The notes beneath the pieces are model-generated. The model did no database searches and was not told where the DNA came from. It saw only the letters and a program-made list of their open reading frames with translations. Positions 1 through 64,000 of a stretch of DNA of 64,000 nucleotides are shown in pieces. Both the position numbers and the translations under genes were made by a program. The stretch spans positions 145,022 through 209,021 of the forward strand of contig CAWKIA010000040.1 in NCBI GenBank assembly GCA_963849635.1, in the 5' to 3' direction. The stretch is from an uncultured Chloroflexia bacterium. Lineage in GTDB: Bacteria > Chloroflexota > Chloroflexia > Thermomicrobiales > UBA6265. How positions within the stretch are numbered: the first letter of the stretch is position 1; every line of letters starts with the position of its first letter.

Positions 1-509
1 CGCCGCAGCGATTCAGCAATTTCTTGCGAACGCGTCTGTTCGACAAGGTCAACCCCGGCCATCTCTACCCGATCGGGGCGACCTCGACCTCGGACGAGGC
101 GCAGGTCGAATGCGACCGCTACGCGGAGCTGCTCGGCGCCGCGCCGCTCGATATCGTTTGCCTGGGTATAGGAGAGAACGGCCACCTGGCGTTCAACGAT
201 CCCCCGGTTGCTGATTTCCATGACCCGGCCGCCGTGAAGATCGTGGAGCTCGACGAGCCGTGCCGCCGGCAGCAGGTCAATGACGGCTGCTTCCCGGCGA
301 TCGAGCAGGTTCCCACCCACGCGATCACCCTGACCATCCCGACGCTCTTGAGCGGGACTCGGCTCGTTGCCGTCGTCCCCGGACCGGCGAAGCGCGAAGC
401 GATTCGGCGCACGCTGACTGGCCCGATCGAGACCGCCTGTCCCGCGTCGATCCTGCGCACTCATGCTGCCTGTACCCTCTACCTCGACCGCCAGAGTTAT
501 GGCGGTTGA
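1..509 (+). CDS. nagB: NagB/Pgl-family sugar-phosphate deaminase/isomerase (glucosamine-6-phosphate deaminase-like), 5' end outside window
   Basis: Frame 3 is open from base 3, and the listed start at 24 is a TTG inside that open frame. The protein contains LGIGENGHLAFNDPP, the signature loop of the NagB/6-phosphogluconolactonase family. It is followed by nagA with a short overlap. Confidence 0.7.
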   Translation, partial: PQRFSNFLRTRLFDKVNPGHLYPIGATSTSDEAQVECDRYAELLGAAPLDIVCLGIGENGHLAFNDPPVADFHDPAAVKIVELDEPCRRQQVNDGCFPAIEQVPTHAITLTIPTLLSGTRLVAVVPGPAKREAIRRTLTGPIETACPASILRTHAACTLYLDRQSYGG

Positions 510-1707
510 CCCCGGTGGGCGGCCGCTTGTGGGTCGAGACGTGTCGAGCGGCGATCCGGTCGCCGTCCACCTGGACGGCGACCGGATCGCCAGCATCGCG
601 CCATTCCCGGTGGCCGACCTTGGGAGCTTGCCGTGGATCGGCCCCGGTCTGGTCGATCTCCAGGTCAATGGGTTCGCCGGGATCGATCTGAACGACGGCG
701 TGGTGTCAGTTGAGGACCTCAGCCGTTTGGCGCGCGCACTCATGGCAGGAGGGGTGACGACCTTCCTGCCGACCGTGATCACCGCGGCCCCGGCTGAGAT
801 CGAGGCACGGGTACGGGCCATCGCCAGCGCGGTCTCCGCCGAGGCCGATCTGGCGAAAGTGGTCGCCGGAATCCACCTTGAAGGACCCTTTATCTCGCCG
901 GAGGATGGTCCGCGGGGCGCCCACCCCGCGGAGCACGTCACCCCGCCGGATTGGGCGCTATTCGAGCGCTGGCAGGCGGCCGCCGGGGGGATGATCAGGA
1001 TCGTGACACTCTCGCCTGAGTGGCCGGGTGCGCCCGCATTAATTGCTCGCTGCTCTGCAGCGGGTGTCATCGCGGCGATCGGGCATACTGCCGCCTCCCC
1101 GGAGCAGATCCGGGCGGCGGTCGAGGCCGGGGCTACCCTCTCGACCCACTTTGGCAACGGCGCTCACGCCATGCTCCCCCGTCACCCCAACTACCTCTGG
1201 GAGCAGCTTGCCGCCGACCGGCTCTGGGCATCGGTCATTGCCGACGGATTCCATCTGCCCGATGCCGTGCTGAAAACGGTCATCGCGGTCAAGGGAGATC
1301 GCGCCATCCTGGTGAGCGACGCGGTCGCCCTGGCCGGGATGCCGGCCGGCGAGTACGAGACCGCGATCGGCTCACGGGTTGTGTTGACACAGGACGGCAG
1401 GCTCCACCTCGCCGCCGATCCTCGGCTGCTGGCCGGATCGGCCAGGCCGCTGGTCGCCGGGATCGCCCACCTCGTCCGTGCCGGTCTGACCGACCTTGGT
1501 CAAGCATGGTCGATGGCGTCGACTCGGCCAGCGGCACTTCTCGGCCACCCCGCCGTGGCCGGACTAACTCCGGGTGCTCCCGCCGACCTCGTCCTGTTCC
1601 GCCATGATGACCGAAATGGGCGTTCGATCTCGATCGAACAGGTCATCAAGTCCGGGCGGAACGTGATCGGCAATGCAATACCCGCATCACTGGGAGGTGC
1701 GTCATGA
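499..1707 (+). CDS. nagA: N-acetylglucosamine-6-phosphate deacetylase
   Basis: ORF 463..1707 carries NagA-type amidohydrolase motifs: DLQVNGFAG, HLEGPFISPEDGPRGAHP, AIGHTAAS, THFGNG. The ATG at 499 (MAVDPGG) overlaps the nagB stop by 11 nt; the ATG at 463 is an alternative start. Confidence 0.85.
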   Translation: MAVDPGGRPLVGRDVSSGDPVAVHLDGDRIASIAPFPVADLGSLPWIGPGLVDLQVNGFAGIDLNDGVVSVEDLSRLARALMAGGVTTFLPTVITAAPAEIEARVRAIASAVSAEADLAKVVAGIHLEGPFISPEDGPRGAHPAEHVTPPDWALFERWQAAAGGMIRIVTLSPEWPGAPALIARCSAAGVIAAIGHTAASPEQIRAAVEAGATLSTHFGNGAHAMLPRHPNYLWEQLAADRLWASVIADGFHLPDAVLKTVIAVKGDRAILVSDAVALAGMPAGEYETAIGSRVVLTQDGRLHLAADPRLLAGSARPLVAGIAHLVRAGLTDLGQAWSMASTRPAALLGHPAVAGLTPGAPADLVLFRHDDRNGRSISIEQVIKSGRNVIGNAIPASLGGAS

Positions 1708-2735
1708 ACGGCGTCGAGGACACCAGAAGGGCGCTTCGCTTTGGGCTGGCCGGCCTGCGGCACCCACATCTCACCTACCTTCTCGATGAGATCGCGCGGC
1801 GACCGGGCACGGTCGAGATCGTTGCAATTGCCGAGGATGACCCAGGGCTGCGCCTGGAGTACGGCCAGCGACTCGGCGGGACGACCTACGCCGACTACCA
1901 GGAGATGCTCTCCCGGGAGACGCTCGATGCGGTCGGCGTGGTCTCGGTCAATGGCGTCAGGGGCAGTGTCGTCGTGGATTGCCTCGACGCTGGCGTCCAT
2001 GTGGTGGCTGACAAGCCGCTTTGTACCACGCTCGCGGATCTGGATCTCGTTGAGGCGGCTTGGCGGCGCAGCGGTCGCTTGCTTTCTCTGCTGCTCGACA
2101 AGCGCTTTTACGCGCCGACGCTGGCGGTGCGCGACCTCATCGCCGCCGGTGAGTTGGGTGATCTCGCCCTCGCCTGGGCGTCGGGCCCGCACCGGCTCCG
2201 CCGGGCGACTCGCCCAGACTGGATGTTCAGCCACGCATCCTATGGGGGCATCCTCAACGACCTCTGCATTCACGACATCGACCTGCTGCTCTGGCTGACT
2301 GGCGCCCAGTCAGGTTCCGTCCAGGGACTCGCCGGCAACCGGGCCTACCCGGATCTGCCCGAGTTCCAGGACCACGGGCAGGTCCTCCTCCGGACCAGCT
2401 CCGGCCTGCTCGCGACGATCGAGGCGCACTGGTTCAGCCCAGAGGCCGCGCCGTACCACGGCGACTACCGGATGGTGCTCACGGGCACGGAGGGCACCGC
2501 CGAGTTGCGCTGGGCCCACAATGAGTTGCTCCTTGCGACCAACCGGCGTCCACCGCACCTGGTACCCCTGCCGCAGCCCGGTTCGGTCGCCGGCGATTTC
2601 CTGGACGCGCTCCTGACTGGAGCAGAGCCGGCTGTCCGCACGGAGGAGATCCTCACCGCAACCCGAGTGGCGCTGCTCGCCCAGACCACCGCCAACAGCG
2701 GCGAATGGCAATCGTGGAGCGCGATGCCGTCGTGA
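1704..2735 (+). CDS. Gfo/Idh/MocA family oxidoreductase
   Basis: 343-aa ORF whose start overlaps the nagA stop (ATGA). It has an N-terminal Rossmann segment (RFGLAGLRH) and the family (E/D)KP motif as VVADKPLC. Confidence 0.8.
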   Translation: MNGVEDTRRALRFGLAGLRHPHLTYLLDEIARRPGTVEIVAIAEDDPGLRLEYGQRLGGTTYADYQEMLSRETLDAVGVVSVNGVRGSVVVDCLDAGVHVVADKPLCTTLADLDLVEAAWRRSGRLLSLLLDKRFYAPTLAVRDLIAAGELGDLALAWASGPHRLRRATRPDWMFSHASYGGILNDLCIHDIDLLLWLTGAQSGSVQGLAGNRAYPDLPEFQDHGQVLLRTSSGLLATIEAHWFSPEAAPYHGDYRMVLTGTEGTAELRWAHNELLLATNRRPPHLVPLPQPGSVAGDFLDALLTGAEPAVRTEEILTATRVALLAQTTANSGEWQSWSAMPS

Positions 2736-2754
2736 TTCACGAGTATCCGGGCTG

Positions 2755-3591
2755 TCAGACCCCGCTGAACGCGCTGAATCCGCCGTCGATCGGGAGGACG
2801 ATGCCGTTGATGAAGCTGGCGCTTGGGCCGCAGAGCCAGACGACAGCGCCGGCGACTTCGTCCGGTACGCCGAATCGCCCCGCCGGCGTGTGAGCGATGA
2901 TCTGGCGACCGCGCTCCGTCGGTGCGCCCGTTTCGTCGATCAGCAGCGCGCGATTCTGCTCGCCGATGAAAAAGCCGGGCGCGATCGCGTTGACCCTGAG
3001 CCCTTCCCCAAATGACCGTGCCAGCTCTGTCGCCATCCAGCGCGTGAAGTTCTCAATCGCGGACTTTGCGGCCGAGTATCCAGCTACCCGGGAGATGGCC
3101 CGGGCCGCAGCCATGGATGAGATGTTGACGATGGAGCCCCGTCCGGCCTCTGCCATCACCGCGCCGAACACCTGGCTCGGGAGCACGCTGCCGAGGAGGT
3201 TCAATTCGACGACTTCGCGAAACGCCTCCAAGGGCAGATCGAAGATCGATCCACCAGGGGGCACTGTCGCCCCGGAGACGTTTCCGCCGGCGGCGTTGAT
3301 GAGGATATCAACGCGGTCCCAGCGCTCCACGAGTGAGTCACGCGCGCGCTCCAGTTGCGCGCGATTCAGCACGTCCGCGGCGATCCCGACGGCATCGTCG
3401 CCGCCCGCCACACTCGCGGCCGCGGCCCGTTCGGCCCGGTCCTGGTCCCGCCCCAGGATCGCTACTCGGGCTCCGGCCCTGGCCAGACCACGCGCGATCG
3501 CGCCGCCAAGAACCCCGGCGCCACCGGTGACGACCGCCACCTGCCCGTCCAGGGCGAACTGCTCGTGCAACCACCCGTCCGGCACCTGCAT
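2755..3591 (-). CDS. SDR family oxidoreductase
   Basis: 278 aa with the cofactor motif VAVVTGGAGVLGGAIA, NAAG, and catalytic YxxxK as YSAAKSA. Confidence 0.85.
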   Translation of the reverse strand: MQVPDGWLHEQFALDGQVAVVTGGAGVLGGAIARGLARAGARVAILGRDQDRAERAAAASVAGGDDAVGIAADVLNRAQLERARDSLVERWDRVDILINAAGGNVSGATVPPGGSIFDLPLEAFREVVELNLLGSVLPSQVFGAVMAEAGRGSIVNISSMAAARAISRVAGYSAAKSAIENFTRWMATELARSFGEGLRVNAIAPGFFIGEQNRALLIDETGAPTERGRQIIAHTPAGRFGVPDEVAGAVVWLCGPSASFINGIVLPIDGGFSAFSGV

Positions 3592-4249
3592 ATCCCTTCT
3601 ACGTCAGTTCACGATTCACACAGGCACATGCCCGGGCATCGTCGCAATCCGTTTTGCCTCCACCGCTGCCACGAAGACGGTCGAGATGGTGGAGATCGGA
3701 GACCTGCCGTTGACAGACTTGCAACTGTTGCGGCCAATGGCGATGGTACATGCTGTTTAGGAGTCGCTTGTCAGGGGAGGGTTGCATATTAGCCTGCTGG
3801 TTGTTTTCGACCAGGAGCAGGCCACCGGGTCTCGCCTGTAAGGGGATCCGGATGCACAAGGGACGTCTGAGGTCCCTCGCCGTCCCATCCAGATTCGGCT
3901 CAGTCAGGCTGCTCATGATCGGCACTCGCAACCGCCGAGCTATCGGTCTAAAATCGACAGCTTACAGTGGAGGTCCCGTCGCGGCAATCACCGCCGCACA
4001 GCGGCAAGAAGCAGGGTGCTATGACCCTCATCTGGCCATACCCTGGGGAGCTGAAGTGCCGTGCGCTTCCCCATGACGCGACCAGCAGGTGGCTGGGAGT
4101 GTCGCGGTCATGAGCACGGCCCGGCGAACAAGCGAAGATGCCAAGCGGGCTTCCGCCTCGTTTTCACCGCTGACGCTCAGCCGGATGGCGTCACTCTTCG
4201 TGCCGGTGTAGAGCCCTTGCTGCTCAGAGAGGAAAGCCAGGTAGTCGCG

Positions 4250-5041
4250 CTAATCGCGCAGGCCGGAGATACCCCCGTCGACCGGGATGTTGGCGCCGGT
4301 GATGTACGAGGACTCATCGCTGGCCAGGAAGAGCATGGCGTAGGCGATCTCGCGTGGTTCGGCCTGGCGGCCGAGAAGCGTGTGCGGGGCGCCGGCGGCG
4401 CGCATCGCCGCTTCGGCCTCCTCTGGGGTCTCGCCAGTCCGCTTGACGCGGTTGCGGATGTGGAACTGTGTCAGGGTCGGGCCGGGTGAGACGGCGTTGA
4501 CCCGGATGCCCTCCGCCGCATGGTCGCAGGCCATCGAGCGGGTGAGCGCCAGGACGGCGTTCTTGGTGGCGTCGTACTGGCCCATGCCTTTGCGGCCAAC
4601 GGTCGCGTTCGCCGACGAGATGGTGATGACGCTGCCGGCGCCGTGCTTGACCATCTCCGGGATGGCGAACTTGCAGCCATACGCAACGGCGAGCAGATTG
4701 ACGGCGACGACGAAATCCCACGACTCGACCGTCGCCTCGGTCACCGGGCCATGGACGCGCACCGCGGCGATGTTCGCCAGGACATCGAGCCTGCCAAATC
4801 GCTCGATCGTTTCACGGACCGTGCGCTCTGCCTCGGGCTCCTTGGTCAGGTCGGCGGCGATTGCCCCGATGCGGTCGCCACTCGGGTCGATTCCGTCGGC
4901 GGCTGCCTTGGCGGCATTGCCATCGACGTCGACGATCATGACTTTTGCGCCCTCCTCCCAGTAGAGCCGCGCGGTCGCTTCGCCGATTCCACCGCCGCCA
5001 CCTGTAACCAAAGCAACCTTGCCCGCCAACCGCTCGCCCAT
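4250..5041 (-). CDS. SDR family oxidoreductase
   Basis: ORF 4250..5104 trimmed to the ATG at 5041 (MGERLAGKVALVTGGGGGIG), which is preceded by GGGGAGGA. YxxxK is present as YDATKNA. The stop codon is TAG. Confidence 0.85.
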   Translation of the reverse strand: MGERLAGKVALVTGGGGGIGEATARLYWEEGAKVMIVDVDGNAAKAAADGIDPSGDRIGAIAADLTKEPEAERTVRETIERFGRLDVLANIAAVRVHGPVTEATVESWDFVVAVNLLAVAYGCKFAIPEMVKHGAGSVITISSANATVGRKGMGQYDATKNAVLALTRSMACDHAAEGIRVNAVSPGPTLTQFHIRNRVKRTGETPEEAEAAMRAAGAPHTLLGRQAEPREIAYAMLFLASDESSYITGANIPVDGGISGLRD

Positions 5042-5278
5042 CGTCGTCCTCCCCGCCCAATCAGCCGCGTGTCCTCGCCCCGGCCAGCACGACTTTGCCG
5101 GCACATTCGAGGATCAGCCGTAGGGCCGGCTTGTACAATCTGCCCCGCGATCGGTCAAGACTCGTGCAAATCGATCTGTGATCCTACCCGCTTCTCCCGA
5201 CGGGGGTTGTCAGGGGCGGGTGTGCCCGAACATTCTGCGAACGGGTGGTGTGCGGCTGGCGACGGGGAGGCGGGAGCG

Positions 5279-6292
5279 ATGCGGCGAGCGTTATTGGTCG
5301 GAGCTGGGAATATGGGGCGCAACTGGGCGCGGACCCTGCAGGCGTCCGAGCAGGCGCGGTTGGCGGGCTGGGTCGACCTGCGCGGCGATGTGCTTGCCCA
5401 GGCGGCCGCCGACCTCGACCTGCATGATGTCACGCTCGACACCGACCTCGGGCGCGCGCTCGCCACGGTCCGGCCGGATTTCGTGGTGGACGTTACCGTT
5501 CCGGCGGCGCACCACGACGTTACGCTTCAGGCGCTCGCGGCCGGGGTGCCGATCCTGGGCGAGAAGCCCATGGCCGATAGCATCGAGCACGCCCGGGCGA
5601 TGGTGGCGGCGGCGGACCAGGCGGGCGTGCTCTACATGGTCAGCCAGAACCGGCGCTACAACTCGTCCCTCGCCGCGTTGGGTCGCCTGATCGCGGAGCA
5701 GACGGGCCCGATCGGGATCCTCAACTCCGACTTCTCGATGGGCGCGCGCGAGCGGGGCCACCGGCTGGAGATCGCCAGCCCCCTGCTGCTCGACATGGCG
5801 ATCCACGCGTTCGACACGGCCCGGTACCTGGCCGGGGCCGACCCGGTCTCGGTCTACTGCGAGGAGTTCAACCCGCCGTGGAGCTGGTACCGCGGTAACG
5901 CCTGCGCGATGGCGATGTTCGAGATGACCGGCGGGGTGCGCTACACCTACCGCGGGAGTTGGTGCAGCGAGGGGCATCACACCGATTGGGACTGCGAGTG
6001 GCGCGCGGTGGGGCCGAACGGAAGCGCCGTCTGGAAGGGCGGGGACAACGTGCCGGTCGCCGACATCGTAGTGGCCCGTGGCGGATTCCTGCCTGAGACC
6101 GAGTTGCGCCCGGGCGAGGTCATCCCGGCTCCGGCGGGGATCGCCGGGTCACTAGCGGACTTCCTACGCGCGTTGGATACGGGTGCGACGCCGATGGGCG
6201 AGTGCCACGACAACATCAAGAGCCTGGCGATGGTGTTTGGTGCGATCGAGTCGGCGGCCACCGGGCGGAGGGTGTCGTGCCGCCTATGGTGA
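5279..6292 (+). CDS. Gfo/Idh/MocA family oxidoreductase
   Basis: The real start is taken as the ATG at 5279 (MRRALLVGAGNMGRNWA) inside the long ORF 4520..6292. The upstream part of that ORF is antisense to the SDR gene. The EKP motif is present as ILGEKPMA. Confidence 0.8.
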   Translation: MRRALLVGAGNMGRNWARTLQASEQARLAGWVDLRGDVLAQAAADLDLHDVTLDTDLGRALATVRPDFVVDVTVPAAHHDVTLQALAAGVPILGEKPMADSIEHARAMVAAADQAGVLYMVSQNRRYNSSLAALGRLIAEQTGPIGILNSDFSMGARERGHRLEIASPLLLDMAIHAFDTARYLAGADPVSVYCEEFNPPWSWYRGNACAMAMFEMTGGVRYTYRGSWCSEGHHTDWDCEWRAVGPNGSAVWKGGDNVPVADIVVARGGFLPETELRPGEVIPAPAGIAGSLADFLRALDTGATPMGECHDNIKSLAMVFGAIESAATGRRVSCRLW

Positions 6293-6298
6293 GGAAGG

Positions 6299-6853
6299 CT
6301 AACGAGTGCCCGGGGAGAGGCAGCGCTCGATTGAGCCGATCGTCGATGGAGCGAGGGGAGAAGACCCGCTCAGGATACGGTCCGATTGGTCTCCGTTCAG
6401 GGATAGAGGTGAACAGGCCGCCCCTGTCGGCAGGATGTACCGGCGAAACGGATCCTCGTTGCCGATGTCCTGACCCTGGGCCGGTCGGCACGCCGGACGG
6501 TGCCGCCGGGAGGAACGGCCAGAGGACCCGCTGAGAGGCGGGGCAGTCGGCCACGCGACGCGAATGGCGCTGACGGGCAATTGGGTTTTCGCGCGAGCGA
6601 CCCTAGGGAGCCCACTATGAAGGCATGACGCGCAAAACCGTCGTCGCGATGCGTGGACGGAGGGTCGGCCGTGGAATGACTCCCACGGCCGTTCCTTATC
6701 GACGACACGGCCAACCAGAAGCTGCCGCCCGATCTTGGTTTGCTCATCGAGCGTCGCCACCTTCTTCATGAAGTCGCCGGGACAGGGCGTCTCGTCAACG
6801 CCCGTGCCCAGCGCCTCCATCCGTTTGATCTCCTGCACGATTGCGATGGTCAT
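6299..6853 (-). pseudogene. Probable gene remnant: only the first ~55 codons look protein-like
   Basis: MTIAIVQEIKRMEALGTGVDETPCPGDFMKKVATLDEQTKIGRQLLVGRVVDKE has normal composition and GC-rich third positions. The frame then runs through a perfect 8-bp hairpin (GGCCGTGG..CCACGGCC, about 6670-6693) into Arg/Ser/Pro-rich low-complexity sequence. I do not recognise a family. Confidence 0.2.
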
Positions 6854-6985
6854 ACTTTCCGTCACGTCGTCGCCTCGTTACCATGATGGGATGAGACGGA
6901 TGGTGCGCCGGTTCGGGCCGTGGCCGTCGGACGAGTCCGTCAACGTTCTCCCCTACTCGCGTGGCAATGGAGGAGCGCAGTGGAC

Positions 6986-8584
6986 ATGCTGGAACGGACG
7001 AATTCGCACACGGACGTCGCCCGGCAGTTTCACCGGGCGACGAAGTACGTTTCCGTGCCTGATGCGGCGGGCGAAGAGACCTTCATGATGGGCTCACCGC
7101 CGGACGTCGAGAACGCGATCTGGGAAGAAGACTGGTCCGTCGAGCCGTTCCCCTTCAAGGTCTACGAGACGCTCGATCCGATGCCGCTGCCGCGGGATTT
7201 CCCGGCGACCGCCATGCCCGCGCTGGACGCCATCGCCCGGAGCGGCGACGAGCCGGCCGGGGAGCGCGTGCCCGATCTCGCGGCGCTCGCCCGCATCGGC
7301 CTGCTCTCCAACGGCATCCTCAAGCGCGGTTCCCACCGGCCGGGTGGCCAGGTCATCGAGTACCGCGCCGCCGGGGGCACCGGCGCCCGCTACCACCTGG
7401 AGCTGTACTTCGCGTGCGGCGACCTGCCGGACCTCGCCGCCGGTCTCTATCACTACTCCGCCCAAGACCATTCGCTGCGGCAAATCCGGAGCGGTGACGT
7501 CCGCTCGATCCTGGTCGCGGCCGCTGGACGCGAGCCCGGGCTCGCCACGGCTCCCGTCGTGCTGGCGATGACCAGCACTTTCTGGCGCAACGCCTGGCGG
7601 TACAAAGGCCGTGCCTACCGCCACGCCTTGTGGGACGCCGGCACGTGCTTCGCCAACGTGCTCGCGCTCGCCGCTTCGGCCGAGTTGCCCACCCGGCTCG
7701 TTCTCGGCTTTGCCGACGGTCCCGTCAACGACCTGCTCGGGATCGACGGCCACCGCGAAGCGACCCTCGCGCTGTGTGCCATCGGTCGGACCGGGAACGA
7801 AGCGCCGCCCGCGCCAGCCATCCCCCCGCTCGACCTTCCGACCAAAGCGATCTCCTCGTACGAGGTCGACTTTCCGGTGATCGGCTTGATGCACGCGGCG
7901 TCCACGCTTGCGTCGGGGGACGAGGCTGCGGCATGGCGGGGCGACCCACTTCGCCGCGAGACGCCCGAACCAATTGGCGACTTGATCCCACTTCGGCCGA
8001 TCCCAGACGCGGACATCCCGGCTATGTCGGTCGAGGACATCATCCGGGGCCGCCGCTCGACCCGTAACTACGACACGGAGACCCCGATCGGTTTCGACAC
8101 GTTCTCGACCCTGCTCGATCGGTCGATGCGCGGAGTTGCCGCCGATTGCCTCGCGCAGGGTGCGCTGCCGCTGCATGACCAGTACCTCATCGTCAACAGC
8201 GTCGACGGCCTGACGCCCGGCGTCTACCGGGTGCATCCGAGCCGGGGGGCGATCGAGTTGGTCAGGGCGGGAACGTTCCGGAGCCAGGCTCAGCGGCTGG
8301 CCGTCGGGCAGGAGGCCCCGGGCGACGCCCACGTGAACAGCTATTACCTGACCGAACTCGATCCCGTCTTGGAGCGCTACGGCAATCGCGGCTACCGGGT
8401 AGCGCAACTGGAAGCCGCGCTCTCCGGCAGCCGGCTCCACCTTGGAACCCATGCGCTCGGCCTGGGTGCGGTTGGATCGACCTCGCTGGATGACGAGGTT
8501 GTCGAGTTCTTCACGCCGGGTGCCGCCCGAGCGAGCTACATGTTCGTCGTCGTCTTCGGGAAACGCCGGCGCCGGTCCGGGTAG
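6986..8584 (+). CDS. SagB/ThcOx-type tandem nitroreductase-fold dehydrogenase
   Basis: ATG at 6986 lies 10 nt after GGAGGAG. The N-terminus VARQFHRATKY resembles the start of SagB-type dehydrogenase domains. The second half carries IIRGRRSTRNYD, typical of the nitroreductase fold. About 530 aa, consistent with two nitroreductase-like halves. Confidence 0.65.
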   Translation: MLERTNSHTDVARQFHRATKYVSVPDAAGEETFMMGSPPDVENAIWEEDWSVEPFPFKVYETLDPMPLPRDFPATAMPALDAIARSGDEPAGERVPDLAALARIGLLSNGILKRGSHRPGGQVIEYRAAGGTGARYHLELYFACGDLPDLAAGLYHYSAQDHSLRQIRSGDVRSILVAAAGREPGLATAPVVLAMTSTFWRNAWRYKGRAYRHALWDAGTCFANVLALAASAELPTRLVLGFADGPVNDLLGIDGHREATLALCAIGRTGNEAPPAPAIPPLDLPTKAISSYEVDFPVIGLMHAASTLASGDEAAAWRGDPLRRETPEPIGDLIPLRPIPDADIPAMSVEDIIRGRRSTRNYDTETPIGFDTFSTLLDRSMRGVAADCLAQGALPLHDQYLIVNSVDGLTPGVYRVHPSRGAIELVRAGTFRSQAQRLAVGQEAPGDAHVNSYYLTELDPVLERYGNRGYRVAQLEAALSGSRLHLGTHALGLGAVGSTSLDDEVVEFFTPGAARASYMFVVVFGKRRRRSG

Positions 8585-8660
8585 CCCGCCTGCCAAGAAC
8601 GGGTCGACGCCACCCGGCGAACGGACCGGATGGGGATCGGGTTCGACCACCGCGCGGCTA

Positions 8661-8692
8661 CGGTGAGGGGCTCGTCATCGAGCCCCTCACCG
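8661..8692 (+). terminator. Perfect 14-bp GC-rich hairpin downstream of the SagB-like gene
   Basis: CGGTGAGGGGCTCG tcat CGAGCCCCTCACCG, read directly from the sequence. It lies ~80 nt after the stop at 8584. There is no U-tract, so terminator function is uncertain. Confidence 0.3.
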
Positions 8693-9308
8693 AGGCCGAG
8701 GCGCCGGAGGCGGTCGCCTCCGTGCGGGCAGCGCTCGACGTCCGCGCCCGAGCTGGGCCGATTGACGGGAGATCGGGACGGCGCTATCGTGTTGTTCTGG
8801 TGATCAGAACAGCGGAGCGTGGTGGCGGTGGGCCGGCTCACGATTAGGCAGTTCCGGCGGAGCAGCCTCCCGGCGGCGGTGGCGCTGATGGAATCGGCGG
8901 TCGCTGATCCGGCGGACTCCAGCCGGGCCGCCAGCACGAGGTGGAACGCGCTGGCGGAGGCCGCGCAGAACCGCTTCCCGATCGACGCGATGTCGACAGT
9001 GCGCGGGCCGCTGGAGCGAGGCATGGGGCGGAGCCGAGCGCCGAAGTCGGGTTGCGGCGGTACGGCGATCTCCGCTTCGGCGTCAACTCCCACCGCCGCG
9101 TGGAGGAGGCGATCGAGGCAGGGGAGCCCTAGCGGGCGAAGGTCTATTTCTTCGGGATCATGGGGCGTCACCACGAGTTCGTCTTGGGCCTCTCCGGCTC
9201 GGGCGCGACCCCGGATGCCGACGGACGAGCAGCGGCGGCATGACGGCGGCGGGGCGGCCGCGGGAGACCGCCGCCGTGTCCTGCCCGACATCGCAGCGAG
9301 GAGGCGCC

Positions 9309-10277
9309 ATGGAGGTCGCTCCGGGGATTCACCGGATCGAAAGCGTCCTGGGACCGCGGCCGTTTGCCCAGTATCTGCTGCGGGACGAGCGGTCGCTCCT
9401 GGTCGATAGCGGGGTGGTCTCGACCCCGGATGAGGTCATCCTGCCCTATCTGCGCCGGATGGGGATGGACCCGGCCGATCTCGCGTACGTCCTCATCTCG
9501 CACGCCGATGTCGACCACTTCGGTGGGACGGCCAGGATCGTGGCGGCCGCGCCGCGGGCGGTGGTGCTCGCGCATGCGCTGGACGCCCCGTGGGTGGCCA
9601 GCGGCGAACGCATCCTCCGAGAGCGCTACGGCTGGTACGAGGCCCACGGCCCGGCGGTGGACTACGACGCCGGGACGAAAGCGTGGCTGCGGGGGGCGCT
9701 GGGACCGGATGTCCCGGTCGATCTGGCGCTGCGCGGCGGGGAGACCATCCGGCTGGGGCCGAACCTGACGGTCGAGGTGCTGCACCTGCCCGGGCACACC
9801 CCGGGTCACGTCGGGCTATGGGAGCCGGTGAGCGGGACGGCGATCGTCACCGACGCGGTGCTGGGCGCTGGCCTCCTGGATACGGAGGGCCGGGTGATCC
9901 ATCCGCCGCCGTACTTCGACGTGGCGGCATACGCGGCCACGGTCGCGGCGGTGCGCGCGTTGCGACCGAATCGGCTGCTGACCGCCCATTTCGCGGTGAT
10001 GGAAGGGGCGGAGGTCGAGGCGTTCCTGGACGCGAGCGACGACTTTATCGTCCGAGCGCGGGCCGCCGTCGCCGAGATCCTGGCCGGATCCGGCGAGGTC
10101 GATCTCGCGGCGCTAGCGGCCGGCGCCGACGCGCGGCTGGGGCCGTTCACGTCGATGGCGAACGAGCTGGCGGGGACGGTCCGCGCCCACGCCGACGAGT
10201 TGGTGGCCGCGGGGGCGGCGCGTTCGGAGCCAGGGTCCGGTCGGTGGCGGGCGGTGACCAGCGGTGGGTCCTGCTGA
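9309..10277 (+). CDS. MBL-fold metallo-hydrolase
   Basis: ATG at 9309 (MEVAPGIHRIE) follows GAGGAGG. Metal-binding motifs are SHADVDHFGG and HLPGHTPGH. Confidence 0.8.
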   Translation: MEVAPGIHRIESVLGPRPFAQYLLRDERSLLVDSGVVSTPDEVILPYLRRMGMDPADLAYVLISHADVDHFGGTARIVAAAPRAVVLAHALDAPWVASGERILRERYGWYEAHGPAVDYDAGTKAWLRGALGPDVPVDLALRGGETIRLGPNLTVEVLHLPGHTPGHVGLWEPVSGTAIVTDAVLGAGLLDTEGRVIHPPPYFDVAAYAATVAAVRALRPNRLLTAHFAVMEGAEVEAFLDASDDFIVRARAAVAEILAGSGEVDLAALAAGADARLGPFTSMANELAGTVRAHADELVAAGAARSEPGSGRWRAVTSGGSC

Positions 10278-10362
10278 TGGCCAGCTTCAACGATGCGGAG
10301 GGGGCGGAGCGGGTGGTGGACATGGTCTCGGAGACGCCGAGCGGCGAAGGGGGAGAGACGGG

Positions 10363-11130
10363 ATGAGCCAGGCGAATCCGTTCGCGCTCGACGGGCGCGT
10401 CGCGATCGTGACCGGCGGAGGCGGCGGGCTGGGCGCGGGGCTGTGCGCGGCGCTGGCCTCGGCCGGGGCGTCCGTCGTCGTGGCCGGTCGGACGGAGGAG
10501 ACGATCACGAACGTCGCGGCGCAGGTCGTGGCGGCGGGTGGGGCGTGTCTGCCGGTCGTGGCCGATATCGCCGATTCGGCGTCGGTCGGACGGATGGTGG
10601 AGACGGCCGTCGAACGGTTCGGTGGAGTCGACATCCTGGTCAACAACGCCGCGATCTATCACCGTCGCCCCTGGACGGAGGTCGACGAAGACGAGTGGGA
10701 CGCAGTGCTGGCGACAAACCTGAAGGGGTTTTTCCTCTGCGCCCGCGCAGCCTTCCCATCCATGCGGGAGCGGGGCAACGGGCGGGTGATCAACGTGGCA
10801 TCGATCACGGTCTTCGGCGGGGTTCCGCTTCTGCTGCCGTACGTCGCTTCCAAGGGGGGAATCGTCGCGTTCACGCGCGCGCTGGCCCGGGAGGTCGGGC
10901 CGGACGCGATCACGGTCAACACGATCTCGCCGGGGGCCTTCCCGACCGACGCCGAGAAGATCCACCCCGACCAGGAGGGGTACACCCGCATGGTGCTGGA
11001 GGCGCAGAGCATCAAGCGGCGCGGGACCGCCGAGGATATCGGGCGGCTGGCGGTTTTTCTGGCGAGCGACGCCGCCTCCTTCATCACCGGGCAGATGATC
11101 GAGATCGACGGCGGCTGGATGATGCACTGA
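10363..11130 (+). CDS. SDR family oxidoreductase (FabG-like)
   Basis: ATG at 10363 (MSQANPFALDGRVAIVTGGGGGLG), with NNAA and YVASKGG (YxxxK). Confidence 0.85.
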   Translation: MSQANPFALDGRVAIVTGGGGGLGAGLCAALASAGASVVVAGRTEETITNVAAQVVAAGGACLPVVADIADSASVGRMVETAVERFGGVDILVNNAAIYHRRPWTEVDEDEWDAVLATNLKGFFLCARAAFPSMRERGNGRVINVASITVFGGVPLLLPYVASKGGIVAFTRALAREVGPDAITVNTISPGAFPTDAEKIHPDQEGYTRMVLEAQSIKRRGTAEDIGRLAVFLASDAASFITGQMIEIDGGWMMH

Positions 11131-12230
11131 TGGGCGAGCTGTGGGGGCGGCGCTACGGCCGTCGCGACCTGTCTCGCTACGCCGGGGGCTTGGAGCAGGT
11201 CGCCGGGGTGCGGCTGGTGACGCTCGGGGACGGCGCCGGGCGTGGAGTGCGCGTTCTGGAGTTCCGCACCGGGAGTGGGTTCGCCTTCGAGGTGGTCGTC
11301 GACCGGGCGATGGATATCGGCCGGTGCGAGCTGGCGGGCCGGGCGCTGGGCTGGCAATCACCGGTCGGCGTGGCCGGGCCGTGGTACGCCGAGCAGGCCG
11401 GACTGGGCTGGCTGCGCACCTTTGGGGGCGGGCTGCTGACGACCTGCGGCATCGACCACGCGCTGTTCATGGCCGAGGACACGGCCGAGCACTACCGCTA
11501 TCCGCCGAAGGTGACCGAGTCCTTCGGCCTGCACGGACGCGTCTCCAACCTGCCGGCCCGACTGACCGGATACGGCGAACGGTGGGAAGGGGATACCTGC
11601 GTCCTCTGGGCGGAGGGGGAGGTCGTGCAGGCGGCGGTCTTCGGGGAACACCTGCGGCTGCGGCGGCGGATCGAGACGCGGCTCGGCGCGTCCTGGCTGC
11701 GCATCCACGACGAGGTCGAGAACCTGGGGCAGGCGCCGACGCCCCACATGTACCTCTACCACGTCAACGTCGGCTTCCCGGTGCTCGATGACGGGGCGGA
11801 GCTGCTGGTCGCGGCGGACGATCCGATCGCGCGGGGGACGCACGACGTGGCGGGGTACCGACGGTTTCACGGGCCGCGGGCAGGGTACGTCGAGGAGGTG
11901 ACGGAGCACCGCGTCCGCGCGGAAGCGGATGGATCGGTGCCGGTGGCGATCGTGAACCGCGCGGCGGAGCTGGGGGTCTACGAGGTGTTCAACCGGGCGG
12001 CGATGCCGCACCATTTCATCTGGCGGATGCTGGGGGAGGGGACCTACGTGGTCGGCATCGAGCCGTCGACCAACCGCACGGCGGGGCGGCTCGACGCGCG
12101 GGAGCGGGGCGAGTTGACCATCCTCGAACCTGGGGACGCGCGGAGCTACGACCTCGAACTTGGGGCGCTCTCCGGCGCGGCAGAGATCGACGCGTTCGCC
12201 GCGCGGGTCGACGCGCTCGGGGCCGGGTGA
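11130..12230 (+). CDS. Aldose-1-epimerase-like protein (DUF4432-type)
   Basis: The ATG at 11130 overlaps the SDR stop (TGATG). The segment RVLEFRTGSGFAFEVVVDRAMDIGRCELAGRALGWQSPVG resembles the mutarotase-like DUF4432 family. The assignment is from memory of that family, not a search. Confidence 0.55.
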   Translation: MGELWGRRYGRRDLSRYAGGLEQVAGVRLVTLGDGAGRGVRVLEFRTGSGFAFEVVVDRAMDIGRCELAGRALGWQSPVGVAGPWYAEQAGLGWLRTFGGGLLTTCGIDHALFMAEDTAEHYRYPPKVTESFGLHGRVSNLPARLTGYGERWEGDTCVLWAEGEVVQAAVFGEHLRLRRRIETRLGASWLRIHDEVENLGQAPTPHMYLYHVNVGFPVLDDGAELLVAADDPIARGTHDVAGYRRFHGPRAGYVEEVTEHRVRAEADGSVPVAIVNRAAELGVYEVFNRAAMPHHFIWRMLGEGTYVVGIEPSTNRTAGRLDARERGELTILEPGDARSYDLELGALSGAAEIDAFAARVDALGAG

Positions 12231-12239
12231 TGCGCGCCC

Positions 12240-12544
12240 CGCGACCGGATCGGCGCGGCGGAGCAGCTCGTCGACCTGGCGATCTTCGCGGACGAGCGCG
12301 GAGACCGAGTCCGCGTGGTCCGGCTCTACGCAGCCGCCGACGCAGCGGGAGTCTGGCCTACGACCGCGAACGGGACGAGCAGCTCCTCCGGACCCTGCGC
12401 GAGCGCCCCGGCGAGGCGGGGTTCGCCGCGGCGTGGGCGGCCGGACGGGGGCTGCAGTTCGAGGGGGCCGTGGGCGAGGCGCTTCGGCCCAACGGGGCAA
12501 GGGCCTATGGCGATGCCGGCCGGTTGGGGCGGGTGAACGGCTGA
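12240..12544 (+). pseudogene. Decayed C-terminal fragment of a STAND/TPR/LuxR-type regulator paralog
   Basis: Two frames together read ..VRLYAAADAAG.. then ..RERDEQLLRTLRERPGEAGFAAAWAAGRGLQFEGAVGEAL. These match the pre-HTH segment of R1 (AARLYGAAEAL..; LVAELRAELGDEAFARAWSSGRALSAKDAVEEAL). There is no ATPase part, no HTH, and an internal frameshift. Confidence 0.45.
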
Positions 12545-12922
12545 CGGTCGCTGCCCGCTTGGCCGCGATCCGTTCGGGATCCGTCGTTGCGTCAACGCCC
12601 CGGCAACTGGCCCGGATCCCGGCGCAGGCGGCAAGCCGGATCGACGCGCGCCGCGCCTTGGCGACCACCACCCAGGCGTGGTCGTGACGCAACCGCGCGA
12701 GCGCCCCCTGACACTTCCGCCGTGGCTGTGTATGTCCACCGCATTGACACTCCGGCTTCGATACCGACCGAGATCGAGGGTCCCCTCGTGGATTGGCCAT
12801 CTCAGTGACGGGCGCATTTGAGGTGCTCAGACATTCATGACTTTTAAATGAAGGCGGATTGACGGCGCTCGCCCGCCCCAGCATCATTGACGTGACGTAA
12901 GCTACATCGCTGGACACGCAGA

Positions 12923-15412
12923 TTGATTCCGACAATGCCTCGTTCCCGACCCCAGGCCGAGCCACAGGTACAACCACAGCCGCAACCACTGACGCCGCCG
13001 CCGCGAGCGAGTGCCCGGCTACCGGTTCCCCTGACGCCCTTCGTCGGGCGCGAGGACGAGGTGGATCTCGCCGTGTCGCTCCTGCGCCGCGACGAGATTC
13101 GGTTGCTCACCCTGACCGGTTCGGGTGGCGTTGGCAAGACCCGGATGGCGATCAAGGTTGCGGGCGATCTCGCCGCCGAGTTCGCCGATGGCGTCGTTTT
13201 CGTTCCCCTTGCGGGTCTCGCCGATCCGGAGCGCGTGGGCGACGCGGTCGCGACCGCACTGGAGATCGGTCAGGTCGGCGTCCTTCCATTGCGGGAGGTG
13301 CTGCTCACGGGTCTGGCCGCCGCGAACGTGCTGCTGGTGCTCGACAACTTTGAGCACCTTCTGCCCGCGGCCGATCTGGTGACCGACATCCTCCTGACCG
13401 CGCCGCTGGTCAAGATCATGGTCACAAGCCGGACGTTACTCCGAGTGTCCGGGGAGCAATCGTTCCCGGTGCCGCCACTTGGCCTGCCGGACCCTGGAGA
13501 CGGCGTATCGCTGGCGGAGGTCATGAAATCGCCGGCGGTGCGGGTTTTCGCGATGCGGGCGGCGTCCGTCGTGCCGTCGTTCGCCATCACCGAGACGACC
13601 GCGCCGGTGGTGGTCGACATTTGCCGCCGGCTGGATGGCCTGCCGCTGGCGATCGAGCTGGCCGCGGCCCGGGTCAACGTCCTCCCACTCTCCGCGGTGC
13701 GTGACCGGCTGGACCGACGCTTGCCCTTGTTGACCGGAGGTTCGCGAGACGCCCCGCGCCGCCATCAGACCATGCGCGATGCGATTTCCTGGAGCTATGG
13801 CCTGCTTACCGAGGACGAGCAGACAGTTTTCCGGCGGTTGGCCGTCTTCGCCGGGGGGTTTACGCTCGACGCCGCCGAGGCGGTCGGTGATCCCGCCAGC
13901 GAGGCATCGGAACGCAACCATGGGGCTGAGTCGACTGCTGGATCGGCTGTGGGCATTGCGTCGGGTTTCTTGCGCGAGCACCGTCGATTGCGGTTGTCCG
14001 TGCTGGAAGTTGTGGGGTCTCTGGTCGACAAGAGCCTCCTCCACCAGGAGGCGTCCCCGACAAACGCACCGAGGTTCAGCTTGCTTGAGACGGTGCGTGC
14101 CTATGCGCTTGAACAGTTGGAGGCAAGCGGCGAGTTATCCGCCGCGCGGCGCCTACATGCTGACTGGTGCCTGAGATTTGTCGACGAGTTCGGACATGGC
14201 TCGCTTACGATGCTGGCGGAGCTGTCGTGGTTGCCGGCGGTCGAAGCTGAGCACGACAATGTTTTGGCAGCGCTCGCCTGGTTGGAGGGCAGCGGCGATG
14301 TCGTTGGAATGCTTCGCCTAGCGTCTGCGGTGCGGCCTCTGTGGGAGGTGAGGGGGCACCACGAGGAGGCGATCGCGCAGCTTGAGCGCGGGCTAGCACT
14401 TGGCGGTCACGATGGCAGGGTCCCGATCGCCATCCGGATGACGGCATTGGCCGGCCTGGGGCGCCACTACATGCGACAAGGAAAACTCGACGCGGCGCAC
14501 GCTCGGGTTCAAGCGTCGTTGGAACTCGCCGAGGTCCTGGGCGACCGCGAGGCGATGGCGACCATGCTCTATGCCATCGGCGGGGCGGAAACCAACCGGG
14601 AGCAGTATGACCGTGCGACCCCGTATCTGGACCAGGCACTTGCCATCTATGAGCAGCTCGACGTTCCGGTCGGGATCTGCGGGTGCCATTACTTTCGCGG
14701 CATCGGCGCGTATGGTCAGGGGAGAATGGCCGATGGGGTTGCCGAGATTGAGGCCGCGGTGCACGTCCGGCGAACACGCGGACCGGTCTACAACCTCAGC
14801 GTTCTGCTCAACGCGCTTGGCCTCCTCCTTAGCGAATCGGGAGCGGTCGAGCCGGCGATGGCTGCCCTGACCGAGAGTCGTACGGTCTGGCAATTGGCCG
14901 CCGGAACGAACCGGGAAGTGCAGGCCGAGTGGCTGGCCGCGGCGGCGCTCCTGGAACGCCGGCGCCACAAGCCCTGGTTGGCCGCACGGCTTTATGGCGC
15001 GGCGGAGGCGCTCACCGAGCTGGCGGGCGTGCCATTGGTGGTGCCGCCGCCAAGCCAGTATGCCCGGCTGGTGGCCGAACTCCGTGCGGAGCTTGGGGAC
15101 GAAGCGTTTGCGCGCGCGTGGTCCTCGGGTCGGGCACTGAGCGCCAAGGATGCGGTCGAGGAGGCGTTGGCGCCTCCGTCGGATCCGGCCGATGGAGCCG
15201 CCGCGACGCTCACCTCACGTGAGCTGGAGGTGCTCACGCTCATCGCTCGGGGGAAGTCCGACCGCACGATCGCCGAGGAGCTGTTCGTCAGCGTGCGCAC
15301 GGTTGAAGGACACGTGGCCCGCATTCTCACCAAGCTCGGTGTTCGATCCCGTGCGGATGCGGCCCGACATGCCGTTGCCGGTGGTCTTGTCGGACGGAGC
15401 GAACTAGACTAG
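12923..15412 (+). CDS. STAND ATPase / TPR / LuxR-family transcriptional regulator (R1)
   Basis: 829-aa ORF with Walker A LTLTGSGGVGKTRMA and Walker B LLVLDNFEH. It has a long helical-repeat middle and a C-terminal LuxR HTH (LTSRELEVLTLIARGKSDRTIAEELFVSVRTVEGHVARILTKLGV). The start is uncertain (12923 or 12935). Confidence 0.85.
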   Translation: MIPTMPRSRPQAEPQVQPQPQPLTPPPRASARLPVPLTPFVGREDEVDLAVSLLRRDEIRLLTLTGSGGVGKTRMAIKVAGDLAAEFADGVVFVPLAGLADPERVGDAVATALEIGQVGVLPLREVLLTGLAAANVLLVLDNFEHLLPAADLVTDILLTAPLVKIMVTSRTLLRVSGEQSFPVPPLGLPDPGDGVSLAEVMKSPAVRVFAMRAASVVPSFAITETTAPVVVDICRRLDGLPLAIELAAARVNVLPLSAVRDRLDRRLPLLTGGSRDAPRRHQTMRDAISWSYGLLTEDEQTVFRRLAVFAGGFTLDAAEAVGDPASEASERNHGAESTAGSAVGIASGFLREHRRLRLSVLEVVGSLVDKSLLHQEASPTNAPRFSLLETVRAYALEQLEASGELSAARRLHADWCLRFVDEFGHGSLTMLAELSWLPAVEAEHDNVLAALAWLEGSGDVVGMLRLASAVRPLWEVRGHHEEAIAQLERGLALGGHDGRVPIAIRMTALAGLGRHYMRQGKLDAAHARVQASLELAEVLGDREAMATMLYAIGGAETNREQYDRATPYLDQALAIYEQLDVPVGICGCHYFRGIGAYGQGRMADGVAEIEAAVHVRRTRGPVYNLSVLLNALGLLLSESGAVEPAMAALTESRTVWQLAAGTNREVQAEWLAAAALLERRRHKPWLAARLYGAAEALTELAGVPLVVPPPSQYARLVAELRAELGDEAFARAWSSGRALSAKDAVEEALAPPSDPADGAAATLTSRELEVLTLIARGKSDRTIAEELFVSVRTVEGHVARILTKLGVRSRADAARHAVAGGLVGRSELD

Positions 15413-15537
15413 CCATAAAGTTCTGGTTAGTTAGTACTCCCTGGTGGGGCGCGACGGGTGCAAAATGGGTGGCATGAGCGGGCCACAGATAGTTCATGAA
15501 CGTCCTCATTTGACTTCTGTCCTTCGCGCCGTACCCG

Positions 15538-17952
15538 ATGCGGACGGTGTGCCGGGCGTCTCGTGGTCGGGTGCCTATGCCGTTGACGGCGCTATTCGGC
15601 CGGGAGCAAGAAGCGGCGCTTGCCGTTTCGTTGTTGCGGCGGGACGATGTGCGCCTCTTGACGCTAACCGGGCCGGGTGGAGTCGGTAAGACTCGGCTGG
15701 CGATCAAGATCGCGGACGAGGTCGCGGAGCTGTTTCGCGACGGCGTCCGGTTTGTCTCGCTGGCGGCGGTGACCGCCGATGACCAGGTCGCCATAACCAT
15801 CGCCCACGCGTTTGGGTTAGTCGGGGCCGGCGACATTCCCGTGCTGGACACCCTGACGGCGTATCTGCGCGATGCCGACCTGTTGCTCATCGTCGATAAC
15901 CTTGAGCATGTGCTGGAAGCAGCTCCTCTCCTGACTGTTCTCCTCGGGGAATGTCCGCGTCTCAAGATCCTGGCAACAAGCCGGACCCTGTTGCGGCTCG
16001 CCGGCGAGCAAGCCCTCCCGGTGCCGCCGCTGGGAATGCCCGAACCAAGCTCGGAGACCCTGTACGAAGAGATCACCGATTCGGCCGCGGTCGCGCTCTT
16101 TGTCAACCGGGCGCGGGCTGTTTCGCCGTGGTTCGACCTGACCGCGGAATCGGCGCCTGTGGTCGCCGAGATCTGCCGGCATGTAGACGGCCTGCCGCTG
16201 GCGATCGAGCTGGCGGCGGCCCAGATCAGGGTGCTTGCGCCGCTGCAACTGCTTGAGCGGGTACGCGCGCACTTGCCGCTCCCGCTCACCGGTCCGCGCG
16301 ATGTGCCGGTGCGCCTGCGCTCCGTGCGTGACGCGGTCGCCTGGAGTTACGGTCTGCTGACGGCCGACGAGCAGTCGCTCTTCCGATGCCTTGGCGTCTT
16401 CGTCGGCGGCTTCGGGCTCAACGCCGCCGAAGTCGTGAGTCGTGAGTCGAGAGACGTGAGTAACGAGACGGCGAGCAGTTCTCATGACTCACGACTCACG
16501 ACTCACGACTCAATGCTTGACGGCCTGATCTCCCTCGTCGAAAAGAGTCTGGTGAAGCAGGAGCCCTGGGAGGGGGAGTCCTGGGTGGGAGAGCCCCGCT
16601 ACTCCATGCTCGAGACTATCCGCTCGTTTGCGCTGGACCAATTGATCGGGAGCGGTGAGGAGGACGCGGTGCGCGATGCGCACGCGGAATGGTGTTTGAG
16701 CCTGGCGGAGGGGACCCTCCAGGCGACCTTCCTTCCGGGTGGTCAGCAGGAGTTGTGGCGCCTGGAAGTCGAGCATGCCAACCTGCGGGCCACGCTCAAT
16801 TGGCTCGATCGACGGGGCGACCACGATCGCCTGCTGCACCTGGCTACCGCGCTGGGCCGGTTCTGGTTCTTGCACGGTCACTACGATGAGGGGCGCTCGT
16901 GGTTGGAACGGGCGTTAAGTAACTCCCAGGGAGCCGCGCCCCTCGCCCGGGCTCAAGCGCAATATGAGCTGGGCCAACTCCACTACGTCCAGGGTGAGCG
17001 GGAGTGTGGCGAGGCGCTCTTGGAGAAGAGCATCGATGTCCTGCGCGAGCACGACGACGTCCTGCCGCTCACAGGTGCGCTCATTTGGAAGGCCTGGACC
17101 GCGATCTTCCGCGGGGACTACGATCAGGCCGAACGCGATCTTGAGGAGGCCATTGGCTGGGCGGCGACCGTCCCGGATCCGGCGGTCGCCGCCTCCGCGA
17201 CAAGCAGGGTGCTGTCGAACCTCGGCGTGGTCGCGCACGAGCGGGGTGACCTCGAGACCGCCCGTGCGCGGCACGAACGGGCCCTGCACACCTGCCGCGA
17301 GCTCGGCGACGTCATCGGCGTCATCCGCTCGTTGCACGACCTCGGCGATGTTGCCTGTGACCAGACCGACTACACCGGAGCGATCGCCTCCTACCGCGAG
17401 TGCCTGACGCTGCAGGGCAATCGGATGCATCCACTCGTCGTCGTTAATGTGCTGGCCAGATCGGCGCTGGCCGCGGCGGCCTGGGGGCAACCGGAACGGG
17501 CGGCGCGGCTGCTGGGCGCGGCGGAAACGGCGCGCGAGCGGTTCCGGCTCGGGGTTGAACTGCCGGCCGAGCGGGCCGCGCACATGCGGGCGGTCGCGCT
17601 CGTCCGCCTGGCGTTGGGAGAAGAGAACCTCCGAGCTGCCTGGCAGGCCGGGCGCCGTCTTCCCCTGGCGACGGCCATCGCCGAGGTGCAGGCCCTGGCG
17701 CTGCCCGCGGCGGCCGCCGGGGCCATCGACCGCCCCTCCTCCGGGCTATCGCCCCGGGAGGAGGAAGTCCTCCGCCTCCTCGTGGCTGGCCAGTCCGATC
17801 GCGAGATCGCCTCGAAGCTCTTCATTAGCGTGCGCACCGCAGAGGGACATGTCTCCCGCGTCCTCGCCAAGCTCGAGGCTCCATCGCGGGCAGATGCCGT
17901 CCGCATCGCGACCGCGTCCGGGCTGACTGCCGGGCTTCACCGTCCCAAGTAG
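15538..17952 (+). CDS. STAND ATPase / TPR / LuxR-family transcriptional regulator (R2)
   Basis: 804-aa ORF with [24 protein letters not shown] and a C-terminal LuxR HTH ([45 protein letters not shown]). The start is uncertain (15538 or 15577). Confidence 0.85.
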   Translation: MRTVCRASRGRVPMPLTALFGREQEAALAVSLLRRDDVRLLTLTGPGGVGKTRLAIKIADEVAELFRDGVRFVSLAAVTADDQVAITIAHAFGLVGAGDIPVLDTLTAYLRDADLLLIVDNLEHVLEAAPLLTVLLGECPRLKILATSRTLLRLAGEQALPVPPLGMPEPSSETLYEEITDSAAVALFVNRARAVSPWFDLTAESAPVVAEICRHVDGLPLAIELAAAQIRVLAPLQLLERVRAHLPLPLTGPRDVPVRLRSVRDAVAWSYGLLTADEQSLFRCLGVFVGGFGLNAAEVVSRESRDVSNETASSSHDSRLTTHDSMLDGLISLVEKSLVKQEPWEGESWVGEPRYSMLETIRSFALDQLIGSGEEDAVRDAHAEWCLSLAEGTLQATFLPGGQQELWRLEVEHANLRATLNWLDRRGDHDRLLHLATALGRFWFLHGHYDEGRSWLERALSNSQGAAPLARAQAQYELGQLHYVQGERECGEALLEKSIDVLREHDDVLPLTGALIWKAWTAIFRGDYDQAERDLEEAIGWAATVPDPAVAASATSRVLSNLGVVAHERGDLETARARHERALHTCRELGDVIGVIRSLHDLGDVACDQTDYTGAIASYRECLTLQGNRMHPLVVVNVLARSALAAAAWGQPERAARLLGAAETARERFRLGVELPAERAAHMRAVALVRLALGEENLRAAWQAGRRLPLATAIAEVQALALPAAAAGAIDRPSSGLSPREEEVLRLLVAGQSDREIASKLFISVRTAEGHVSRVLAKLEAPSRADAVRIATASGLTAGLHRPK
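16431..16512 (+). repeat. In-frame heptamer-armed perfect hairpin inside R2
   Basis: 16431-16449 AGTCGTGAGTCGTGAGTCG is the exact reverse complement of 16492-16510 CGACTCACGACTCACGACT. The arms are tandem GTGAGTC / GACTCAC heptamers. Confidence 0.9.
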
Positions 17953-18010
17953 TTTCGTTCTCACGCCCCTCAAGCGTATCCGCCAAGGCGAGATACATGC
18001 TTCGCCCTGC

Positions 18011-18047
18011 CTCGAACACGTACTCGAACACGTACCGATACGTATCG
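18011..18047 (+). promoter_or_regulatory. Candidate operator: 12-nt direct repeat followed by a 12-nt perfect palindrome
   Basis: CTCGAACACGTA occurs twice (18011-18022 and 18023-18034), followed by the self-complementary CGATACGTATCG (18036-18047). It lies in the 170-nt gap between the R2 stop and the 18125 gene. Confidence 0.25.
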
Positions 18048-18124
18048 ATTCCGGCTCACCGCGGGCATAGAGTCGAATTCACACTCGATGCCGTGAGGCA
18101 AGATCCAATTCGAGGGAGACAGGT

Positions 18125-18409
18125 GTGCCTGCCTTGTTGATTCGCCACAGAGTGGCCGACTACGACACCTGGAAGCGGATCTTCGACGGCGACGCGGAAA
18201 CTCGCCGGGCCAACGGTGGTCAGCGCGAGTGGATCTACCGGAGCGGCAAGGACGGCAACGAGATCTGGCTCTTTCTGGAATGGGACGATCTGGCCCGCGC
18301 TCGGTTGTTCACGCTGTCCGACGACCTGATCGACATCTTGGAGCGCGCAGGGGTCTGCGACCGTCCAGACTATTGGTATCTCGAGGAGACGATTCCTCTC
18401 ATGCACTGA
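18125..18409 (+). CDS. Small conserved-looking hypothetical protein (94 aa)
   Basis: GTG start follows GAGGGAGACAGG. The composition is normal (MPALLIRHRVADYDTWKRIFDGDAETRRANGG...). It may have a dimeric alpha/beta-barrel-like fold, but I cannot verify that. Confidence 0.55.
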   Translation: MPALLIRHRVADYDTWKRIFDGDAETRRANGGQREWIYRSGKDGNEIWLFLEWDDLARARLFTLSDDLIDILERAGVCDRPDYWYLEETIPLMH

Positions 18410-18445
18410 CTCGCCGCGCATCGACGTCTCATCTGGAGGAGTTTC

Positions 18446-19300
18446 ATGGTCATAGACGCTACCCGCTTCGACGCGATCTCCAAGGCGCTGGCCGCCCGCC
18501 GACTGACGCGACGGACGGCGCTGGTTGGCGGGACGGCGGCGCTCGCCGCCAGTGTGCTCGGCGCCCCGAGCCACCTCCGCGCCGCCCAAGAGACGGCTAC
18601 GCCAGAATCGAGCGATGCGTCTGACCCCGCGGCGGCGATCGGCGCTATCGCCCGCGACGCGATGAGCATGTACGACCTGAAGGGCCTCATCCTGCGGGTG
18701 ACGATCGACGGGGAGGAAGTCATCACCACCGCCCTGGGCGAGTCGATGTCGGGTGTGCCGGCGACGACGGATATGCACTTCCGCAACGGCGCGGTGGCGA
18801 TTTCCTACGTGGCCACCGTGCTGCTCCAGTTGGTGGATGAGGGCACGGTCGGGCTCGACGACACGATTTCGACGTGGCTACCCGACCTGCCCGATGCCGA
18901 CCGCGTCACGCTGCGGATGCTGGCCAACATGACCTCAGGCTACCCCGACTACCTCAGAAACCCGGAGATGGTCAAGGCGTTGTACGAGGATCCGTTCCGG
19001 CAGTGGACCGCCCAGGAACGGATCGACTATGGCCTGTCCACCCCGCGGCTCTTCGAACCTGGCACCAACTGGGACTACTCCCACAACGGCTACGTCATCA
19101 TGGGCCTGGCGCTGGAGAAGATCACGGGCAAGCCGATGGCTGTCCTCATGCAGGAGCGGATCTTCGCTCCACTGGGGCTGCACGCGATGGGTGCTATGGG
19201 CTCTTCAAGACGATCGGCGCCTACCTTGCGCCGGACGATGCGCCACCAGGCAGCCTGTAGTGACGAACGAACGATCGCGGCCGGATCGATCCGGTCGTGA
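18446..19300 (+). pseudogene. Beta-lactamase/transpeptidase-like serine hydrolase, degenerate and C-terminally truncated
   Basis: Homologous to the intact paralog at 40997..42244 up to ERIFAPLGLH, after which homology stops (284 aa versus 415 aa). The paralog's SxxK motif ASITKTF is AISYVAT here, so the Lys is lost. The N-terminus has the RFDAISKALAARRLTRRTAL Tat-like leader. Confidence 0.5.
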
Positions 19301-19343
19301 CTTGGCTGAGATGACCGTTCTAGCCGGGTGAGGAGTCACATTC

Positions 19344-20193
19344 ATGGACGCTAGCCGCTTCGACTCCGTCTCGAAACTGTTCGCTTCTCGCCGCCTTTCC
19401 CGCCGCCGCGCTCTGACCGAAGCGGTACCGACCTCGCCGCCGGCGCGCTCGCCGCCGCCGGCTTGTCCCGCGTTGCGGCCCAGGAGGCGACTCCCTCGGC
19501 AGACGGCGACGCCGCGAACGCCGATCCCTCGATGCTCTTCGTCCAGTCGTTCCAATCGGGCAGCATCGCCCCCGTGGACGGCGCCGAGGGGCGCTACACC
19601 GTCACCCTGGAGCAGGGCCTGGGCCAGACGATCTACTTCTCCGACCGGCCCGAACGCATCGTCGGCACGGAACCCCACCGCGCAGTTCCTTGAGGGCTTT
19701 CCGTTCCTCCCGGATAACCCGCCCAACAAAGCCCTGATCGTCGAGACGGCTCCGGGGGAGACCGACTTCGCCGTAGTGGAGCTCTTTGCCCCGCTCTACG
19801 ACCCGGTCAACAAGGGTGTCATCTACGAGGTCGGCGGTCCTGGAGAACTGGGAGGATTCCACAGAGTTGGGCTTCGCCGAAGCGCCGACCGACCTCGCGG
19901 CCCTGGCACCGAGCTTCGGTTCCGCCCAACTCTTCATCGACCACTGTCCCAACGAGCCCGTTGCGTGCTGGCTGGACAGCCCGGCCGGTGAAACCCTCTT
20001 CAAAGGCCAATTCGACGACCAGCCGATGTGCTGGAACTACAGCGTCTGCATCCCCTGCGAACCCTATGGTCATATCCAACCCGACAAGTGCGCCACCAAG
20101 CTCCAGTGGGATGCCAAGTGCGACCAGACGTTCCCCGAGTGCGATGGCAAGTGCTACTCCGAGAACGCATGGCCATTCAGCAACATCTGCTAG
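19344..20193 (+). pseudogene. Secreted Tat-leader protein with Cys-rich C-terminus, three frameshifts
   Basis: A coherent protein is only obtained by joining frames 0, 2, 0 and 1 at about 19423-19426, 19672-19676 and 19828-19836. The parts read MDASRFDSVSKLFASRRLSRRRAL | GTDLAAGALAAAGLSRVAAQEATP...ERIVGTEP | TAQFLEGFPF...VIYEV | AVLENWEDSTELGFAEAPTDLA...CYSENAWPFSNIC. Confidence 0.6.
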
Positions 20194-20297
20194 GACGTAG
20201 CTACGACGGTGGTGACCGCTCGCTGCCGCCGTTGACGCGAGGCGGGCCAGATCGCCACGTGGCCGACAGCCCGCATTCCGACTAGCCGGCCCTGAGG

Positions 20298-20847
20298 ATG
20301 CCTTGGATGAACGGCGTGCTCTTCGACGCGATCGGCAAGCGCTTAGCTCAACGGTATCTCTCCCGCCACCGCGCAATGGTCCAGGGCGGCACCGGCCTCG
20401 CCGCCGGTGCCCTGGCCAACGCGGGACTGACCGTGGCAACCTCCGCCCAGGACGCCACTCCGGAGCCAGCGTCCGGAGCGGGCGACCACGGACCGACAAT
20501 GCTCTTCCTCCAGACCTGCAAATGAGATGGGCTTCCATGAGGCGCCTACCGACCTGGCGACGCACGCGCCCAGTTTTGGGGCGGCCCATCTCTTTATCGA
20601 CGGCGGCTGGGATTGCGACGACTTTGGACTGGAATGCTGGAAGAACGACCATTCGTGGAGCAGTCACCTGCCACGCACCTACGACGGCTATTGCTGGAAC
20701 TGGGCATCCTGGGCGTGCCAGCCGTGTCAGCCGCCGTTTACGAGCTATGGTGATGCGAAAACATACTGGAACAATGCCTGCAACGACTCATTCGCTGAGT
20801 GCAACCACGGCGACCGCTTTGTCGATTTTCGGACGAGTTATACGTGA
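20298..20847 (+). pseudogene. Paralog of 19344 gene with internal deletion and frame change
   Basis: The leader ORF (MNGVLFDAIGKRLAQRYLSRHRAMVQGGTGLAAGALANAGL...MLFLQTCK*) stops at 20525. The next frame continues at 20527 with MGFHEAPTDLATHAPSFGAAHLFIDG..., homologous to the C-terminal part of the 19344 gene. The ~130-codon middle domain is absent. Confidence 0.5.
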
Positions 20848-20979
20848 CGCCTAAGGCATCCACGCCCCGTCCGGTATATAGGAGCTCTATGTACACGGCG
20901 CCCACGAACAATTGGCAGCGACACCGAAGCTTTGTCCTTTGCCGAGCGTTGCACTCCATCGCATGTATTAATGTTGGGG

Positions 20980-21008
20980 TTGTAGGGACGCTCGATACCC
21001 TATATGAT
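20980..21008 (+). promoter_or_regulatory. Candidate sigma-70-type promoter for the LCP gene
   Basis: TTGTAG (20980-20985), a 17-nt spacer, then TATGAT (21003-21008), in a locally AT-richer gap upstream of 21057. Confidence 0.3.
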
Positions 21009-21056
21009 AGATCCGTATAGGATAAATGGGCTAGCCCAAAAGTTTGGGGTGGCATC

Positions 21057-22490
21057 GTGTGGTCGATAGGGTGGTCCGCCGACATGGGCATCAGTCTTCC
21101 GAACTCTCGCCGTTCCATGACAACAGCAGCGCTTGGAGGATCGCCCGTCACGGCGATTCCCCCGAAGCAGGAGGCAGTCTGCGCGGCCTGTCATGGGGAT
21201 CTCGCGCGCGATGACCAATTCTGCGCTTCCTGCGGCACACCCCGTCGTCATCGGCTCCGTCGCTCGTGGATTCGTCGCCATCCGGTCATTTCTGCATTCC
21301 TGGTGATCATCGTTGCCATCTTCGTTGGATTCGGTGCGGTGCTCTCCCGGGCCGCCACGACCGTGAATACACTGCAGTCGGTGAGCACTCCGCCCCTGGT
21401 TGTGTCGTTACTGCCCGAGGACATCGTGACGTCAGTGGTCCCACCGGAGTCGGCAGCTGCGCTCACGCTGGCAAGTGATGCTCCTGTGCAAACGGTGGTG
21501 CAGCCCGCTCCGCCCGCGGCGGTAACGACGGACCAGTTGGCCCAACCGGTCCTGCCCGACCAGCTGGCCCAGCCGCTCGTGATCGATACAGCGCCGGCCC
21601 GAGACGCCATGGTCGCTGCTGGGATCGTGGGAGGCGGGGATGGTGGTCTGCTGGATACGTTCCATGATCAGGCTGGCGGCATCGCCGACCTTTCTCAAGG
21701 CGCGGCCGCTTTCGCGGGCGCAGAGCAAATCGACCTGGAACCGATGACCATCCTTCTGATGGGTGTGGACGCTCGCCCCGGCGAAGCCATCGATATCGGG
21801 GTGCGCCCCGACGCCCTGGCTGTGCTCCGGCTCGATCCCGAGTCGGGTAGCTGCCGGATGCTCAACATCCCCCGCGACACGCGCGTGAACCTGCCGGGCT
21901 ACGGCCTGACCAAGGTCAATCATGCCCTCGCGGTCGGTGGGATCCCGTATCAGGAGCTGGTGGTCGAGGAGTTCCTCGGGATCACGATCGACCAGTACGC
22001 CCTGATCGACTTCGGGGGGGTGGAGGCGCTCGTCGATGCGGTCGGCGGCGTGACGATCACGGTGACCGAACCCTTCGAACAGAACGGGGTTACGTTCGCG
22101 GTGGGCGAGCGGGAGGTCGACGGCGTCGAGGCGCTCGCCTACGCGAGTTACCGGGGTGGGCCGGACGGGGATTTCGGCCGGATCCGGCGGCAGCAGCAGA
22201 TCGTGCGGGCGATCCTGGCCAAGGGCTCTGAGCTTGACCCTGTGACGCTCGTCCGCGAGTTGCTGCCCGAACTCCAGGACCATGTGCGCACCGATCTGAG
22301 CCCCCTGGACCTCGTGGCTCTCGGCTCGCGGTTCCTGACCTCGTGCACGGACGAGACGCTGGTGACGATGAACCTGGAGGGGACGGTCGCCACGTACGAC
22401 GATCCCTTGTTTGGGGTCCCGCTGTCCTACGTGGTCGTCGCCGACGACGAGGTGCGCCGGAAGGTAGCCGAGCTAACAGCCACCCAGTAG
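21057..22490 (+). CDS. LytR-CpsA-Psr (LCP) family protein with N-terminal zinc-ribbon and TM segment
   Basis: LCP core LLMGVDARPGE...ALAVLRLDPESGSCRMLNIPRDTRVNLPGYGLTKVNHA...IDQYALIDFGGVEALVDAVGGVTI. The N-terminus has CAACHGDL...CASCG and a hydrophobic helix. The start is uncertain (21057, 21084 or 21117). Confidence 0.85.
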   Translation: MWSIGWSADMGISLPNSRRSMTTAALGGSPVTAIPPKQEAVCAACHGDLARDDQFCASCGTPRRHRLRRSWIRRHPVISAFLVIIVAIFVGFGAVLSRAATTVNTLQSVSTPPLVVSLLPEDIVTSVVPPESAAALTLASDAPVQTVVQPAPPAAVTTDQLAQPVLPDQLAQPLVIDTAPARDAMVAAGIVGGGDGGLLDTFHDQAGGIADLSQGAAAFAGAEQIDLEPMTILLMGVDARPGEAIDIGVRPDALAVLRLDPESGSCRMLNIPRDTRVNLPGYGLTKVNHALAVGGIPYQELVVEEFLGITIDQYALIDFGGVEALVDAVGGVTITVTEPFEQNGVTFAVGEREVDGVEALAYASYRGGPDGDFGRIRRQQQIVRAILAKGSELDPVTLVRELLPELQDHVRTDLSPLDLVALGSRFLTSCTDETLVTMNLEGTVATYDDPLFGVPLSYVVVADDEVRRKVAELTATQ

Positions 22491-22534
22491 ATTGGTGTGG
22501 ACTCGGGTACGGTTGCGGCAACACTGTCCGGGCT

Positions 22535-22651
22535 ATGGCGGCAACGGATGATTGGGGGCAGCCGATGGATCTTCGAGGCAATGGTGTCTATATCAGCGGT
22601 GGGGCAATTGCCGTCATCGTGATCATCCTCCTGCTTATCTGGCTGCTATAG
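22535..22651 (+). CDS. Small hydrophobic peptide (38 aa)
   Basis: MAATDDWGQPMDLRGNGVYISGGAIAVIVIILLLIWLL has a single C-terminal TM helix. It lies within ORF 22343..22651. Start and reality are both uncertain. Confidence 0.35.
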   Translation: MAATDDWGQPMDLRGNGVYISGGAIAVIVIILLLIWLL

Positions 22652-23025
22652 GGAGGAGTTAGGGGGCTGACGCCTTCACCCGGCGGCCCTGCCGAGCGAC
22701 TTGCGGAAGGTCTCAGGCGAGACGTCCAAGGTCATCGCCAAGTCATGTGGTGTCCGTCCGGGAGCGCCCGTCGCAGTGCACTCTCCTGGTCGGCGGCTAA
22801 TTGGCGTGCGCAGGGCGGCTGGCACATGTGACGGCGCGGGCCTTCGGCAGGATGCCGCTTGGGGTTGGAGATGAACCGGTTCGCCCCGATTGGCTGAATG
22901 CAACCGCGCTACGGAACCTAGTCGCTTCCGCCGAAACTCACGTTGAGTGGGGCATGCCCTGGAGCTTGCCGATGCCGAGCCTGACTGATTCGGCTCGGCA
23001 TCGACGCGGGGTTTGGTCCGCTGGC

Positions 23026-23154
23026 TCAGATGCCGGTGGCTTCGCAGTAGGGCGGAGCGTGGCGGAAGGCGCGGGAAGAGCGGCCGGTGTAGCGCCAGAA
23101 GACGCGGCTGAAGTAGGCGGGGTCGTTGAAGCCGGCGTGGTGGGCTCCCGCGGC
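23026..23154 (-). pseudogene. AraC-family HTH C-terminal fragment
   Basis: The minus-strand translation AHHAGFNDPAYFSRVFWRYTGRSSRAFRHAPPYCEATGI* matches the AraC second-HTH signature (GF.D..YFSR.F....G.S...(F/Y)R). An in-frame TAG lies immediately upstream (23155-23157). A second HTH-like scrap (DLAMTLDVSPETFRKSLG) lies at about 22680-22760. Confidence 0.5.
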
Positions 23155-23225
23155 CTAGCAGCCGGCGAGACGGCCTCGGCGCCGGCTCCCTGCCGCGGTC
23201 CGGCCGGTGATAACGCCAAGACGGC

Positions 23226-24809
23226 TCAGGGGACGCAGCCGCCAAGGTCTTCGAAGAGCCCCGGTTCGTCACTGGAGTCGGTGGGGTCGGACACACCGTT
23301 TTCGAAGTTGTCTGAGTAGCCGTCGCCATCCGTGTTCATGATGAGTGGGGACGAGCCCCATGAGACCTCGTAGCCGTCATTCAGGCAGTCGCCGTCGGAG
23401 TCGCGAACGGTTGGATAGGTGTAACGGTTGATTTCGTCAAGGTCCCAAAGACCGTCACCGTCGGTGTCAGCAGCGGTTGGGCTGGTCCCGAACGTGTGGA
23501 CTTCGTCTCCGTCGATGATATCGTCGGTGTCGGTGTCGGTCGAGAACGGGTCGCTGAAGTAGACGATGAGCTCGTCGCCGTCCCGCAGGTTGTCGCCGTC
23601 GGTATCCGGTCGCGTCGGGTTTGTCCCGATGCGGACCTCATCGCCGTCCCAGGCTCCATCTTGATCCGAGTCCTGAATGGTTGGGTAGGTGCCGGCTGCA
23701 GCCTCGGCGCAGTTGTTCAGGCCGTCGCTGTCGGAATCGCCGCCGCCGTCTGCCAGCAGACAGGGATCGCCAGTGACGCTGTCGTCGAAGAGGTCGTCGT
23801 CGGCCGGGGCGCAGTAGAGACACTCGCCGCCTCCGCTTGGCGCCTCCTCTACACCGACCCCGCCGGAGCCGGACCCGCTGGAATCGTCAGTCGGAGGAGC
23901 ACCCGGCGGTGGATTCCCGTCCGAATTCCCGTCCGCCTCCTCGGTCGGCCCTGGCGTCGGAGTCGGGTCGGACTCGTCGTCGCCATTGGTGCCGCCGTCT
24001 TGCCTGGTTTCGCCGGATCGCGTCGTTGCCGGCCGGACGTCGCTTTCGTCGTCGATCGCTTCGTCGTCATTTTCCTCGGAGAGCCGAAGGACGGCTGCAA
24101 GGACGATGCCCGGTTCCTCACCGAGCCACCGGAGATCGAAGTCGTCGTCGACGGCCACGACACTGCCAGCCCGCAATTCCTCCGAGTCCTCGTCATCCAC
24201 GGTCAACTCGACTTCGCCCGCCACCACCACCAGCAGCACCGGCAACTCCGCGTCATTCAGCCTCACCGGGTCGTCCCGGTCCTCTTCTTCCGACGCCGCT
24301 TGCGCTTCCTCTGCCCCACCTGTCTCCACGGACTCGGCGCGGAGAAGCTCCAGCACGTAGTCCCCCTCCTCCGGCGTAAATGGGTCGCCGGCCGGGTCGT
24401 ACGCGTCGTCCTCCACGACGAGCTCCAGCGCGAGGTAGGTCGAATCGTCGGTCCGGACGGCGACTGGTGCGAGGAGTGCACCAGCCTCGACCGGCATGGC
24501 CTTGTCGGTGCCCAGCCTGGTAAATCGGTTCCCGCCATTGCGGTAGATGACGAGCGGATCGTTGTGGGCGTAAAGGAATCCGGTGAAGAAGGGGATTGGG
24601 TGCGCCCCGTCGACGAACGTGCGCAGTTCTCCCGCTTGCCAGACCAGCGAATCATCGTCGAGCGTGAGCTCCTGCTCGGCGACGGCGCGGAAGTCGACTG
24701 TAGATTCGTCGCCGTCTAGTTGTGTACCGGCGTTGCCGATGCCGGGCGTGACCGAGATCGCGAGGACGAGGCACGCGGCGAGCGCGATGGTGAGCCGATG
24801 GCGACGCAA
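23226..24809 (-). CDS. Secreted protein with C-terminal thrombospondin type-3-like Ca-binding repeats (TSP3-B)
   Basis: TTG start at 24809 follows GAGGGAGAG, and the N-terminus LRRHRLTIALAACLVLAISV is signal-like. There are seven D.D.DG..D..E repeats (for example DSDQDGAWDGDEV, DTDGDNLRDGDEL, DTDGDGLWDLDEI), acidic and Pro/Gly linkers, and the motif GGGECLYCAP. It is a paralog of 26087..27655. Confidence 0.8.
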   Translation of the reverse strand: MRRHRLTIALAACLVLAISVTPGIGNAGTQLDGDESTVDFRAVAEQELTLDDDSLVWQAGELRTFVDGAHPIPFFTGFLYAHNDPLVIYRNGGNRFTRLGTDKAMPVEAGALLAPVAVRTDDSTYLALELVVEDDAYDPAGDPFTPEEGDYVLELLRAESVETGGAEEAQAASEEEDRDDPVRLNDAELPVLLVVVAGEVELTVDDEDSEELRAGSVVAVDDDFDLRWLGEEPGIVLAAVLRLSEENDDEAIDDESDVRPATTRSGETRQDGGTNGDDESDPTPTPGPTEEADGNSDGNPPPGAPPTDDSSGSGSGGVGVEEAPSGGGECLYCAPADDDLFDDSVTGDPCLLADGGGDSDSDGLNNCAEAAAGTYPTIQDSDQDGAWDGDEVRIGTNPTRPDTDGDNLRDGDELIVYFSDPFSTDTDTDDIIDGDEVHTFGTSPTAADTDGDGLWDLDEINRYTYPTVRDSDGDCLNDGYEVSWGSSPLIMNTDGDGYSDNFENGVSDPTDSSDEPGLFEDLGGCVP

Positions 24810-24852
24810 AGGAGCTCTCCCTCGGGGATCGGCGGCGAGGTCGTTCAGACCG

Positions 24853-25986
24853 TTACCCGGCGCAAGCATTCGAGAAAGGGCCTCCAGCCCCCTCCTGCCA
24901 GGGCGAGCCGTAGCCTGGCGGGCAGGCCGCACCGAAGTCGCATTCAAAATTGAGTCCGCAGTCTAGGCAGAACATGACGCAGTCGAGTTGGGGGTCGTCG
25001 CATGATGCGTTGCAGCATTGCACGGCCGACAGCGGAAAGTCGCAGCAGATCTCGTCAGTACTGAACGAGCCGCAACTCACGGACCCGCCCTGGCAACAAC
25101 GGCAGGCGCCGTCGAGACAGGTCGCGAACTGACCGCACGTCTCGCCGCATGCGCCGCAGTTGGCCACGTCGGACTGGAAGTCCGCGCAATAGGCGTCGAG
25201 CGTCCCTGGGTTACAGACATCGGGGAGCTCTTGCGGACACACGCAGACGCAGTCCGTGCCGCGGGTCGCGCCGGTCGGGCAGGGCTCATAGCAAGCGCCG
25301 CCGCAGCACTCCTGGTCGATGCCGCACGGTTCGATGCAGAACCCGCCGCAGCAGCGGAAGGCGCCGCCGAGACAGGGGCTGCCGTCTGGCCGCGGGAAGC
25401 ACTGACCACCCTGACAGATTCGGCAGTTGCCGCAATCTTTGGGCGTGCCGACGCAGTCGCCGTCGGCCCCGCAGACGCCGTTCTCGAAGCAAAGATCGCC
25501 GGGGGTGCAGGCGGTATCAACCAGCGCTGGATCGACCTCGACGCCACATTCGCCGTCGAGACAAGTCGCCCGCTCGCACGCGCCGGCCGGGCAGTGGTTG
25601 CCGCAGGCGCCGCAGTTCTGCACGTCATCTTCAAACGTGCCGGGACCGCGGCATTCCCCCGCGCACGACACGGTGCCGCCGGGGCAGGCGCAGGCACAGG
25701 TGGCGTCGCGGACGTTCCCTGCCGGACAGGGATCGAAGCAGGCGCCGCCGCATTCCTGCTGATTGGGACGACAGCGACACTTCCGGCCGTGGCATTCGCC
25801 GGAGCAACATTGGTTAGTTGGCCCGCAGCGAGCGCCGAGGGCGACGCAGGCTTGCGCATGCGCTGTCTCGACCCTCCGCAACCCGAGGACGCCGATCGCG
25901 GCGGTGACCGTGGCTCGCAAGAGGGTTCGGCGCGAGCTGGCGGCGCCGAGCGCCCGAGTCAGATCATCGAAGCGCGGACCATCCAT
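24853..25986 (-). CDS. Secreted cysteine-rich repeat protein (~62 Cys in ~377 aa by hand count)
   Basis: ATG at 25986 follows AAGGAGG. The leader is MDGPRFDDLTRALGAASSRRTLLRATVTAAIGVLGL. Repeated motifs include NCGACGNHCPAG / NCGACGETCG and C.C.CP, which are Stig1/EGF-like in style. Confidence 0.8.
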   Translation of the reverse strand: MDGPRFDDLTRALGAASSRRTLLRATVTAAIGVLGLRRVETAHAQACVALGARCGPTNQCCSGECHGRKCRCRPNQQECGGACFDPCPAGNVRDATCACACPGGTVSCAGECRGPGTFEDDVQNCGACGNHCPAGACERATCLDGECGVEVDPALVDTACTPGDLCFENGVCGADGDCVGTPKDCGNCRICQGGQCFPRPDGSPCLGGAFRCCGGFCIEPCGIDQECCGGACYEPCPTGATRGTDCVCVCPQELPDVCNPGTLDAYCADFQSDVANCGACGETCGQFATCLDGACRCCQGGSVSCGSFSTDEICCDFPLSAVQCCNASCDDPQLDCVMFCLDCGLNFECDFGAACPPGYGSPWQEGAGGPFSNACAG

Positions 25987-26086
25987 GCGGACCTCCTTGT
26001 GGGCAGGCGGACTTGCTACGGTTATTGCCCGGGCGCATCTGGGCGCCGAACGAGGAGTACGTCTGAGTTGGGTTGGGGAAGAGGGG

Positions 26087-27655
26087 TTAGCAGCCGTCCC
26101 CGGCGACCACCTCCTCTGCCGGGTGGCTACCACTATTGAGTGGGCTGAAGCCCTGGTTGATCTCGATCAAGTCGGAATAGAGGTCGCCGTCGCTGTCTTC
26201 CAGGTTCGCGTTGGTGCCGTAGACGAAGATCTCGTCCCCGTCCCACAGGCAATCCCAATCGGAGTCGACCTCTTTGGGCCTGGTGCCGTAGGTGAAGAGT
26301 TCCTGGGAATCCGTGACGCCGTCGCCATCGGTGTCCGGTGTGAGGGGATTGGTGGAGTAGGTGAATTCGTCCCAGTCCTCGATGCCGTCGCCATCGGTGT
26401 CTTTGATTCTCGGGTTTGTGCCGGTGCGGACCTCGAAGCCGTCCCAGGCGCCATCATTGTCAGAGTCTTGAACGTAGGGGAAAGTGCCGGCGGCGGCCTC
26501 GCCGCAGTTGTTCAGTTCGTCGAAGTCTGGGTCACCGCCGCCGTCGGCCAGCAGGCATGGATCGCCGCTCGGGCCGCTCACGACCACACCATCGTCACTC
26601 GGAGCGCAGTAGAGGCACTCGCCGCCGCCACTTGGCCCCTCCTCGTACCGGCCGCCGCCGTCGCCGGAGCTGGAGCCGCCAGACCCGCCTCCGGGGCCGC
26701 CGGGAGGGTCATCGTTTGGGGGCGGCACCCCCGGCAGATTCCCCACCGGGTCGCTACCCGGCTCCTCGGTCGGCTTGGGAGTCGGCGTCGGGTCGGACTC
26801 GTCGCCGCCAGATCCGCTGCCCGCGCCGCCGCCCTCACTGGCGCTGCCAGCCGGGGTCTTCGTCGGCAGGGAGCGCAAGGAGCCACCCGCACCCTCCTCC
26901 TGGCCATCCTCCTCGTCGCCGTCCGCGCCGCCCTCAACTTCGGGCGGTCGAAGCCTGGCGGCAAGCACGACACTCGGCTCCTCACCGAGCCACCGGAGGT
27001 CGAAATCCTCGTCCACCGTCAAGACGTCGCCGGCCTCCAACTCTTCCGGGTCCTCGTCCTCGACCCGTAACTCAACCTCACCGGCCACCACCACGAGCAG
27101 CACCGGCAAGTCGGACGCCTCCAGCCTCACTGGTTCGTCTTCGTCCTGCGCATCCTCGAACTCGGCGCGCAAGAGCTCCAACACGTAGTCGTCGTCGTCC
27201 GGCGTAAAGGCGTCACCGACCGGCTCGAGGGCGTCGTCCTCGGCGACCAGCTCGAGAGCAAGGAAGGTGATGGCGGTGTCGTCACGCAGGGTGACCGGGG
27301 CGAGCAGGTCGCCATTCTCGACCGGCATGGCCTTGTCAGTGCCCAGCCTGGTGTATCGGTTGCCGCCGTCGAGGTAGATAAGAAGCGGGGCAACGGGGGC
27401 GTAGAGGAAGCCGGCGTAAAACGGGATTGGCCGATTCTCGTCAAGGAACGCGGGCAGCTCGCTCGCCTGCCAGGCCAAGGGGTCCTCGGTGAGTGCCAGC
27501 TCCTGCTCGGCGATCGACCGGAATCCGGGGCGGTCGTCGGTTGCTGGCGGGTCACTCTGCCTGGCGAAGACAGACGTGCCGCCGGCCAGGGCAACGACGA
27601 CCATCGATACCAGCGCTAGCCGCCAAAGCAGTGGGTGGGTGGAAGCGTGAAGCAT
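26087..27655 (-). CDS. Secreted protein with C-terminal thrombospondin type-3-like Ca-binding repeats (TSP3-A)
   Basis: Signal-like N-terminus MLHASTHPLLWRLALVSMVVVALAGG. Six D.D.DG..D..E repeats and the motif GGGECLYCAP. Its N-terminal ~250 aa are collinear with TSP3-B (FRSIAEQELAL../FRAVAEQELTL..). Confidence 0.8.
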   Translation of the reverse strand: MLHASTHPLLWRLALVSMVVVALAGGTSVFARQSDPPATDDRPGFRSIAEQELALTEDPLAWQASELPAFLDENRPIPFYAGFLYAPVAPLLIYLDGGNRYTRLGTDKAMPVENGDLLAPVTLRDDTAITFLALELVAEDDALEPVGDAFTPDDDDYVLELLRAEFEDAQDEDEPVRLEASDLPVLLVVVAGEVELRVEDEDPEELEAGDVLTVDEDFDLRWLGEEPSVVLAARLRPPEVEGGADGDEEDGQEEGAGGSLRSLPTKTPAGSASEGGGAGSGSGGDESDPTPTPKPTEEPGSDPVGNLPGVPPPNDDPPGGPGGGSGGSSSGDGGGRYEEGPSGGGECLYCAPSDDGVVVSGPSGDPCLLADGGGDPDFDELNNCGEAAAGTFPYVQDSDNDGAWDGFEVRTGTNPRIKDTDGDGIEDWDEFTYSTNPLTPDTDGDGVTDSQELFTYGTRPKEVDSDWDCLWDGDEIFVYGTNANLEDSDGDLYSDLIEINQGFSPLNSGSHPAEEVVAGDGC

Positions 27656-27957
27656 GGAAATTCCCTTGATTCAGCCTGCGTGGCGGCCCCGCCGAGACGC
27701 AGGCGTATCCCGCCGGCACGCGGGAGCATGCCGACACGAACGCCGTGTGGGTGAATCAGCGGACGTTGGCTACCCTCACATGGTACGCGCGAGCGGCGCG
27801 TGGTCTATTGGGAATCTTCCCGATTTCGGCGTGGAGCGCGGCGGGTGATCGGCAGGCGGTCACTGGGAAAACTACGTAGACGACGTGTCACGCCCTGCGA
27901 CGCGTGCCGCCGAGCGGCGTGACCCAGGAGGTTGCGAGCAGGGAAACCGATCGGGCC

Positions 27958-30630
27958 TCAGACGAGGCGGTGCCGCATGGCGTGGGCCACCGCGGCGGAA
28001 CGGGAGGGTTGGCGAAGTTTGGCTAGGATCGCCGAGACATGCGTTGAGGCGGTGCGGCGGGTGATGGAGAGTGCGGCGGCGATCTCGCGGTCTGACTGAC
28101 CGCCGACCAGCAGGTGCAGAACTTCCATCTCGCGGGGCGTCAACCCGGCGTGCAAGGACGGCGGGTGGCCGTCGGACAAGGGAGTATCTTCTGCCCTGGC
28201 CTCGCCGTCGTCTGCTTCGCCGCCGGCCACGGCAATCGCCTCGGCGACGGCGTCGGCAAGCGGCAGCGCGGCGCCTTCTACCCAGGCGGCCGCAAACCCC
28301 GCGGCCCCAAGCGCTGCCTGGGCGTCGGCCTCGATTTGGTCGTGCATCGCCTGCTCCTGTGGTGCGAGTCGCGCGCCGACCACCTCGCGCAGCGTTGCCG
28401 CCGCGCCCAGCAGCCTCGTCGCCTGCTCGGCCCTCCCCACCAGGGCGGCGACGCCGGCTTGGCCCATCAGCCCCCAGGCGATCCCCGTTCTGTCGCCGAG
28501 CGAGACCGAAAGGGCCAGAGCCTCGGCCTGGGCGCGCCTCGCACTACGCCCATCGCCGCGTGCCAGGGCGAGATGGCCAAGCTCATCGAGCACGCCGGCA
28601 ACGAACCGCCAGTCCTGCCGCTCACGAAAAACCGCCAGCGCTTCCTTGAGGTAGACGTCGGCGCGGACATGGTCGCCCTGAGCGAGCGCCAAAATGCCCT
28701 GCTTGCTTCTGGCGAGGGCGGCGCCCCATGTATCGCCAATAGCTCGGAAGTGGGCGAGGCTCTCCGCCAGCAGCGGCTCCGCCTGAGGCAGCTCTTCTCG
28801 ATCGACCGCGTCGCTACCCAGGCCGTACAGCGCCATCGCCACGCCCCACGCGTCACCGAGGGAACGCGCCAGTGCCTCTGCCTCACCGTGCCGGGAGAGC
28901 GCATGCTCGTTGTCTTTCTGCCACGCCGCGATGTCCCCCGCGACGATGAGCGCCCGGATCCGGACAAGTGAGACGCCTTCGACCTCCGGCAGCGCCAGGA
29001 ACGAGTCGAGCCAGGTGCGACCCTCACTCAGGAATCCGCGTCTCCACCAGAACCGCCCGGGGGCCGTGGCGAGTCGGAGCCCCTCTGCTATGCGCCCCCG
29101 TACGCGCAGCCAGCCCAGCGCAGCCCGCAGGTTGGGAAGCTCCTGCTCTAGCAGGTCGAGCCAGGCGAGTTGGTCGGGGCCGATCAGGTGCGGCTCTGCC
29201 TCCGCCGCCAGTGCCAGGAAGTAGTCGGCATGGGCGTCGTGGGCGGACTCCGCGTATCCGCTCGCCGCCAGGTGCTCCAGGGCGAACTCGCGGATCGTCT
29301 CCAGCATCTCAAAGCGCGGGGGAACGATGTCGGACCCGTCGGCCAGCGGCTCCATAGATCGCAGCAGACTCTTGTCCACCAGCGAGGCGACCACGTCGAG
29401 CGTCGAGCGTTGTGCGTCGAGAGAACTACTTGCCGTCTCGTCTCGCCCGACGCTCGACGCTCTCCTCACGACTTCCGCGGCATCGAGCGTGCACCCCCCG
29501 ACGAACACCGCAAGGCGCCGAAAGAGCGACTGCTCCTCGCTGGTGAGGAGATCGTAGCTCCAGGCGATCGCACCGGCCATAGTCTGGAGTCGCGTCGGCG
29601 CGTCGCGCGGCCCGCCTGTCAGGAGCGGCAGACGGCGCTCCAGGCGCGCCAGGAGCGCCGGCGGCGAGAGGAGGTTCATTCGCGCGGCGGCCAGCTCGAT
29701 CGCCAGCGGCAGGCCGTCGAGGCGTTGGCAAATCACCGCGACCGCGGTGGAGTTACCGTCGGTGAGGCGGAAGTCGGCGTTCACCGCCCGTGCTCGCTCG
29801 ACGAAGAGACGGACTGCCGCCGGCCCGGCCCGCTCCTCGGCCGGCGCGAGTTCCCGCTGAGCCTCCACGTCAGGATCGCGCAGCGCCAACGGAGGCAGGG
29901 CGAAGACGTGTTCACCCGAGACTCGCAGCCGGGCGCGGCTTGTGACCAGCACCGTCAAGCGCGGGCAGGCCGTGAGCAGCTCCGGCAGGAGAGGCGTCGC
30001 CTCGACGACGTGCTCGACGTTGTCGAGGACCAGCAGCAACTGGCGGTCCCGTAGGGCCATGGTCAGCGTCTCGATCAGCTGCCTATCGACTGACTCGCGC
30101 ACACCAAGGGCCTGAGCGATTGTTGGGGCGACCAGAGCGGGCTCGCGGACCGGTGCCAGCGGCACGAAGACGACCCCGTTCGCGAAGTCGCCGCCCAGCG
30201 CCTCAGCAACGTGCAGGGCGAGGCGGGTCTTTCCCACCCCACCGGGACCGGTCAGCGTCAGGAGGCGGATATCTTCCTGGTGCAGCAGCGCGCAAACCGC
30301 CGCCACGTCGCGTTCGCGGCCGATGAGCGGCGTCAGCGGCAGCGGCAGCCGCGCGGCGCTATTCGCGCCGAGTCGGTCGGTGGTCAGCCTCTGAGGCAGA
30401 GGCGGGTGGCGACCCAGGAACCGTGTCAACGCGGCCGGCGTGATCCGGTAGACGCCGCCATGCTTCGTCGCGGCCAATTCACCGCCGACGATGGCACGCC
30501 GTACCGTGCGCTCGCTGACCCCGAGCGCAGCTGCCGCCTCGCGGGCCGTCAAGCGTCCGGACGGGCGCCGCGCGGACCGAGATTTGTCCGGTCGTTTGTC
30601 CGCCGGAATGTCCGCCGGGATCTTGCTCAT
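27958..30630 (-). CDS. STAND ATPase / TPR / LuxR-family regulator with extra N-terminal excisionase-type HTH (R3)
   Basis: ATG at 30630 (MSKIPADIP). The N-terminal HTH is [46 protein letters not shown]. It also has [24 protein letters not shown], and a C-terminal LuxR HTH ([43 protein letters not shown]). Confidence 0.85.
29395..29465 (-). repeat. In-frame heptamer-armed hairpin inside R3 (counterpart of the R2 element)
   Basis: On the plus strand, GTCGAGC occurs twice (29395-29408) and GACGCTC twice (29449-29462). 29398-29410 GAGCGTCGAGCGT is the exact reverse complement of 29450-29462 ACGCTCGACGCTC. Confidence 0.9.
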
Positions 30631-30969
30631 GGTGGGCGTATCATGCCCGACATCGCCCGTCGCAGCAAGGAAAGCGGGCCACGTTGCTGCGTCGACGCGG
30701 ATCGACTGAAGACGGCTCGAACCGGCCAAAATGGCGTGGTCGTACCGCCATCGCACAAGTAAACTCCGGAGCTGAAACGAGGGCCGGGGGGCGAGTGCAT
30801 CGCCTGCGCGACACCGGCGAATCCTAATGTCAGTTGGCACGTCCGGCAGCGACAGGCAAGGCTCGTCTACCGAGAGCCGCCAGCGATTCGATAGGCTGCC
30901 CCTTGACGCCGGGAACTCGCGCTATCATCTTCGTGTAGTCCCGCAATCCTGTGACGTCGAGGTCGCCTC

Positions 30970-33412
30970 ATGCTCCGGTTGATTGCCGATGAGCCCGATT
31001 CGCGGTCGCTACTGGCGTCCCAGCGGGATGGCCGGTCGCTTCCAACTGCGCCGCTGCCGTCTCCGCTGACCTCGCTGGTCGGGCGAGAGCGGGAGGGCGG
31101 CGAGATCCGGGCGTTGATCCGGCGACCCGATGTGCGGTTGGTGACGCTGACCGGCCCGGGTGGCGTCGGCAAGACCCGCCTGGCGGTCTGGGCAGCGGAG
31201 GACCTGGATGCCGACTTTCCCGGCGGCATCGCCTTTGTCGAGCTGGCCGCGATCCGGGATCCGGCGCTCGTCGTCGCGACGATCGGCCACGCGCTCGGCC
31301 TGGCCGACACCGCCGGGGACGCCCTGGTCTTCCGCCTCCAAGACGCGCTCCGCGCCGGGCGGGCCTTGCTGATCCTCGACAACCTGGAGCAGGTCGTGGC
31401 CGCGGCGCCGTCGCTGGCCGCGCTGCTGGCCACGTGTCCCGGCCTCACCATCCTGGCGACCAGCAGGGAGATCCTGCGCCTGTCCGGCGAGCAGGAGGTC
31501 CGGGTGCCGCCGCTGGAGGCCGAGGCGGTCGCCCTGTTCGTCGCGCGGGCCGGGGATGTCCGTCCCGATCTCGATCTCGGCGGGTCCAACCTGGAAACGG
31601 TCGCTCAGATCTGCGCCCTGCTCGACGGCCTGCCCCTGGCGATCGAGCTTGCGGCGACCCGCCTGCGGTACCTCTCTCCCAAGGCGCTGCTGGGCCGGAT
31701 CGACGACCGGCTGACTCTTGCTCGCGGGCGGGGCCCGGGACCTGCCGGACCGGCAGCGGACGCTGCGCGACGCGATCGCGTGGAGCCACGACCTGCTGTC
31801 CCCCGAGGAGCAAGCCCTCTTTCGCCGCCTGGCCGTCTTCTCCGGGGGCTTCACCCTCGACGCCGCTGGGGCGGTCGCCGGAGAGCTATCCCCCTCCGTC
31901 TTCGACGGCGTGGCCTCGCTCCTCGACAAGAGCCTGCTCACCCGGAGTGAGGAGGCGGACGGCGATCCGCGATACGGGATGCTGGAGACGATCCGCCACT
32001 TTGGGCTGGAGCGGCTGGCGGCGACCGGCGAGGCCGACGAGGTTCGCCGTCGCCACGCCTTCTGGTGTCTGGACCTCGCCGAGCGGGCCATTGCCGAGGC
32101 CGGCGGCCCGGAGCACGTGCGCTGGCTGCGCCGGCTAGACCGGGAGCATCCCAACCTTCGACAGGCGATGACGTTCGCTGAGGAGCAGGGAAATCCCGCC
32201 CTCGGGCATCGGCTCGTGGCGACGCTCTGGCGATTCTGGGACGCACAAGGGTATCTGGATGAGGGGAGCGTTTGGGCGGAGCGCCTGCTGAAGATCGGGA
32301 GCGGGGACGAAACGATCGACCGGGCGGCCGCGCTGGGTGCGGCCGCCATGGTCGACTTCCGCCAGGGCAACTACCCGAGGGCGGTGGAACTGGCGGAGGA
32401 GGGTCTAGCGCTCGCCCGCGAGCTGGACGCCCCGGACGCCGCCGCCCAGGCGGTCACCGCCTTGGGTAACATCGCCTTCACGAAGGGGCAGCACGCCGAC
32501 GCGGTGGCATGGTACGAGGAGGCGGTCGCCTTGGGGCGTGCCTCTGGCGGCGTCGACCGGCTCCTCAACGCCCTGACCAACTTCGCCATGGCGTTGACGG
32601 TGGCCGGGGATCTGGACCGGGCGGAGGCGGTCGTGGACGAGGCGTTGGCCCTGAGCCGGGCGCGGCAGCGCCGGTTCTGGGAGGCGGTCGCCCTCGCTCG
32701 TCAGGGTCTTCTTGCCCGCCATCGAGACGCGCTCGAGACAGCCTCCAACAGCTACGAAGCAGCCCTGGCGTCACTCGGGGACGGCAACGCCAGGGTTGTG
32801 GCGGGGTTGCTTTGGGACGCCGCTGATGTCGCCCGCGAACGGGGGGACCTGCCGCGGGCCGCGGCGTACCTGAGGTCCAGTCTCCAGCGCCGGTGGGCCT
32901 GGATGGAGCGGCGCGGTATCGCCGAGTGCCTCGCCGCGCTGGCCGAACTGGCCGTTCGCGCCGGGCGCCCAGAGCCAGCCCTGCGTCTCTCTGGGGCGGC
33001 AGAGGCGCTGCGCCGCGGGATTGGCATCCTCGATTCGTGGCATCTTCAGCCTCGCCGTGCCGCCGCGCTTGTGACCGCGCGCCGGGCGCTGGGCGAGGCG
33101 GCCGGAGAGGCGGCCGTCGCGTCTGGGCAATCCCTGCCGCTCTTTGAGGCGGTCGAGCTGGCGATGTCCGTTGCCGAGGCGATCCAGGCGGATCCCATCC
33201 CGCCGGCGGTGCAGCCGGTCCACGGCTTGACCAGCCGCGAGGTGGAGGTCTTGCGCATGGTCGCGACCGGGCAGTCCGACCGGGAGATCGCCGAAGTGCT
33301 GTTCATCAGCCCCCGTACCGTCCAGGCCCATCTCACCAGCATCTACAGCAAGCTCGATGTCAAAACCCGCACGGCCGCCGCCGCCGCCGCCCACCGCCTC
33401 GGGATCGCCTGA
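30970..33412 (+). pseudogene. STAND ATPase / TPR / LuxR-family regulator (R4), single frameshift
   Basis: ORF 30970..31950 ([24 protein letters not shown]) and ORF 31718..33412 (…[45 protein letters not shown]) join as ...RIDDRLT|[27 protein letters not shown], matching R1 [34 protein letters not shown]. There is an apparent extra T at about 31717-31719. Confidence 0.75.
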
Positions 33413-33506
33413 CGGATCGGGACCGTTGGTGCCTCGGGACACGCCAGCGAAGGCGCCCGCCGGGAAGGATGCGTTCACGTCAGCGGCAATGCCTGCGCCC
33501 ACCAGT

Positions 33507-34631
33507 TCAGCGATGGTACTTGCGCATCACCTCCTGCAGCCGGGATAGCGGAATCGCATGGGAGGTGCGGCCGGCGACGCCGGTGGTCGTCGTCGCCATG
33601 CACAAGGCGTTGACGATCGCCTCCTGGGTCGCGTCGGCGACGGCTTCGAAGAGCACGCTGATTGCGTCGTTTGGAACCATCTGGACGGTGGCGGGCGCGA
33701 TCGTGCCGCGCGCATCCAGACCGCGAGCCGCGGTTGAGAATGCCAGGAAGAGGTCGCCGCTGCCGTTGTCGCCGTTACCACCAACACGGGCGACCCCCAT
33801 GGTCGCCCGTTGGGCAATTCGCTTGCACTGGTGCGGGAGGAGCGGCGCATCGGTCGCGACGATGACGATGATCGACCCGTCGCCCGCCGGCTTTGCCCGC
33901 TGCGATGGCACCTCCGACAATGGGATCTCTCGTCCGACGGGGACGCCGTCGACGTGGAGGTGCTCCCGCCAGCCGTAGTTGGCCTGGACGAGCACGCCGA
34001 CGGTCCATCCGCCCTGATCCGCCGGCAATACTCGCGACGATGTCCCCGTCCCGCCCTTGAATTCGTGGCACAACATCCCGGTGCCGCCACCGACGCAACC
34101 TTCCGCGACGGGGCCGCTCGCGGCCGCGTCGAGCGCGGCGAAGACGTGCTCCGGTTTGACATGGAAGCCGTGCATATCGTTGAGCCAGAGGTCGCTCGTC
34201 TCAGCGACGACCGGCAAGCGCCACGGCATCGTACCCGGGCCGTTCCAGCGGGAGACATCGTAGGCAACCAGGGCGTCGCGGACAACGCCGACGCTGTGGG
34301 TGTTCGTGATCCCGACGGGTGTCGTCAGCAGCCCCGACTCCTCGACCCAGTGGAGCCCGGTCATCTCGCCTGCGCCATTTAGCCGATGGTAGCCGGCGAA
34401 CACAGGCTCCGCCGCGATGTCCTCGCGTGGGACGATCATGGTGACGCCGGTGCGCACCGGTCCCTGTCCGATCACCAGCGGGCCATCGCCCGCGATCAGG
34501 GTTGTATGCCCGACGCGGATCCCATCAACATCGGTGATCGCGTTCCATCGCCCGGTGGCGAACCGGCCGATGCTGATACCGAGCTCACGTGCACGCACTC
34601 GCACCTCCGTAGGTGCGGCCCCTGTCCCCAT
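33507..34631 (-). CDS. P1/S58 family peptidase (DmpA-like L-aminopeptidase/D-esterase)
   Basis: Start trimmed to MGTGAAP. The protein contains NAITDVDGIRVGHTT, GGTGMLCHEFKGGTGTSSRV and VATDAPL, typical of the DmpA/BapA family. Confidence 0.8.
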   Translation of the reverse strand: MGTGAAPTEVRVRARELGISIGRFATGRWNAITDVDGIRVGHTTLIAGDGPLVIGQGPVRTGVTMIVPREDIAAEPVFAGYHRLNGAGEMTGLHWVEESGLLTTPVGITNTHSVGVVRDALVAYDVSRWNGPGTMPWRLPVVAETSDLWLNDMHGFHVKPEHVFAALDAAASGPVAEGCVGGGTGMLCHEFKGGTGTSSRVLPADQGGWTVGVLVQANYGWREHLHVDGVPVGREIPLSEVPSQRAKPAGDGSIIVIVATDAPLLPHQCKRIAQRATMGVARVGGNGDNGSGDLFLAFSTAARGLDARGTIAPATVQMVPNDAISVLFEAVADATQEAIVNALCMATTTTGVAGRTSHAIPLSRLQEVMRKYHR

Positions 34632-34809
34632 TCGAGCCCTCCATGAAAATGAGTATCCGGGCCGTTGTAAGCGATTGACCACCACTGAGACCCATCATAT
34701 ACTGCGGCCCACGCTCGGCGAGTCCCATACGTTGACCCATCGCCCGTTCTCCGGCCTTTGCTGTCAGTGCGCTGCACAACAGCCCGGAGACATCACCAGG
34801 GGAGGCAGA

Positions 34810-36453
34810 ATGGTGTCGAAGTCCGCGTCGTCGCTCAACCGTCGACGGTTCGTCCAGGGCAGCGCGGCGCTGTCCGCTGCGCTGGCAATGAGCCGTCCAG
34901 CGTTCTCTTCAAACGCCGGCGCCCAGGAGGGCGGCGAACAGGTCTTGCGGCTGGCCTGTGAGGAGCCAGAAACGTTCGACCTGGGGACGATCGGTGGTGG
35001 GATCGGTATCCAGTGGGCCAATCACCTGTTCGAAGGTCTCGTTGTTTACGACTGGGAGAATCAGCAGGTTGTGCCGGGCGCGGCCGAAACCTGGGATATC
35101 TCCACCGACAATCTGACCTATACCTTCCATCTTCGCCCGGGGATGCTCTGGAGCGACGGTTCGCCCCTGACTGCCCACGATTTTGAGTACGCGATCAAGC
35201 GCAACCTTGAACCCGAATTGGCTGGGCCGCTTGCCACCTTCCTCTACCCCTTGAAGGGCGCGGAGGACTATTTCGTTGGCACCACCACCGACCCGGCGAC
35301 GGTCGCGGTGACGGCGACCGACGACGTCACCTTAGAGATGACGCTGATCGGGGTGACGCCGTACTGGTTGAGCATCCTCTCCCTCTGGACCGCGATGCCG
35401 ATCCCCAAGGCGGCGATCGACGCCGCTGGCGTGCAGTGGATGGAGGCCGAGACGATCGTCAGCAACGGCCGCTACACGATGGAGTCGTGGGAGCACGACC
35501 AGAGTCTTGTCATGGTCCAAAACGAGAACTACTACGGCACGAAGCCCAGCGTCACCCGCATCGAGTACACCATCTTCGAGAACCCACCGGAGCAAGCCCT
35601 CACGGCCTTCCAGACCGGCGATGTCGATCTTGCCCAGGTGACGGTCGCCAACGCTGACTTCGTCGCTGGCGATTCTGAGCTCAGCGCCTTACAGATTCGC
35701 CAGGAGGTCTCTGGGACGTGGGAACTGCGGCTCGACATGGCCAACGCGGACTCGGCCATTGCCGACGTCAACGTCCGCAAGGCGCTCTACCTGGCGATTG
35801 ATCGTGAGGTACTCACCCAAACCGTGCTCAAGGGGTTCATGACCCCGGCCTACATCTTGACGCCGCCCGACATCCCGTCCCACGATCCGGCCGGTCGCCT
35901 TGAAGGGACGGTCGAAGACGCTAAGCAGTATTTGGCTGACGCTGGATTCCCCAATGGCGATGGGTTTCCCGGTATTCAGCTTGGCTTTGCCGCGGCTCAG
36001 GAGAATGCGCAACTCGTCTCGGAGGCGATCGTCCAACTGTGGAACGACAACCTCGGGATCACGAACGCGACGGCGTTTGCCGTTCCGACCGACTGGCGGA
36101 CGCGGATCAGGACCGAGCCCTATGACATGTACCTCGGCCAGTGGGTGACAGACTATCCAGATCCGCACGAGTGGCATAACGTCGTCCACGAAGGCGACGC
36201 CTGGCAGAGCCACTGGAAGGACCAGACCTATCTCGACATGATCGCCGCGGCCAACGTCGAGGTCGATCCCGCCAAGCGGCTCGAACAGTACGCCGCCGCC
36301 GAGGCCTATATGATCCGCGACCAGACGGCGACGATTCCGCTCTACACCGTCGGTCGCTTCTGGGTCATCCAACCCTGGGTTCAGGGCCTGGCGCTCTCAC
36401 CGTACGACGGCCCGATTCTGACCACGAACGCGGTGACGATAACCGATCAGTGA
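34810..36453 (+). CDS. ABC transporter substrate-binding protein, family 5 (peptide/nickel type)
   Basis: ATG at 34810 follows GGGGAGG. The Tat-like signal is MVSKSASSLNRRRFVQGSAALSAALAM. The ~548-aa length and sequence fit DppA/OppA-type SBPs. Confidence 0.85.
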   Translation: MVSKSASSLNRRRFVQGSAALSAALAMSRPAFSSNAGAQEGGEQVLRLACEEPETFDLGTIGGGIGIQWANHLFEGLVVYDWENQQVVPGAAETWDISTDNLTYTFHLRPGMLWSDGSPLTAHDFEYAIKRNLEPELAGPLATFLYPLKGAEDYFVGTTTDPATVAVTATDDVTLEMTLIGVTPYWLSILSLWTAMPIPKAAIDAAGVQWMEAETIVSNGRYTMESWEHDQSLVMVQNENYYGTKPSVTRIEYTIFENPPEQALTAFQTGDVDLAQVTVANADFVAGDSELSALQIRQEVSGTWELRLDMANADSAIADVNVRKALYLAIDREVLTQTVLKGFMTPAYILTPPDIPSHDPAGRLEGTVEDAKQYLADAGFPNGDGFPGIQLGFAAAQENAQLVSEAIVQLWNDNLGITNATAFAVPTDWRTRIRTEPYDMYLGQWVTDYPDPHEWHNVVHEGDAWQSHWKDQTYLDMIAAANVEVDPAKRLEQYAAAEAYMIRDQTATIPLYTVGRFWVIQPWVQGLALSPYDGPILTTNAVTITDQ

Positions 36454-36461
36454 GCTGATTG

Positions 36462-36574
36462 AGGCGTTAGGCGTTAGGGGAACGGCCCCCTAACCCCCCG
36501 GCCCCCTTCCCCCTGCTGCGGCAGGGGGAAGGGGGTGACGCCCTGCCACTCCGAGCGGCTAACTCCTAACGCCT
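36462..36574. repeat. Composite REP-like palindromic element between SBP and permease genes
   Basis: The outer arms are GGCGTTA GGCGTTA (36464-36477) and CTAACTC CTAACGC C (36559-36573), pairing 10 bp plus 5 bp. An inner hairpin GTTAGGGG..CCCCTAAC is present. A perfect 15-bp hairpin CCCCCTTCCCCCTGC tgcg GCAGGGGGAAGGGGG spans 36502-36535. Confidence 0.75.
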
Positions 36575-36588
36575 AAGGGCACCTGTTC

Positions 36589-37515
36589 ATGCGCGCATTT
36601 CTCATCCGGCGATTGCTCAGTTTTATTCCCACGATGCTACTCTTCTATACCCTTGTTTTCATCCTGATCCAGTTGACGCCGGGGAACCCGTGGGACACCG
36701 CGGAGAAGCCGTTCCGGCCGGAGGTGCTCGCGGCCCTCGAAGACAAATACAACTATAGCGACCCGGTCTGGAAGCAATACGTCGATTACCTGGAGCGCGT
36801 CGTCTTTCATCTCGACTTTGGCCCCAGCTACAAGCGGAATGTCGATTCCAACGAGATCGTTGCGCGCTATTTCCCGGTGTCGCTTCAGCTTGGCGCCGTC
36901 GCCTTTGTGATCGCGATGGTCTTCGGCATCGGGCTCGGCGTGCTCTCCGCGGTCAGGCAGAACACCATCACGGACCATCTGGCGATGCTCTTCTCGGTGA
37001 TCGGAGTGGCGACGCCGAGCTTCGTCGTAATTACGCTAATGGTGATTTTTCTGGCGGTTGAGCTCCAATGGCTGCCCGCCTTTGGCTGGGATGGGATCTT
37101 CAGTACTCGGATCATCATTCCGGCGGTCGCGCTTGCGTTAGGACCGATGGCGGTGATCGCACGGTACACGCGGGCGTCGATGCTTGAGACGATCCGCCAG
37201 GACTACGTCCGGACCGCCCGCGCCAAAGGTCTGGGCGAACGCCCGGTGATCATTCGCCACGCATTGCGTAATGCCCTGATCCCCGTCGTGACCGTCGCGG
37301 GGGTAGCGCTCGCCGACCTGATCACCGGTTCGTTTTTCGTTGAAGCGATCTACGGCGTTCCCGGGATGGGCCGCTACTTCGTCAGCACGGTGGCAGATAA
37401 GGACTACCCGGTGCTGATGGCCGTCACCCTTCTGTTTGCCGCGCTCATCTGGCTAATGAACTTCCTGACCGATGTCGCCTACGCGGTCCTCGACCCGCGC
37501 GTGAAGGTGAAGTAA
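36589..37515 (+). CDS. ABC transporter permease (DppB/OppB-like)
   Basis: 308 aa, with N-terminus MRAFLIRRLLSFIPTMLLFYTLVFILIQLTPGNP, multiple TM segments and an EAA-type loop region. Confidence 0.9.
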   Translation: MRAFLIRRLLSFIPTMLLFYTLVFILIQLTPGNPWDTAEKPFRPEVLAALEDKYNYSDPVWKQYVDYLERVVFHLDFGPSYKRNVDSNEIVARYFPVSLQLGAVAFVIAMVFGIGLGVLSAVRQNTITDHLAMLFSVIGVATPSFVVITLMVIFLAVELQWLPAFGWDGIFSTRIIIPAVALALGPMAVIARYTRASMLETIRQDYVRTARAKGLGERPVIIRHALRNALIPVVTVAGVALADLITGSFFVEAIYGVPGMGRYFVSTVADKDYPVLMAVTLLFAALIWLMNFLTDVAYAVLDPRVKVK

Positions 37516-38477
37516 TGGCCGCCACGGTTGCCTCGGGCGTTGGGATCAAGACTCGTCGAGTCAATACGGTTGGGCGTGGGTTCTGGTTCGAAGCCTGGAG
37601 CCGATTGCGTCTCAACCGGGCCGCCATGGCGGGACTTACCGTCATCGGTGTCCTCGTCGTCCTGGCGATCCTTGCGCCGCTTCTGACGCCGTATCACTAC
37701 GCTGACGGTAATCTGCTGGCCGGATCACAGGGACCGAGTCGCAGCCATCTGCTCGGCACCGACGAACTGGGGCGCGACATCCTGACGCGGCTGCTCTACG
37801 GGGCGCGGGTGTCCTTGACGGTCGCGATTGCCGCCCAGATCGTGATCGTCCTGATCGGCGTCCCGGTCGGGCTGCTTACCGGCTACGTCGGCGGCTGGCT
37901 CGACATGGCGGTGATGCGCGTCATCGACGCGATCTACGCGCTCCCGAGCCTGCTCATCGCGATCCTGATCATGTCCATGTTGCGTAGCAACATCTCGGCG
38001 TCGGCCAAGGCATCAGGCAATTGGCTGACATCTCTCGACCGGTTGACCGAGGGATTGGTCGGGATCTTCATCGTGATGTCGCTCACCCACTGGTTGACCG
38101 TGTCGCGGCTCGTGCGTGCCCAGGTCCTGTCAGTCAAAGAGCGAGAACACGTTGAGGCGGCGAGGACCCTTGGCGCGACCGTGCCCCGGATCGTCGGGGT
38201 CCACATCCTGCCCCATGTCCTCGCCCCGGTGATTATCGCGATCGCCTTCGGTGTTCCTGGCGCGATCATGCTCGAGGCCAGCCTCTCCTTCCTCGGCATC
38301 GGGGTCAACCCACCTACCCCCTCCTGGGGACTGATGATCTCGGGCGGGATCACCAACATGCGCTCCCATCCGCACATGCTGATCTCCCCTGCTCTGACAC
38401 TCGGCGTGACATTGCTCGCCTTCACCTTCTTAGGCGACGGCCTACGGGACGCGATGGATCCGCATATGAAGCGGTGA
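37515..38477 (+). CDS. ABC transporter permease (DppC/OppC-like)
   Basis: 320 aa, with the start overlapping the upstream stop. Contains LGTDELGRDILTRLLYGARVSL, typical of DppC-type permeases. Confidence 0.9.
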   Translation: MAATVASGVGIKTRRVNTVGRGFWFEAWSRLRLNRAAMAGLTVIGVLVVLAILAPLLTPYHYADGNLLAGSQGPSRSHLLGTDELGRDILTRLLYGARVSLTVAIAAQIVIVLIGVPVGLLTGYVGGWLDMAVMRVIDAIYALPSLLIAILIMSMLRSNISASAKASGNWLTSLDRLTEGLVGIFIVMSLTHWLTVSRLVRAQVLSVKEREHVEAARTLGATVPRIVGVHILPHVLAPVIIAIAFGVPGAIMLEASLSFLGIGVNPPTPSWGLMISGGITNMRSHPHMLISPALTLGVTLLAFTFLGDGLRDAMDPHMKR

Positions 38478-38720
38478 GGCGTTGGGCGTTCGATGGTTGC
38501 TTCCAGCCGAACGCCGAACCCCGTCAGGAGGAACTGCGCATACCCACCAACCGTCATCCTGAGCTTGCGAAGGATCTTGGCGCTTCAGCGCCTTCGTCCT
38601 CGTTGGAGAAGACGAAGCTTCGCGGTCGGCAGCAAAGGCCGTGAACGGCCAAGATCCTTCGCTCCGCTCAGGATGACAGGTTGCCTGTTGCAGACGCACA
38701 ACGCCCCAACCCTTAACTCC
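38478..38720. repeat. MITE/REP-like palindromic element (GTCATCCTGAGC family) with GGCGTT heptamer flank
   Basis: It starts directly after the stop codon with GGCGTTG GGCGTTC (38478-38491). There is a local hairpin GGCGTTCG..CGAACGCC (38485-38492 / 38508-38515). The long arms are 38553-38580 GTCATCCTGAGCTTGCGAAGGATCTTGG and 38649-38677 CCAAGATCCTTCGCTCCGCTCAGGATGAC (12 + 14 bp perfect). The right flank is AACGCCCCAACCC. Confidence 0.75.
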
Positions 38721-38736
38721 TCGTAAAGGAGACGAT

Positions 38737-40602
38737 GTGACCAGGACTATCCCCGGGACCCGGGAGACGACGCTGACACCGGCGCTCATTGCGCACCAGA
38801 AGACGATCTCAGCGCCTCGGCTCTCGCCGGACGGGCGAACGCTCGCGTTTGCCGCTGAGTACGACGGGCGGACCGATCTCTTCGTCCTCGGGGAGAAAGG
38901 CTGGCCGGTTCAAGTAACTGCCGACCGAGCGATGTCCGGCGGCAACTACGCCTGGTCTCCGGACGGTGCTGGGTTCGTCTTCACGGCATCAGACGGCAAA
39001 CTCTGGCTTTGCCCGGCGCATGGCGGGTCACCCCGGCGATTGACGCTGCGCGAGGGCCGGCACCAAACACCGCGGTACTCGCCCGACGGACGCTTCGTCA
39101 GCTTTATCTGCGATCGCGGCGACGAGATCGACGTGGTGGTGGTGTCGGTTGACGGGACGTGGCAGCGCGTCCTCAATCGGGCGACGGACTTCCCGATGGA
39201 TCCGTCCTGGTCACCAGACGGGACGCGCGTCGTCTGGCATGCCTATCCGAACAACCAGATGCCGTGGGATGAGAGTTCGCTCGTCGTCGCCGACGTCGAA
39301 GGTGGCGAGCCGCGGACCATTGCCCAGGCGTCGCGGACAGCCTACGCCAATGCCCGCTTCTCGCCGGACGGCAGTCGCATTGTCTGTGTCTGCGATCACT
39401 CCGGCGCGCTCAACGTCACGGAGTTCAGCGCGGACGGCGCGGACCGGCACCTTCTCCATGAGGACCGCTGGGAGCACGGCGAGCCAGCCTATTCGCCCGA
39501 CGGCCAGACGATCGTCTTCACCCGCAACGTCGACGGTGACTACACGCTCTGGGCCGTGGAGAGTGGCGGCGGAAATGTGCGACCGCTGACGGATGATCCT
39601 GGTCGGGCCGGTAGTCCATCGTGGACACCGGACGGGCAGACGGTTGTCTACGTCCACGAAAGCCCCGTCGCTCCGCCCGACGTCTGGGAGGTCGATGTGG
39701 CGACCGGGCGCCGCCGCCAGCGCACGTTTGCGGCGATGGGCGGCATTTCCGCCGACGACCTGACGATGCCGGAGCACGTGACCTGGACAAGTCCCGATGG
39801 GTTCGAGGTCCACGGGCTGCTCTACACGCCGAAGGTGATCGAACCTGGACAGCATGGGTGTCTCGTCGAGATCCATGGCGGGCCGATGAACCAGTCTCGC
39901 GCCGCCTGGAACGGACTGCTGCAATACCTCGTCCAGCGCGGCTGGGTGGTGATCCAGCCGAACTATCGCGGAACTCTCGGGTATGGCCGGGCCTATCGCG
40001 AGGCGCTCTTTGGATCATGGGGCAAAGGTGACCTCGAGGACAACCTGGGCGGGATCGACCTTTGCGCGGATCGGGGACTGATTCGGCCCGATCGTGTGGT
40101 GGCGTGGGGTGGCAGCGCGGGCGGCTACTCGACCATCGTCTGCCTGACGGGCGCCCCCGATCGGTTCGCCGCCGGCGTGGCCCTCTTCGGGCTCTACGAT
40201 CTCTACTCGGCAGGGCTCGAGACACACCGCTACGAGCGCTACTACGTCGAGACGATCCTCGGTTCAACGGCAGACAACCAGGCGCTCTGGCACGAGCGGT
40301 CGCCGCTCAACGTCGTCGACCGGATCCAGGCGCCAGTCCTGCTCCTCCAGGGCGGACGCGACCCCGCCGTGATGCCCGCCCAGTCGGAGACGCTGAACCG
40401 GGAGTTGGAACGGCATCGCATTGACTACGAGTACGTCTTCTATCCGGACGAAGGCCACGGGTTCCGCAAAGTCGCCAATAACATCGACTACGCCCAGCGG
40501 ATGGATCGCTTCCTCTGTCAGAAGGTCTTGCGCGCACCGGAGCCCGGCCCTCTCGGCACGCTCCCCTATCCACCGATGCCGATCCGTGACTGGAGTCGGT
40601 AA
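38737..40602 (+). CDS. S9 family serine peptidase (prolyl oligopeptidase/acylaminoacyl-peptidase type) with N-terminal beta-propeller
   Basis: GTG at 38737 follows AAAGGAGA. Repeated SPDG propeller blades are present (SPDGRTLAF, SPDGAGF, SPDGRFV, SPDGTRV, SPDGSRI, SPDGQTI, TPDGQTV). The nucleophile motif is WGGSAGGY, and the C-terminus has DEGHGF. Confidence 0.85.
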   Translation: MTRTIPGTRETTLTPALIAHQKTISAPRLSPDGRTLAFAAEYDGRTDLFVLGEKGWPVQVTADRAMSGGNYAWSPDGAGFVFTASDGKLWLCPAHGGSPRRLTLREGRHQTPRYSPDGRFVSFICDRGDEIDVVVVSVDGTWQRVLNRATDFPMDPSWSPDGTRVVWHAYPNNQMPWDESSLVVADVEGGEPRTIAQASRTAYANARFSPDGSRIVCVCDHSGALNVTEFSADGADRHLLHEDRWEHGEPAYSPDGQTIVFTRNVDGDYTLWAVESGGGNVRPLTDDPGRAGSPSWTPDGQTVVYVHESPVAPPDVWEVDVATGRRRQRTFAAMGGISADDLTMPEHVTWTSPDGFEVHGLLYTPKVIEPGQHGCLVEIHGGPMNQSRAAWNGLLQYLVQRGWVVIQPNYRGTLGYGRAYREALFGSWGKGDLEDNLGGIDLCADRGLIRPDRVVAWGGSAGGYSTIVCLTGAPDRFAAGVALFGLYDLYSAGLETHRYERYYVETILGSTADNQALWHERSPLNVVDRIQAPVLLLQGGRDPAVMPAQSETLNRELERHRIDYEYVFYPDEGHGFRKVANNIDYAQRMDRFLCQKVLRAPEPGPLGTLPYPPMPIRDWSR

Positions 40603-40631
40603 GCGATAGGCGTGAGCGGACGACTCGGCAC

Positions 40632-40892
40632 TCATTCCCGTGATCCCGGGCAGTAGTGCCTTCGTCCCGTGCCACTCGGTCGCCAGTGCAAACCGGCGGC
40701 GAAGCCGGCGGCGACAACGTCTCCATGCGTGATGCAATGAGTAATGGCAACCATGGAGCGGCCAGTGGTGAGTTCCGAAGGTACGCCTTCGAATTCTGAG
40801 TCGGTGGCAGACGCGCTGATCTTGGGCGGGTTGACGTCGGAGAAGCGGTACCACAGTACCGAGGCTACGCCTTCCAGCGCGCTGATCGCCAA
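40632..40892 (-). CDS. Hypothetical ORF or gene remnant
   Basis: The open frame reads ...FDCTPEDLAISALEGVASVLWYRFSDVNPPKISASATDSEFEGVPSELTTGRSMVAITHCITHGD.... It has only a TTG start and AT-richer third positions than its neighbours. I do not recognise a family. Confidence 0.2.
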   Translation of the reverse strand: MAISALEGVASVLWYRFSDVNPPKISASATDSEFEGVPSELTTGRSMVAITHCITHGDVVAAGFAAGLHWRPSGTGRRHYCPGSRE

Positions 40893-40996
40893 GTCCTCCG
40901 GGGTACAATCAAACGTATGTTCAGGGCGTTAGAAGGCGGGGCAAGCAGGCCGGGGTCAGGTCCAGGTGGTGGTTTTCTTGGGGCACGGGGGGCGCG

Positions 40997-42244
40997 GTGA
41001 CGCGCGTGTCCTCGTTTACCCGCTCACGGATCGGCGGTAATGGCCACAGATCCGGGGCGGATGCGCGACGCTCCTCCTGCCATCGTGCCCCTGAGCGGTC
41101 GTCGCTGGATTGCCTGGCCGCCGGCGGTCTGGCGCTCACCCTCGGCGGAGGCCGGCTCCGCCCTCAGGCGCTGGCGGCGAGCGAGGCAACACCCGTGGCT
41201 GACGGACCATTCCTGGGAGAGCAGGCTGCGGCAATGGAGCAGATCGTCGACGACTTCCTCGCCAGCACTGGCACACCGGGCGCCCTTGCCGGCGTTTGGA
41301 TTCCCGGTCACGGCGCCTGGACCTATGCCGCCGGGGTCGGGAACCTGGAAGCCACCACCCCGATCGCGCTCGACGACGCCGTCCGCATCGCCAGCATCAC
41401 CAAGACCTTCACCGCGACCGTCGTCCTCCAGTTGGTCGACGAGGGCATGCTTGGTCTGGACGATGTGCTGGAGACCTACTACCCCGGCATGCCAAATGGC
41501 GACAGGATCACGATCCGGCACCTACTCGGCATGCGCGCCGGTCTGTTCAACTGGGTCGAGGATCCCGGGTTTGAGGAGGCGTTCGACGCCGACCCGCTGA
41601 TGGAGTGGTCGCCGGAGCAGGGGATCGATCTGGCCCGGACCAATCCGGTCTATTTCGAGCCGGGCGAGGGATTCCACTACGCGGAGACGAACTACTTCTT
41701 GCTCGGCGTCATCGCCGAGAACCTCACCGGCAAGCCGATTCACGACCTCATCACCGAGCGCATCCTGACCCCGCTCGGTCTGCAACGCACCTCGTTCGCG
41801 ACCACACCGGAGATGCCCGAACCCTACGTGCGCGGTTACCTGGCCGACCCGGCCGGCGGCGCCGCGCGCGACGTCACCGCCGTCAACCCGGACGTGCCCT
41901 GGACCGCCGGCGCCATGATCTCGACCATCGATGACCTGCGCGTCTGGTCCGAAGCCTTGGTGGGCGGCACCCTCCTCAGCCCCGGTACCCAGGCCGAACG
42001 CCTCAAGACCCTGCCGATCTCCGCGGACGCCCCCTTCCGCTACGGCCTCGGCATCTTCGAGGTCCTCGGCTTCTTCGGCCACAACGGCGGCATCTATGGC
42101 TACAGTACCTTCATAGGCCATCGTCCCGACGATGGTGCCACCATCGTCACCGCGACCAACCTCGCCGACAACGACGGCGGCGGTGCCGACCAGATTTTTG
42201 CGAGTCTCGCCCAACTCCTCTACCCCTCACTCTTCGGGGCGTAA
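40997..42244 (+). CDS. Serine hydrolase, beta-lactamase/transpeptidase-like
   Basis: The SxxK motif is intact (RIASITKTFTATVVLQLVDEG), with YAETNY and HNGGIYGYST also present. The N-terminal region and start are uncertain, since a Tat-like SGRR occurs in a neighbouring frame near 41090. Confidence 0.8.
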   Translation: MTRVSSFTRSRIGGNGHRSGADARRSSCHRAPERSSLDCLAAGGLALTLGGGRLRPQALAASEATPVADGPFLGEQAAAMEQIVDDFLASTGTPGALAGVWIPGHGAWTYAAGVGNLEATTPIALDDAVRIASITKTFTATVVLQLVDEGMLGLDDVLETYYPGMPNGDRITIRHLLGMRAGLFNWVEDPGFEEAFDADPLMEWSPEQGIDLARTNPVYFEPGEGFHYAETNYFLLGVIAENLTGKPIHDLITERILTPLGLQRTSFATTPEMPEPYVRGYLADPAGGAARDVTAVNPDVPWTAGAMISTIDDLRVWSEALVGGTLLSPGTQAERLKTLPISADAPFRYGLGIFEVLGFFGHNGGIYGYSTFIGHRPDDGATIVTATNLADNDGGGADQIFASLAQLLYPSLFGA

Positions 42245-42451
42245 GGGGCGGGGTAACGCGTTGTCTGACTTGACCAGGTCTGAACGATCCGCTGCGGGTG
42301 GACCTGGCCATCAACGACTTCGTATGGACAGACGTGGGCGATTGCCGGTGGATCCGATACTCGATGCTATCATCCCTGAGTGAGGACTTCCCGGACCCGA
42401 GAGTTAGGCACCGCAGACGCGCAGCCGTCCCGAGACGTAGGAGAGGCGCCG

Positions 42452-43000
42452 ATGGTCGCCACCCATCCAAAGACCAGAGAAGATCTCGACCGGCTGGGCG
42501 CTGCTGGCGAGCGGAAGGAGCTCATCGACGGGGAACTGCGGGAGAAGGCCGCGGTGAGCCAGCGGCACGGAGAGATCGAGATTCAACTGACGATCCCCCT
42601 TGGCTCGCACGTCTTGTCCAATGGGCTCGGCCGCATTTATCCCTCCGACACGCAGTTCACCGTGGCGCGCGATCCTGACACAGTGCTGATCCCGGACTTG
42701 GCGTTCGTGCGTGCCGACCGCGTGCCGCCGGAAGCAGATCGCTGGCACATCGCCCCATTTGCCCCAGATCTCGCCGTCGAGGTCATTTCTCCGAGCGACC
42801 GCTACGTCGAGGTGATGGAAAAGATCGAGCGATATGGACGAGCTGGAGTGCCGCTGGTCTGGCTGGTCGATCCCCGCCGCCGGGTGGTCGAGGTCCATGC
42901 GGCGGGCCGGCCGCCGATCACGCTGCACGAGTCCGAGACTCTGGACGGTGGTGAGGTGCTGCCCGGGTTCGCGCTCTTGGTGGCGGAAATCTTTCGCTAG
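42452..43000 (+). CDS. Uma2 (DUF820) family endonuclease-like protein
   Basis: ATG at 42452 follows TAGGAGAGG. The sequence KELIDGELREKAAVSQRHGEIE...PDLAFV...APDLAVEVISPSD...YGRAGVPLVWLVDP fits the Uma2/PD-(D/E)xK pattern. Confidence 0.75.
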   Translation: MVATHPKTREDLDRLGAAGERKELIDGELREKAAVSQRHGEIEIQLTIPLGSHVLSNGLGRIYPSDTQFTVARDPDTVLIPDLAFVRADRVPPEADRWHIAPFAPDLAVEVISPSDRYVEVMEKIERYGRAGVPLVWLVDPRRRVVEVHAAGRPPITLHESETLDGGEVLPGFALLVAEIFR

Positions 43001-43121
43001 CTCTGCAGGTCTCGTTCCCGGCTCTTCGCGCGGACTGCAATAATCACCCGGCCAGCGGGATCGTGCGCGTTCCATTTGGGACATGCGTCAGGGTCTTCGC
43101 GATGTGTTCGGGGAGGGTCGG

Positions 43122-44262
43122 GTGAAGATCGTCGAGGTGCGTACACATTTCGTCGACCAGTTCCTGTTCGTGACGGTCCATACCGATGCCGGGATGGTCG
43201 GTACCGGCGAATCGGGGGCGTGGGGCTTTCTGGAGGCCTCCGGCAAGGCCGTGGAGACCTTCGCGCGCTACCTCATCGGCCAGGACCCGCTCCTGATCGA
43301 GCACCACTGGCAGTACCTTTACCGCTGGACCCACTTCCGCGGTGCCGCCATCATGGGCGCGCTCTCGGCGATCGACATCGCGCTGTGGGATATCGCCGGC
43401 AAGCACTATGGCGTGCCGGTCTACAAACTCCTCGGCGGGCCGACCCGCGACAAGGCCCGCGTCTACACCCACGTCTTCGGCCAGACGCGGGAGGAACTCG
43501 TCCAGGGTTGCATCGAGGCGAAGGCGCAAGGTTTCACCGCCATCGGCCACCTGACGCCCTTCACTGATTCTCCCCGGAACGAGCCCTACTTCAAGACGCA
43601 CGCCGCCAAGATGGGCGACGCGATCGAGACGGTGCGCCAGTACCGCGAGGCCGTCGGCGATGACGTCGACCTGTGCATCGAGATCCACCGCCAGCTGACG
43701 CCCGCCGAGGCGGTGGTGCTGGCCCGGGGCATCGAGCCCTACCACCCCTTCTTCTACGAGGACCCGATCCTGCCGGACAACTTCGACGCCATGGGGCTGG
43801 TGGCCCAGCAGATCCACATCCCGATCGCCACCGGCGAGCGGCTGCACACCATCTTCGAGTTCGAGATGCTCCTGGCGCGGGGAGCGGTGCAGTACGTGCG
43901 CCCCGACGTCTGCATGTGCGGCGGGATCAGCGGCGCCAAGAAGATCGCGGCGCTGGCCGAGGCCCGCCACGTCGAGGTCGTGCCCCACAACCCGCTCGGG
44001 CCGGTGAGCACGGCTGCCTGCCTGCAGATCGCCGCCGCCATCCCGAATTTTGCCCTGCAGGAGTACCCGCTGGGCGAACTCGTGCCGCCCAAGAGCGAGA
44101 TCGTCTCCCGGCCGCTCTCCCTGCGAGGCCGGCTTCCTGGCGATCCCGCAGGAGCCGGGCATCGGCATCGACCTGGCCGAGGACGCCGCCGAGCGCTTCC
44201 CGTTCCGGCCGCGCGAGGTGGTCACCCGCCTCAAGACCGACGGTTCGGTCATGGACCAGTAG
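43122..44262 (+). pseudogene. Enolase-superfamily dehydratase (galactonate/mannonate dehydratase-like), frameshifted near 3' end
   Basis: GTG at 43122 (VKIVEVRTHFV) follows GGGAGGG. It contains AIDIALWDIAGKHYGVPVYKLLGG and IEDP-like motifs. The frame changes at about 44118-44126: ..SRPLSL then EAGFLAIPQEPGIGIDLAEDAAERFPF..DQ* continues in ORF 44050..44262. Confidence 0.75.
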
Positions 44263-44551
44263 GAAACACCAGAACGGCGCGAAACTACCTGTCGAGGAGA
44301 TGAGACTGCTGAGTCGCGTGAGCCCGCATAGCGCGCGTGGCTTTCGCCTGCCTCTCACGCCTCACGATGAGGCAACATGCCATAGGGCGTTGTCCATTTC
44401 GCTAAAACGTTGGTGCGATATTCGCATATGGGTTCGTTGCCACATGGCGAGAATGAACCAAAATCTCCGAACTGTTGACGAATATCGCGGGCGCTGATAG
44501 GCTGCAGCCATCGCACCGGTGGACCACATTCTTCACGGCCAAGAGGTTTCT

Positions 44552-45356
44552 ATGTGGCGTAGCGACGCAGCGTGCACGGTTGCCCTCACGTTCGACTTCG
44601 ACGCCGAGTCCGTCTGGTTGGGATCGTTCAAGCTGGACAGGCCCTCCGCCCTCTCCCGCGGCGCCTACGGCGCCTTCGAGGGGGTCCCCCGCATCCTCAA
44701 GTTGCTCGAGAAACATGGGCTGCCCGCTACTTTCTTCATTCCCGGCGACACCGCCGACCGCCATCCGACCGTCGTCCGCGACATCGTCGCTGGTGGCTAC
44801 GAGGTCGGGCACCATGGGTACTTGCACGAGCCGCCGCACCTCCTCGAGCCCCAGGAGGAGCGCGACATCATGGAGCGCGGCCTCGAAGCCCTGGCCCGCC
44901 ACGGGGTGACGCCCACCGGCTACCGCTCACCCTCCTGGGAACTCTCCAAGGCCATCCATGCCACTGCTGGAGGAGTACGGTTTCCGCTACGACTCGAGCA
45001 TGCTCGCCCGCGATACTCCCTACTGGGTTGATGTCGATGGCCGGGTGACCGACATCGTCGAGATCCCCTCGGCCTGGGAGCTGACCGACTCCGCCCACTT
45101 TCTCTTCGCCCCCAGCGCCGGCATCATCGGCCTCAGCGCGCCATCGAAGGTCGAAGAGATCTGGCGCGGGGATTTTGATGGCTCCCTTGCCGATGGCGGC
45201 GTCTTCGTCTTGACCCTTCATCCCCAGATCATCGGGCGCCACCACCGCATGCGCCTGCTCGACCGCACCATCCAGTACATCCGGGCCCACGACGGCGTTC
45301 GCTTCGTGCAGATGCACGAGATCGCGGAGTCCTTCCGCGCGCAGAAGGAGGCATAA
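44552..45356 (+). pseudogene. Polysaccharide deacetylase (CE4) family protein, one frameshift
   Basis: MWRSDAACTVALTFDFDAES..., with LPATFFIPGDTADRHP and GHHGYLHE. Comparison with the paralog 53232..54088 shows SKAI|MPLLEEYGF equal in length to SKATFGLLEEYGF, with one extra C at about 44954-44958. Confidence 0.75.
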
Positions 45357-45424
45357 GGCTGGGCGAATCCTCGTCTCCGCGTCCCCGCTCGTTCGCGTCC
45401 TGACTCTCTAGTAGGAGTTTCACT

Positions 45425-47072
45425 GTGGCAGAGCACCAGCCGGAATCCCAGAACGAGATCGTCCGTCACACCCTGCGCCTCGCCCGCGCGATCTCCCGCC
45501 GCGACCTGATGCGAACCGCCCTCGCCGGCTCCGCCGCCGTCGCCGCGGCGGGTGGCCTCCGTGCCGCCTCAGTAGGCGCCGCGGGCGGCAGCGGAACCCG
45601 CTCCGTTCGGGCGCTGGCCCAGGACGAGACGCCGGTCGCGGGCGGCACGCTTCTGGTCGGCGTTACCGGCCAGCCGGACACGATGGATCCGCACAAGGCG
45701 ACCATCTACACTCTCTCCAGGTCTACGACAACATCTTCAGCAAACTGATCAACATCGACCCGGAGCTGAATTACATCCCCGGCCTGGCGGCGTCCTGGAC
45801 GAATCCCAGCCCGACTGAGTACCAGTTCGAGTTGGTCCAGAACGCCGTCTTCCACAACGGCGAGCCGTTCACCGCCGCCGACGTCAAGTACACCTTCGAT
45901 CGCATTAAGGACCCCGAGACGGCCTCTCCTTCCGCGACCCTCTTCGAGTCGCTGCAATCGGTCGAGGTCCTCGGCGACTACTCAGGTGAAATTCACTCTC
46001 TCCGCGCCGTTCGGCCCGTTCCTCTCCGCGTTGGCCGGCGCGAGCCAGATCGTCAACCAGAAGGCTGTCGAGGCCGCCGATCCTGCTCGCAACCCGGTCG
46101 GTACCGGCCCCTTCAAATTCGTGGAGTGGGTCCCGGATGACCACGTCACACTCGAGCGCTGGGACCAGTACTTCAAAGACGGTAAGCCGTACCTCGACCA
46201 GATCGTCTTCCGCGGACTGCCGGTCGACGACACCCGCATGGCGGCGCTGCAGAGCGGCGAGGTCAACTGGGTCGACGCCATCCCGCTCCAGAAAGTGGCG
46301 TCCGTCAGCAGCGGCGACGAGTACAACTACTACACCGCCCCGGTCGCGGGCCTGCCAGACTTCCTGGTGATGAACTGCTCGAAGCCACCGTTCGACAACA
46401 TCAAGCTGCGTCAGGCGGTGGCCTGGGCGACCGACCGCGAGACGATCCTGCAGCTCGCCTACTCCGGTGTGGGTGAGGTCGCGAACGAGGAGATGGCGAC
46501 TGGGAGTGCCTGGCACTCCGGCCTGACCACCTACTCCGCCGCCCCGGACATCGAGAAGGCGAAGCAGCTCCTGACCGAGTCCGGCTTCGACACCTCACAG
46601 TCCATCACCTATCTGGGGCTGCCGCAATACCCCGAGCTGCTGCGCACGGGCGAGATCTTGAAGGACAACCTCTCCAAGATCGGGCTCAATATGGAGATCG
46701 AGCAGCAGGAAGTGACGGTCTGGGGCCAGAATCTCTTTGGCAAGAACTACGAGATCACCTCGGCCTATGCCGCCACCATGCTCGACCCGGACGACTTCTA
46801 TCACGGCGTCCTGTACTCGACTCGCGGGCTCCAATTACGTCGGCTATGCCAACACCGACCTCGACGCACTGGCGGATGCCGGCCGGACCGAGACCGACTT
46901 CGAGGCGCGCAAGGCGATCTACAAGCAGGCGCGGGAATAGTGAACACGGAGGTCCCGCATCACCTTCGTCCACTACGAGCTGCTCAACTACGCCACCGCG
47001 ACGAACGTGCTCGGTACCCAGATCTACCCATCGATGGAGCTCCGCTTCGAGGACGTCTGGATCAAGCCGTAG
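45425..47072 (+). pseudogene. ABC transporter substrate-binding protein family 5, multiple frameshifts
   Basis: Tat-like leader RRDLMRTALAGSAAVAAAGG. A coherent SBP is only obtained by joining frames at about 45715-45721, 45984-45988 and 46826-46828. A compensated pair of indels brackets in-frame TAG TGA at 46938-46943. The C-terminus ...ELRFEDVWIKP* ends at 47072. Confidence 0.8.
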
Positions 47073-47137
47073 GGATTCCTTTCCGCCGCAGGGAGCGCCG
47101 GACTAACGGCGCTCCCGCGCGAAACCTCGGAGCGCAC

Positions 47138-48087
47138 GTGGGCATCCTGTTCTTTATCGTCAAACGCATCCTGATCGCCGTGCCGGTCCTGATCGGCATG
47201 TCGATTCTCGTGTTCAGCCTGATCCATCTGGTACCCGGCGATCCCGCTCTGGTCATGCTGGGCCTGACCGCAACCCCCGAAAATGCGCCACCCTTCACAA
47301 ACAACTCAATCTCGACGATCCCCTCTGGCAGCAGTACCTGACCTGGCTGTGGGCCGTTCTCCACGGGGATCTGGGTACCGATTACCGCTCCCATGAACCG
47401 TTGACCGAAATGCTGCTTAGCCGGTTGCCGGTCACTCTGGAGTTGACGCTCCTGGCGAGCGTTTTGTCGATCCTGATCGGGGTGCCGCTGGGCGTCCTCG
47501 GCGCGGTCCGGCGAAAAGGGCCGGCGGATGTCGCCGGCACCGCCGTCTCCCTGGTTGGAATCTCGGTGCCGGACTTCTGGCTCGGTGTCCTCCTCGTCCT
47601 GCTGGTCTCGCTCAAACTCGATTGGCTGCCCCCGTCGGGTTACAGACCGATCTCGGAGGGTCTCGTCGACAATCTGCGCTACATGATCTTGCCCGCGCCT
47701 ACGTTGGCCATCTCGATGGCTAGCGTGCTCCTGCGCACCACCCGAGCGGCGATGCTGGAGGTCCTGAGCCAGGACTACATCACGTTCACCCGGGCCAAGG
47801 GAGTGCGCGAGCGCCTCGTCATCTATAAGCACGCGCTGCGCAACGCCTCGATCCCGATCGTGACGGTCCTTGGCCTCCAGTTCGGCTTTCTTCTGGGTGG
47901 CGCCGTCATCGTCGAGTCGATCTTCAGCCTGCCTGGTATCGGCCGGATGACGCTCAATGCCGTTAACACCCGCTCGTACCCGATCATCCAGGGGGGCGTC
48001 CTCATCATCGGGGTGCTCTTCATGCTGGTGAACCTCGTCACCGATCTCCTCTACGCCGTGTTAAACCCCCGGATCCGCTATGAGTAG
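47138..48087 (+). pseudogene. ABC transporter permease (DppB-like), one frameshift
   Basis: GTG at 47138 (VGILFFIVKRILIAVPVLIGMSILVFSLIHLVPGDP). The frame changes at about 47285-47295, then continues ...LNLDDPLWQQYLTWL... into ORF 47401..48087. Confidence 0.8.
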
Positions 48088-48983
48088 CGAGATCGCGACC
48101 GCCGCCACGACGGCACCGACCGCCCCAGACTGCTCGGAAGGTGGCATGCGCCTCGATTTGCTGAGCGCGCTCCGCCGCTATCCGGCCCTGACGGTCGGGT
48201 GCATCATCATCCTGATCCTGATCGTCCTCGCCCTGGCTGCCCCGCTCATCGCGCAGGAACCACCCAACGCGATCAACGCCGACGCCGTCCTCCTGGGTGT
48301 GAGCTGGGACCATCCATTCGGCACCGACAACCTCGGGCGGGACATGTTCAGCCGCGTCCTCCACGCCTACCGGATCTCGCTCCTGATCGCCTTCGCCGCG
48401 ACCGCCGCCTCACTTGTGGTGGGAGTTCCGCTCGGGCTGATTGCCGGCTATGCCGGTGGCTGGACCGACAACGTCGATCATGCGAGTCATGGACGTCTTC
48501 TTCGCCTTCCCGACGATCCTGCTCGCCATCGCCTTGATCGCGGCCCTTGGCTCGGGCACCGGCGTCCTCGTCCTCGCGATCGGCACCATCTACGTGCCCT
48601 ACATCTCCAGAGTGGTGCGTGGGTCTAGCCTCGTCCTGAAGCAGGAACTCTTTATTGAAGGCGCTCGTGCCCGCGGAGCCGGGCCGCTCCGCCTCATGTT
48701 CCGGCACATCCTCCCCAACTGCCTCGGGGCCATCCTGGTCCAGGTCTCCCTCATGCTCGGTTTTGCAATTCTGATCGAGGCTGCACTCTCTTTCCTCGGC
48801 CTCGGCACGGCGCCGCCTGCTCCCTCGCTGGGGCGGATGCTCTCTGATGGCCGCGATTTCATGAGCGACAACCCACCCGTGGTCGTCTTCCCGGGCGCCG
48901 CGATCGCCCTGGCGGTTCTTAGTTTCAACCTCATCGGAGACGGCGTCCGCGATTGGGCGGACCCACGCCGGCGCGGGCGCTAA
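48080..48983 (+). pseudogene. ABC transporter permease (DppC-like), one frameshift
   Basis: ORF 48080..48628 (…HPFGTDNLGRDMFSRVLHAY…GYAGGWTDNV) joins ORF 48441..48983 (MRVMDVFFAFPTILLAIAL…) with an extra base at about 48474-48480. Confidence 0.8.
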
Positions 48984-48996
48984 AGGGACGAGAAAG

Positions 48997-50627
48997 ATGA
49001 GCTTCGACACCATTCTCACCAACGCGACCGTGCTGACGATGGATCCAGCCCGCCCTCGCGCCGGGGCTGTCGGGATCAAGGGCGACCGCATCGCCTGGGT
49101 CGGCGACCCCGACGACGTCGCGACGCACCTCACCGGTGTCCGCCACACGATGGACCTTGGCGGCGCCACCGTCGTCCCCGGTTTCAACGATGCCCACAAC
49201 CACCTCCTCCTGCTCGGTCACTGGCTGAGCCAGATCGATTGCTCATTCCCGACCATCCGCTCCATCTCCGAGATCGTGGCGGCCGTTGGTGCCCGCGTCG
49301 CGGAGACTCCCGAAGGGGAGTGGATCGAGGGCCGCGGGTACGACGACAACAAACTCCACGAGCACCGCCACCCGACCCGCTGGGACCTCGACGCGGTCGC
49401 TCCTCACAACCCGGTCCTGATCCGCAACGCTTCCGGCCACATGTGCGTCGTCAACAGCCGCGCCCTGGAGATCGCGGGAATCACAGCGGAGACCGAGCCG
49501 CCGTTTGGCGGGGCGATCCACATCGATCCCGCCTCGGGGGAGCCGTCCGGCCTCCTTCAGGAGATCGCCCAGAAGCTCATCCCGCTGCCGTTCATCCCCA
49601 GCGACCACGATGCCCTGCATCGCTGTCTGGACGTGGCGAGCCGTGCCTACCTCTCCGCGGGGATCACCAGCAGTCAGGAGGCCGGCATCTTCTCCACGCC
49701 GGAGTTCACCGTCTTCCAGCAGGCCTGGGAAGCGGGGACACTGCCGCTGCGGACCTACATGATGATCCGCGACCCTTTCTAGATGCCCTCGAAAAACTCG
49801 GCATCTACACCGGTTTCGGCGACGACCGTCTCCGCGTCGGCTCCTTCAAGTTGCTGGCCGACGGCTCCCTGATCGGCCGCACGGCCCTCGTCTCGGAGCC
49901 GTTCCTCGAAGATCCCCGGTCCGATAACCTCGGCCTGGCGATGATGCCCCAGGAGGAGCTGGACGATCTGATCTGGCGCGGCCACTCGGCGGGCTGGCAA
50001 GTGGCGATCCACGCGATCGGCGACCGGGGCATCGAGATGTGCCTCGACGGCTTCGAGCGCGCCCTTGCCCGCAAGCCCCGCGCCGATCACCGGCACCGGC
50101 TGGAGCATTGCGGCATCCTCCGCCCCGATCTGATCCGCCGGATCAAAGAGATGGGGGTCATCCCAGTCGGCCAGCCGCCCTTCGTCTACGAGTTCGGCGA
50201 TGGCTTCCTCCGCCACCTCGGCCGGGAGCGCAGCCAGTTGACCTACGCCCTCAAGACCGTCCTCGACGCCGGCATCCCCCTGGCGGCCAGCTCCGATTCG
50301 CCGGTCTCCTCCTTCCAGCCGCTCATCGGCATCAAGCTGGCCGTGACCGAGCGGACGGCGACCGGCACCGAATTCGCCCCGGCCGAGGCGATCTCGGTCG
50401 AGCAGGCGATTGCCCTCTACACCAGTGCCGGCGCGTTCGCCTCCTTCGACGAGCAGCGCAAAGGCACCATCACCCCCGGCAAGCTGGCCGACTTCGCGAT
50501 TCTCGGCGCGGATCCACGCACGGTCCCCGCCGACGAGATCGACCAGATCCCCGTCCTCGGCACGATCTCCGGCGGCAAGCTCGTCTACGAATCGGCGCTC
50601 TCACCGAGCGCCGCTGTTCCGGCCTGA
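48997..50627 (+). pseudogene. Amidohydrolase-3 (YtcJ-like) family metal-dependent hydrolase, one frameshift
   Basis: ORF 48997..49782 (…VVPGFNDAHNHLL…) ends at ..MIRDPF*. The next frame continues LDALEKLGIYTGFGDDRLRVGSFKLLADGS…AIHAIGD…HRLEHC…. The junction is at about 49775-49783. Confidence 0.75.
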
Positions 50628-50634
50628 GGGAGCG

Positions 50635-51615
50635 ATGAGTCTGCTTAGCGTTCGCAATCTGGCAGCCGAATATCGGGACGGCGATACCGCGGTCCGTGCC
50701 GTCGACGGGGTCTCATTCGATGTCGAGCCCGGCGAGATCGTCGGTCTGGTCGGGGAATCCGGCTGTGGCAAGACGACCGTTGGCTTCTCGCTCCTCGGTC
50801 TCCTGCCGCCCAACGCCGGGGTGGTCGGCGGCGAGGTGACCTTTGATGGGCACGATCTTCTGAATCTCAGCGATGCCGAGCGCCGCGCCCTGCGCGGCAA
50901 CCGGATCGCGATGATCTTCCAGGACCCGATGACCTCCCTCGATCCGTCGTTCACGATCGGCGACCAGCTGATGGAGCCCCTCCAGACACATCTCGGGCTC
51001 GGCCGCCAGGCGGCGCGCCAGCGCGCGATCGACCTGCTGACCCAGGTTGGGATTCCTTCTCCGGTGGAGCGGTTGCGGCGCTACCCGCACGAGTTCAGCG
51101 GAGGCATGCGCCAGAGGGTCGTGATCGCCATCGCGCTGGCCTGCGACCCGGCCCTGCTCATCTGCGACGAGCCGACTTCTGCCCTCGACGTGACGGTCCA
51201 GGCCCAGATCTTGAGCTTGCTCCGGGCGCTGAAACGCGAGCACCAGCAGACCGGCATCCTCATGATTACCCACGATCTGGGGGTCGTCGCCCAGCTCTGC
51301 CACCGGGTGGCGGTGATGTACGCCGGCCAGATCGTCGAGCAGGGCCCCGTCCGCGATGTCTTCGCCCAGCCTCGCCACCCGTACACCCGGGGTTTGCTCG
51401 GATCTCTTCCCGGTCGTGTCGCTCGCGGCGCCCCGCTCAGCCAGATCGACGGCACCGTTCCCGACCCACGGCACCTACCCAGCGGCTGCCGCTTCCACCC
51501 CAGGTGCCAGTATGCGACCGCTATCTGCCAGACTCCCCCGCCAACCCACACCGTGCACGCGCAGCAGGTCGCCTGCGTGCTCTACGACAAAGGGGCGCAG
51601 CATGTCTTTGCCTGA
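50635..51615 (+). CDS. ABC transporter ATP-binding protein (DppD/OppD-like)
   Basis: ATG at 50635. Walker A GESGCGKT, signature FSGGMRQR, Walker [13 protein letters not shown], and the oligopeptide-type C-terminal Cys motif region. The gene is intact. Confidence 0.9.
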
Positions 51616-52682
51616 GCCGGTCGTGGAGATCCGAGACCTCCGCACCTACTTCCCGGTGCCGCAAAACGTGGTCTCCCGTCTCCGCAACGGACCAACGATG
51701 GTGCGCGCGGTCGACGGTGTCAGCCTCACCGTCAACCGGGGCGAGACTGTCGGCCTGGTCGGTGAGTCCGGGCTGTGGCAAAAGCACGCTGGGCCGCTCG
51801 ATCCTGCGCCTGGTCCAACCCACGAGCGGCGATATCCGGATCGACGGGACGGATGTCGTCCGCGCCTCTGGCCCGGAATTGCGCCAGGTCCGCCGTCGCG
51901 CCCAGATCATCTTTCAGGACCCGGCGTCGTCGCTGAACCCGCGCATGACCGTCGGCCAGACCCTGAACGAACCGCTCGAGATCTATAAGATCCGCTCCCG
52001 CACCGAGCGCCGCGAGCGGGTTGAGGAACTCCTGGGGCTGGTCGGCTTGCCGCGTGGGGCCGCCGATCGATTCCCACATCAATTCAGCGGTGGTCAACGC
52101 CAGCGTGTCGGCATCGCCGCCGCTCTTGCGCTCGAACCGTCGGTGATCGTCGCCGACGAACCGACATCGGCCCTTGATGTATCGGTTCAGGCCCAAATCC
52201 TGAACCTCCTTCAGGGACTGCAGAAGTCGCTCGGGGTCGCCTACCTCTTCATCTCCCACAACCTCGATGTCGTCCGCCACCTCAGCGACCGCATCGCCGT
52301 GATGTACCTGGGCAAGATCGTCGAGAGTTCTCCGACCGAGGCGCTTTTCAAGACGCCCCTGCATCCCTACACCCGGGCGCTCCTCAGCGCGATCCCCGAT
52401 CCCGACCCGGACGCCCGCCACGAGCCCGTCCTCCTCAGCGGCGAGATCCCGAGCCCGCTCAATCCTCCCGCCGCCTGCCGGTTCCATCCCCGCTGCCCGA
52501 TCGCCCGCCCCCGTTGCGCGACGGTCGAGCCTGACCTCCTCGGTGATGAGGACGACCACCTGGTCGCCTGCCATGCGGTCGCCTGGGCCCGCGCCCGGGC
52601 GCGACCGGGAGAAAACCTCCCTGACCTGTCCGGGTGGGACGATGCACAGCCGAGCCAGGCCGAAGGGTGGGGAACCGCATGA
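51602..52682 (+). pseudogene. ABC transporter ATP-binding protein (DppF/OppF-like), one frameshift in Walker A
   Basis: [13 protein letters not shown]...[11 protein letters not shown]|[13 protein letters not shown]: the Walker A motif is split between two frames by an extra G at about 51769-51772. Downstream are FSGGQRQR and [12 protein letters not shown]. Confidence 0.85.
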
Positions 52683-53212
52683 CGTTTGAACTCGACGATA
52701 CGGACCTGAGTATCCTCGAGCTCCTCGAAGAGAACGGCCGCCGGCCGAATGTCGAGATCGCTCGCCTGCTCGGCATCGCCGAGTCGACCGTGCGCAAGCG
52801 GGTCGATCGGATGCAACAGGCCGGGGCCTTCCGGACCGTAATCGTGCCCGACTTCTCCGTGCTTGGCCTCGAAGGGCACATCATCGTCGGGGTCCACGCC
52901 GAACTTGGCGCGGCGGTCGATATCGCCGAGCAGCTTGGCGCGCTGGAGGAGGTCCGCTTCGTTGCCCTGACGACCGGCGCGTTCGACCTGATCGTCGAGG
53001 TCTACCTGCCCGCGATCAGCGACTTCCTCAGCTTTATCCAGGACGATCTCTCCCAGATCCCTGGCATCAAGGGAGTCGAGACCGCGACCGTCCTCCAACT
53101 CCCGAAGAGTCGCTACAACTGGATCAAGATGCTCCGCCGCGGCAGGGCCCGCCAGGAGTTGGCGGCTCATACGAAGAACGCTCAGGACAATTTGGCCACC
53201 CGTCGACCATAG
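52679..53212 (+). CDS. Lrp/AsnC family transcriptional regulator
   Basis: The ATG overlaps the upstream stop (ATGA). Contains LDDTDLSILELLEENGRRPNVEIARLLGIAESTVRKRVDRM plus a C-terminal RAM-like domain. Confidence 0.85.
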   Translation: MTFELDDTDLSILELLEENGRRPNVEIARLLGIAESTVRKRVDRMQQAGAFRTVIVPDFSVLGLEGHIIVGVHAELGAAVDIAEQLGALEEVRFVALTTGAFDLIVEVYLPAISDFLSFIQDDLSQIPGIKGVETATVLQLPKSRYNWIKMLRRGRARQELAAHTKNAQDNLATRRP

Positions 53213-53231
53213 CTCCAACGGAGGACCCTCG

Positions 53232-54088
53232 ATGCCAGGAATGCCAGGAATGCCAGGACGCCAAGAACTGCTGCCGACCGCCGCGTCGCGGTCTCGCTCA
53301 CCTTCGACTTCGACGCCGAATCGGCCTGGCTGGGTGCCTTCAAGGTCGACACCCCGTCTGCCCTTTCCCGGGGAGCCTACGGCGCGAACGAGGGCGTGCC
53401 TCGTATCCTGCGCCTGCTTGAGAAGTACAGCCTACCCGCGACCTTCTTCATCCCCGGCGATACCTGCGACCGCCATCCCGACGTGGTCCGCGCCATCGCG
53501 GCCGCCGGCCACGAGATCGGCCACCACGGCTACCTCCACGAGGCCCCCCACCTACTCAACCCCGAGGAAGAGCGGTCGATGATCGAGCGTGGCCTCGACG
53601 CGATCGACCGCATTACAGGAACCAAACCCCTTGGCTACCGCTCGCCGTCCTGGGAACTCTCAAAGGCGACATTCGGCCTTCTGGAGGAGTACGGCTTTGA
53701 CTACGACGCCAGCCAGCTCGCCCGGGATCGGCCCTACTGGGTCGAGGACGACGGCCGCAAGACGGACATGGTCGAGGTCCCGTCCGCCTGGGAGCTTTGT
53801 GACTCCGCCCATTTCCTCTTCGCCTACAACCCCGTCTACCTGATGGGGATGAGCGGCCCATCGAAGGTCGAAGAGATCTGGCGCGAGGACTTCAACGGGA
53901 TCTACGAGGAGGGCGGCGACGGCTGCTACGTCCTGACGATGCACCCCCAGATCATTGGCCGCCACCACCGCATGCAGATGGTGGAGCGGACCATCGACCA
54001 CATCCTCGCGCACGACGGCGTCTGGTTCGCCCAGATGAAGGACATCGCCCAGGATTTCCGGCAGCGGGCCGCCGCGAATGCCGCCTAG
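53232..54088 (+). pseudogene. Polysaccharide deacetylase (CE4) family protein, N-terminal frameshift
   Basis: The only start codons (ATGCCAGGA x3) are in a frame offset by one from the deacetylase frame (RVAVSLTFDFDAESAWL…PATFFIPGDTCDRHP…GHHGYLHE), and that frame has no start before the GTG at 53396. An indel is inferred at about 53262-53275. Confidence 0.75.
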
Positions 54089-54266
54089 TACCCTGTGCAG
54101 AGGCATCTGTCTCATTGGATCGAGGAACGATGCCGCTCCGATCCTTCCTGTCATTCCGAGCTTGTCGAGGAATCTCGAAGGGCGAGTTGAGACAAGGAAG
54201 CCCCGACCTTCGAGAATATGGTGCCGTGCTCTCGAAAACCCCGGCACGATCGTCGCGCCTTCCCCG

Positions 54267-55330
54267 CTAAGCAGGTCGAGGTAAGTTGATCGTTGGTTGG
54301 GCGAGGCGGCGGGCGCGGGTGGTGAGGGCGGTCTCGACGGCGGCTTGGAGGGCGATGTCGGTCGGGTGGCTGCGCTCGGGGAGGTCCTGGTGCTTGGTGT
54401 GGCGCCAGACGGGCTCGATCGGGTTGAGCTCGGGGCTGTAGGGTGGGAGGAAGCAGAAGTGGACATCGGCGGCGGCGAGGCTGGGGAGGTTGTCCTTGAC
54501 GGCTTGGCTGTGGTGGACCGCATAGTTGTCCAGCACGACCACGCACGGGCGCGATCGCCGCTTGGCGCCCTCTCCGGCCAGGCGGCGGACGAAGGCGAGG
54601 TGGGCGGCTGCATCGGAGCGTCCCTCGGCTTGGCGCCGGGTCTCGTAGACGAGCCGCGGGCCGGCCGGGTCGTAGGGGGCGAGGGCGCCCACGACGTTGA
54701 CCCGCCGGCCTTGGGGCGCTTCGTGCGGCACGACCAGGCGGCGCCCCAAGCGGCCCCAGCCATAGCCGGTTGGCAGGGTCGGGCAGAAGCCGCTCTGGTC
54801 GAGGAACCATAGGTCGATCACGCCGGTCACGCGCTTTTTTTGAGGCCATCGAGTTCGACCACTTTGGCGTCGTACCCCTCCGGGTCGCGTCGTTTGTGGG
54901 CCAGCGAGGTGACGGTGCGCTTCCAGCCGAAGCGGCGGGCGTGGAGCAGGCGACTGAGGTGGTCGGGGTGAACCTGGACCCCGCGCTCGTGCGCCAGCCA
55001 GGTCACGAATTGGGCGGTCGTCCAGGTCCGCCCGCCGGCGTCCAGCAGGGTTTCGAGGGCATCGAGGTGCGCTGCGGTGACGGTGGGTGGGCGCCCGGGG
55101 CGGGGCCGGTCGGGGAGGGCGGCGAAGCCGTCCGCTAGGAAGGCTTTGATGTACTTGCGGACCGTCTGCTCGTGAGCGCCGAGGTGGCGGGCGATGCGCG
55201 GCACCGTCCAGCCAGCGTCGGCGAGGCGCACCATCTCCAGGCGGTCGCGGGTGCGCTGCGCGAGCCCGGGTTCGCGGGTGCGAGCGCGCAGCTCGTCGTG
55301 CTGGGCAGCGGTCAGCGCGATGCGGATCAC
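54267..55330 (-). CDS. IS630-family DDE transposase (orfA HTH + orfB catalytic, joined at an A7G slippery run)
   Basis: orfA (55330..54827) begins MIRIALTAAQHDELRARTREPG… and ends …ELDGLKKSA*. orfB continues KKRVTGVIDLWFLDQSGF … VVVLDNYAVHHS … LPPYSPELNPIEPVW (D, D, E). The frames are joined by -1 at CTC AAA AAA AGC (T-run 54835-54841 on the plus strand). Confidence 0.85.
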
Positions 55331-55382
55331 GGCGGGGCACCTCCTCGCCCACCATGCTACGACCTACTTACCGCGACCTGCT
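54270..55382 (-). mobile_element. IS630-family insertion sequence
   Basis: The terminal inverted repeats are 54270-54292 AGCAGGTCGAGGTAAGTTGATCG and the reverse complement of 55360-55382, AGCAGGTCGCGGTAAGTAGGTCG (19/23). They enclose a DDE transposase. A TA lies on the left flank only, so the target duplication is not clear. Confidence 0.85.
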
Positions 55383-55497
55383 CAGATCCCTCGACATGCT
55401 CGGGATGACAGGGGATGCCGGGGCGTCAGCTCAGCACTCCCAGACGGGCAAATGTACCTGCACGGGGAAATAGTGATGCGCTAGACGGGTGATCCCA

Positions 55498-56727
55498 TCA
55501 GATGAGATCGGAGCTGCTCCCTGGCTCTTGCGGAGTGTGATAGACGCCATCGCGGACATTGGCCGGGTGCAGGAACCGGTCGCGCAGGTGGGGAATGTGC
55601 TCGAGGAAGATGGCGTCGTGTCCCAGCGCGATGTGGTTGAAGAGGACCAGGTGCTGGTGGATCTGGCCCATATCTCCCACGTGGGGCACGACCGGAAGAC
55701 CGAACTTGCGGGCGAGCAGGCTGACCGTGATGAACTCACTGACCCCGCCGACGCGAGTGCAGTCGACCTGGATGAATCTGGCGGCGTCGAGTTGCATGTA
55801 GTTCTTGAAGAGCACCCGGTTCGGGACGTGCTCGCCGATCGCGATCGCCAGCGGCGCGATCTCCCGCGCCAGCGTGTGATGGGCCATCACGTCGTCTGGG
55901 TGCGTCGGCTCCTCGATCCAGTAGGGAGACATCGCCGCCAGATCGTGGCAGGCCCGAATCGCCTCCGGCAGATTCCAGTGCTGATTGCAATCGAGCATGA
56001 TCGGAATGTCGTCGCCGGCCAGTTCGCGGAGCAGGTGTGCCCGGCGGATATCGCGCGCCGGGTCGTCTGAGCCGACCTTGAGCTTCATGGCGCGGAATCC
56101 GGCCGCAAGAGCGTTGCGCACGTTCTCGCCCAGGCGCTCGTCGCTGTAGTTGAACCAGCCAATCGAGGTGTCGTAGCTAGGGTAGCCGGTGGCCAGCACC
56201 GCCTCGCGTGTGGCCCGGGAGGCCTGGTGCTCGGTCAGGAGGTCGCGTGCATCAACGGCGGTCAGGACATCTTCCAGGAAGCTGAGATCGAGCAGCGCGA
56301 CGACCTGATCGGGCGAGAGGTCAAGCAGAAGCTGCCAGAGCGGGACGCCGCGCGCCTTGGCCCACAGGTCGAAGCAGGCGTTGGTGATCGAAGCGAGCGC
56401 GAGGTGGACCACGCCCTTGTGTGGTCCGAGCCAGCGCAGTTGGGGGTGGTTGGCTATCCGGTTGAAGGTGGCGCCGAAGTCCGCCATCACCTCCTCGATA
56501 TCGCGACCGATGAGCGGGCTGCCAAGTTGCTCGATCGCCGCGCAGACCAGTTCGTTGCCGCCGCCAAGGGTCAGCACCAGGCCAGTTCCGGTGCCCCGGT
56601 TTGAGGTCAGATTGGTGACGGCGAACGAGTACTGGGGATCGGAGTGATGGGAATCCGACCCTGCCCCATCGGGGAGATCGTACCGGGCATCGCGGGTTGT
56701 CAGGCGCTCGATGAAACAGGAGGTCAT
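55498..56727 (-). CDS. fucD: L-fuconate dehydratase-like enolase-superfamily enzyme
   Basis: 409 aa, collinear from memory with FucD/ENOSF1: DARYDLPDGAGSDSHHSDPQYSFA, QLRWLGPHKGVVHLA, GYPSYDTSIGWFNYSDE, FRAMKLKVG, MLDCNQHWN, WIEEPTHPDD, GEHVPNRVLFKN, IQVDCTRVGGVSE. Confidence 0.8.
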   Translation of the reverse strand: MTSCFIERLTTRDARYDLPDGAGSDSHHSDPQYSFAVTNLTSNRGTGTGLVLTLGGGNELVCAAIEQLGSPLIGRDIEEVMADFGATFNRIANHPQLRWLGPHKGVVHLALASITNACFDLWAKARGVPLWQLLLDLSPDQVVALLDLSFLEDVLTAVDARDLLTEHQASRATREAVLATGYPSYDTSIGWFNYSDERLGENVRNALAAGFRAMKLKVGSDDPARDIRRAHLLRELAGDDIPIMLDCNQHWNLPEAIRACHDLAAMSPYWIEEPTHPDDVMAHHTLAREIAPLAIAIGEHVPNRVLFKNYMQLDAARFIQVDCTRVGGVSEFITVSLLARKFGLPVVPHVGDMGQIHQHLVLFNHIALGHDAIFLEHIPHLRDRFLHPANVRDGVYHTPQEPGSSSDLI

Positions 56728-56772
56728 GCAGGAATCCTTGCTCGTGCCCAGGTATCGTCAAGCTGATCCCGG

Positions 56773-57201
56773 TCAGGACCGGCTGGTCGGCCACAGTCCA
56801 GCGCGCCGCCGGTGGCAGGTGAGGTAGGCGAACCGTTCCGCGTACGCCCGGATGCTCCGGCGAGTGCCTTTCGGCACCATGACCGCCTGTCCCGCCGCGA
56901 GCGGATGGGGTTGCCCTTCGATCGTGACGATGCCCGCTCCCGCGATGCCGATGAGCAGGACGTCGAGTTCGTGGTTGAAGTGCTCCTCCACCCCCTCACC
57001 CATGTTGAACACGAGCAGGTTGAGGTCAAGGTCTTCGCTCCGCAGCGTCCACGCGGGGCCCCGTCCGGCGGCCGACCGGGCAATGGCCGCCAGGTCGGCC
57101 GCCACACCCGGGCCAGGTTCTGCCGCATCGGCATCGAGATCATCGAACAGGTGTGCCCAACATGGCGGGTCGCCGCCACAGGGCTCGTCCGTTATGGCCA
57201 C
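56773..57201 (-). CDS. Cupin-domain protein
   Basis: GTG at 57201 follows GAGGAGGG. The C-terminal half GEGVEEHFNHELDVLLIGIAGAGIVTIEGQPHPLAAGQAVMVPKGTRRSI is cupin-like. Confidence 0.55.
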   Translation of the reverse strand: MAITDEPCGGDPPCWAHLFDDLDADAAEPGPGVAADLAAIARSAAGRGPAWTLRSEDLDLNLLVFNMGEGVEEHFNHELDVLLIGIAGAGIVTIEGQPHPLAAGQAVMVPKGTRRSIRAYAERFAYLTCHRRRAGLWPTSRS

Positions 57202-57347
57202 ATGGCCCTCCTCGGATCCCGCGCTACGCGTGGTACGTGCCGCCGATGCTACCGCATCTGGGTTGGGCGCGGATCGTGGCGCCTGGGCACAGGGGTGCAT
57301 CAGGTAGATCGGCCGGTATGAGGGAAGTTAGACGTTTCTTGGGTGCG

Positions 57348-57764
57348 CTACGCGTCCTGTCGCTCGAAGCGGCCGGAGACCTCGCGCGGGCGGATCCGAA
57401 ACACGACGACGCGGTTGCCGTGGTTGAGGTTGCGGGATACGAGGCCGGACCCGCTGGGGACAAGCCAGGCCAATGCCGCCTGCCGGTCCCGGTTCGCAAC
57501 CATCTCTTCGTACTGGCCGTGAGCGACGACGCTCTTCCATGTCGACGGACCGGCGATCTCATCGACCAGGAAGCAGACGTTGGGTTGGCGGCGCATCACG
57601 TCGATCTTATGACCGGCGCCGCTGAAGGCGTAGATAAACGTCCCGTCGTATGCGTAGTTGATCGGCACGATGTAGGGCTGGTCGTCGACCGTGCAGGCAA
57701 GCCGCCCAATCTGGTGCGTGCGCAGAACCTTGTCGATCTCGTCGGGACTAAGCGTTCCGATCAT
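57348..57764 (-). CDS. Pyridoxamine 5'-phosphate oxidase-like FMN-binding protein
   Basis: MIGTLSPDEIDKVLRTHQIGRLACTVDDQPYIVPINYAYDGTFIYAFS… is typical of the split-barrel PNPOx-related family. Confidence 0.75.
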   Translation of the reverse strand: MIGTLSPDEIDKVLRTHQIGRLACTVDDQPYIVPINYAYDGTFIYAFSGAGHKIDVMRRQPNVCFLVDEIAGPSTWKSVVAHGQYEEMVANRDRQAALAWLVPSGSGLVSRNLNHGNRVVVFRIRPREVSGRFERQDA

Positions 57765-58055
57765 GCCTGGGTCACCTGTTCCTTGGCGGTACTTCTGGTC
57801 GCGATTCCGCCAGCGTACCGGTGCGCCGGTTGCAGGGGCATGAACTCCAGGACCGGGGCGTTGCAAAGTCGTATCAAAACGGGCTCATTCCCAGGTCTGG
57901 GAGCGAAGGCCCTCCGTCAGATTGTGTGATTTGTCACGAAGTTGTAACGCTTGGATGATCATCCGGTGCGCGGTTTTGACGGCTCCTCAAGCACCATCTC
58001 TTCAGACAATTTCGGACCCCGAGCGGGGTCCATCGGTGCTCGAGAGGAGCAAAGG

Positions 58056-59171
58056 ATGAACGTGGGGACGCGCACCGCGATGAACCGGCGCGGATTTGTC
58101 GGCCTGCTGGGGCTTGCCGGGGTCGGCACCGTCGGGACGGCATTTGCACCAGAACACATCGGCCACGCCGCCGAGATCGAAGCGGCCCAGACCGTCGCCG
58201 AGTCAGCCGTCGTAACTGATGTGCATGCCGGCCACGAGCAGATGTCTGCTCAAACAACCACGACCAACGCCGCCACCAACGCCACGCAAGACATGACCGT
58301 CGACGAGATGGACGCCATGCACGACGCCAGCGTCAAGGCCTTCCCGGCGGCGACCGAAGGGCTCGGTGGCCAGCCGCTTGAGTTCGTCATGGACGGCGAC
58401 GTCAAGGTCTTCGAGCTGACCTGCCAGCTCGCCCAGTGGGAGGTTACGCCGGGTCAGCGCGTCGAGGCCTGGACCTACAACGGCGTCGTGCCCGGTCCCG
58501 AGATCCGCGTCACCGAGGGTGACACGATCCGGGTGCTGGTCCACAACGAGTTGCCCCAGAGCACGGCGGTCCACTGGCACGGGTTGATGGTCCCGAATGC
58601 GATGGACGGGGTGCCCGGCATCACCCAGCCGCCGATCAAGCCAGGGGAGACCTTCACCTACGAGTTTCCGATCCGGGACGGCAACGCCGGCACGCACATG
58701 TACCACGCCCACTACAACAGCGCCGAGCAGGTGGTGAAGGGCATGCTGGGCGCGTTCATCGTCGAGCCCAAGGACCCGGCGACCCGCCCGGCCTTCGACC
58801 GCGAGTACACGATCGTGCTCAACGACGGCCCGATCGGCGGGTTCAGCCTCAACGGCAAGAGCTTCCCCGCCACCCAGCCCCTGGTGGCGAAGAAGGGCGA
58901 GCGCGTCCTGATCCGCTACATGAACGAGGGCATGATGATCCACCCGATGCACCTGCACGGGATGCCGATGCAAGTCATCGCCCAGGACGGCTACCTCCTG
59001 CCCCAGTTCTACACCTGCGACACCCTCAACATCGCCCCCGGCCAGCGGTTCGAGACGATCGTGGACGCGACGGAACCCGGGACCTGGGCCTTCCACTGCC
59101 ACATCCTCACCCACGCCGAGAGCGACCACGGCATGTACGGCATGGTGACCGCCCTCGTCGTCGAGGAGTAG
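58056..59171 (+). CDS. Two-domain-size multicopper oxidase with Tat signal
   Basis: ATG at 58056 follows GAGAGGAG. Tat leader MNRRGFVGLLGLAG. Copper motifs appear in order: HWHG, YHAHY, HPMHLHG, HCHILTHAESDHGMYGM. At ~371 aa it is too short for a three-domain MCO. Confidence 0.8.
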   Translation: MNVGTRTAMNRRGFVGLLGLAGVGTVGTAFAPEHIGHAAEIEAAQTVAESAVVTDVHAGHEQMSAQTTTTNAATNATQDMTVDEMDAMHDASVKAFPAATEGLGGQPLEFVMDGDVKVFELTCQLAQWEVTPGQRVEAWTYNGVVPGPEIRVTEGDTIRVLVHNELPQSTAVHWHGLMVPNAMDGVPGITQPPIKPGETFTYEFPIRDGNAGTHMYHAHYNSAEQVVKGMLGAFIVEPKDPATRPAFDREYTIVLNDGPIGGFSLNGKSFPATQPLVAKKGERVLIRYMNEGMMIHPMHLHGMPMQVIAQDGYLLPQFYTCDTLNIAPGQRFETIVDATEPGTWAFHCHILTHAESDHGMYGMVTALVVEE

Positions 59172-59251
59172 GCGCTCGTTCCGTGGATACGCGCAGGGCC
59201 GTCGGGCCGGCGGGATGCTCTGCCGCCGCCGCCCTCCGAAAGAAGGTCAAC

Positions 59252-59767
59252 ATGTTTCACCGGATCGTGGTCCCGCTTGATGGCTCTGCGCTGGCGGAAC
59301 GGGCGCTGGAGTGGGCGACGGATCTCGCGCGCGTTGCCAATGTCCCTATCCACCTCGTCCGCGTGATCGACCTGGGAAGGATCGACGGTGGAGCGTCGCT
59401 CGTATGGGGCCTCTCCCCCTGGGCGCTCGAGCGCGCGCTCGATGAGGAGCAGCGGGCGGCGTTGGACTCCCTTGAGCGGACAAGACAGCGGCTCAAGGAT
59501 CAGGGCGTGCAGGCGTTCGCGGAGGTGCGGCACGGCAGGGCGCCAGACGAAATCGTGGCGTCGGTCACGGAGGACGATCTGGTCGTCATGTCGACCCACG
59601 GGCGCGGCGGCCTACCCCGCTGGTTCCTGGGAAGCGTCGCCGAGTCCGTCGCGCGGCACGCGCCGGGGCCAGTCATGCTGATCAGGGCGTTGCCGGCTGA
59701 GAAAGCCGAGACTGCGGTTGGGAGCGAGGAATCCGCCCGGGTTGGCGAGATGGCCGTCGTCTCTTAG
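59252..59767 (+). CDS. Universal stress protein (UspA family)
   Basis: MFHRIVVPLDGSALAERALEWA…, with the C-terminal ATP-binding-type motif STHGRGGLPRWFLGSVAESVARHAPGPVMLI. Confidence 0.8.
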   Translation: MFHRIVVPLDGSALAERALEWATDLARVANVPIHLVRVIDLGRIDGGASLVWGLSPWALERALDEEQRAALDSLERTRQRLKDQGVQAFAEVRHGRAPDEIVASVTEDDLVVMSTHGRGGLPRWFLGSVAESVARHAPGPVMLIRALPAEKAETAVGSEESARVGEMAVVS

Positions 59768-59957
59768 CTGCCTGAACGCATGCAGCCTCGCGCCGGGATC
59801 GGGAGATCCAAGCGTCAACCCGGCCCCGTGGTCATCGATCGCCCAGCCGGGTCCGACGGACGTCAGGTCACGTACCGCTGTGAGCAAAGGCGAATGGGTC
59901 CCCATGGTGGTGACCCATTCGCCGTTTGCCCAATTCGTTCATGGAAGGATCATACCA

Positions 59958-60723
59958 ATGGCAACTCGGGCTCGAACGGCGACACGACATACGCATAGGT
60001 CCGCCATGCGCATCGCGGCTGAGCATGAGTCAAAGCGACGCAGGCTCTTCCTTGCCGGGTCGGTGGCAACCGCCGTCCTCCTCGCGCTTGTCCTGATCCT
60101 GCTCAATTTGCCGGATAGCACGGGGGAGAACGGGTTGCCGGCGGTCGCCGCCGCGCCGCTGCCGTACCCCGATGTCCCGGCCGAGGGCCGCGTGCTCGGC
60201 GACCCGAACGCGCCGGTTACGGTGGTTGAGTATGGCGATTACCAGTGTCCTGCCTGTGCGATGTTCGCGCGCGACATCGAGCCGCGCCTGGTCGCCGACT
60301 ACGTAGCGACCGGATTGGTGCGCTTCGAGTTCCGAGACTACGCGTTCCTGGACGACCGCGCCGGTGGGAGCGAATCCGACGACGCGGCCGCGGCCGCCGA
60401 GGCTGCCGCCGGCCAGGGCGCGTTTTGGCGCTTCCATGCCACGCTCTACGCGAACCAGCATGGGGAGAATGAGGGAGCGTTCACGGAGGAGCGATCTGAT
60501 CGCGATGGCCGAGGCGCTCGGCCTGGACATCCCGCGGTTCCAGGCGGCGCTAGACGACGCCGCAACCGAGCGCGCCGTGGCCGCCATGACGGACGAGGCG
60601 AACGCGCTGGGGCTGATGGGCACGCCAAGCTTGACCGTCAATGGCCGGGTCATCGAATACGACGGCTACGACAGCCTCGTGGCGGCCATCGACGCCGAGC
60701 TGGCCGCGCTTGGAGACGGGTAA
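59958..60723 (+). pseudogene. DsbA-like thioredoxin-fold thiol:disulfide oxidoreductase, one frameshift
   Basis: N-terminal TM anchor and the CxxC active site VEYGDYQCPACAMF. The frame changes at about 60486-60497: ..GENEGAFTEE then LIAMAEALGLDIPRFQAAL…GTPSLTVNGR…* continues in ORF 60364..60723. Confidence 0.7.
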
Positions 60724-61220
60724 TGCATGGCCTTCAACGCATCGGGTGGCGCTCCGTCTCCGCTCTGACAGCCGTCGCCGGCATCGGCGTGGCGGGTTAC
60801 CTCACCCGAACGCACTACGATCAAGGGGCGCTCGTCTGCACGGTCGGGGACTGCCGCACCGTGCAGGAGAGCGAGTACGCCGACGTGGCGGGCATCCCGG
60901 TCGCCATCCTCGGGTTGGGGATGTACCTGACGGTCCTGGCCCTGGGCGCGATTCGGTGGCGCCGGCCGGGATCGCACGGGGCGGCAACCCTCGCCGCGTT
61001 TGCCGTCGTCCTCGCCGGCGCGTTCGTCGCCGCCTACCTGACGGTCATCGAACTTGTCGTCATCGACGCGGTGTGCCAGTGGTGTGTCGTGTCGGCCGTG
61101 CTGACGGCCATCCTCCTGGCCGCCGAAGGCGCAGGCGTGAGGGAGTGGGCGAAATCCTCGTATGACGTTGAGATGTTCCATGCTCCACCGCGTGCACCGC
61201 GCCACGGGGACGCCTCGTAA
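60723..61220 (+). CDS. Vitamin K epoxide reductase (VKOR) family protein
   Basis: The ATG overlaps the dsbA-like stop (TAATG). It has four hydrophobic segments, a loop Cys pair (VCTVGDC) and a membrane CxxC (CQWC). Confidence 0.75.
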   Translation: MHGLQRIGWRSVSALTAVAGIGVAGYLTRTHYDQGALVCTVGDCRTVQESEYADVAGIPVAILGLGMYLTVLALGAIRWRRPGSHGAATLAAFAVVLAGAFVAAYLTVIELVVIDAVCQWCVVSAVLTAILLAAEGAGVREWAKSSYDVEMFHAPPRAPRHGDAS

Positions 61221-61413
61221 GAGGTCGCCGGGGCCACCTTCGTAGTTCTGACACGACTCTGATACGGGGGGCATCCCGATTGAGACAACTGCTCGATGCC
61301 CCGGACTCTATCATCGGTCCAATCAATGATTCACAGGTGGGCGCCCAACGGTGGGCGCCCACCTGCCGGGACGCGGCGCTGAGGCCGTCGTCCACAATAG
61401 AAGGGAGCCCTCC

Positions 61414-62460
61414 ATGGGCACGATCAAGGGGCTAGAGCTCGGCGGCATTCAAGATAGTCGCCGCGGCTTCGTCCGGCGCGCCGCGGGCCTCGGCCTGGCC
61501 CTGCCCGCGTTCGGCGGACTGGTGATGCAGTCAAACGCTCAGGAAGAACCGCCGGCGTCGTCGGGTCACGGTGGCCACGCGATGGTGACCTCGACCGGCG
61601 CACCGCCGGAAGGATTCAAGCTGTACGATCCGTGGCTCGCTCCTGTCGAGGCCGGCCCGAAGCAGATCACCGTCGTTGCCAAGGACGCGACCTTCCCGAT
61701 CGCCCAGGACACCACCTTTGCCGGATGGACGTTCGACGGGACGGTCCCGGGCCGCACGCTCCGTGCTGTCGAGGGCGACACGATCGACTTCACCTTCAAG
61801 GTCGATCCGGCCGCCGTCGTCGGCCACTCGCTCGATTTCCACTCGGCCAAGACCGCTCCAGACCAGAGTTACCGCACGCTCAACCCTGGTGAGGAGCTCT
61901 CCTACAGCTTCGTGGCCAAGTACCCGGGCGCCTACATGTATCACTGCGGCACGCCGCCGATCCTGATGCACATCGGGGCCGGGATGTACGGCTCGATGAT
62001 CGTTGACCCGAAGGAGGGTTGGAGCCCCGCCCAGGAGTTCAGCCTCGTCCAGAGCGAGTACTACCTGACGGACGATGGAACCGGCACGGGGACGATGACC
62101 ACCGACTACATGAAGATGGTCGGCAACGGCACGATGGACTTCTGCGTCTTCAATGGCTACGCGAATCAGTACGCCGAGAATCCCATCTCCGTCGAGGTCA
62201 AGGCCCCCGTCCGAGTCTTCGTGATGAACGCCGGACCGAATGTCTGGTCGAGCTTCCACGTGGTCGGGACGATCTTCGATCGGGTACTGATCAACGGCAA
62301 CCCGAAGAACGAGCTCTTCGGTCTCCAGTCGATCTCGATTGGCCCCGGCGACGGCGCCGTCGTCGAGTTCACGCTGGATGATCGCGGCAGTTACCCCTTC
62401 GTCAACCACGCCTTCGGGCATGCGTCGCACGGCGCGGTCGGCGTCTTCCTCGCCGAGTAG
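61414..62460 (+). CDS. nirK: Copper-containing nitrite reductase-like two-domain cupredoxin protein
   Basis: ATG at 61414 follows AAGGGAG. Tat leader SRRGFVRRAAGLGLALPAFGG. The type-1/type-2 copper ligand pattern is HSLDFH, YHCGTPPILMHIGAGMYG and C-terminal FVNHAFGHASHGAVG, resembling NirK HN.DFH / HC…H….M / NHN. Confidence 0.65.
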   Translation: MGTIKGLELGGIQDSRRGFVRRAAGLGLALPAFGGLVMQSNAQEEPPASSGHGGHAMVTSTGAPPEGFKLYDPWLAPVEAGPKQITVVAKDATFPIAQDTTFAGWTFDGTVPGRTLRAVEGDTIDFTFKVDPAAVVGHSLDFHSAKTAPDQSYRTLNPGEELSYSFVAKYPGAYMYHCGTPPILMHIGAGMYGSMIVDPKEGWSPAQEFSLVQSEYYLTDDGTGTGTMTTDYMKMVGNGTMDFCVFNGYANQYAENPISVEVKAPVRVFVMNAGPNVWSSFHVVGTIFDRVLINGNPKNELFGLQSISIGPGDGAVVEFTLDDRGSYPFVNHAFGHASHGAVGVFLAE

Positions 62461-62544
62461 CGTGGTTCGAACGAGCGGCATCCAGGCGGCCGGTCCCGAG
62501 AAACTTCGGGACCGGCCGCCCTCGTTTGCGTACCGGGGAATCCC

Positions 62545-63018
62545 ATGGATCGTTTGAGCGCGCTGATGGTTCGGAGTGCGCTGGCCTGGTTGCTGGCCGG
62601 GGTGGTCGTCGGCGCCGCGATGGTGATCGACCGGGAGATTCCGGGGAACTGGCGCGGGTGGTTTATGCCGAGCCATGTGCACATGCTCTTCGTCGGATGG
62701 TTTCTCCAGTTTGCGCTTGGTATCGCGTACTGGTTGCTGCCGCGCAAGCGGTCACCCAGCCGACCATTGGGCTACAACGAGCGACTCGCCCTGGGCGCGA
62801 TGGTGGCCCTGAACACCGGCCTCTTGATCCGGGTTAGCGTCGAGCCGCTCGAGCGCGCCGGCCACGCCAGCGACGCCAGCTTTGCCGCGTTGAGTGTGGC
62901 GGCGGCGCTCCAGGTCGCGGCGGTCGCCGTCTTCGTCTGCCAACTTTGGTCGCGCGCCGGTCCCCGCGTTCGGACCAAGACGCACGTCCAGCCGCAGGCC
63001 CAGGCACCGACGAGCTGA
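62545..63018 (+). CDS. Hypothetical integral membrane protein (about 4 TM)
   Basis: 157 aa with hydrophobic segments ALAWLLAGVVVGAAMVI, MLFVGWFLQFALGIAYWLL, LALGAMVALNTGLLI and ALSVAAALQVAAVAVFV. It follows the nirK-like gene. Confidence 0.5.
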   Translation: MDRLSALMVRSALAWLLAGVVVGAAMVIDREIPGNWRGWFMPSHVHMLFVGWFLQFALGIAYWLLPRKRSPSRPLGYNERLALGAMVALNTGLLIRVSVEPLERAGHASDASFAALSVAAALQVAAVAVFVCQLWSRAGPRVRTKTHVQPQAQAPTS

Positions 63019-63167
63019 CCCGGAATGAATCTCGTAGTGCGTCAAGCCTCAATCGCCGGGTAGAGGCGGCGGAGCGTGGGGCGGGCGTCGGCGGCGGTGA
63101 CCTGCCAGGCGACGGCCCCGGCGGCGCCCGCCTCGGGCCGGCGCCCCGACGCTGGACCGGGCCCGAC

Positions 63168-64000
63168 TCAACCACAGTAGTACTCGACCACCCCCCAATC
63201 AACCCAATAGAAAAGGCACTCCAAGCCGTCGGGGCACGCGCCCTCGCCACACGGCCCGCAGAACCCGTCGCACGAGCACCACCCGTCCTCGCCGCAGGCC
63301 GTGCCCTCGGGGCACTCGCAGCCGTTGTCGCACCTCGTCCCGTCGCAGGAGCACATATGGTCGTGCCGGCCGGACTCGTCGGACCACGAGCTACAGTCCT
63401 GGCCGCGGGGGCAGTCGCACAAGTCCGGGTCGCAGTGCGTGCCGTCGCAGACGCACTGCCCATCGCTGCACATCAGGTGGTCGTAGCAGGGGCAGGCGGA
63501 GCCGCAGTTCCCCGTCGCTGCACAGGCAGCGCCCGTCCGGCGCAGGTCCGGCCGCCCTCGCAGTCGGCGTCGTCCGCGCAGGACGTGTAGGCGCACCGCC
63601 CGTCCTGGCAGACCACCCCGGTAGCGCAGTGGCAGTTGAGGCCGCAGGACACCCCGTCGCAGGTGCACCACCGCCTGCCGCTGAGGTCCGGTTCCAGGCA
63701 GACCATTCGCCCCCGCAGGTGCACGCCGCCGTCGCCGCAGCTCACGGTGCCGCCGCAGACGCACTGCCCACCGCTGCAGCACCGGCCGCTGGGGCACCCG
63801 CAGGCGGGGCCGCAGGTCTGGCCGTCGCAGGCGCACACCCCGCCCACGCAAGCCCGGCCGCCGGTGCAGGAGGCTCCGCCGCAGGGCGTGGGGACGGGGA
63901 CGCACACCCCACCCTCGCAGCGCGAGCCCTCCGAGCACGGGCAGTAGGCGCCGCAGCGCGTCCCGTCGCAGACGCACTGCCCGGAGAAGTCGAGCCGCAG
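63168..64000 (-). pseudogene. Cysteine-rich secreted-type protein, 5' end outside window, two closely spaced frameshifts
   Basis: The Cys-rich reading switches between three minus frames near 63515-63560. It reads …CADDADCEGGRTC | DGRCLCSDG | NCGSACPCYDHLMCSDGQCVCDG…CLFYWVDWGVVEYYCG* with the stop at 63168. The style matches the 24853..25986 protein. Confidence 0.6.

Follow-up and report, generated by a model that had tools for sequence, protein, structure and literature searches.

A LuxR-family STAND regulator gene in a 64,000-nucleotide stretch of Chloroflexota DNA (the window) carries a translated hairpin element that is probably one copy of a foldback-repeat family dispersed in the Thermomicrobiales, tolerated in frame in a loop of the regulator and filtered for reading frame, with no selection on the hairpin. 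The element is best read as a foldback repeat, resembling both RPEs and STRRs, within a protein loop modelled at low confidence, rather than as a private, structure-selected hairpin, and nothing points to a function specific to it.

The host gene, R2, occupies positions 15538–17952 of the forward strand and encodes a P-loop NTPase/NB-ARC (AAA) domain, a winged-helix part, TPR and a GerE HTH. Its likely start is at 15577, because the database protein P0001, which is 100% identical to the R2 protein, has 791 amino acids. The foldback element spans 16429–16512 on the same strand (84 nt or 28 codons, as aligned to the paralog R3 and to the orthologs) and, as proposed in the initial annotation of this DNA, is translated in frame within the R2 ORF, where the segment reads ..EVVSRESRDVSNETASSSHDSRLTTHDSM.. 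The ORF is uninterrupted across the element in R2, R3 and five orthologs, the palindrome being translated and the gene unbroken. The AF2 model has helices at residues 294–309 and 323–336 and a pLDDT below 50 at residues 312–321. The linker position given in the annotation therefore stands, as an insert flanked by two helices of the winged-helix part, and the site is modelled as a low-confidence surface loop that would tolerate extra residues. Inserts in this linker are hydrophilic, with a high content of Ser, Thr, Arg and Asp.

The annotated 19-bp perfect stem is exact, with 16431–16449 (AGTCGTGAGTCGTGAGTCG) the reverse complement of 16492–16510 (CGACTCACGACTCACGACT) and 42 nt between the arms. 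Pairing continues past the perfect stem, with imperfect arms of 33 nt (16436–16468 and 16480–16512) that are 88% paired, so the terminal loop of the folded hairpin is 13 nt; the loop of about 42 nt that had been described is right as a spacing but not as a folded loop. The predicted RNA fold is very stable (−50.4 kcal/mol, z = −6.75, with none of 200 shuffles as stable), and the DNA fold has a z of −6.0. The tandem-heptamer composition of the arms was likewise read correctly. The perfect left arm belongs to a left heptamer array (16435–16469) with the units GTGAGTC, GTGAGTC, GAGAGAC, GTGAGTA and ACGAGAC in that order, that is, two perfect units at 16435–16448 followed by degenerate ones. The right array (16486–16513) consists of three GACTCAC units plus GACTCAA, includes the perfect right arm and is stop-free in the frame used. 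Between the arrays lies the loop core CGAGACGGCGAGCAGTTCTC (16464–16483), which is common to R3, P0002, P0004 and P0005 and has a homologous counterpart in the middle of an intergenic element at locus L125. A third perfect GTGAGTC or GTGAGAC unit on the left would give an in-frame TGA; the third left unit is altered in both R2 and its ortholog P0003, and the stop-free right array is perfect. A scan of the window for an exact tandem p-mer pair with its reverse complement within 150 nt found three cases at p = 7 (16431, 29394 and 36462), compared with none in Markov shuffles, and none at p = 6 or p = 8–11. A terminator or promoter role for the hairpin was considered and rejected, there being no T-run and no consensus match, and a reading of the GAGTC/GACTC units as GANTC (CcrM-type) methylation sites was dropped because GANTC is missing from the units of P0003 and R3.

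The paralog R3 (27958–30840, reverse strand) has an R2-like domain architecture with an additional N-terminal HTH_17 and is 45% identical to R2 in amino-acid sequence. Its element (29392–29475, reverse strand; 84 nt) has the arms GAGCGTC/GACGCTC around the loop core CGAGACGGCAAGTAGTTCTC and forms a weaker hairpin (z −2.8). It opens with GAAGTCGTGAG and has the core CGAGACGGCRAGYAGTTCTC, both as in R2, and the annotated homology of the two elements is upheld; they are 75% identical, compared with 55% for the whole genes. The equal codon length reported for the pair is true of the element and not of the whole linker, which is four codons shorter in R3 (49 versus 53 aa). The R3 loop has GTAG where R2 has GCAG. 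Within the window the core is common to R2 and R3 only, and the nearest relatives of R3 (59–60% identity) are without the element. The other two paralogs are as they had been described: R4 (31718–33412) has an insert-free linker of 35 aa, and R1 has a longer, non-palindromic linker of 66 aa with no excess folding (z −0.6). The frameshift in R4 was considered as a scar of the element and rejected, since the loop is about 40 codons further downstream.

A metagenome profile scan with the family alignment gave, among the matches listed, only distant paralogs (35–45% identity), which served as the background set. Linkers of 34–40 aa were found in 51 of these 66 metagenome and window paralogs among the matches listed, and long linkers in the other 15, as well as in about 35 of 86 R3-like homologs. 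Several paralogs encode SRE..R..SRE...DSR..T.D-type peptides in the loop. The same loop holds a hairpin of unrelated heptamers (GACCACA/GTCCGTG) in L042 (43% identity) and a 150-nt G5/C5 hairpin in P0054, and in the paralog P0212 the left array, (GGCGGGA)x3.7, does not complement the right array, (CACGACT)x3.6.

Some orthologs have the element and others do not, and it changes quickly. The positional orthologs P0006 and P0010 (72–74% nucleotide identity) keep the R1–R2 tandem and the downstream genes and have a 35-aa linker without insert. R2 and P0002 are 97.2% identical over the gene and 70.2% identical over the element, a divergence about ten times faster than that of the gene, and the P0002 hairpin is lost; folding z values are +0.6 in P0002 and −0.3 in P0005, where the hairpin has also decayed. 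Unit copy number varies among related sequences in exact steps of three heptamers (21 nt, by which P0005 is shorter than P0002) or three octamers (24 nt, by which R2, P0003 and P0004 are shorter than P0002). R2, P0003 and P0004 have near-perfect hairpins at the same linker length of 53 codons despite about 15% gene divergence, so there may be some constraint on pairing in the element. The core-only form in P0005 has 54 linker codons. Native codons of the insert-less orthologs align with the outer arm positions, where they read GAC TCC ACG (near GACTCAC) and GTG ATG CGA ... TCG, and part of the arms may therefore have grown in situ. The loop has the same orientation and frame in six in-gene copies, a uniformity that fits descent or gene conversion between paralogs better than repeated independent insertion.

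The heptamers are not confined to this gene. The pattern GTGAG.CGTGAG.C occurs 13 times at seven loci in 200.5 kb of Thermomicrobiales-like DNA, compared with 0.1 in Markov shuffles, and the same heptamer arrays are present in six IMG/VR contigs. Arrays of GTGAGNC together with the GAGACGGCAAG/octamer core were found between genes on a related contig, in R3 and other distant paralogs at the same winged-helix loop, and in one disrupted paralog. An intergenic element of L125 (8925–9090) has (GAGACGT)x5 arms around a centre to which the in-gene loop core can be aligned: P0005 matches its minus strand with a score of 52 (z 13.7), including GAGACGGC[A/C]AGACGGC[A/C]AGTAGCTCT, and P0003 matches it with a z of 18.5. 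A second L125 element (9636–9850) has (GCGGCAAG)x3 and (GTCTCAC)x4–5 around another dispersed hairpin. In the window itself, a forward-strand intergenic hairpin at 36462–36576 consists of (AGGCGTT)x2.4 ... CTAACTCCTAACGCCTAA flanking a G5/C5 hairpin core. It separates the gene for an ABC substrate-binding protein from that for the first permease and has the architecture of the R2 element with a different heptamer family. All genic copies found are in the winged-helix loop of LuxR-STAND paralogs, and the remainder lie between genes. Hairpins whose heptamer arms have unrelated units also occur in very different bacteria (L027, L058 and L075).

Across 185,579 representative genomes, a set that does not include the source genome, the exact loop core GAGACGGCRAGYAGYTCTC does not occur as a dispersed repeat: there were 37 single matches in unrelated taxa, with about 35 expected by chance on a rough estimate under uniform base composition. 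The sole Chloroflexota match (L018) falls in a gene for a membrane protein and was set aside as due to chance. In the window and the loci we noticed no transposase, no target-site duplication and no other mark of mobility. Comparison of the filled site with the empty orthologs gave no flanking direct repeat; inverted arms are present, and the palindrome blurs the boundaries. A duplicated-peptide profile search for the element in unrelated proteins returned 24 candidates, none at E ≤ 10, and BLAST of a repeat at 38545–38685 against plasmids gave no match.

The initial annotation had taken complementary arm substitutions between R2 and R3 as compensatory change and had raised selection on the hairpin as one cause. 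Complementary differences do exist, since in both arms of P0003 almost every unit has GTGAGAC/GTCTCAC in place of the GTGAGTC/GACTCAC of R2. Stepwise compensation at the locus does not follow; a better reading of the difference between the R2 and R3 arms is that they belong to two heptamer families, one GTGAGNC and the other RGGCGNN/GCGTCGN, each of which recurs at other loci. Another reading makes the element a selected, functional structure in RNA or DNA, such as a site of intragenic processing or attenuation through which the regulator is controlled, with truly compensatory arm changes. This is consistent with the very stable fold, with the R2–P0003 unit changes and with the position of intergenic relatives in gaps between genes for ABC binding proteins and permeases, a setting in which hairpins are known to stabilise the mRNA upstream of them. 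It is also consistent with the alignment of seven sequences, in which 76% of cells pair, compared with 28–45% when the register is slid. The covariation score there is 0.137, compared with 0.084 in shuffles (2/500), although on seven sequences this signal is only modest. We consider this reading very unlikely, because the hairpin has decayed in P0005 and in P0002 despite the 97.2% gene identity of the latter, the P0212 arrays are not complementary, and P0006 and P0010 do without the element. Further, sense-strand G·T cells (8) are about as frequent as A·C cells (9), giving no G·U bias, the element diverges between R2 and P0002 about ten times as much as the gene, and neither a terminator- or promoter-like signal nor a meaningful Rfam match, at gathering thresholds or permissive E-values, was found. 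The element thus does not behave as a conserved structured RNA. The contingency switch suggested in the annotation, in which gain or loss of one heptamer would shift the frame and turn the regulator off or on, is highly improbable. A unit of seven bases is not a whole number of codons, and in L002 the same loop of an R1-like paralog has a short GTGAGAC hairpin accompanied by a frameshift and an in-frame TAG; that gene is also N-terminally truncated, however, and therefore has the look of a gene in decay. The frame is kept in all five orthologs, with length differences of 21 and 24 nt in three-unit steps, and there are just two to four perfect units, which we judge short for a phase-variable tract.

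We give equally little credence to an adaptive hypervariable protein loop, in which SSR-driven variation would diversify a surface loop of the winged-helix part and tune activation of the regulator. The strong length variation, with the long linkers counted above among the matches listed, and the hydrophilic, Ser/Thr/Arg/Asp-rich inserts would suit it, but palindromic DNA dictates the peptide sequence, model confidence at the loop is low, and the same DNA modules are intergenic too. An origin in situ is possible, if unlikely: with no mobile or dispersed element, a short quasipalindrome native to this loop would have grown by heptamer slippage and template switching, and the lookalikes would be independent or gene-converted. 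The near-matching codons already at the arm positions of native orthologs argue for this, as do the linker lengths (53 codons in R2, P0003 and P0004 and 54 in the core-only P0005, as if arrays had overwritten native codons), a strong short hairpin within the normal-length linker of L063, the identical loop orientation of all in-gene copies, and the unrelated-unit hairpins of distant bacteria, which fit a general mutational process. However, a non-repetitive core and the same heptamer also occur in intergenic elements unrelated to the gene, specific heptamers recur across many loci far above chance, and the R2 and R3 elements are more alike (75%) than their genes (55%). It is rather doubtful that heptamer-armed foldbacks constitute an undescribed self-propagating class of prokaryotic repeat, a Foldback-like, high-GC counterpart of cyanobacterial STRRs spreading among loci, phage-like contigs and paralogs by hairpin- or homology-dependent copying, with the STAND-loop copies as a targeted or selected hypervariable cassette tuning expression or activation of the regulator.

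We propose instead that the R2 element is a tolerated copy of the dispersed foldback family, with stems of tandem-heptamer arrays (here GTGAGTC/GACTCAC) around the short core GAGACGGCAAG, which could expand into octamer arrays. Such a copy would be tolerated in the low-confidence loop of the LuxR-type STAND regulator, and the R2 reading frame would stay open because selection acts on the frame and not on the hairpin. The sequences show directly how the element is built, that it is read in frame and dispersed, that some orthologs lack it, and that it turns over fast, in three-unit steps and with stop avoidance; the steps that follow are inferred. Whole-unit slippage would change the element, with only net three-unit changes or +1/−1 pairs surviving in genes; other copies or paralogs may supply new arms or convert the existing ones; and intrastrand template switching at the quasipalindrome would restore complementarity of the arms. 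By these steps, arm complementarity would chiefly reflect the way the DNA is produced, decaying in some lineages, and effects on the mRNA (as an RNase III target or through ribosome pausing) or on the protein loop would be incidental. Template switching at quasipalindromes perfects imperfect inverted repeats, and a single event can produce apparently compensatory changes (PMC7202029), while heptanucleotide SSRs are over-represented in prokaryotes, with polymerase slippage the proposed cause (PMC4679880, PMC4692102).

The comparison with the RPEs of Rickettsia made in the annotation is apt. RPEs are short palindromic repeats that lie in frame in protein genes and are translated at permissive sites compatible with the fold (PMC10969869), and the R2 element too is an in-frame, translated palindrome at a permissive site in an unbroken gene. 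They differ in that RPEs are about 150 bp long, form defined sequence families and occur in many unrelated genes, whereas the element is 84 nt with tandem-heptamer arms, and the genic copies seen are all in one loop of one regulator family; we expect no sequence relationship, given the phylum and the GC content. Like the STRR sequences of cyanobacteria and other over-represented heptanucleotide SSRs (GGGAATC in Xanthomonas, GGGGAYT in Nostoc and TAACTGA in Beggiatoaceae), the family consists of genome-specific tandem heptamers, with the same unit at many loci above chance and variable copy number. Those repeats are described as mostly intergenic, and inverted-repeat arrangements of them were reported by Rehm in 2015 for Xanthomonas and Nostoc (PMC4692102, PMC4679880). 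Here the phylum is Chloroflexota, the heptamers are others, and the arrays are arms of a translated hairpin, with frame-preserving three-unit steps and stop avoidance. The heptamer-armed form is hence not as undescribed as the annotation supposed, in that the heptamer excess and inverted arrangements are on record; for the in-frame form in STAND regulators we found no account.

MITEs and REP/BIMEs are likewise small, hairpin-forming, dispersed and without coding capacity, but the arms here are SSR arrays and not fixed terminal inverted repeats, and no target-site duplication, parent insertion sequence, or link to a RAYT or transposase was noticed. REP elements of E. coli occupy gaps between ABC binding-protein and permease genes, for example malE–malF, as do intergenic relatives of the present element. 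The quasipalindrome hotspots of E. coli thyA and T4 rIIB are similar as imperfect inverted repeats within a gene that are perfected by intrastrand template switching, a mechanism we infer for the element; they are single hotspots and not a dispersed family with tandem-unit arms. Eukaryotic Foldback (FB) elements have inverted arms of short tandem repeats in variable number around a variable centre. They are kilobase-scale, and some copies have coding capacity; the likeness is one of architecture only.

These results document an RPE-like in-frame repeat in Chloroflexota and a case in which SSR homogenisation meets a reading frame, with three-unit steps and stop avoidance as the outcome. They also show that apparent compensatory covariation in coding regions can stem from repeat dynamics and not from selection on structure, which calls for caution in covariation-based RNA discovery. 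The excess of heptanucleotide repeats in prokaryotes, long noted but unexplained, is tied here to a definite hairpin design found repeatedly in different phyla, and the mechanism of dispersal, if identified, could explain the spread of STRR-like heptamer families.

The ORF at 15538-17952 (R2) translates through the element, and its product has AAA/NB-ARC, TPR and GerE (LuxR HTH) domains; the source organisms named for its homologs assign it to the Thermomicrobiales, Chloroflexota. The element is a copy of a dispersed foldback-repeat family that lies in frame in a low-confidence loop of this regulator, bracketed by the conserved motifs VFVGGF..AAE and SLV(D/E)KSL. In an AlphaFold2 model of R2 based on 29 homologs (mean pLDDT 83), residues 312-321 have pLDDT values <50 and lie between helices at residues 294-309 and 323-336, so the insert is predicted to be a low-confidence excursion in the winged-helix part. 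Among 66 family members taken from the window and metagenomes, 51 have a linker of 34-40 aa here; the linker measures 66 aa in R1, 53 in R2, 49 in R3 and 35 in R4.

The hairpin agrees with its description in the initial annotation: the left arm at 16431-16449 (AGTCGTGAGTCGTGAGTCG) and the right arm at 16492-16510, separated by 42 nt, are exact reverse complements of each other. A repeat finder lengthened the pairing to 33-nt arms with 88% complementarity, and the element folds into a hairpin with a 13-nt terminal loop and three single mismatches. As RNA its predicted stability is −50.4 kcal/mol (z=−6.75), which none of 200 shuffles equalled, and folded as DNA it gives z=−6.0. Tandem Repeats Finder reported period-7 arrays at 16431-16461 and 16481-16512. 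In a custom scan for pairs of exact tandem p-mers with their reverse complement no more than 150 nt further on, three cases were found in the window at p=7 (16431, 29394 and 36462); p=6 and p=8-11 yielded nothing, as did p=7 in Markov shuffles. Hence, the heptamer-armed architecture is real and specific to period 7. The element has no match in Rfam and shows neither a terminator-like nor a promoter-like signal.

The element is an insertion with quick turnover. An insert is present in this loop in five close R2 orthologs (79-93% amino-acid identity) and is missing from more distant ones: the positional orthologs P0006 and P0010 have a plain 35-aa linker, though the R1-like gene upstream and the genes downstream are common to them and R2. 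The nearest relatives of R3 (59-60% identity) likewise have no insert in the loop. At the DNA level, the R2 arms are GTGAGTC/GACTCAC, while the ortholog P0003, with the same 53 codons, has GTGAGAC/GTCTCAC in almost all units of both arms, and P0004 has a mixture of GTGAGTC and GAGAGTC with GACTCCC and GACTCAC. The hairpins of P0002 (z=+0.6) and P0005 (z=−0.3) are weak, and the loops of both are enlarged by an octamer array, (AGACGGCA)x3-4. Between R2 and P0002 the gene is 97.2% identical (2,283 nt) and the 84-nt element just 70.2%, a change ∼10 times faster than that of its gene; R2 and R3 have the opposite pattern, with genes 55% and elements 75% identical.

Changes in length occur as whole units in frame-preserving steps. 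The right arm of P0005 lacks 21 nt (three heptamers), and R2, P0003 and P0004 are 24 nt (three octamers) shorter than P0002. In the frame used, a TGA would arise from the third perfect GTGAGTC or GTGAGAC unit, and exactly that third left unit is altered in R2 as well as in P0003. The unit of the right arm contains no in-frame stop and is perfectly repeated three to four times. Thus, selection on the ORF is visible and opposes perfect arms.

Other copies of the modules lie outside the gene. On L125, a contig that shares its metagenome of origin with P0003 and P0005, an intergenic element at 8925-9090 has (GAGACGT)x5 and (GTCTCAC)x3 arms and a centre that aligns to the in-gene loop core of P0005 (score 52, z=13.7; including GAGACGGC[A/C]AGACGGC[A/C]AGTAGCTCT) and of P0003 (z=18.5). 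A second element, at 9636-9850, is built around a different dispersed hairpin, flanked by (GCGGCAAG)x3 and, on the opposite side, by (GTCTCAC)x4-5; the core of this hairpin is also present in the window at 38552-38678. In Thermomicrobiales-like DNA totalling 200.5 kb, the pattern GTGAG.CGTGAG.C occurs 13 times at seven loci, compared with 0.1 expected. A loop-core scan of representative genomes, a set outside which the source genome falls, gave matches at about our chance estimate, and neither a transposase nor a target-site duplication was noticed. A second heptamer family, RGGCGNN/GCGTCGN, forms the R3 arms and is found on the left side of P0002, at 36462-36576 in the window and in an intergenic hairpin on L126, from another Thermomicrobiales MAG. 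Since both families recur elsewhere, each as complementary arrays, the R2/R3 difference, initially read as compensatory substitution, is better described as two heptamer families.

The dispersed hairpin repeat itself (∼125 nt; window 38552-38678 and L125 9680-9800) has the form GTCATCCTGAGC..GCGAAGGATCTTGGC ... GCCAAGATCCTTCGC..GCTCAGGATGAC; the window copy is without SSR arms and the L125 copy lies between an octamer and a heptamer array. BLAST against a plasmid collection gave no match. The YAGGCGY-family heptamer-armed hairpins at window 36462-36576 and L126 4455-4595 (RNA fold z=−4.4 and −3.95, respectively) are intergenic and separate an ABC substrate-binding-protein gene from the first permease gene (34417-36453 and 36589-37515 in the window). 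REP hairpins of E. coli operons occupy the same binding-protein/permease position. A G5/C5 hairpin core (CCCCCTTCCCCCTGC....GCAGGGGGAAGGGGG) at window 36485-36540 recurs at L125 20940-20995.

The winged-helix loop is a general hotspot. An L042 paralog from another metagenome (43% identity) has an unrelated heptamer-armed hairpin, GACCACA/GTCCGTG, in the same loop, and in the paralog P0054 (L125 gene 10001-12424) a 150-nt G5/C5 hairpin is translated there, the whole linker folding at −149.5 kcal/mol. Related peptides of the SRE.R..SRE...DSR..T.D type are encoded by many paralogs. At L002 8043-9846, beside an R2 ortholog, an N-terminally truncated R1-like paralog has a short GTGAGAC hairpin in this loop together with a frameshift and an in-frame TAG, which shows that a gene can be disrupted by insertion or slippage at this site. 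Peptides resembling the P0054 insert occur in P0044, P0049 and P0219. The loops of P0125 and P0165, seen as protein only, contain TLNVQTLERSNVQTFKRSNV-type peptides whose 8-residue period would be that expected from a (AACGTTCA)n octamer array, a unit that contains the self-complementary AACGTT.

The architecture is widespread: intergenic heptamer-armed hairpins built from other units are also present in unrelated bacteria, with three copies of GTTCTCA/TGAGAAC around differing centres (L058), one between two apparent tRNA genes, judged by eye (L075), and one in an Acidobacteria MAG (L027). Among the loci scanned there was one comparable hairpin of period 8 and none of period 9-11. The IMG/VR contigs L130 and L131 have hairpin arms AGTCGAA/AGTCGTG. 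In these high-GC, phage-classified contigs the hairpins (L130 8100-8330 and L131 100-300) have arms that are arrays of AGTCGAA and AGTCGTG, up to 8 and 3 units, and lie directly ahead of the start of a gene encoded on the other strand. An excess of heptanucleotide SSRs in prokaryotes is known but unexplained, with polymerase slippage put forward as the cause, and inverted-repeat arrangements were noted for Xanthomonas and Nostoc heptamer repeats (PMC4692102, PMC4679880).

Covariation was assessed in seven aligned elements with DNA, on which the R2 pairing register was imposed. Standard pairs occupy 76% of cells, compared with 28-45% for partners shifted by 1-3 columns. In ten pairs both sides changed (shuffle mean 6.7; ten was reached in 21 of 500 shuffles), and the covariation score of 0.137 (0.084 in shuffles) was reached in 2 of 500. 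The arms therefore do co-vary, as initially proposed. One of the two accompanying suggestions, that the structure is under selection, is disfavoured because P0002 and P0005 carry decayed hairpins, and because in the paralog P0212 the left array, (GGCGGGA)x3.7, is not complementary to the right array, (CACGACT)x3.6, a change homogenised within one arm without compensation. A sense-strand wobble bias, with G·T 8, A·C 9 and other 43 among the non-Watson–Crick cells, is also absent, which again argues against it.

Elsewhere in the window, R4, the fourth LuxR-STAND paralog, consists of two overlapping ORFs (30970-31950 and 31718-33412). They result from a frameshift near 31715, on the upstream side of the winged-helix loop and ∼40 codons from it, which marks R4 as a pseudogene or else reflects an assembly error. 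The protein database contains R2 at 100% identity, while the best match to R3 (27958-30840) is ≤62%; the R3 gene may be uncalled in the source record. Further repeats are a perfect inverted repeat of 20 nt (GGCGATCCGGTCGCCGTCCA/TGGACGGCGACCGGATCGCC; 2-nt spacer) at 550-591, inside the ORF 463-1707, a perfect direct 12-mer x2.1 (CTCGAACACGTA) just downstream of R2 at 18011-18049, and a perfect 9-mer x3 (ATGCCAGGA) at 53232-53258.

In architecture the element is similar to eukaryotic Foldback elements, and its arms act as heptamer SSR families of the STRR type do. It works in the way a Rickettsia palindromic element does (RPE; PMC10969869) but falls outside that group since all its genic copies occupy a single loop in a single gene family, and no sequence relationship to RPEs is expected. 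No literature account of such in-frame, heptamer-armed repeats was found for STAND regulators or Chloroflexota.

Double-strand-specific RNases would be expected to act on a 33-bp RNA stem, and ribosomes to be hindered by it; nothing indicates selection for such effects. We propose that replication slippage adds and removes heptamer units, of which only three-unit steps or +1/−1 pairs would survive within a gene, so that arrays could overwrite adjoining native codons at constant length. Short-patch conversion may replace arms from other copies or from paralogs, and template switching at the quasipalindrome, with which the perfection of the arms is consistent, would restore their complementarity (PMC7202029). 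Through these processes the R2 hairpin would be mostly a by-product of how DNA is made.

Follow-up and report, generated by a model that had tools for sequence, protein, structure and literature searches.

The hairpin in the regulator gene R3, which lies on the 64-kb stretch of DNA analysed here (the window), is an inverted pair of short tandem-repeat arrays that is translated and doubles the length of a protein loop from 11 to 22 residues. It represents a novel form of the "coding palindromes" described before. Errors in the copying of DNA are its most likely source, rather than a role as a dedicated RNA signal. With middling confidence, we propose that replication slippage and template switching made this coding palindrome within a permissive loop and have maintained its pairing, with the adjacent Leu-Asp codons (CTCGAC) as its probable seed. 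On this view, it is chiefly mutation that maintains the pairing, and the hairpin needs no function.

Anatomy of the R3 insert

The arms of the R3 hairpin are built from heptamers. On the plus strand, GTCGAGC occurs at 29395-29401 and 29402-29408, GACGCTC at 29449-29455 and 29456-29462, and GTGCGTC at 29412-29418. The segments 29398-29410 (GAGCGTCGAGCGT) and 29450-29462 are exact reverse complements of each other, which gives 13 bp with 39 nt between the arms. These features, together with the in-frame translation on the minus strand, had been given in a preliminary description of the window and are confirmed here. Tandem Repeats Finder identified period-7 arrays in both arms (Table 1), with 4.0 copies at 80% match on the 3' side and 2.7 copies at 91% match on the 5' side, including two perfect heptamer units per arm. 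Apart from these, the 64 kb contain period-7 arrays of 2.7 or more copies only in the two arms of the counterpart hairpin in the paralogue R2. The 3' arm of R3 reads CGCTCGA-CGCTCGA-CGTGG and continues straight into the conserved Leu-Asp-Val codons CTC GAC GTG (29392-29400), to which the repeat unit CTCGACG is identical in sequence; the arm is these conserved codons iterated.

Seven places in the window have a perfect inverted repeat (13 bp or longer, loop up to 60 nt), compared with 0.2 expected from order-2 Markov simulations, and that of R3 is the shortest of the seven. Its RNA fold reaches -51 kcal/mol (z = -2.5; 2 of 200 shuffles equally good) and its DNA fold -26.8 kcal/mol (z = -1.1). 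On energy alone, the R3 hairpin is modest, and that of R2 is far stronger (z = -6.9). A chance origin of the R3 hairpin is excluded, because its codon position matches that of R2 in the paralogue, heptamer periodicity is present in all four arms, and both hairpins have in common the apex GAGACGGCNAGNAGTTCTC, of which the window holds just these two copies. No Rfam family matched the R3 hairpin at gathering score, with generic hairpin matches far below (mir-242, 29.7 bits vs 54), and neither a terminator nor a promoter was detected in it. Inspection of the R2 and R3 sequences revealed no direct repeat of the target-site-duplication type flanking the palindrome.

Table 1. Positions in the window of the R3 gene and hairpin and of the corresponding features in the paralogues R2 and R1.
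Feature	Position	Strand	Description
R3 host gene	27958..30840	(-)	Intact 960-aa STAND/LuxR-type regulator (ORF, translation, Pfam)
R3 expanded loop	29401..29466	(-)	22 codons, starting after helix ...LDAAEVV and ending before the next helix; usually 11 codons in homologues
R3 full imperfect inverted repeat	29395..29472	(-)	30-nt arms, 73% complementary, outer weaker pairs included; minimum-free-energy structure
R3 5' arm (coding strand)	29450..29462	(-)	GAGCGTCGAGCGT; within heptamer array 29444-29462
R3 apex core	29421..29439	(-)	GAGACGGCAAGTAGTTCTC; GAGA/TCTC mini-stem, 11-nt loop; encodes part of DETASSS; common to R2 (16465-16483)
R3 3' arm (coding strand)	29398..29410	(-)	ACGCTCGACGCTC; within heptamer array 29394-29421
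R2 counterpart hairpin	16431..16512	(+)	In paralogue 15538-17952; arms (GTCGTGA)n / (TCACGAC)n around an R3-type apex
R2 loop	16438-16515	(+)	26 codons
R1 loop	13886..14002	(+)	In paralogue 12923-15412; 39 codons, the longest of R1, R2 and R3; no significant hairpin (z = 0.09)

According to Pfam, R3 comprises HTH_17, NB-ARC/AAA, a winged-helix region, TPR and a GerE/LuxR HTH. The fold of a 208-aa segment of R3 weakly resembles the STAND NB-ARC helical and winged-helix region (Foldseek best E = 0.012); Foldseek returned no matches for this segment at E <= 0.001, only weak ones of the STAND/NLR and MarR-type winged-helix kinds, and a sequence search of the PDB gave no match. The expanded loop connects two helices of the winged-helix domain. 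In the AlphaFold model, the insert is a low-confidence coil (mean pLDDT ~51, segment residues 101-110) flanked by helices 85-93 and 113-122; judging from this model and from the variable loop length of homologues (12 to 135 nt), its site is structurally tolerant and exposed. A protein-structure rationale for the residue pattern, the alternative raised in the preliminary description, was looked for in the same model and none was found. Protein collections and GTDB genomes contained no close orthologue of R3, the best matches being 58-68% identical.

Related loops and arrays in other genes

R2 and R3 (46% amino-acid identity) had been described as carrying counterpart elements that are not a local duplication artefact, a view that is upheld. 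The two align without gaps over 93 columns, and their apices are identical at 19 of 21 nt. The insert is 72% identical, compared with 56% across the whole genes, and the left junction GAAGTCGTGAG is common to both. Around the insert, R3 is nearer to homologues elsewhere (63-68%) than to R2 (52%). The longest exact match within the element is 11 nt, compared with 29 nt in a conserved 10-residue motif, and a recent gene-conversion tract between R2 and R3 was rejected. The 3' arm of R2 contains 4.6 copies at 96% match. The loop of the third paralogue, R1, is possibly the decayed relic of a palindrome, and its peptide shows a resemblance (SEASERNHGAESTAGS to SRESRDVSNETASSS). A multi-sequence DNA alignment of the R1, R2, R3, L003 and L011 loops was convincing for R2 and R3 only. 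The 21-nt apex ACGAGACGGCNAGNAGTTCTC had one match in metagenome contigs, which lies without any hairpin in the alanyl-tRNA synthetase gene of a low-GC organism and which we attribute to chance.

The regulator family to which these genes belong comprises 84,776 representative clusters (E <= 0.001). Among 90 homologous sites, the loop is 33 nt long in 45 and ranges from 12 to 135 nt, and all 90 lengths are multiples of three, with none out of frame. Loops of the usual length (33 nt, n = 70) show no excess folding (z of -0.2 vs -0.4 in the control), and the hairpin is therefore not a conserved feature of the gene family. In homologues with such loops, the loop's 3' edge holds between one and three (L/I/V)D codon pairs that contain TCGA. 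Loops of at least 60 nt fall into two halves, with strong hairpins in 6 of 12 and none in the other six, including R1. At the peptide level, 30 of 96 long loops of family representatives fit reverse-complement coding (z >= 2.7), compared with 4 of 96 control windows. A palindromic loop is present in roughly 3-7% of family members, compared with one in-frame case in ~0.85 Mb of neighbouring genes; the loop site is a strong hot spot for palindromes. Copies bearing the hairpin are scattered across a poorly resolved neighbour-joining tree, and the peptide classes SRESR...SRLSTLD and ELRIENEE...FSILHSQFSIL recur among representatives that are less than 50% identical to each other. A protein search with the 70-aa P0088 query returned three fragments only.

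Five long-loop palindromes were read as DNA, and all of them are arrays of 7- or 8-nt units that differ in unit sequence. Units at the homologous loop include GAATTGA (L001, L002), CAGTCGA (L003), GGAGGAC (L023), GGCGGCGA (L085), AGTCGAGS (L087) and GTCGAnnn (L089); GGAGGAC, like the unit GGTGATG, has no palindromic core. In the cases compared, the loop hairpins are a structure without a conserved element sequence. The apex motif GAGAAC(C/G)G...GTTCTC recurs in hairpins whose arms are unrelated. Arrays of the R3 kind are also found elsewhere: a purL-like gene of another phylum contains one in frame (L044:249-295), with (GAGTCGA)n/(TCGACTC)n arms, the left junction GAAGTCG and the right junction CTCGAC, as in the loop hairpins, and intergenic ones lie at L049:10976-11048 and at 36462-36576 of the window. 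The latter structure is flanked by the genes of a solute-binding protein and a permease, a position comparable to that in the E. coli mal operon in which REPs were first described.

Selection or mutation as the source of pairing

The preliminary description had proposed that nucleotide pairing, and not the peptide, constrains the arms. Pairing is indeed a real nucleotide property that the peptide, a low-confidence coil, does not explain, and it is retained through compensated pairs without breaks. In the hairpin common to R2 and R3, 4 of 19 pairs are doubly changed and none is broken; in a second hairpin family at the homologous site (L001/L002, 55% amino-acid identity), 26 pairs are kept, three of them compensated, and none is broken. 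The further step to a selective constraint is not supported. Three of the four compensated pairs of R2/R3 correspond to a single position of the heptamer, which recurs every 7 nt in either arm (columns 24/31/38 pairing with 82/75/68); they amount to one or two changes of the unit that array turnover has spread, rather than to independent events. Usual loops are unstructured, and half of the long ones have no hairpin. A sense-strand-specific (G·U) pairing signature was not found, as sense and antisense fold equally well with a mixed advantage. Moreover, where pairing and open reading frame conflict, the reading frame prevails and pairing is sacrificed: the third unit of R2 is GTCGAGA instead of GTCGTGA, which avoids the in-frame TGA of (GTCGTGA)3, and that of L001 is GCATGAA, which avoids the in-frame TGA of (GAATTGA)3.

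Such a pattern has a mutational counterpart. Template switching yields stems and multi-base "compensatory" changes without selection on each pair (PMC8794818) and homogenises inverted-repeat arms within coding sequence (PMC8604942), and heptanucleotides are reported to be the commonest class of long simple sequence repeats in bacteria (PMC4679880). We envisage the following course. In GC-rich genomes, the 3' edge of the loop is, in the homologues compared, encoded by Leu-Asp codons (CTCGAC) that are often repeated and whose TCGA core is self-complementary. Replication slippage would duplicate a 7-nt unit with this core (8 nt in some relatives); in R3, the Leu-Asp-Val codons may have been copied upstream as the unit CTCGACG. 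Direct repeats with a palindromic core would then constitute a quasi-palindrome, and intramolecular template switching, a mechanism documented elsewhere, would copy arm into arm, so that the stem is created and re-perfected and unit variants spread to both sides. Only in-frame, stop-free versions would survive, consistent with the frame and stop avoidance seen here, and the insert would be translated as a linker rich in Ser, Arg, Asp, Glu and Thr that is predicted to be disordered. Without renewal, a palindrome would decay to an ordinary long loop, as R1 and other long loops suggest.

Several points count against this explanation. The strength of the hot spot makes a purely neutral process lean on an unproven argument of seeding plus permissiveness, and pairing has outlasted the divergence of both R2/R3 and L001/L002 to the amino-acid identities given above. 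Third-codon-position identity in the L001/L002 arms is raised (0.73-0.80, compared with a gene average of 0.54), and this, like the excess identity of the R2/R3 insert over the genes, counts against it. The recurrent apex motif with unrelated arms and the units lacking a palindromic core weigh on the same side. It is possible, though we consider it doubtful, that inverted tandem-unit palindromes form a distinct, undescribed class of small elements, either self-propagating (by targeted insertion or biased conversion among paralogues) or retained as functional mRNA or DNA structures. Such a class would have colonised one STAND/LuxR loop across Chloroflexota, Acidobacteriota and Actinomycetota, with R2 and R3 as diverged copies and the apex GAGACGGCRAGYAGTTCTC as a recognition site.

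Two more specific alternatives are available. A selected cis-acting structure in mRNA or single-stranded DNA, with pairing and apex under purifying selection, is rather unlikely; it could serve for processing of the RNase III type, make translation pause within the winged-helix domain, form a cruciform or bind a protein. Selection would account for compensated and unbroken pairs in two independent homologue pairs, for the near-identity of the apex between old paralogues and the excess conservation of the insert, for the raised third-position identity in L001/L002, for the strong enrichment at a single site of a single family, and for a peptide without a protein-structure rationale. However, the structure is missing from most of the family, whose usual loops are unstructured, and half of the long loops, R1 included, lost or never had pairing. 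The absence of a sense-strand bias, of an Rfam family at gathering score and of a terminator or promoter, a folding energy that in R3 barely beats shuffles, the surrender of pairing to avoid stop codons, and compensations that are unit-wise and not independent all argue against it.

A small selfish element is less probable still. This could be a non-autonomous palindromic insertion that targets the sequence context of the loop, or a loop spreading among paralogues by biased gene conversion, and R2 and R3 would hold copies of a single element instead of having inherited the loop. The 64 kb contain only two copies, however, both at homologous sites, and the apex core is found elsewhere in metagenome contigs only as the one chance match. 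Target-site duplication and conserved termini are absent, arm units vary widely, no transposase is consistently linked, and the longest exact R2/R3 match in the element falls below that of conserved motifs, so that no recent conversion tract is present. Conversely, an element would explain why R3, although nearer to outside homologues than to R2, has the apex and left junction in common with it, and it is consistent with the scatter of hairpin copies in the (poorly resolved) tree, the recurrence of peptide classes in dissimilar representatives and the loop-type arms and junctions of the purL-like gene. There is also a precedent for in-frame palindromic insertion in Rickettsia (PMC10969869).

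Very improbable is a slippage-driven on/off switch (contingency locus), in which gain or loss of one 7-nt unit would shift the frame and cut the regulator short, so that it loses its TPR and LuxR domains. In favour of a switch, the length of the unit is not divisible by three, the 3' arm of R2 is a regular array, and hairpins promote slippage; yet just two units in each R3 arm are perfect, contingency tracts known so far are homogeneous and of greater length, and all 90 homologous loops are in frame. The P0127 gene is, in addition, identical over 2571 nt in two samples that carry it. Programmed translational bypass of the T4 gene 60 type was rejected, as the insert is open and in frame, the arrays avoid stops and loop lengths are multiples of three throughout. 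The unit TCGAGCG resembles the SARP heptamer, TCGAGxx. Heptamers as binding sites of SARP-type regulators, whose heptameric repeats are the subject of PMC5930380, were discarded, since the DNA-binding domain of the host proteins is of the LuxR rather than the OmpR type and the units directly adjoin one another.

Comparison with known repeats and wider meaning

The closest named counterparts of the R3 insert are found among several classes of repeats, each of which it resembles in part. The Rickettsia palindromic elements (RPE), the "protein-coding palindromes" of Ogata et al. 2000 and 2002 (reviewed in PMC10969869), also place palindromic DNA in frame within a functional gene, adding a peptide where the fold tolerates it, and like the R3-type arrays they have related copies between genes. 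RPE are ~150 bp long and fall into defined sequence families, and 44 insertions are reported from genes of Rickettsia conorii that are unrelated to each other (PMC10969869). In contrast, R3-type inserts measure 33-100 nt, consist of 7-8-nt tandem units that vary from case to case, are concentrated in one loop of one protein family and derive in part from flanking codons. Instead of many copies of a conserved repeat, the window holds the apex core twice, with arm units that differ. R2 and R3 bear it at homologous sites of paralogues, and one similar in-frame array lies in the purL-like gene of another phylum.

Quasi-palindrome or template-switch mutagenesis (PMC8794818; PMC8604942; PMC7202029) resembles R3 in producing nearby reverse-complement copies inside coding sequence, in homogenising arms by multi-base steps that mimic compensatory evolution, and in needing no element-encoded enzyme. 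R3 has the corresponding nearby source, the unit of its 3' arm being the adjacent CTCGACG codons at the short arm spacing given above, and R2 and R3 differ unit-wise and in concert in both arms. Most cases described are single events by which a short stem becomes perfect, whereas R3-type inserts would need iterated switching plus slippage of tandem units, with stems of 20-40 bp that turn up repeatedly, in different phyla, at a single protein site.

Bacterial heptanucleotide repeats (long simple sequence repeats; cyanobacterial STRR; TAACTGA, PMC4679880) are likewise tandem 7-nt units in few copies, occasionally read through as 7-residue peptide repeats in all three frames. Those arrays are mainly direct, intergenic and species-specific, whereas R3 has two inverted, translated arrays flanking an apex; within each, Tandem Repeats Finder places the 7-nt copies head to tail. 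In the one strain pair compared (L087/L088, for a gene other than R3), the sequences, and with them the copy numbers, are identical. Small dispersed repeats of Nostoc are reportedly associated with heptameric repeats and hairpins. REP, BIME and REPIN sequences (PMC3116915, PMC3733652) are short imperfect palindromes as well, but REPs are extragenic, high in copy number and linked to RAYT transposases, with a conserved head sequence. The R3 element is intragenic with two copies in the window, and no conserved head sequence was seen in it.

For annotation, the lesson is that in-frame hairpins of the R3 type need not mean regulation. Selected or self-propagating hairpins, should that be what these are, would constitute a new class of small elements embedded in signalling regulators. 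If slippage and template switching are the right reading, the loop would be a natural record of how these processes build long, perfectly paired stems, and would show where apparent "compensatory" evolution and new peptide segments in working genes come from, which bears on covariation as evidence for functional RNA structure. Because the regulator family is very large and about a third of its long loops look palindromic, a statistical study of the process is possible.

The R3 hairpin and its place in the host protein

The R3 hairpin lies within the intact reading frame of a minus-strand STAND/LuxR regulator gene, which has two plus-strand paralogues in the window, R2 and R1; R2 and R3 share 46% identity at protein level and 56% at DNA level. 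Re-reading of the sequence bore out the preliminary description of the R3 repeats, including the duplicated heptamers, the degenerate GTGCGTC and the perfect arms with their 39-nt gap (table below). A repeat search gave longer, imperfect pairings of 19 nt (89%) or 30 nt (73%). Both arms form period-7 arrays; elsewhere in the 64 kb, period-7 arrays of at least 2.7 copies are confined to the two R2 arms. Seven places in the window carry a perfect inverted repeat of 13 bp or more whose loop is no longer than 60 nt, compared with 0.2 expected from order-2 Markov simulations, and R3 is the shortest of the seven. Its folding energy, −51 kcal/mol as RNA (z = −2.5) and −26.8 kcal/mol as DNA (z = −1.1), is unremarkable at 67% GC, and R2 folds far more strongly (−55.5 kcal/mol, z = −6.9). 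R3 is non-random because three features combine: the heptamer periodicity in both arms, the codon position shared with R2, and the apex GAGACGGCNAGNAGTTCTC, found in the window at these two places only.

In homologues, the matching region is annotated as HTH_77 (PF25872). An AlphaFold model of a 208-aa segment (mean pLDDT 81) placed the insert between helices 85–93 and 113–122 as coil, which holds the lowest-confidence block of the model (mean pLDDT about 51). Foldseek gave weak matches (best E = 0.012) towards STAND/NLR proteins, in their helical and winged-helix part, and towards MarR-type winged helices, and neither the model nor these matches offered an apparent structural rationale for the residue pattern of the insert. 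No terminator or promoter was found, and an Rfam search returned only generic hairpin matches, all sub-threshold.

Features of the window and of homologous or scanned loci in other genomes (L numbers)
Feature	Position	Strand	Description
R3 gene	27958-30840	minus	960 aa; HTH_17, NB-ARC/AAA NTPase, TPR repeats, C-terminal LuxR/GerE HTH
R2 gene	15538-17952	plus	paralogue of R3
R1 gene	12923-15412	plus	paralogue of R3
GTCGAGC copies	29395-29401, 29402-29408	plus	direct reading
GACGCTC copies	29449-29455, 29456-29462	plus	direct reading
GTGCGTC	29412-29418		direct reading
R3 arms	29398-29410 / 29450-29462		exact reverse complements, 13 bp, 39 nt between
R3 coding segment	29401-29466	minus	residues 459-480
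R3 period-7 arrays	29394-29421, 29444-29462		Tandem Repeats Finder
R2 period-7 arrays	16431-16461, 16481-16512		R2 arms
R1 loop	13886-14002	plus	39 codons
L001, L002			(GAATTGA)n / (TCAATTC)n; period 7
L003			(CAGTCGA)n; period 7; 3' arm decayed
L023			(GGAGGAC)n / (GTCCTCC)n; period 7; −78 kcal/mol
L085			(GGCGGCGA)n; period 8
L087			(AGTCGAGS)n / (CCTCGACC)n; period 8; best R3 homologue, 68% identity
L089			units containing GTCGA; period 8
purL-like gene	L044:249-295		in frame; (AGTCGAG)n / (CTCGACT)n
Intergenic hairpin	L049:10976-11048		(GAGTAAC/GAGTAGC)n and (CTCGTTA)n
Intergenic hairpin	36462-36576		between solute-binding-protein (34417-36453) and ABC permease (36589-37515) genes; outer arms (AGGCGTT)2.4 and TAACTCC-TAACGCC
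Its inner hairpin	36502-36535		perfect, 15 bp, GC-rich
Coding palindrome	550-591	plus	in amidohydrolase-family ORF (463-1707); perfect, 20 bp
Intergenic inverted repeat	38553-38677		about 125 nt
Hairpins with similar termini	L036:3512-3597; L021:1345-1484, 7657-7779; L085:6983-7126		Chloroflexota MAGs

Hairpins at the homologous loop and elsewhere

This is a very large gene family, with 84,776 representative clusters at E ≤ 0.001. Homologue searches turned up no genome closely related to the source. The comparison took in 81 loci, mostly MAGs of Chloroflexota, Acidobacteriota and Actinomycetota, with 90 homologous sites between them. Anchor-to-anchor length was 33 nt at half of the sites (45/90), and R3, R2 and R1 measured 66, 78 and 117 nt, respectively; it was divisible by three at all 90. 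Loops of up to 36 nt showed no excess folding (mean z −0.2 versus −0.4 in same-gene control segments; n = 70), and loops of at least 60 nt were evenly divided between those with a strong hairpin (L002, R2, L023, L001, L003 and R3) and those without (R1, L009, L011, L021, L063 and L064). The hairpin is therefore not conserved across the family; it is the make-up of a subset of long loops. The R1 loop, the longest of the three paralogues, has a peptide (SEASERNHGAESTAGS) similar to that of R2 (SRESRDVSNETASSS) and no significant hairpin (z = 0.09), and is possibly a decayed palindrome. At L003 and L086, on long ENA contigs, the STAND homologues are broken up over two to four neighbouring ORFs (NB-ARC / HTH_77 / TPR), which accounts for the many short "proteins" that the protein search placed on long contigs. 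These splits are probably assembly indels or pseudogenes, and the L003 breaks do not coincide with its hairpin.

At the DNA level, the other hairpins share a common architecture and differ in their repeat units. A peptide-level test of whether reverse-complementary DNA could encode a loop's two halves separated known hairpins (z 2.7–5.1) from known non-hairpins (z at most 1.2). Among 113 homologues from a word-based search, six of the 17 loops of at least 18 residues had z ≥ 2.7. The top representatives retrieved by an exhaustive search yielded 147 sites with 96 long loops, a set biased towards long loops, of which 30 reached this value; among 96 control windows of 36 residues taken from these proteins, four did so. 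The recurrent peptide classes are unit arrays read in three frames: SRESRVESR...SRLSTLD corresponds to (GAGTCGA)n / (TCGACTC)n, ELRIENEE...FSILHSQFSIL to (GAATTGA)n, and VMGDG...SPITHHPSP to (GGTGATG)n. The motif GAGAAC(C/G)G ... GTTCTC recurs at the tips of hairpins with unrelated arms (L001, L011, L085 and L087); the R2 and R3 apex has the version GAGACGG ... GTTCTC.

Scanning for inverted heptamer arrays covered 0.93 Mb, and for inverted-repeat clusters generally about 0.97 Mb. One further in-frame case was found, in a purL-like gene of a Chloracidobacterium MAG; it encodes VESRESGxSRLSTLD, has masked bases (NN) in its apex, and matches R2 and R3 at its junctions, GAAGTCG (left) and CTCGAC (right). 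A Thermomicrobiales MAG carries an intergenic hairpin (L049), bordered by the end of one gene and the beginning of an acetyltransferase-like ORF, which folds with its flanks (10965–11060) at −58.8 kcal/mol; its GAGTAAC unit is also present in the inner left arm of R2. An intergenic hairpin in the window itself (36462–36576; RNA z = −5.1) has heptamer repeats as outer-stem arms. Even with these cases, the per-gene enrichment of the winged-helix loop exceeds one order of magnitude. The longest perfect inverted repeat of the window, GGCGATCCGGTCGCCGTCCA-TG-TGGACGGCGACCGGATCGCC, is a further coding palindrome and encodes GDPVAVHVDGDRIA. The repeat at 38553–38677 has termini GTCATCCTGAGC... / ...GCTCAGGATGAC; hairpins at several Chloroflexota MAG loci have similar ends, and it looks like a dispersed MITE- or REP-like family.

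Pairing, reading frame and origin of the arms

The R2 and R3 elements align over 93 gapless columns, in line with the codon-for-codon match originally proposed. They are 72% identical (86 columns counted) versus 56% for the genes (binomial P = 0.002), also well above expectation for unconstrained sequence at such divergence. RNAalifold found that both form one hairpin of 19 pairs, four of them doubly changed and none broken. Of the four changed pairs, three (columns 24/82, 31/75 and 38/68) are one heptamer position repeated in successive units of both arms. Once rotated into one register, GTCGTGA (R2) and GTCGAGC (R3) are both a single base away from GTCGAGA; this sequence forms the third unit of R2 and is also the repeat unit of the purL element and of those typified by the family protein P0152. 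Because the compensated pairs fall unit-wise, the arm differences amount to one or two unit-level changes spread through both arrays. The preliminary description read the arms as the pattern expected if pairing, rather than the peptide, constrains them. This reading is partly supported: the pairing is real at the nucleotide level and unexplained by the peptide, but the evidence does not call for selection on it. A recent R2/R3 conversion tract was ruled out by exact-match comparison.

The R3 3' arm (...CAA CGC TCG ACG CTC GAC GTG) reads CTCGACG-CTCGACG-TG in the 7-nt register, that is, the conserved Leu-Asp-Val codons copied once upstream. A typical family loop ends in (G)LDVLDG, coded ...CTCGACGTGCTCGACGGC, with one to three TCGA-containing motifs. 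As TCGA is self-complementary, direct repeats of such a unit are already quasi-palindromic; in the AT-rich GAATTGA class, AATT takes this part. A possible route is thus one in which units with a palindromic core slip to produce the arrays, and template switching then converts one of them so that it complements the other. Documented effects of template switching include the one-step creation of perfect stems and of multi-base compensatory changes (PMC8794818) and the homogenisation of inverted-repeat arms inside coding sequence (PMC8604942); among the long simple sequence repeats of bacteria, heptanucleotides are reported to be the most abundant class (PMC4679880). This route is incomplete, since some unit classes lack a palindromic core.

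A heptamer array cycles through all three frames every 21 nt. (GTCGTGA)3 and (GAATTGA)3 would each bring TGA in frame, and the third unit is instead GTCGAGA in R2 and GCATGAA in L001, which avoids the stop and adds a stem mismatch; on direct reading, (GAGCGTC)n and its complement have no stops in any frame. The altered units and the universal multiple-of-three lengths show that the inserts are translated and that reading frame outranks pairing.

We regard the R3 element, with confidence evenly divided, as a palindromic expansion of tandem units that is translated and lies in a permissive loop, where slippage and template switching both created it and maintain it. A selected RNA or DNA structure is a rather unlikely rival. 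Between L001 and L002 (55% amino-acid identity), 26 pairs are kept, with three compensated, three one-sided and wobble-compatible, and none broken, and third-position identity in the arms is 0.73–0.80 versus 0.54 for the gene; sense and antisense fold about equally, the advantage varying by case, so there is no mRNA-specific signature. A self-spreading element or biased conversion is a slightly less likely rival. Hairpin-bearing copies are scattered in a poorly resolved tree (R3 with L003/L011, R2 with R1); inspection of the flanks showed no target-site duplication beside the palindromes, and the apex core was absent from metagenome contigs save one chance match. What keeps these rivals alive is how strong the hot spot is, the apex conserved between R2 and R3, the recurring tip motif, the L001/L002 arms evolving more slowly than synonymous sites, and the scatter of hairpin copies. 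A slippage-driven on/off switch is very improbable, and stop avoidance and multiple-of-three lengths disfavour bypassing, excision and frequent frame-shift switching.

The pattern is a variation on known kinds, namely Rickettsia coding palindromes, quasi-palindrome mutagenesis and heptanucleotide repeats, and the literature searched gave no prior description of a translated tandem-unit palindrome. Taken alone, the R3 instance is weak, but the pattern of which it forms part is widespread and has apparently gone unremarked.

Follow-up and report, generated by a model that had tools for sequence, protein, structure and literature searches.

Clustered single-nucleotide frameshifts in an accessory Dpp-type operon of a Thermomicrobiales genome are most likely an assembly artifact

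An accessory transport operon and an IS630 element

The window, i.e. the whole 64,000-nt stretch of DNA that was analyzed, comes from the genome of an uncultured Thermomicrobiales bacterium, is part of a 227,030-bp contig recorded at NCBI and ENA, and contains a block of ten genes followed by an insertion sequence (Table 1). A single operon encodes a solute-binding protein (SBP) with an SBP_bac_5 domain, two BPD_transp_1 permeases, and two ATPases with ABC_tran and oligo_HPY domains. By this domain content, the transporter is a predicted Dpp/Opp-type peptide/nickel ABC importer, with a putative substrate. Together with two deacetylases, an amidohydrolase, an AsnC regulator and the IS630 element, it makes up an accessory island. 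A threefold tandem ATGCCAGGA repeat (53232-53258) lies ahead of deacetylase 2. The 451-aa fusion ORF that joins SBP and permease sequence in the window is identical to protein P0030 of a public collection; exact-match look-ups with this ORF and with ATPase 1 returned no record.

The insertion sequence has the features of the IS630 family: it is ∼1.1 kb long, sits at a TA target and is bounded by inverted repeats, and its DDE_3 transposase carries an HTH at the N terminus. The terminal inverted repeats (54268-54287 and 55366-55385) match at 18 of 20 positions; of the two target copies, the right one is CA instead of TA. In L042, a contig of a sister strain, the site is empty (CTCTA/GATCC), which shows that the element is a discrete insertion. 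An A7 run (54835-54841) divides the HTH frame from the DDE_3 frame; the related contig L039 has A8 here, and the frames are fused. An HMM frame switch at 54.8 kb reflects this two-frame transposase and was rejected as an operon-type frameshift.

Table 1. Features of the operon block and accessory island, in window coordinates
Feature	Coordinates	Strand	Remarks
MR/MLE-family dehydratase	43122..44262	+	Pfam MR_MLE_N + MR_MLE_C; +1 frameshift near 44123-44130
Accessory island (operon + IS630 element)	44264..55501	.	Absent from L043, partly deleted in L042
Polysaccharide deacetylase 1 (CE4-like)	44552..45356	+	+1 frameshift 44952-44957
Family-5 solute-binding protein (SBP, SBP_bac_5)	45425..47072	+	Five 1-nt events
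ABC permease 1 (DppB-like)	47138..48087	+	-1 frameshift 47285-47286
ABC permease 2 (DppC-like)	48080..48983	+	+1 frameshift 48474-48479
Amidohydro_3-family amidohydrolase	48997..50627	+	-1 frameshift 49772-49775
ABC ATPase 1 (DppD-like)	50635..51615	+	Intact
ABC ATPase 2 (DppF-like)	51602..52682	+	+1 frameshift 51770-51773 inside Walker A motif GESGCGKS
AsnC/Lrp-family regulator	52679..53212	+	Intact
Polysaccharide deacetylase 2	53250..54088	+	Probable -1 frameshift at ~53265
IS630-family insertion sequence	54270..55384	-	Pfam DDE_3 + HTH_32/HTH_29; TA target

Single-nucleotide frameshifts interrupt eight of the ten genes

Frameshifts were called by frameshift-aware protein-to-DNA alignment, with the intact orthologues of two Thermomicrobiales metagenome-assembled genomes (MAGs), L001 and L002, as references. 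The dehydratase falls outside the operon synteny of L001 and L002, and its frame was checked against a Geminicoccaceae MR/MLE protein. Twelve ±1-nt frameshifts, seven insertions and five deletions, were found between 44.1 and 53.3 kb in eight of the ten genes. This bears out a sequence-only reading of the same DNA, which had reported 1-nt frameshifts in eight genes at positions within a few bases of ours, and had listed only the DppD-like ATPase and the AsnC regulator as intact. A codon-usage Viterbi model, which detects frame switches independently of orthologue alignment, recovered 11 of the 12 events.

The events in the SBP comprise -1 at 45710-45712, +1 at 45982-45985, +1 at 46816-46826, -1 at 46935-46937 and +1 at 46958-46961. 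The last two compensate each other, and uncorrected read-through meets a TAG. In the dehydratase, the Geminicoccaceae homologue aligns in frame 3 over 43122-44069 and in frame 1 over 44131-44259, with the final 43 residues in frame 1; codon usage puts the switch at 44122/44123. The probable deletion in deacetylase 2 was placed from a conserved ATG (53250) and from frame 2, which offers no start codon. Walker A of ATPase 2 is among the catalytic motifs interrupted.

At all 12 sites, conservation to the orthologue amino acids picks up at the next codon. Once the frames are corrected, the block genes contain no nonsense codons, no in-frame stops and no lesions longer than 1 nt. Lesions of ±1 nt only, with the coding signal immediately restored in the new frame, are a mark of artifact. 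The sequence-only reading had placed most events in short homopolymer runs, but this did not hold up: only ∼2 of the 9 events that can be resolved against L039 are changes in homopolymer length. Inspection of sequence context revealed no consistent methylation-type motif (e.g. GATC or CCGG) at the indel sites, a few of which touch GATC or CCGG.

The frameshifts cluster within the window

Of the 17 frameshifts in the window, 12 belong to the block, which makes up 17% of its length (binomial P = 1.7e-6); this count is also far from expectation given the rate outside the block (Poisson P = 1.2e-9). The cluster has sharp boundaries, and the adjoining blocks (33.5-43 kb and 55.4-60.4 kb) are free of frameshifts. 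Clean surroundings had been claimed before; this is true of these neighbors but not of the window as a whole, which has five further frameshifts (∼19418, 19671, 19834, 31714 and 60492). The genes hit are otherwise well conserved, and one of them (19344-20193) holds the first three events. HMM frame switches at 10.2-12.4 kb were rejected as frameshifts, as two intact genes (SDR and a DUF4432 protein) lie there.

The island varies among relatives, and its indels vary among assemblies

With the exception of the dehydratase event, every frameshift of the block sits inside the island. In L043, which is without the island, window position 44263 is joined directly to 55502. L042, whose right flank is 98.5% identical to the window, has undergone a 9.5-kb deletion (44305-53844) at microhomology. 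Given this deletion, the operon is dispensable in the lineage. Several versions of the island, 83–96% identical, are known in related populations. A megablast search of the block against a plasmid collection returned no close relative (best match, 7% coverage and 74% identity).

The contig L039, from an ENA metagenome and named in the Flye style, is recorded under a different assembly accession than the window and is 95.5% identical to it over 42273-55382. Here the island forms a separate 13-kb contig, which extends from window position 42273 to 55382, where the IS has its outer end. Alignment of L039 with the window opens 99 gaps over these 13.1 kb, nearly all of 1 nt. For contrast, we used L040, a short-read contig of similar divergence from the window (95.9% identity), which aligns to 1,525 nt of the window's right-flank sequence without a gap. 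Past window position 55488, L040 ends in a 52-nt tail that has no match in the window or L039; this marks a synteny break and leaves the alternative junction undefined.

Comparison with the orthologous locus had been proposed as a check. All nine genes from deacetylase 1 through deacetylase 2 are intact in L001 and L002, and these orthologues are in frame at every aligned frameshift site. Nine of the 12 sites are in frame in L039, which has 13 frameshifts and one stop of its own elsewhere. Without the window's extra bases, its deacetylase 1 (which lacks the extra C) and permease 2 are intact genes of 267 and 301 aa, respectively. The T missing from permease 1 in the window is present in L039, as is the C missing from the amidohydrolase, although the latter gene has a deletion of its own at window position 49528. 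Four of the five SBP sites are in frame, and the fifth differs by 2 nt. The sole event common to both contigs, 1 of the 12, is the +1 at 51771 in the Walker A motif of ATPase 2. In L041, a contig from a third sample, 46 frameshifts lie within 5.5 kb of the same operon, with flanking genes intact; its corrected SBP is 78% identical to that of L001. Contigs of relatives under neighboring ERZ accession numbers bear Flye-style names, and those with such accessions have split genes in conserved flanks as well. Thus, near-identical DNA in independent assemblies carries different sets of indels while L001 and L002 are intact, again as in an artifact.

The genes are under strong purifying selection

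A comparison of 3,074 codons between the window and L039 yields 195 synonymous and 43 nonsynonymous substitutions (dS = 0.089, dN = 0.0063, dN/dS = 0.07). Neutral evolution would leave so few nonsynonymous changes with a probability of 6e-75. Values of dN/dS for individual genes range from 0.04 to 0.15, and lineage-specific amino-acid changes are symmetric (23 versus 25), with no excess in the window lineage. The block genes are therefore under strong purifying selection. In ATPase 2, 25 synonymous and 4 nonsynonymous differences were counted (dN/dS 0.05; neutral probability 2e-11), from which it follows that this gene has not been a pseudogene since the common ancestor of the window and L039. 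On these grounds, we rejected the Walker A frameshift as the trace of an ancestral pseudogene.

Origin of the frameshifts

The frameshift cluster is most likely an assembly artifact and not gene decay. More specifically, we hold it very probable that the frameshifts of the window are indel errors, rather than mutations, of a noisy long-read consensus with low coverage or mixed strains. Its probable source is a long-read MAG, for which we infer a platform that was probably Nanopore-only, with assembly by Flye. The window's consensus would carry a background of ∼0.1 single-base indels per kb. Over the island, the consensus may be backed by fewer reads or by reads of mixed haplotype, so that the polisher would leave ∼1.1 indels per kb there; the clustering would then result from this. 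Published workflows that run Flye and Medaka on Nanopore reads alone are acknowledged to leave coverage-dependent indel errors (PMC9262707, PMC12313526).

The sequence-only reading had argued that uniform sequencing error does not explain the clustering. The cluster is real, but the error is itself non-uniform and tracks the island. Clustering is no obstacle to consensus error, because the cluster coincides with an island that is absent or deleted in relatives and noisy in two other long-read-style contigs. As to the two options left by that reading, our data support a low-quality assembly stretch and oppose inactivation of the operon, given the dN/dS of 0.07 and the differing indel sets.

Some observations count against consensus error. 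The Walker A insertion is common to the window and L039, and a systematic error would be needed at that site. Insertions outnumber deletions in the block (7 versus 5), while Nanopore consensus is usually deletion-biased. Finally, the operon is truly deleted in the sister strain L042.

This last observation implies dispensability and so raises the prior for genuine decay, i.e. for very recent pseudogenization in which a dispensable transport/catabolic operon beside an IS is accumulating 1-nt indels. Consistent with such decay are the complete absence of the operon from L043, the adjoining IS630 element, the sharp bounds of the cluster and the shared frameshift at 51771. Nevertheless, we consider it unlikely. 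The dN/dS values, overall and in ATPase 2, are incompatible with an appreciable neutral period; the window lineage has no surplus of amino-acid changes, and neither nonsense codons nor lesions beyond 1 nt are seen. Spontaneous bacterial indels concentrate in homopolymers and simple repeats, whereas most of those in the block lie outside such tracts. Moreover, three assemblies would have to gain non-overlapping sets of 12, 13 and 46 frameshifts independently.

A mixture, in which consensus errors make up most of the events but an operon starting to be lost has also acquired a few real lesions, strikes us as very unlikely. The candidate real lesions are the Walker A +1, which occurs in two contigs with different assembly accessions, and the A7 run of the IS630 transposase, where the A7 versus A8 difference falls at a classic slippage run, which could also be a programmed -1 site. 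A recurrent, context-specific basecalling error accounts for the shared event equally well, and the substitution pattern of ATPase 2 in the very contigs that share it speaks against a real lesion. Similarly improbable is that all indels are real. Several co-existing Thermomicrobiales strains would then be losing a dispensable accessory operon in parallel, too recently for substitutions to register, by a mutational process with a local bias toward indels, such as error-prone repair synthesis or recombination near the island and its IS. Programmed recoding, by ribosomal frameshifting or transcriptional slippage, can be given next to no credence, as nothing favors it for the operon genes (a likeness to a known slippery site is limited to the A7 run of the IS630 element), the L001 and L002 orthologues keep their frame at all sites, shifts occur in both directions, catalytic motifs such as Walker A are interrupted, and inspection of sequence context found no common slippery motif at the sites.

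Apart from the consensus errors proposed here, the underlying biology is ordinary: an accessory Dpp-type operon that varies in presence between relatives, one of which has a 9.5-kb deletion in it, and an IS630 element that inserted recently. Taken as biology, the block would add eight pseudogenes and the loss of a transport/catabolic pathway to the record of this genome, inflating pseudogene counts and distorting its metabolic reconstruction. Because indel errors of long-read MAGs can cluster strongly in strain-variable accessory islands, clustering alone is no evidence for real decay.

Comparison with known systems

Operon decay is known from bacteria with many pseudogenes, such as Mycobacterium leprae, Salmonella Typhi and Shigella. 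Where decay is genuine, selection is relaxed, nonsense mutations and larger deletions appear, and isolates have lesions in common. As in these bacteria, adjacent genes of one dispensable pathway are hit next to an IS, and the locus has been lost by deletion from a sister strain. However, relaxed selection, nonsense mutations and larger deletions are absent from the block, and a single lesion of 12 is shared with L039.

Apparent frameshifts can also arise when divergent haplotypes are collapsed into one consensus, as outlined for Trypanosoma brucei in an account of allele-specific assembly (PMC8445201). Going by that outline, the likeness lies in the several versions (83–96% identical) of the noisy segment and in several window insertions that resemble two alleles placed end to end. 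Position 48474 reads GTCG in the window, GTG in the orthologues and GCG in L039; at 46958, the respective sequences are CATC, CTG and ATC. Unlike that diploid genome, the setting here is a metagenome of prokaryotes, and haplotype mixing among the window's reads is a candidate cause.

Nanopore assemblies and MAGs are known to contain indel-induced false pseudogenes, and our point of comparison is the IDEEL-type truncated-protein test (Sereika et al. 2022, PMC9262707; proovframe preprint 10.1101/2021.08.23.457338). Such false pseudogenes depend on coverage, a dependence that probably holds for the window too. Unlike them, the window's indels are mostly outside long homopolymers and are clustered in one strain-variable island rather than evenly spread. 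In both cases, single-base indels split conserved genes, their positions differ between independent assemblies, and accurate-read assemblies of relatives are free of them.

Gene content and frameshifts of the operon

The ten-gene operon-like block at 43122-54088 lies in a window of ~66% G+C, and its nearest relatives in a one-genome-per-species scan are Thermomicrobiales MAGs. Two of these, L001 (OZ244595.1) and L002 (CAXTHM010000034.1), are syntenic with window 44551-54075 at ~77% nucleotide identity. The sequence-only reading had proposed a comparison with the orthologous locus in relatives; all nine genes from deacetylase 1 through deacetylase 2 are intact in both. We placed frameshifts by tblastn and frameshift-aware protein-to-DNA alignment, using L001 and L002 proteins as queries. 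The dehydratase has no orthologue within this synteny, and its event was placed because a Geminicoccaceae homologue changes from frame 3 (43122-44069) to frame 1 (44131-44259).

The alignments bear out the earlier claim of frameshifts in eight of ten genes, with twelve single-base events, each within a few bases of the position first estimated. ATPase 1 (DppD-like) and the AsnC regulator, which had been judged intact, are indeed in frame. Independently, a Viterbi model of codon usage, trained on window sequence, found 11 of the 12 events. The two deacetylase genes (44577-45337 and 53289-54060) are paralogues, 74-78% identical in nucleotide sequence, that flank the operon as direct repeats ~8.7 kb apart.

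Features of the block and of the adjoining insertion sequence (+1, base extra, and -1, base missing, relative to the orthologous frame)
Feature	Position	Strand	Event or remark
MR/MLE-family dehydratase	near 44123-44130	+	+1, Geminicoccaceae homologue alignment
Polysaccharide deacetylase (deacetylase 1)	44952-44957	+	+1
Family-5 solute-binding protein (SBP)	45710-45712	+	-1
SBP	45982-45985	+	+1
SBP	46816-46826	+	+1
SBP	46935-46937	+	-1
SBP	46958-46961	+	+1
Dpp-type permease 1	47285-47286	+	-1
Dpp-type permease 2	48474-48479	+	+1
Amidohydro_3 amidohydrolase	49772-49775	+	-1
ABC ATPase 1, oligo_HPY tail	block	+	
ABC ATPase 2, oligo_HPY tail	51770-51773	+	+1, Walker A
AsnC regulator	block	+	
Second deacetylase (deacetylase 2)	about 53265	+	-1, probable
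IS630-family insertion sequence, ~1.1 kb	54270-55384	-	18/20 terminal inverted repeats, TA target

Clustering within the window

Neighbouring blocks had been described as clean. This is true of the adjacent 33.5-43 kb and 55.4-60.4 kb, where each model segment lies in a single ORF and Pfam domains are full-length, but not of the window as a whole, which carries further frameshifts at 19344-20193 (three), 31714 and 60492. The event rate is 1.1 per kb in the block versus 0.09 per kb elsewhere in the window (binomial P = 1.7e-6; Poisson P = 1.2e-9), and the clustering is real.

The gene at 19344-20193 forms a second, small error cluster (about 19413-19423, 19670-19673 and 19833-19836), with all three junctions spanned by homologues of 260-290 aa. 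Its product is predicted to be secreted, Cys-rich and ~280 aa long, with a twin-arginine-like N-terminal SRRLSRRRAL; a Pfam search with it gave no match. A +1 at 31714 breaks the gene for an NB-ARC/AAA + TPR + LuxR (GerE) regulator (30970-33412) into two ORFs (split 31713/31715). The gene of a DsbA-like thioredoxin is interrupted at 60491/60493, and its joined parts give a full Thioredoxin_4 match (model 5-165 of 165). Within 59718-61220 its reading frame changes at 60492 from 3 to 1, with a stop near 60720 and a VKOR-domain ORF downstream in frame 3; the 500-aa ORF of the raw sequence there is an artefactual read-through.

The cluster coincides with an accessory island

The frameshift cluster coincides with an island that varies between strains (44264-55501) and comprises the operon and the IS630 element. 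In the related contig L043 (ERZ25039530, about 89%), window 44263 abuts 55502 directly. L043 is without the island, a Uma2 gene and the 33.4-40.9 kb ABC/peptidase block (window junctions 33414/40947, 42248/43035 and 44263/55502), so several adjacent segments of the region are accessory. L042 (ERZ25039531) is 98.5% identical to window 55384-60219, its alignment ending near the split thioredoxin gene. Its path runs 54269-53845 and then skips to 44304, a 9.5-kb operon deletion between short microhomologies (CTACCTG...GATGAG; window junction 44304/53845; L042 segments 11343-11767 and 11759-12964); of the operon only the 3' end of deacetylase 2, its last ~80 codons, remains. L039, a stand-alone 13-kb contig, spans window 42273 to 55382, the latter being the outer IS end. 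The indel-bearing segment is therefore present only in some strains, in several versions 83-96% identical.

GC skew is ~-0.1 over 44000-54000, compared with ~0 across 34-42 kb, the adjacent + strand operon. The IS630 site is empty in L042, exactly at the position of the window element. Within the element, an A7 run (54835-54841) lies between HTH and DDE_3 reading frames in a -1 relation; L039 has A8 and the frames are fused. The A7 run may be a site of slippage or reflect a miscalled homopolymer.

Lesions differ between copies of the operon

When the frame-corrected SBP was searched against proteins, two matches were informative: the 451-aa SBP-permease fusion ORF of the window itself (P0030), which lies on a 227,030-bp contig (NCBI/ENA), and a 98%-identical protein (P0012) encoded on L039, a 13,061-bp ENA metagenome contig (ERZ25039504 contig_90297). 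The alignment of this contig to window 42273-55382 shows 95.5% identity (467 mismatches, 99 gap openings). L039 stays in frame at nine of the twelve event sites, differs by 2 nt at 46816, and has lesions of its own elsewhere (thirteen frameshifts, mostly deletions, and one stop). Only the Walker A +1 is common to both. That insertion (TCC GGGC TGT) is identical at window 51770-51773 and L039 9491-9494, in different assembly accessions and despite purifying selection on the gene; a systematic basecalling error tied to this sequence context may account for it. Where deacetylase 2 starts (53232-53258), ATGCCAGGA occurs three times in tandem, encoding Met-Pro-Gly, and this region is ~11 nt shorter in L039.

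The operon is also present on a third contig, L041 (ERZ25039516, about 83-89% identical), where 5.5 kb of it (15463-20386) contains 46 frameshifts, 40 of them +1; once corrected, the L041 SBP retains 78% identity to that of L001. The flanking genes of L041 are intact, as are deacetylase 1 and the upstream flank; a DDE_Tnp_1 transposase separates the MR/MLE gene from deacetylase 1. L040, a short-read-style contig 95.9% identical to the window and about as diverged as L039, aligns to 1,525 nt of right flank with zero gaps.

Selection on the operon genes

We compared the window with L039 codon by codon in corrected frames (3,074 codons) and found 195 synonymous and 43 nonsynonymous differences (dS = 0.089, dN = 0.0063, dN/dS = 0.07; single genes, 0 to 0.15). 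Neutral evolution would yield so few nonsynonymous changes with a probability of 6e-75. In ATPase 2, the gene with the shared frameshift, there are 25 synonymous and 4 nonsynonymous differences (P = 2e-11). Amino-acid changes are symmetric (23 window-specific, 25 L039-specific), and the corrected window has zero in-frame stops. The operon genes have therefore been under strong purifying selection for nearly the whole time since the two copies separated.

Two or three independent sets of at least a dozen fixed frameshifts are incompatible with such selection, which makes genuine pseudogenisation of the operon improbable, even though the operon is dispensable, since L042 has deleted it, an IS element adjoins it, one frameshift is common to the window and L039, and the window's indels show no deletion bias (seven insertions, five deletions). 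Genuine spontaneous bacterial indels concentrate in homopolymers and simple repeats. The impression that most events sit in short homopolymer runs did not hold against L039: only a minority of the window's indels change the length of such a run or of a simple repeat, which also counts against pseudogenisation. A mixture of errors and a few real lesions is more improbable still, and programmed recoding is excluded for these genes, since at each event site the orthologues keep the frame.

The block frameshifts are most likely errors of a long-read consensus, concentrated in the accessory, strain-variable island; they do not represent a new biological feature. Read support over the island may have been lower or mixed in the window's sample, and the polished consensus would have retained more indels there because of it. 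Consistent with low or mixed support, the operon is the noisy section of L041, a contig otherwise good, and the window insertions at 48474 and 46958 resemble two alleles in tandem. Split genes on contigs with neighbouring ERZ accession numbers, even in conserved flanks, are also consistent with such support. Residual, coverage-dependent indel errors are documented for Nanopore-only pipelines combining Flye with one Medaka round (PMC12313526; PMC9262707).
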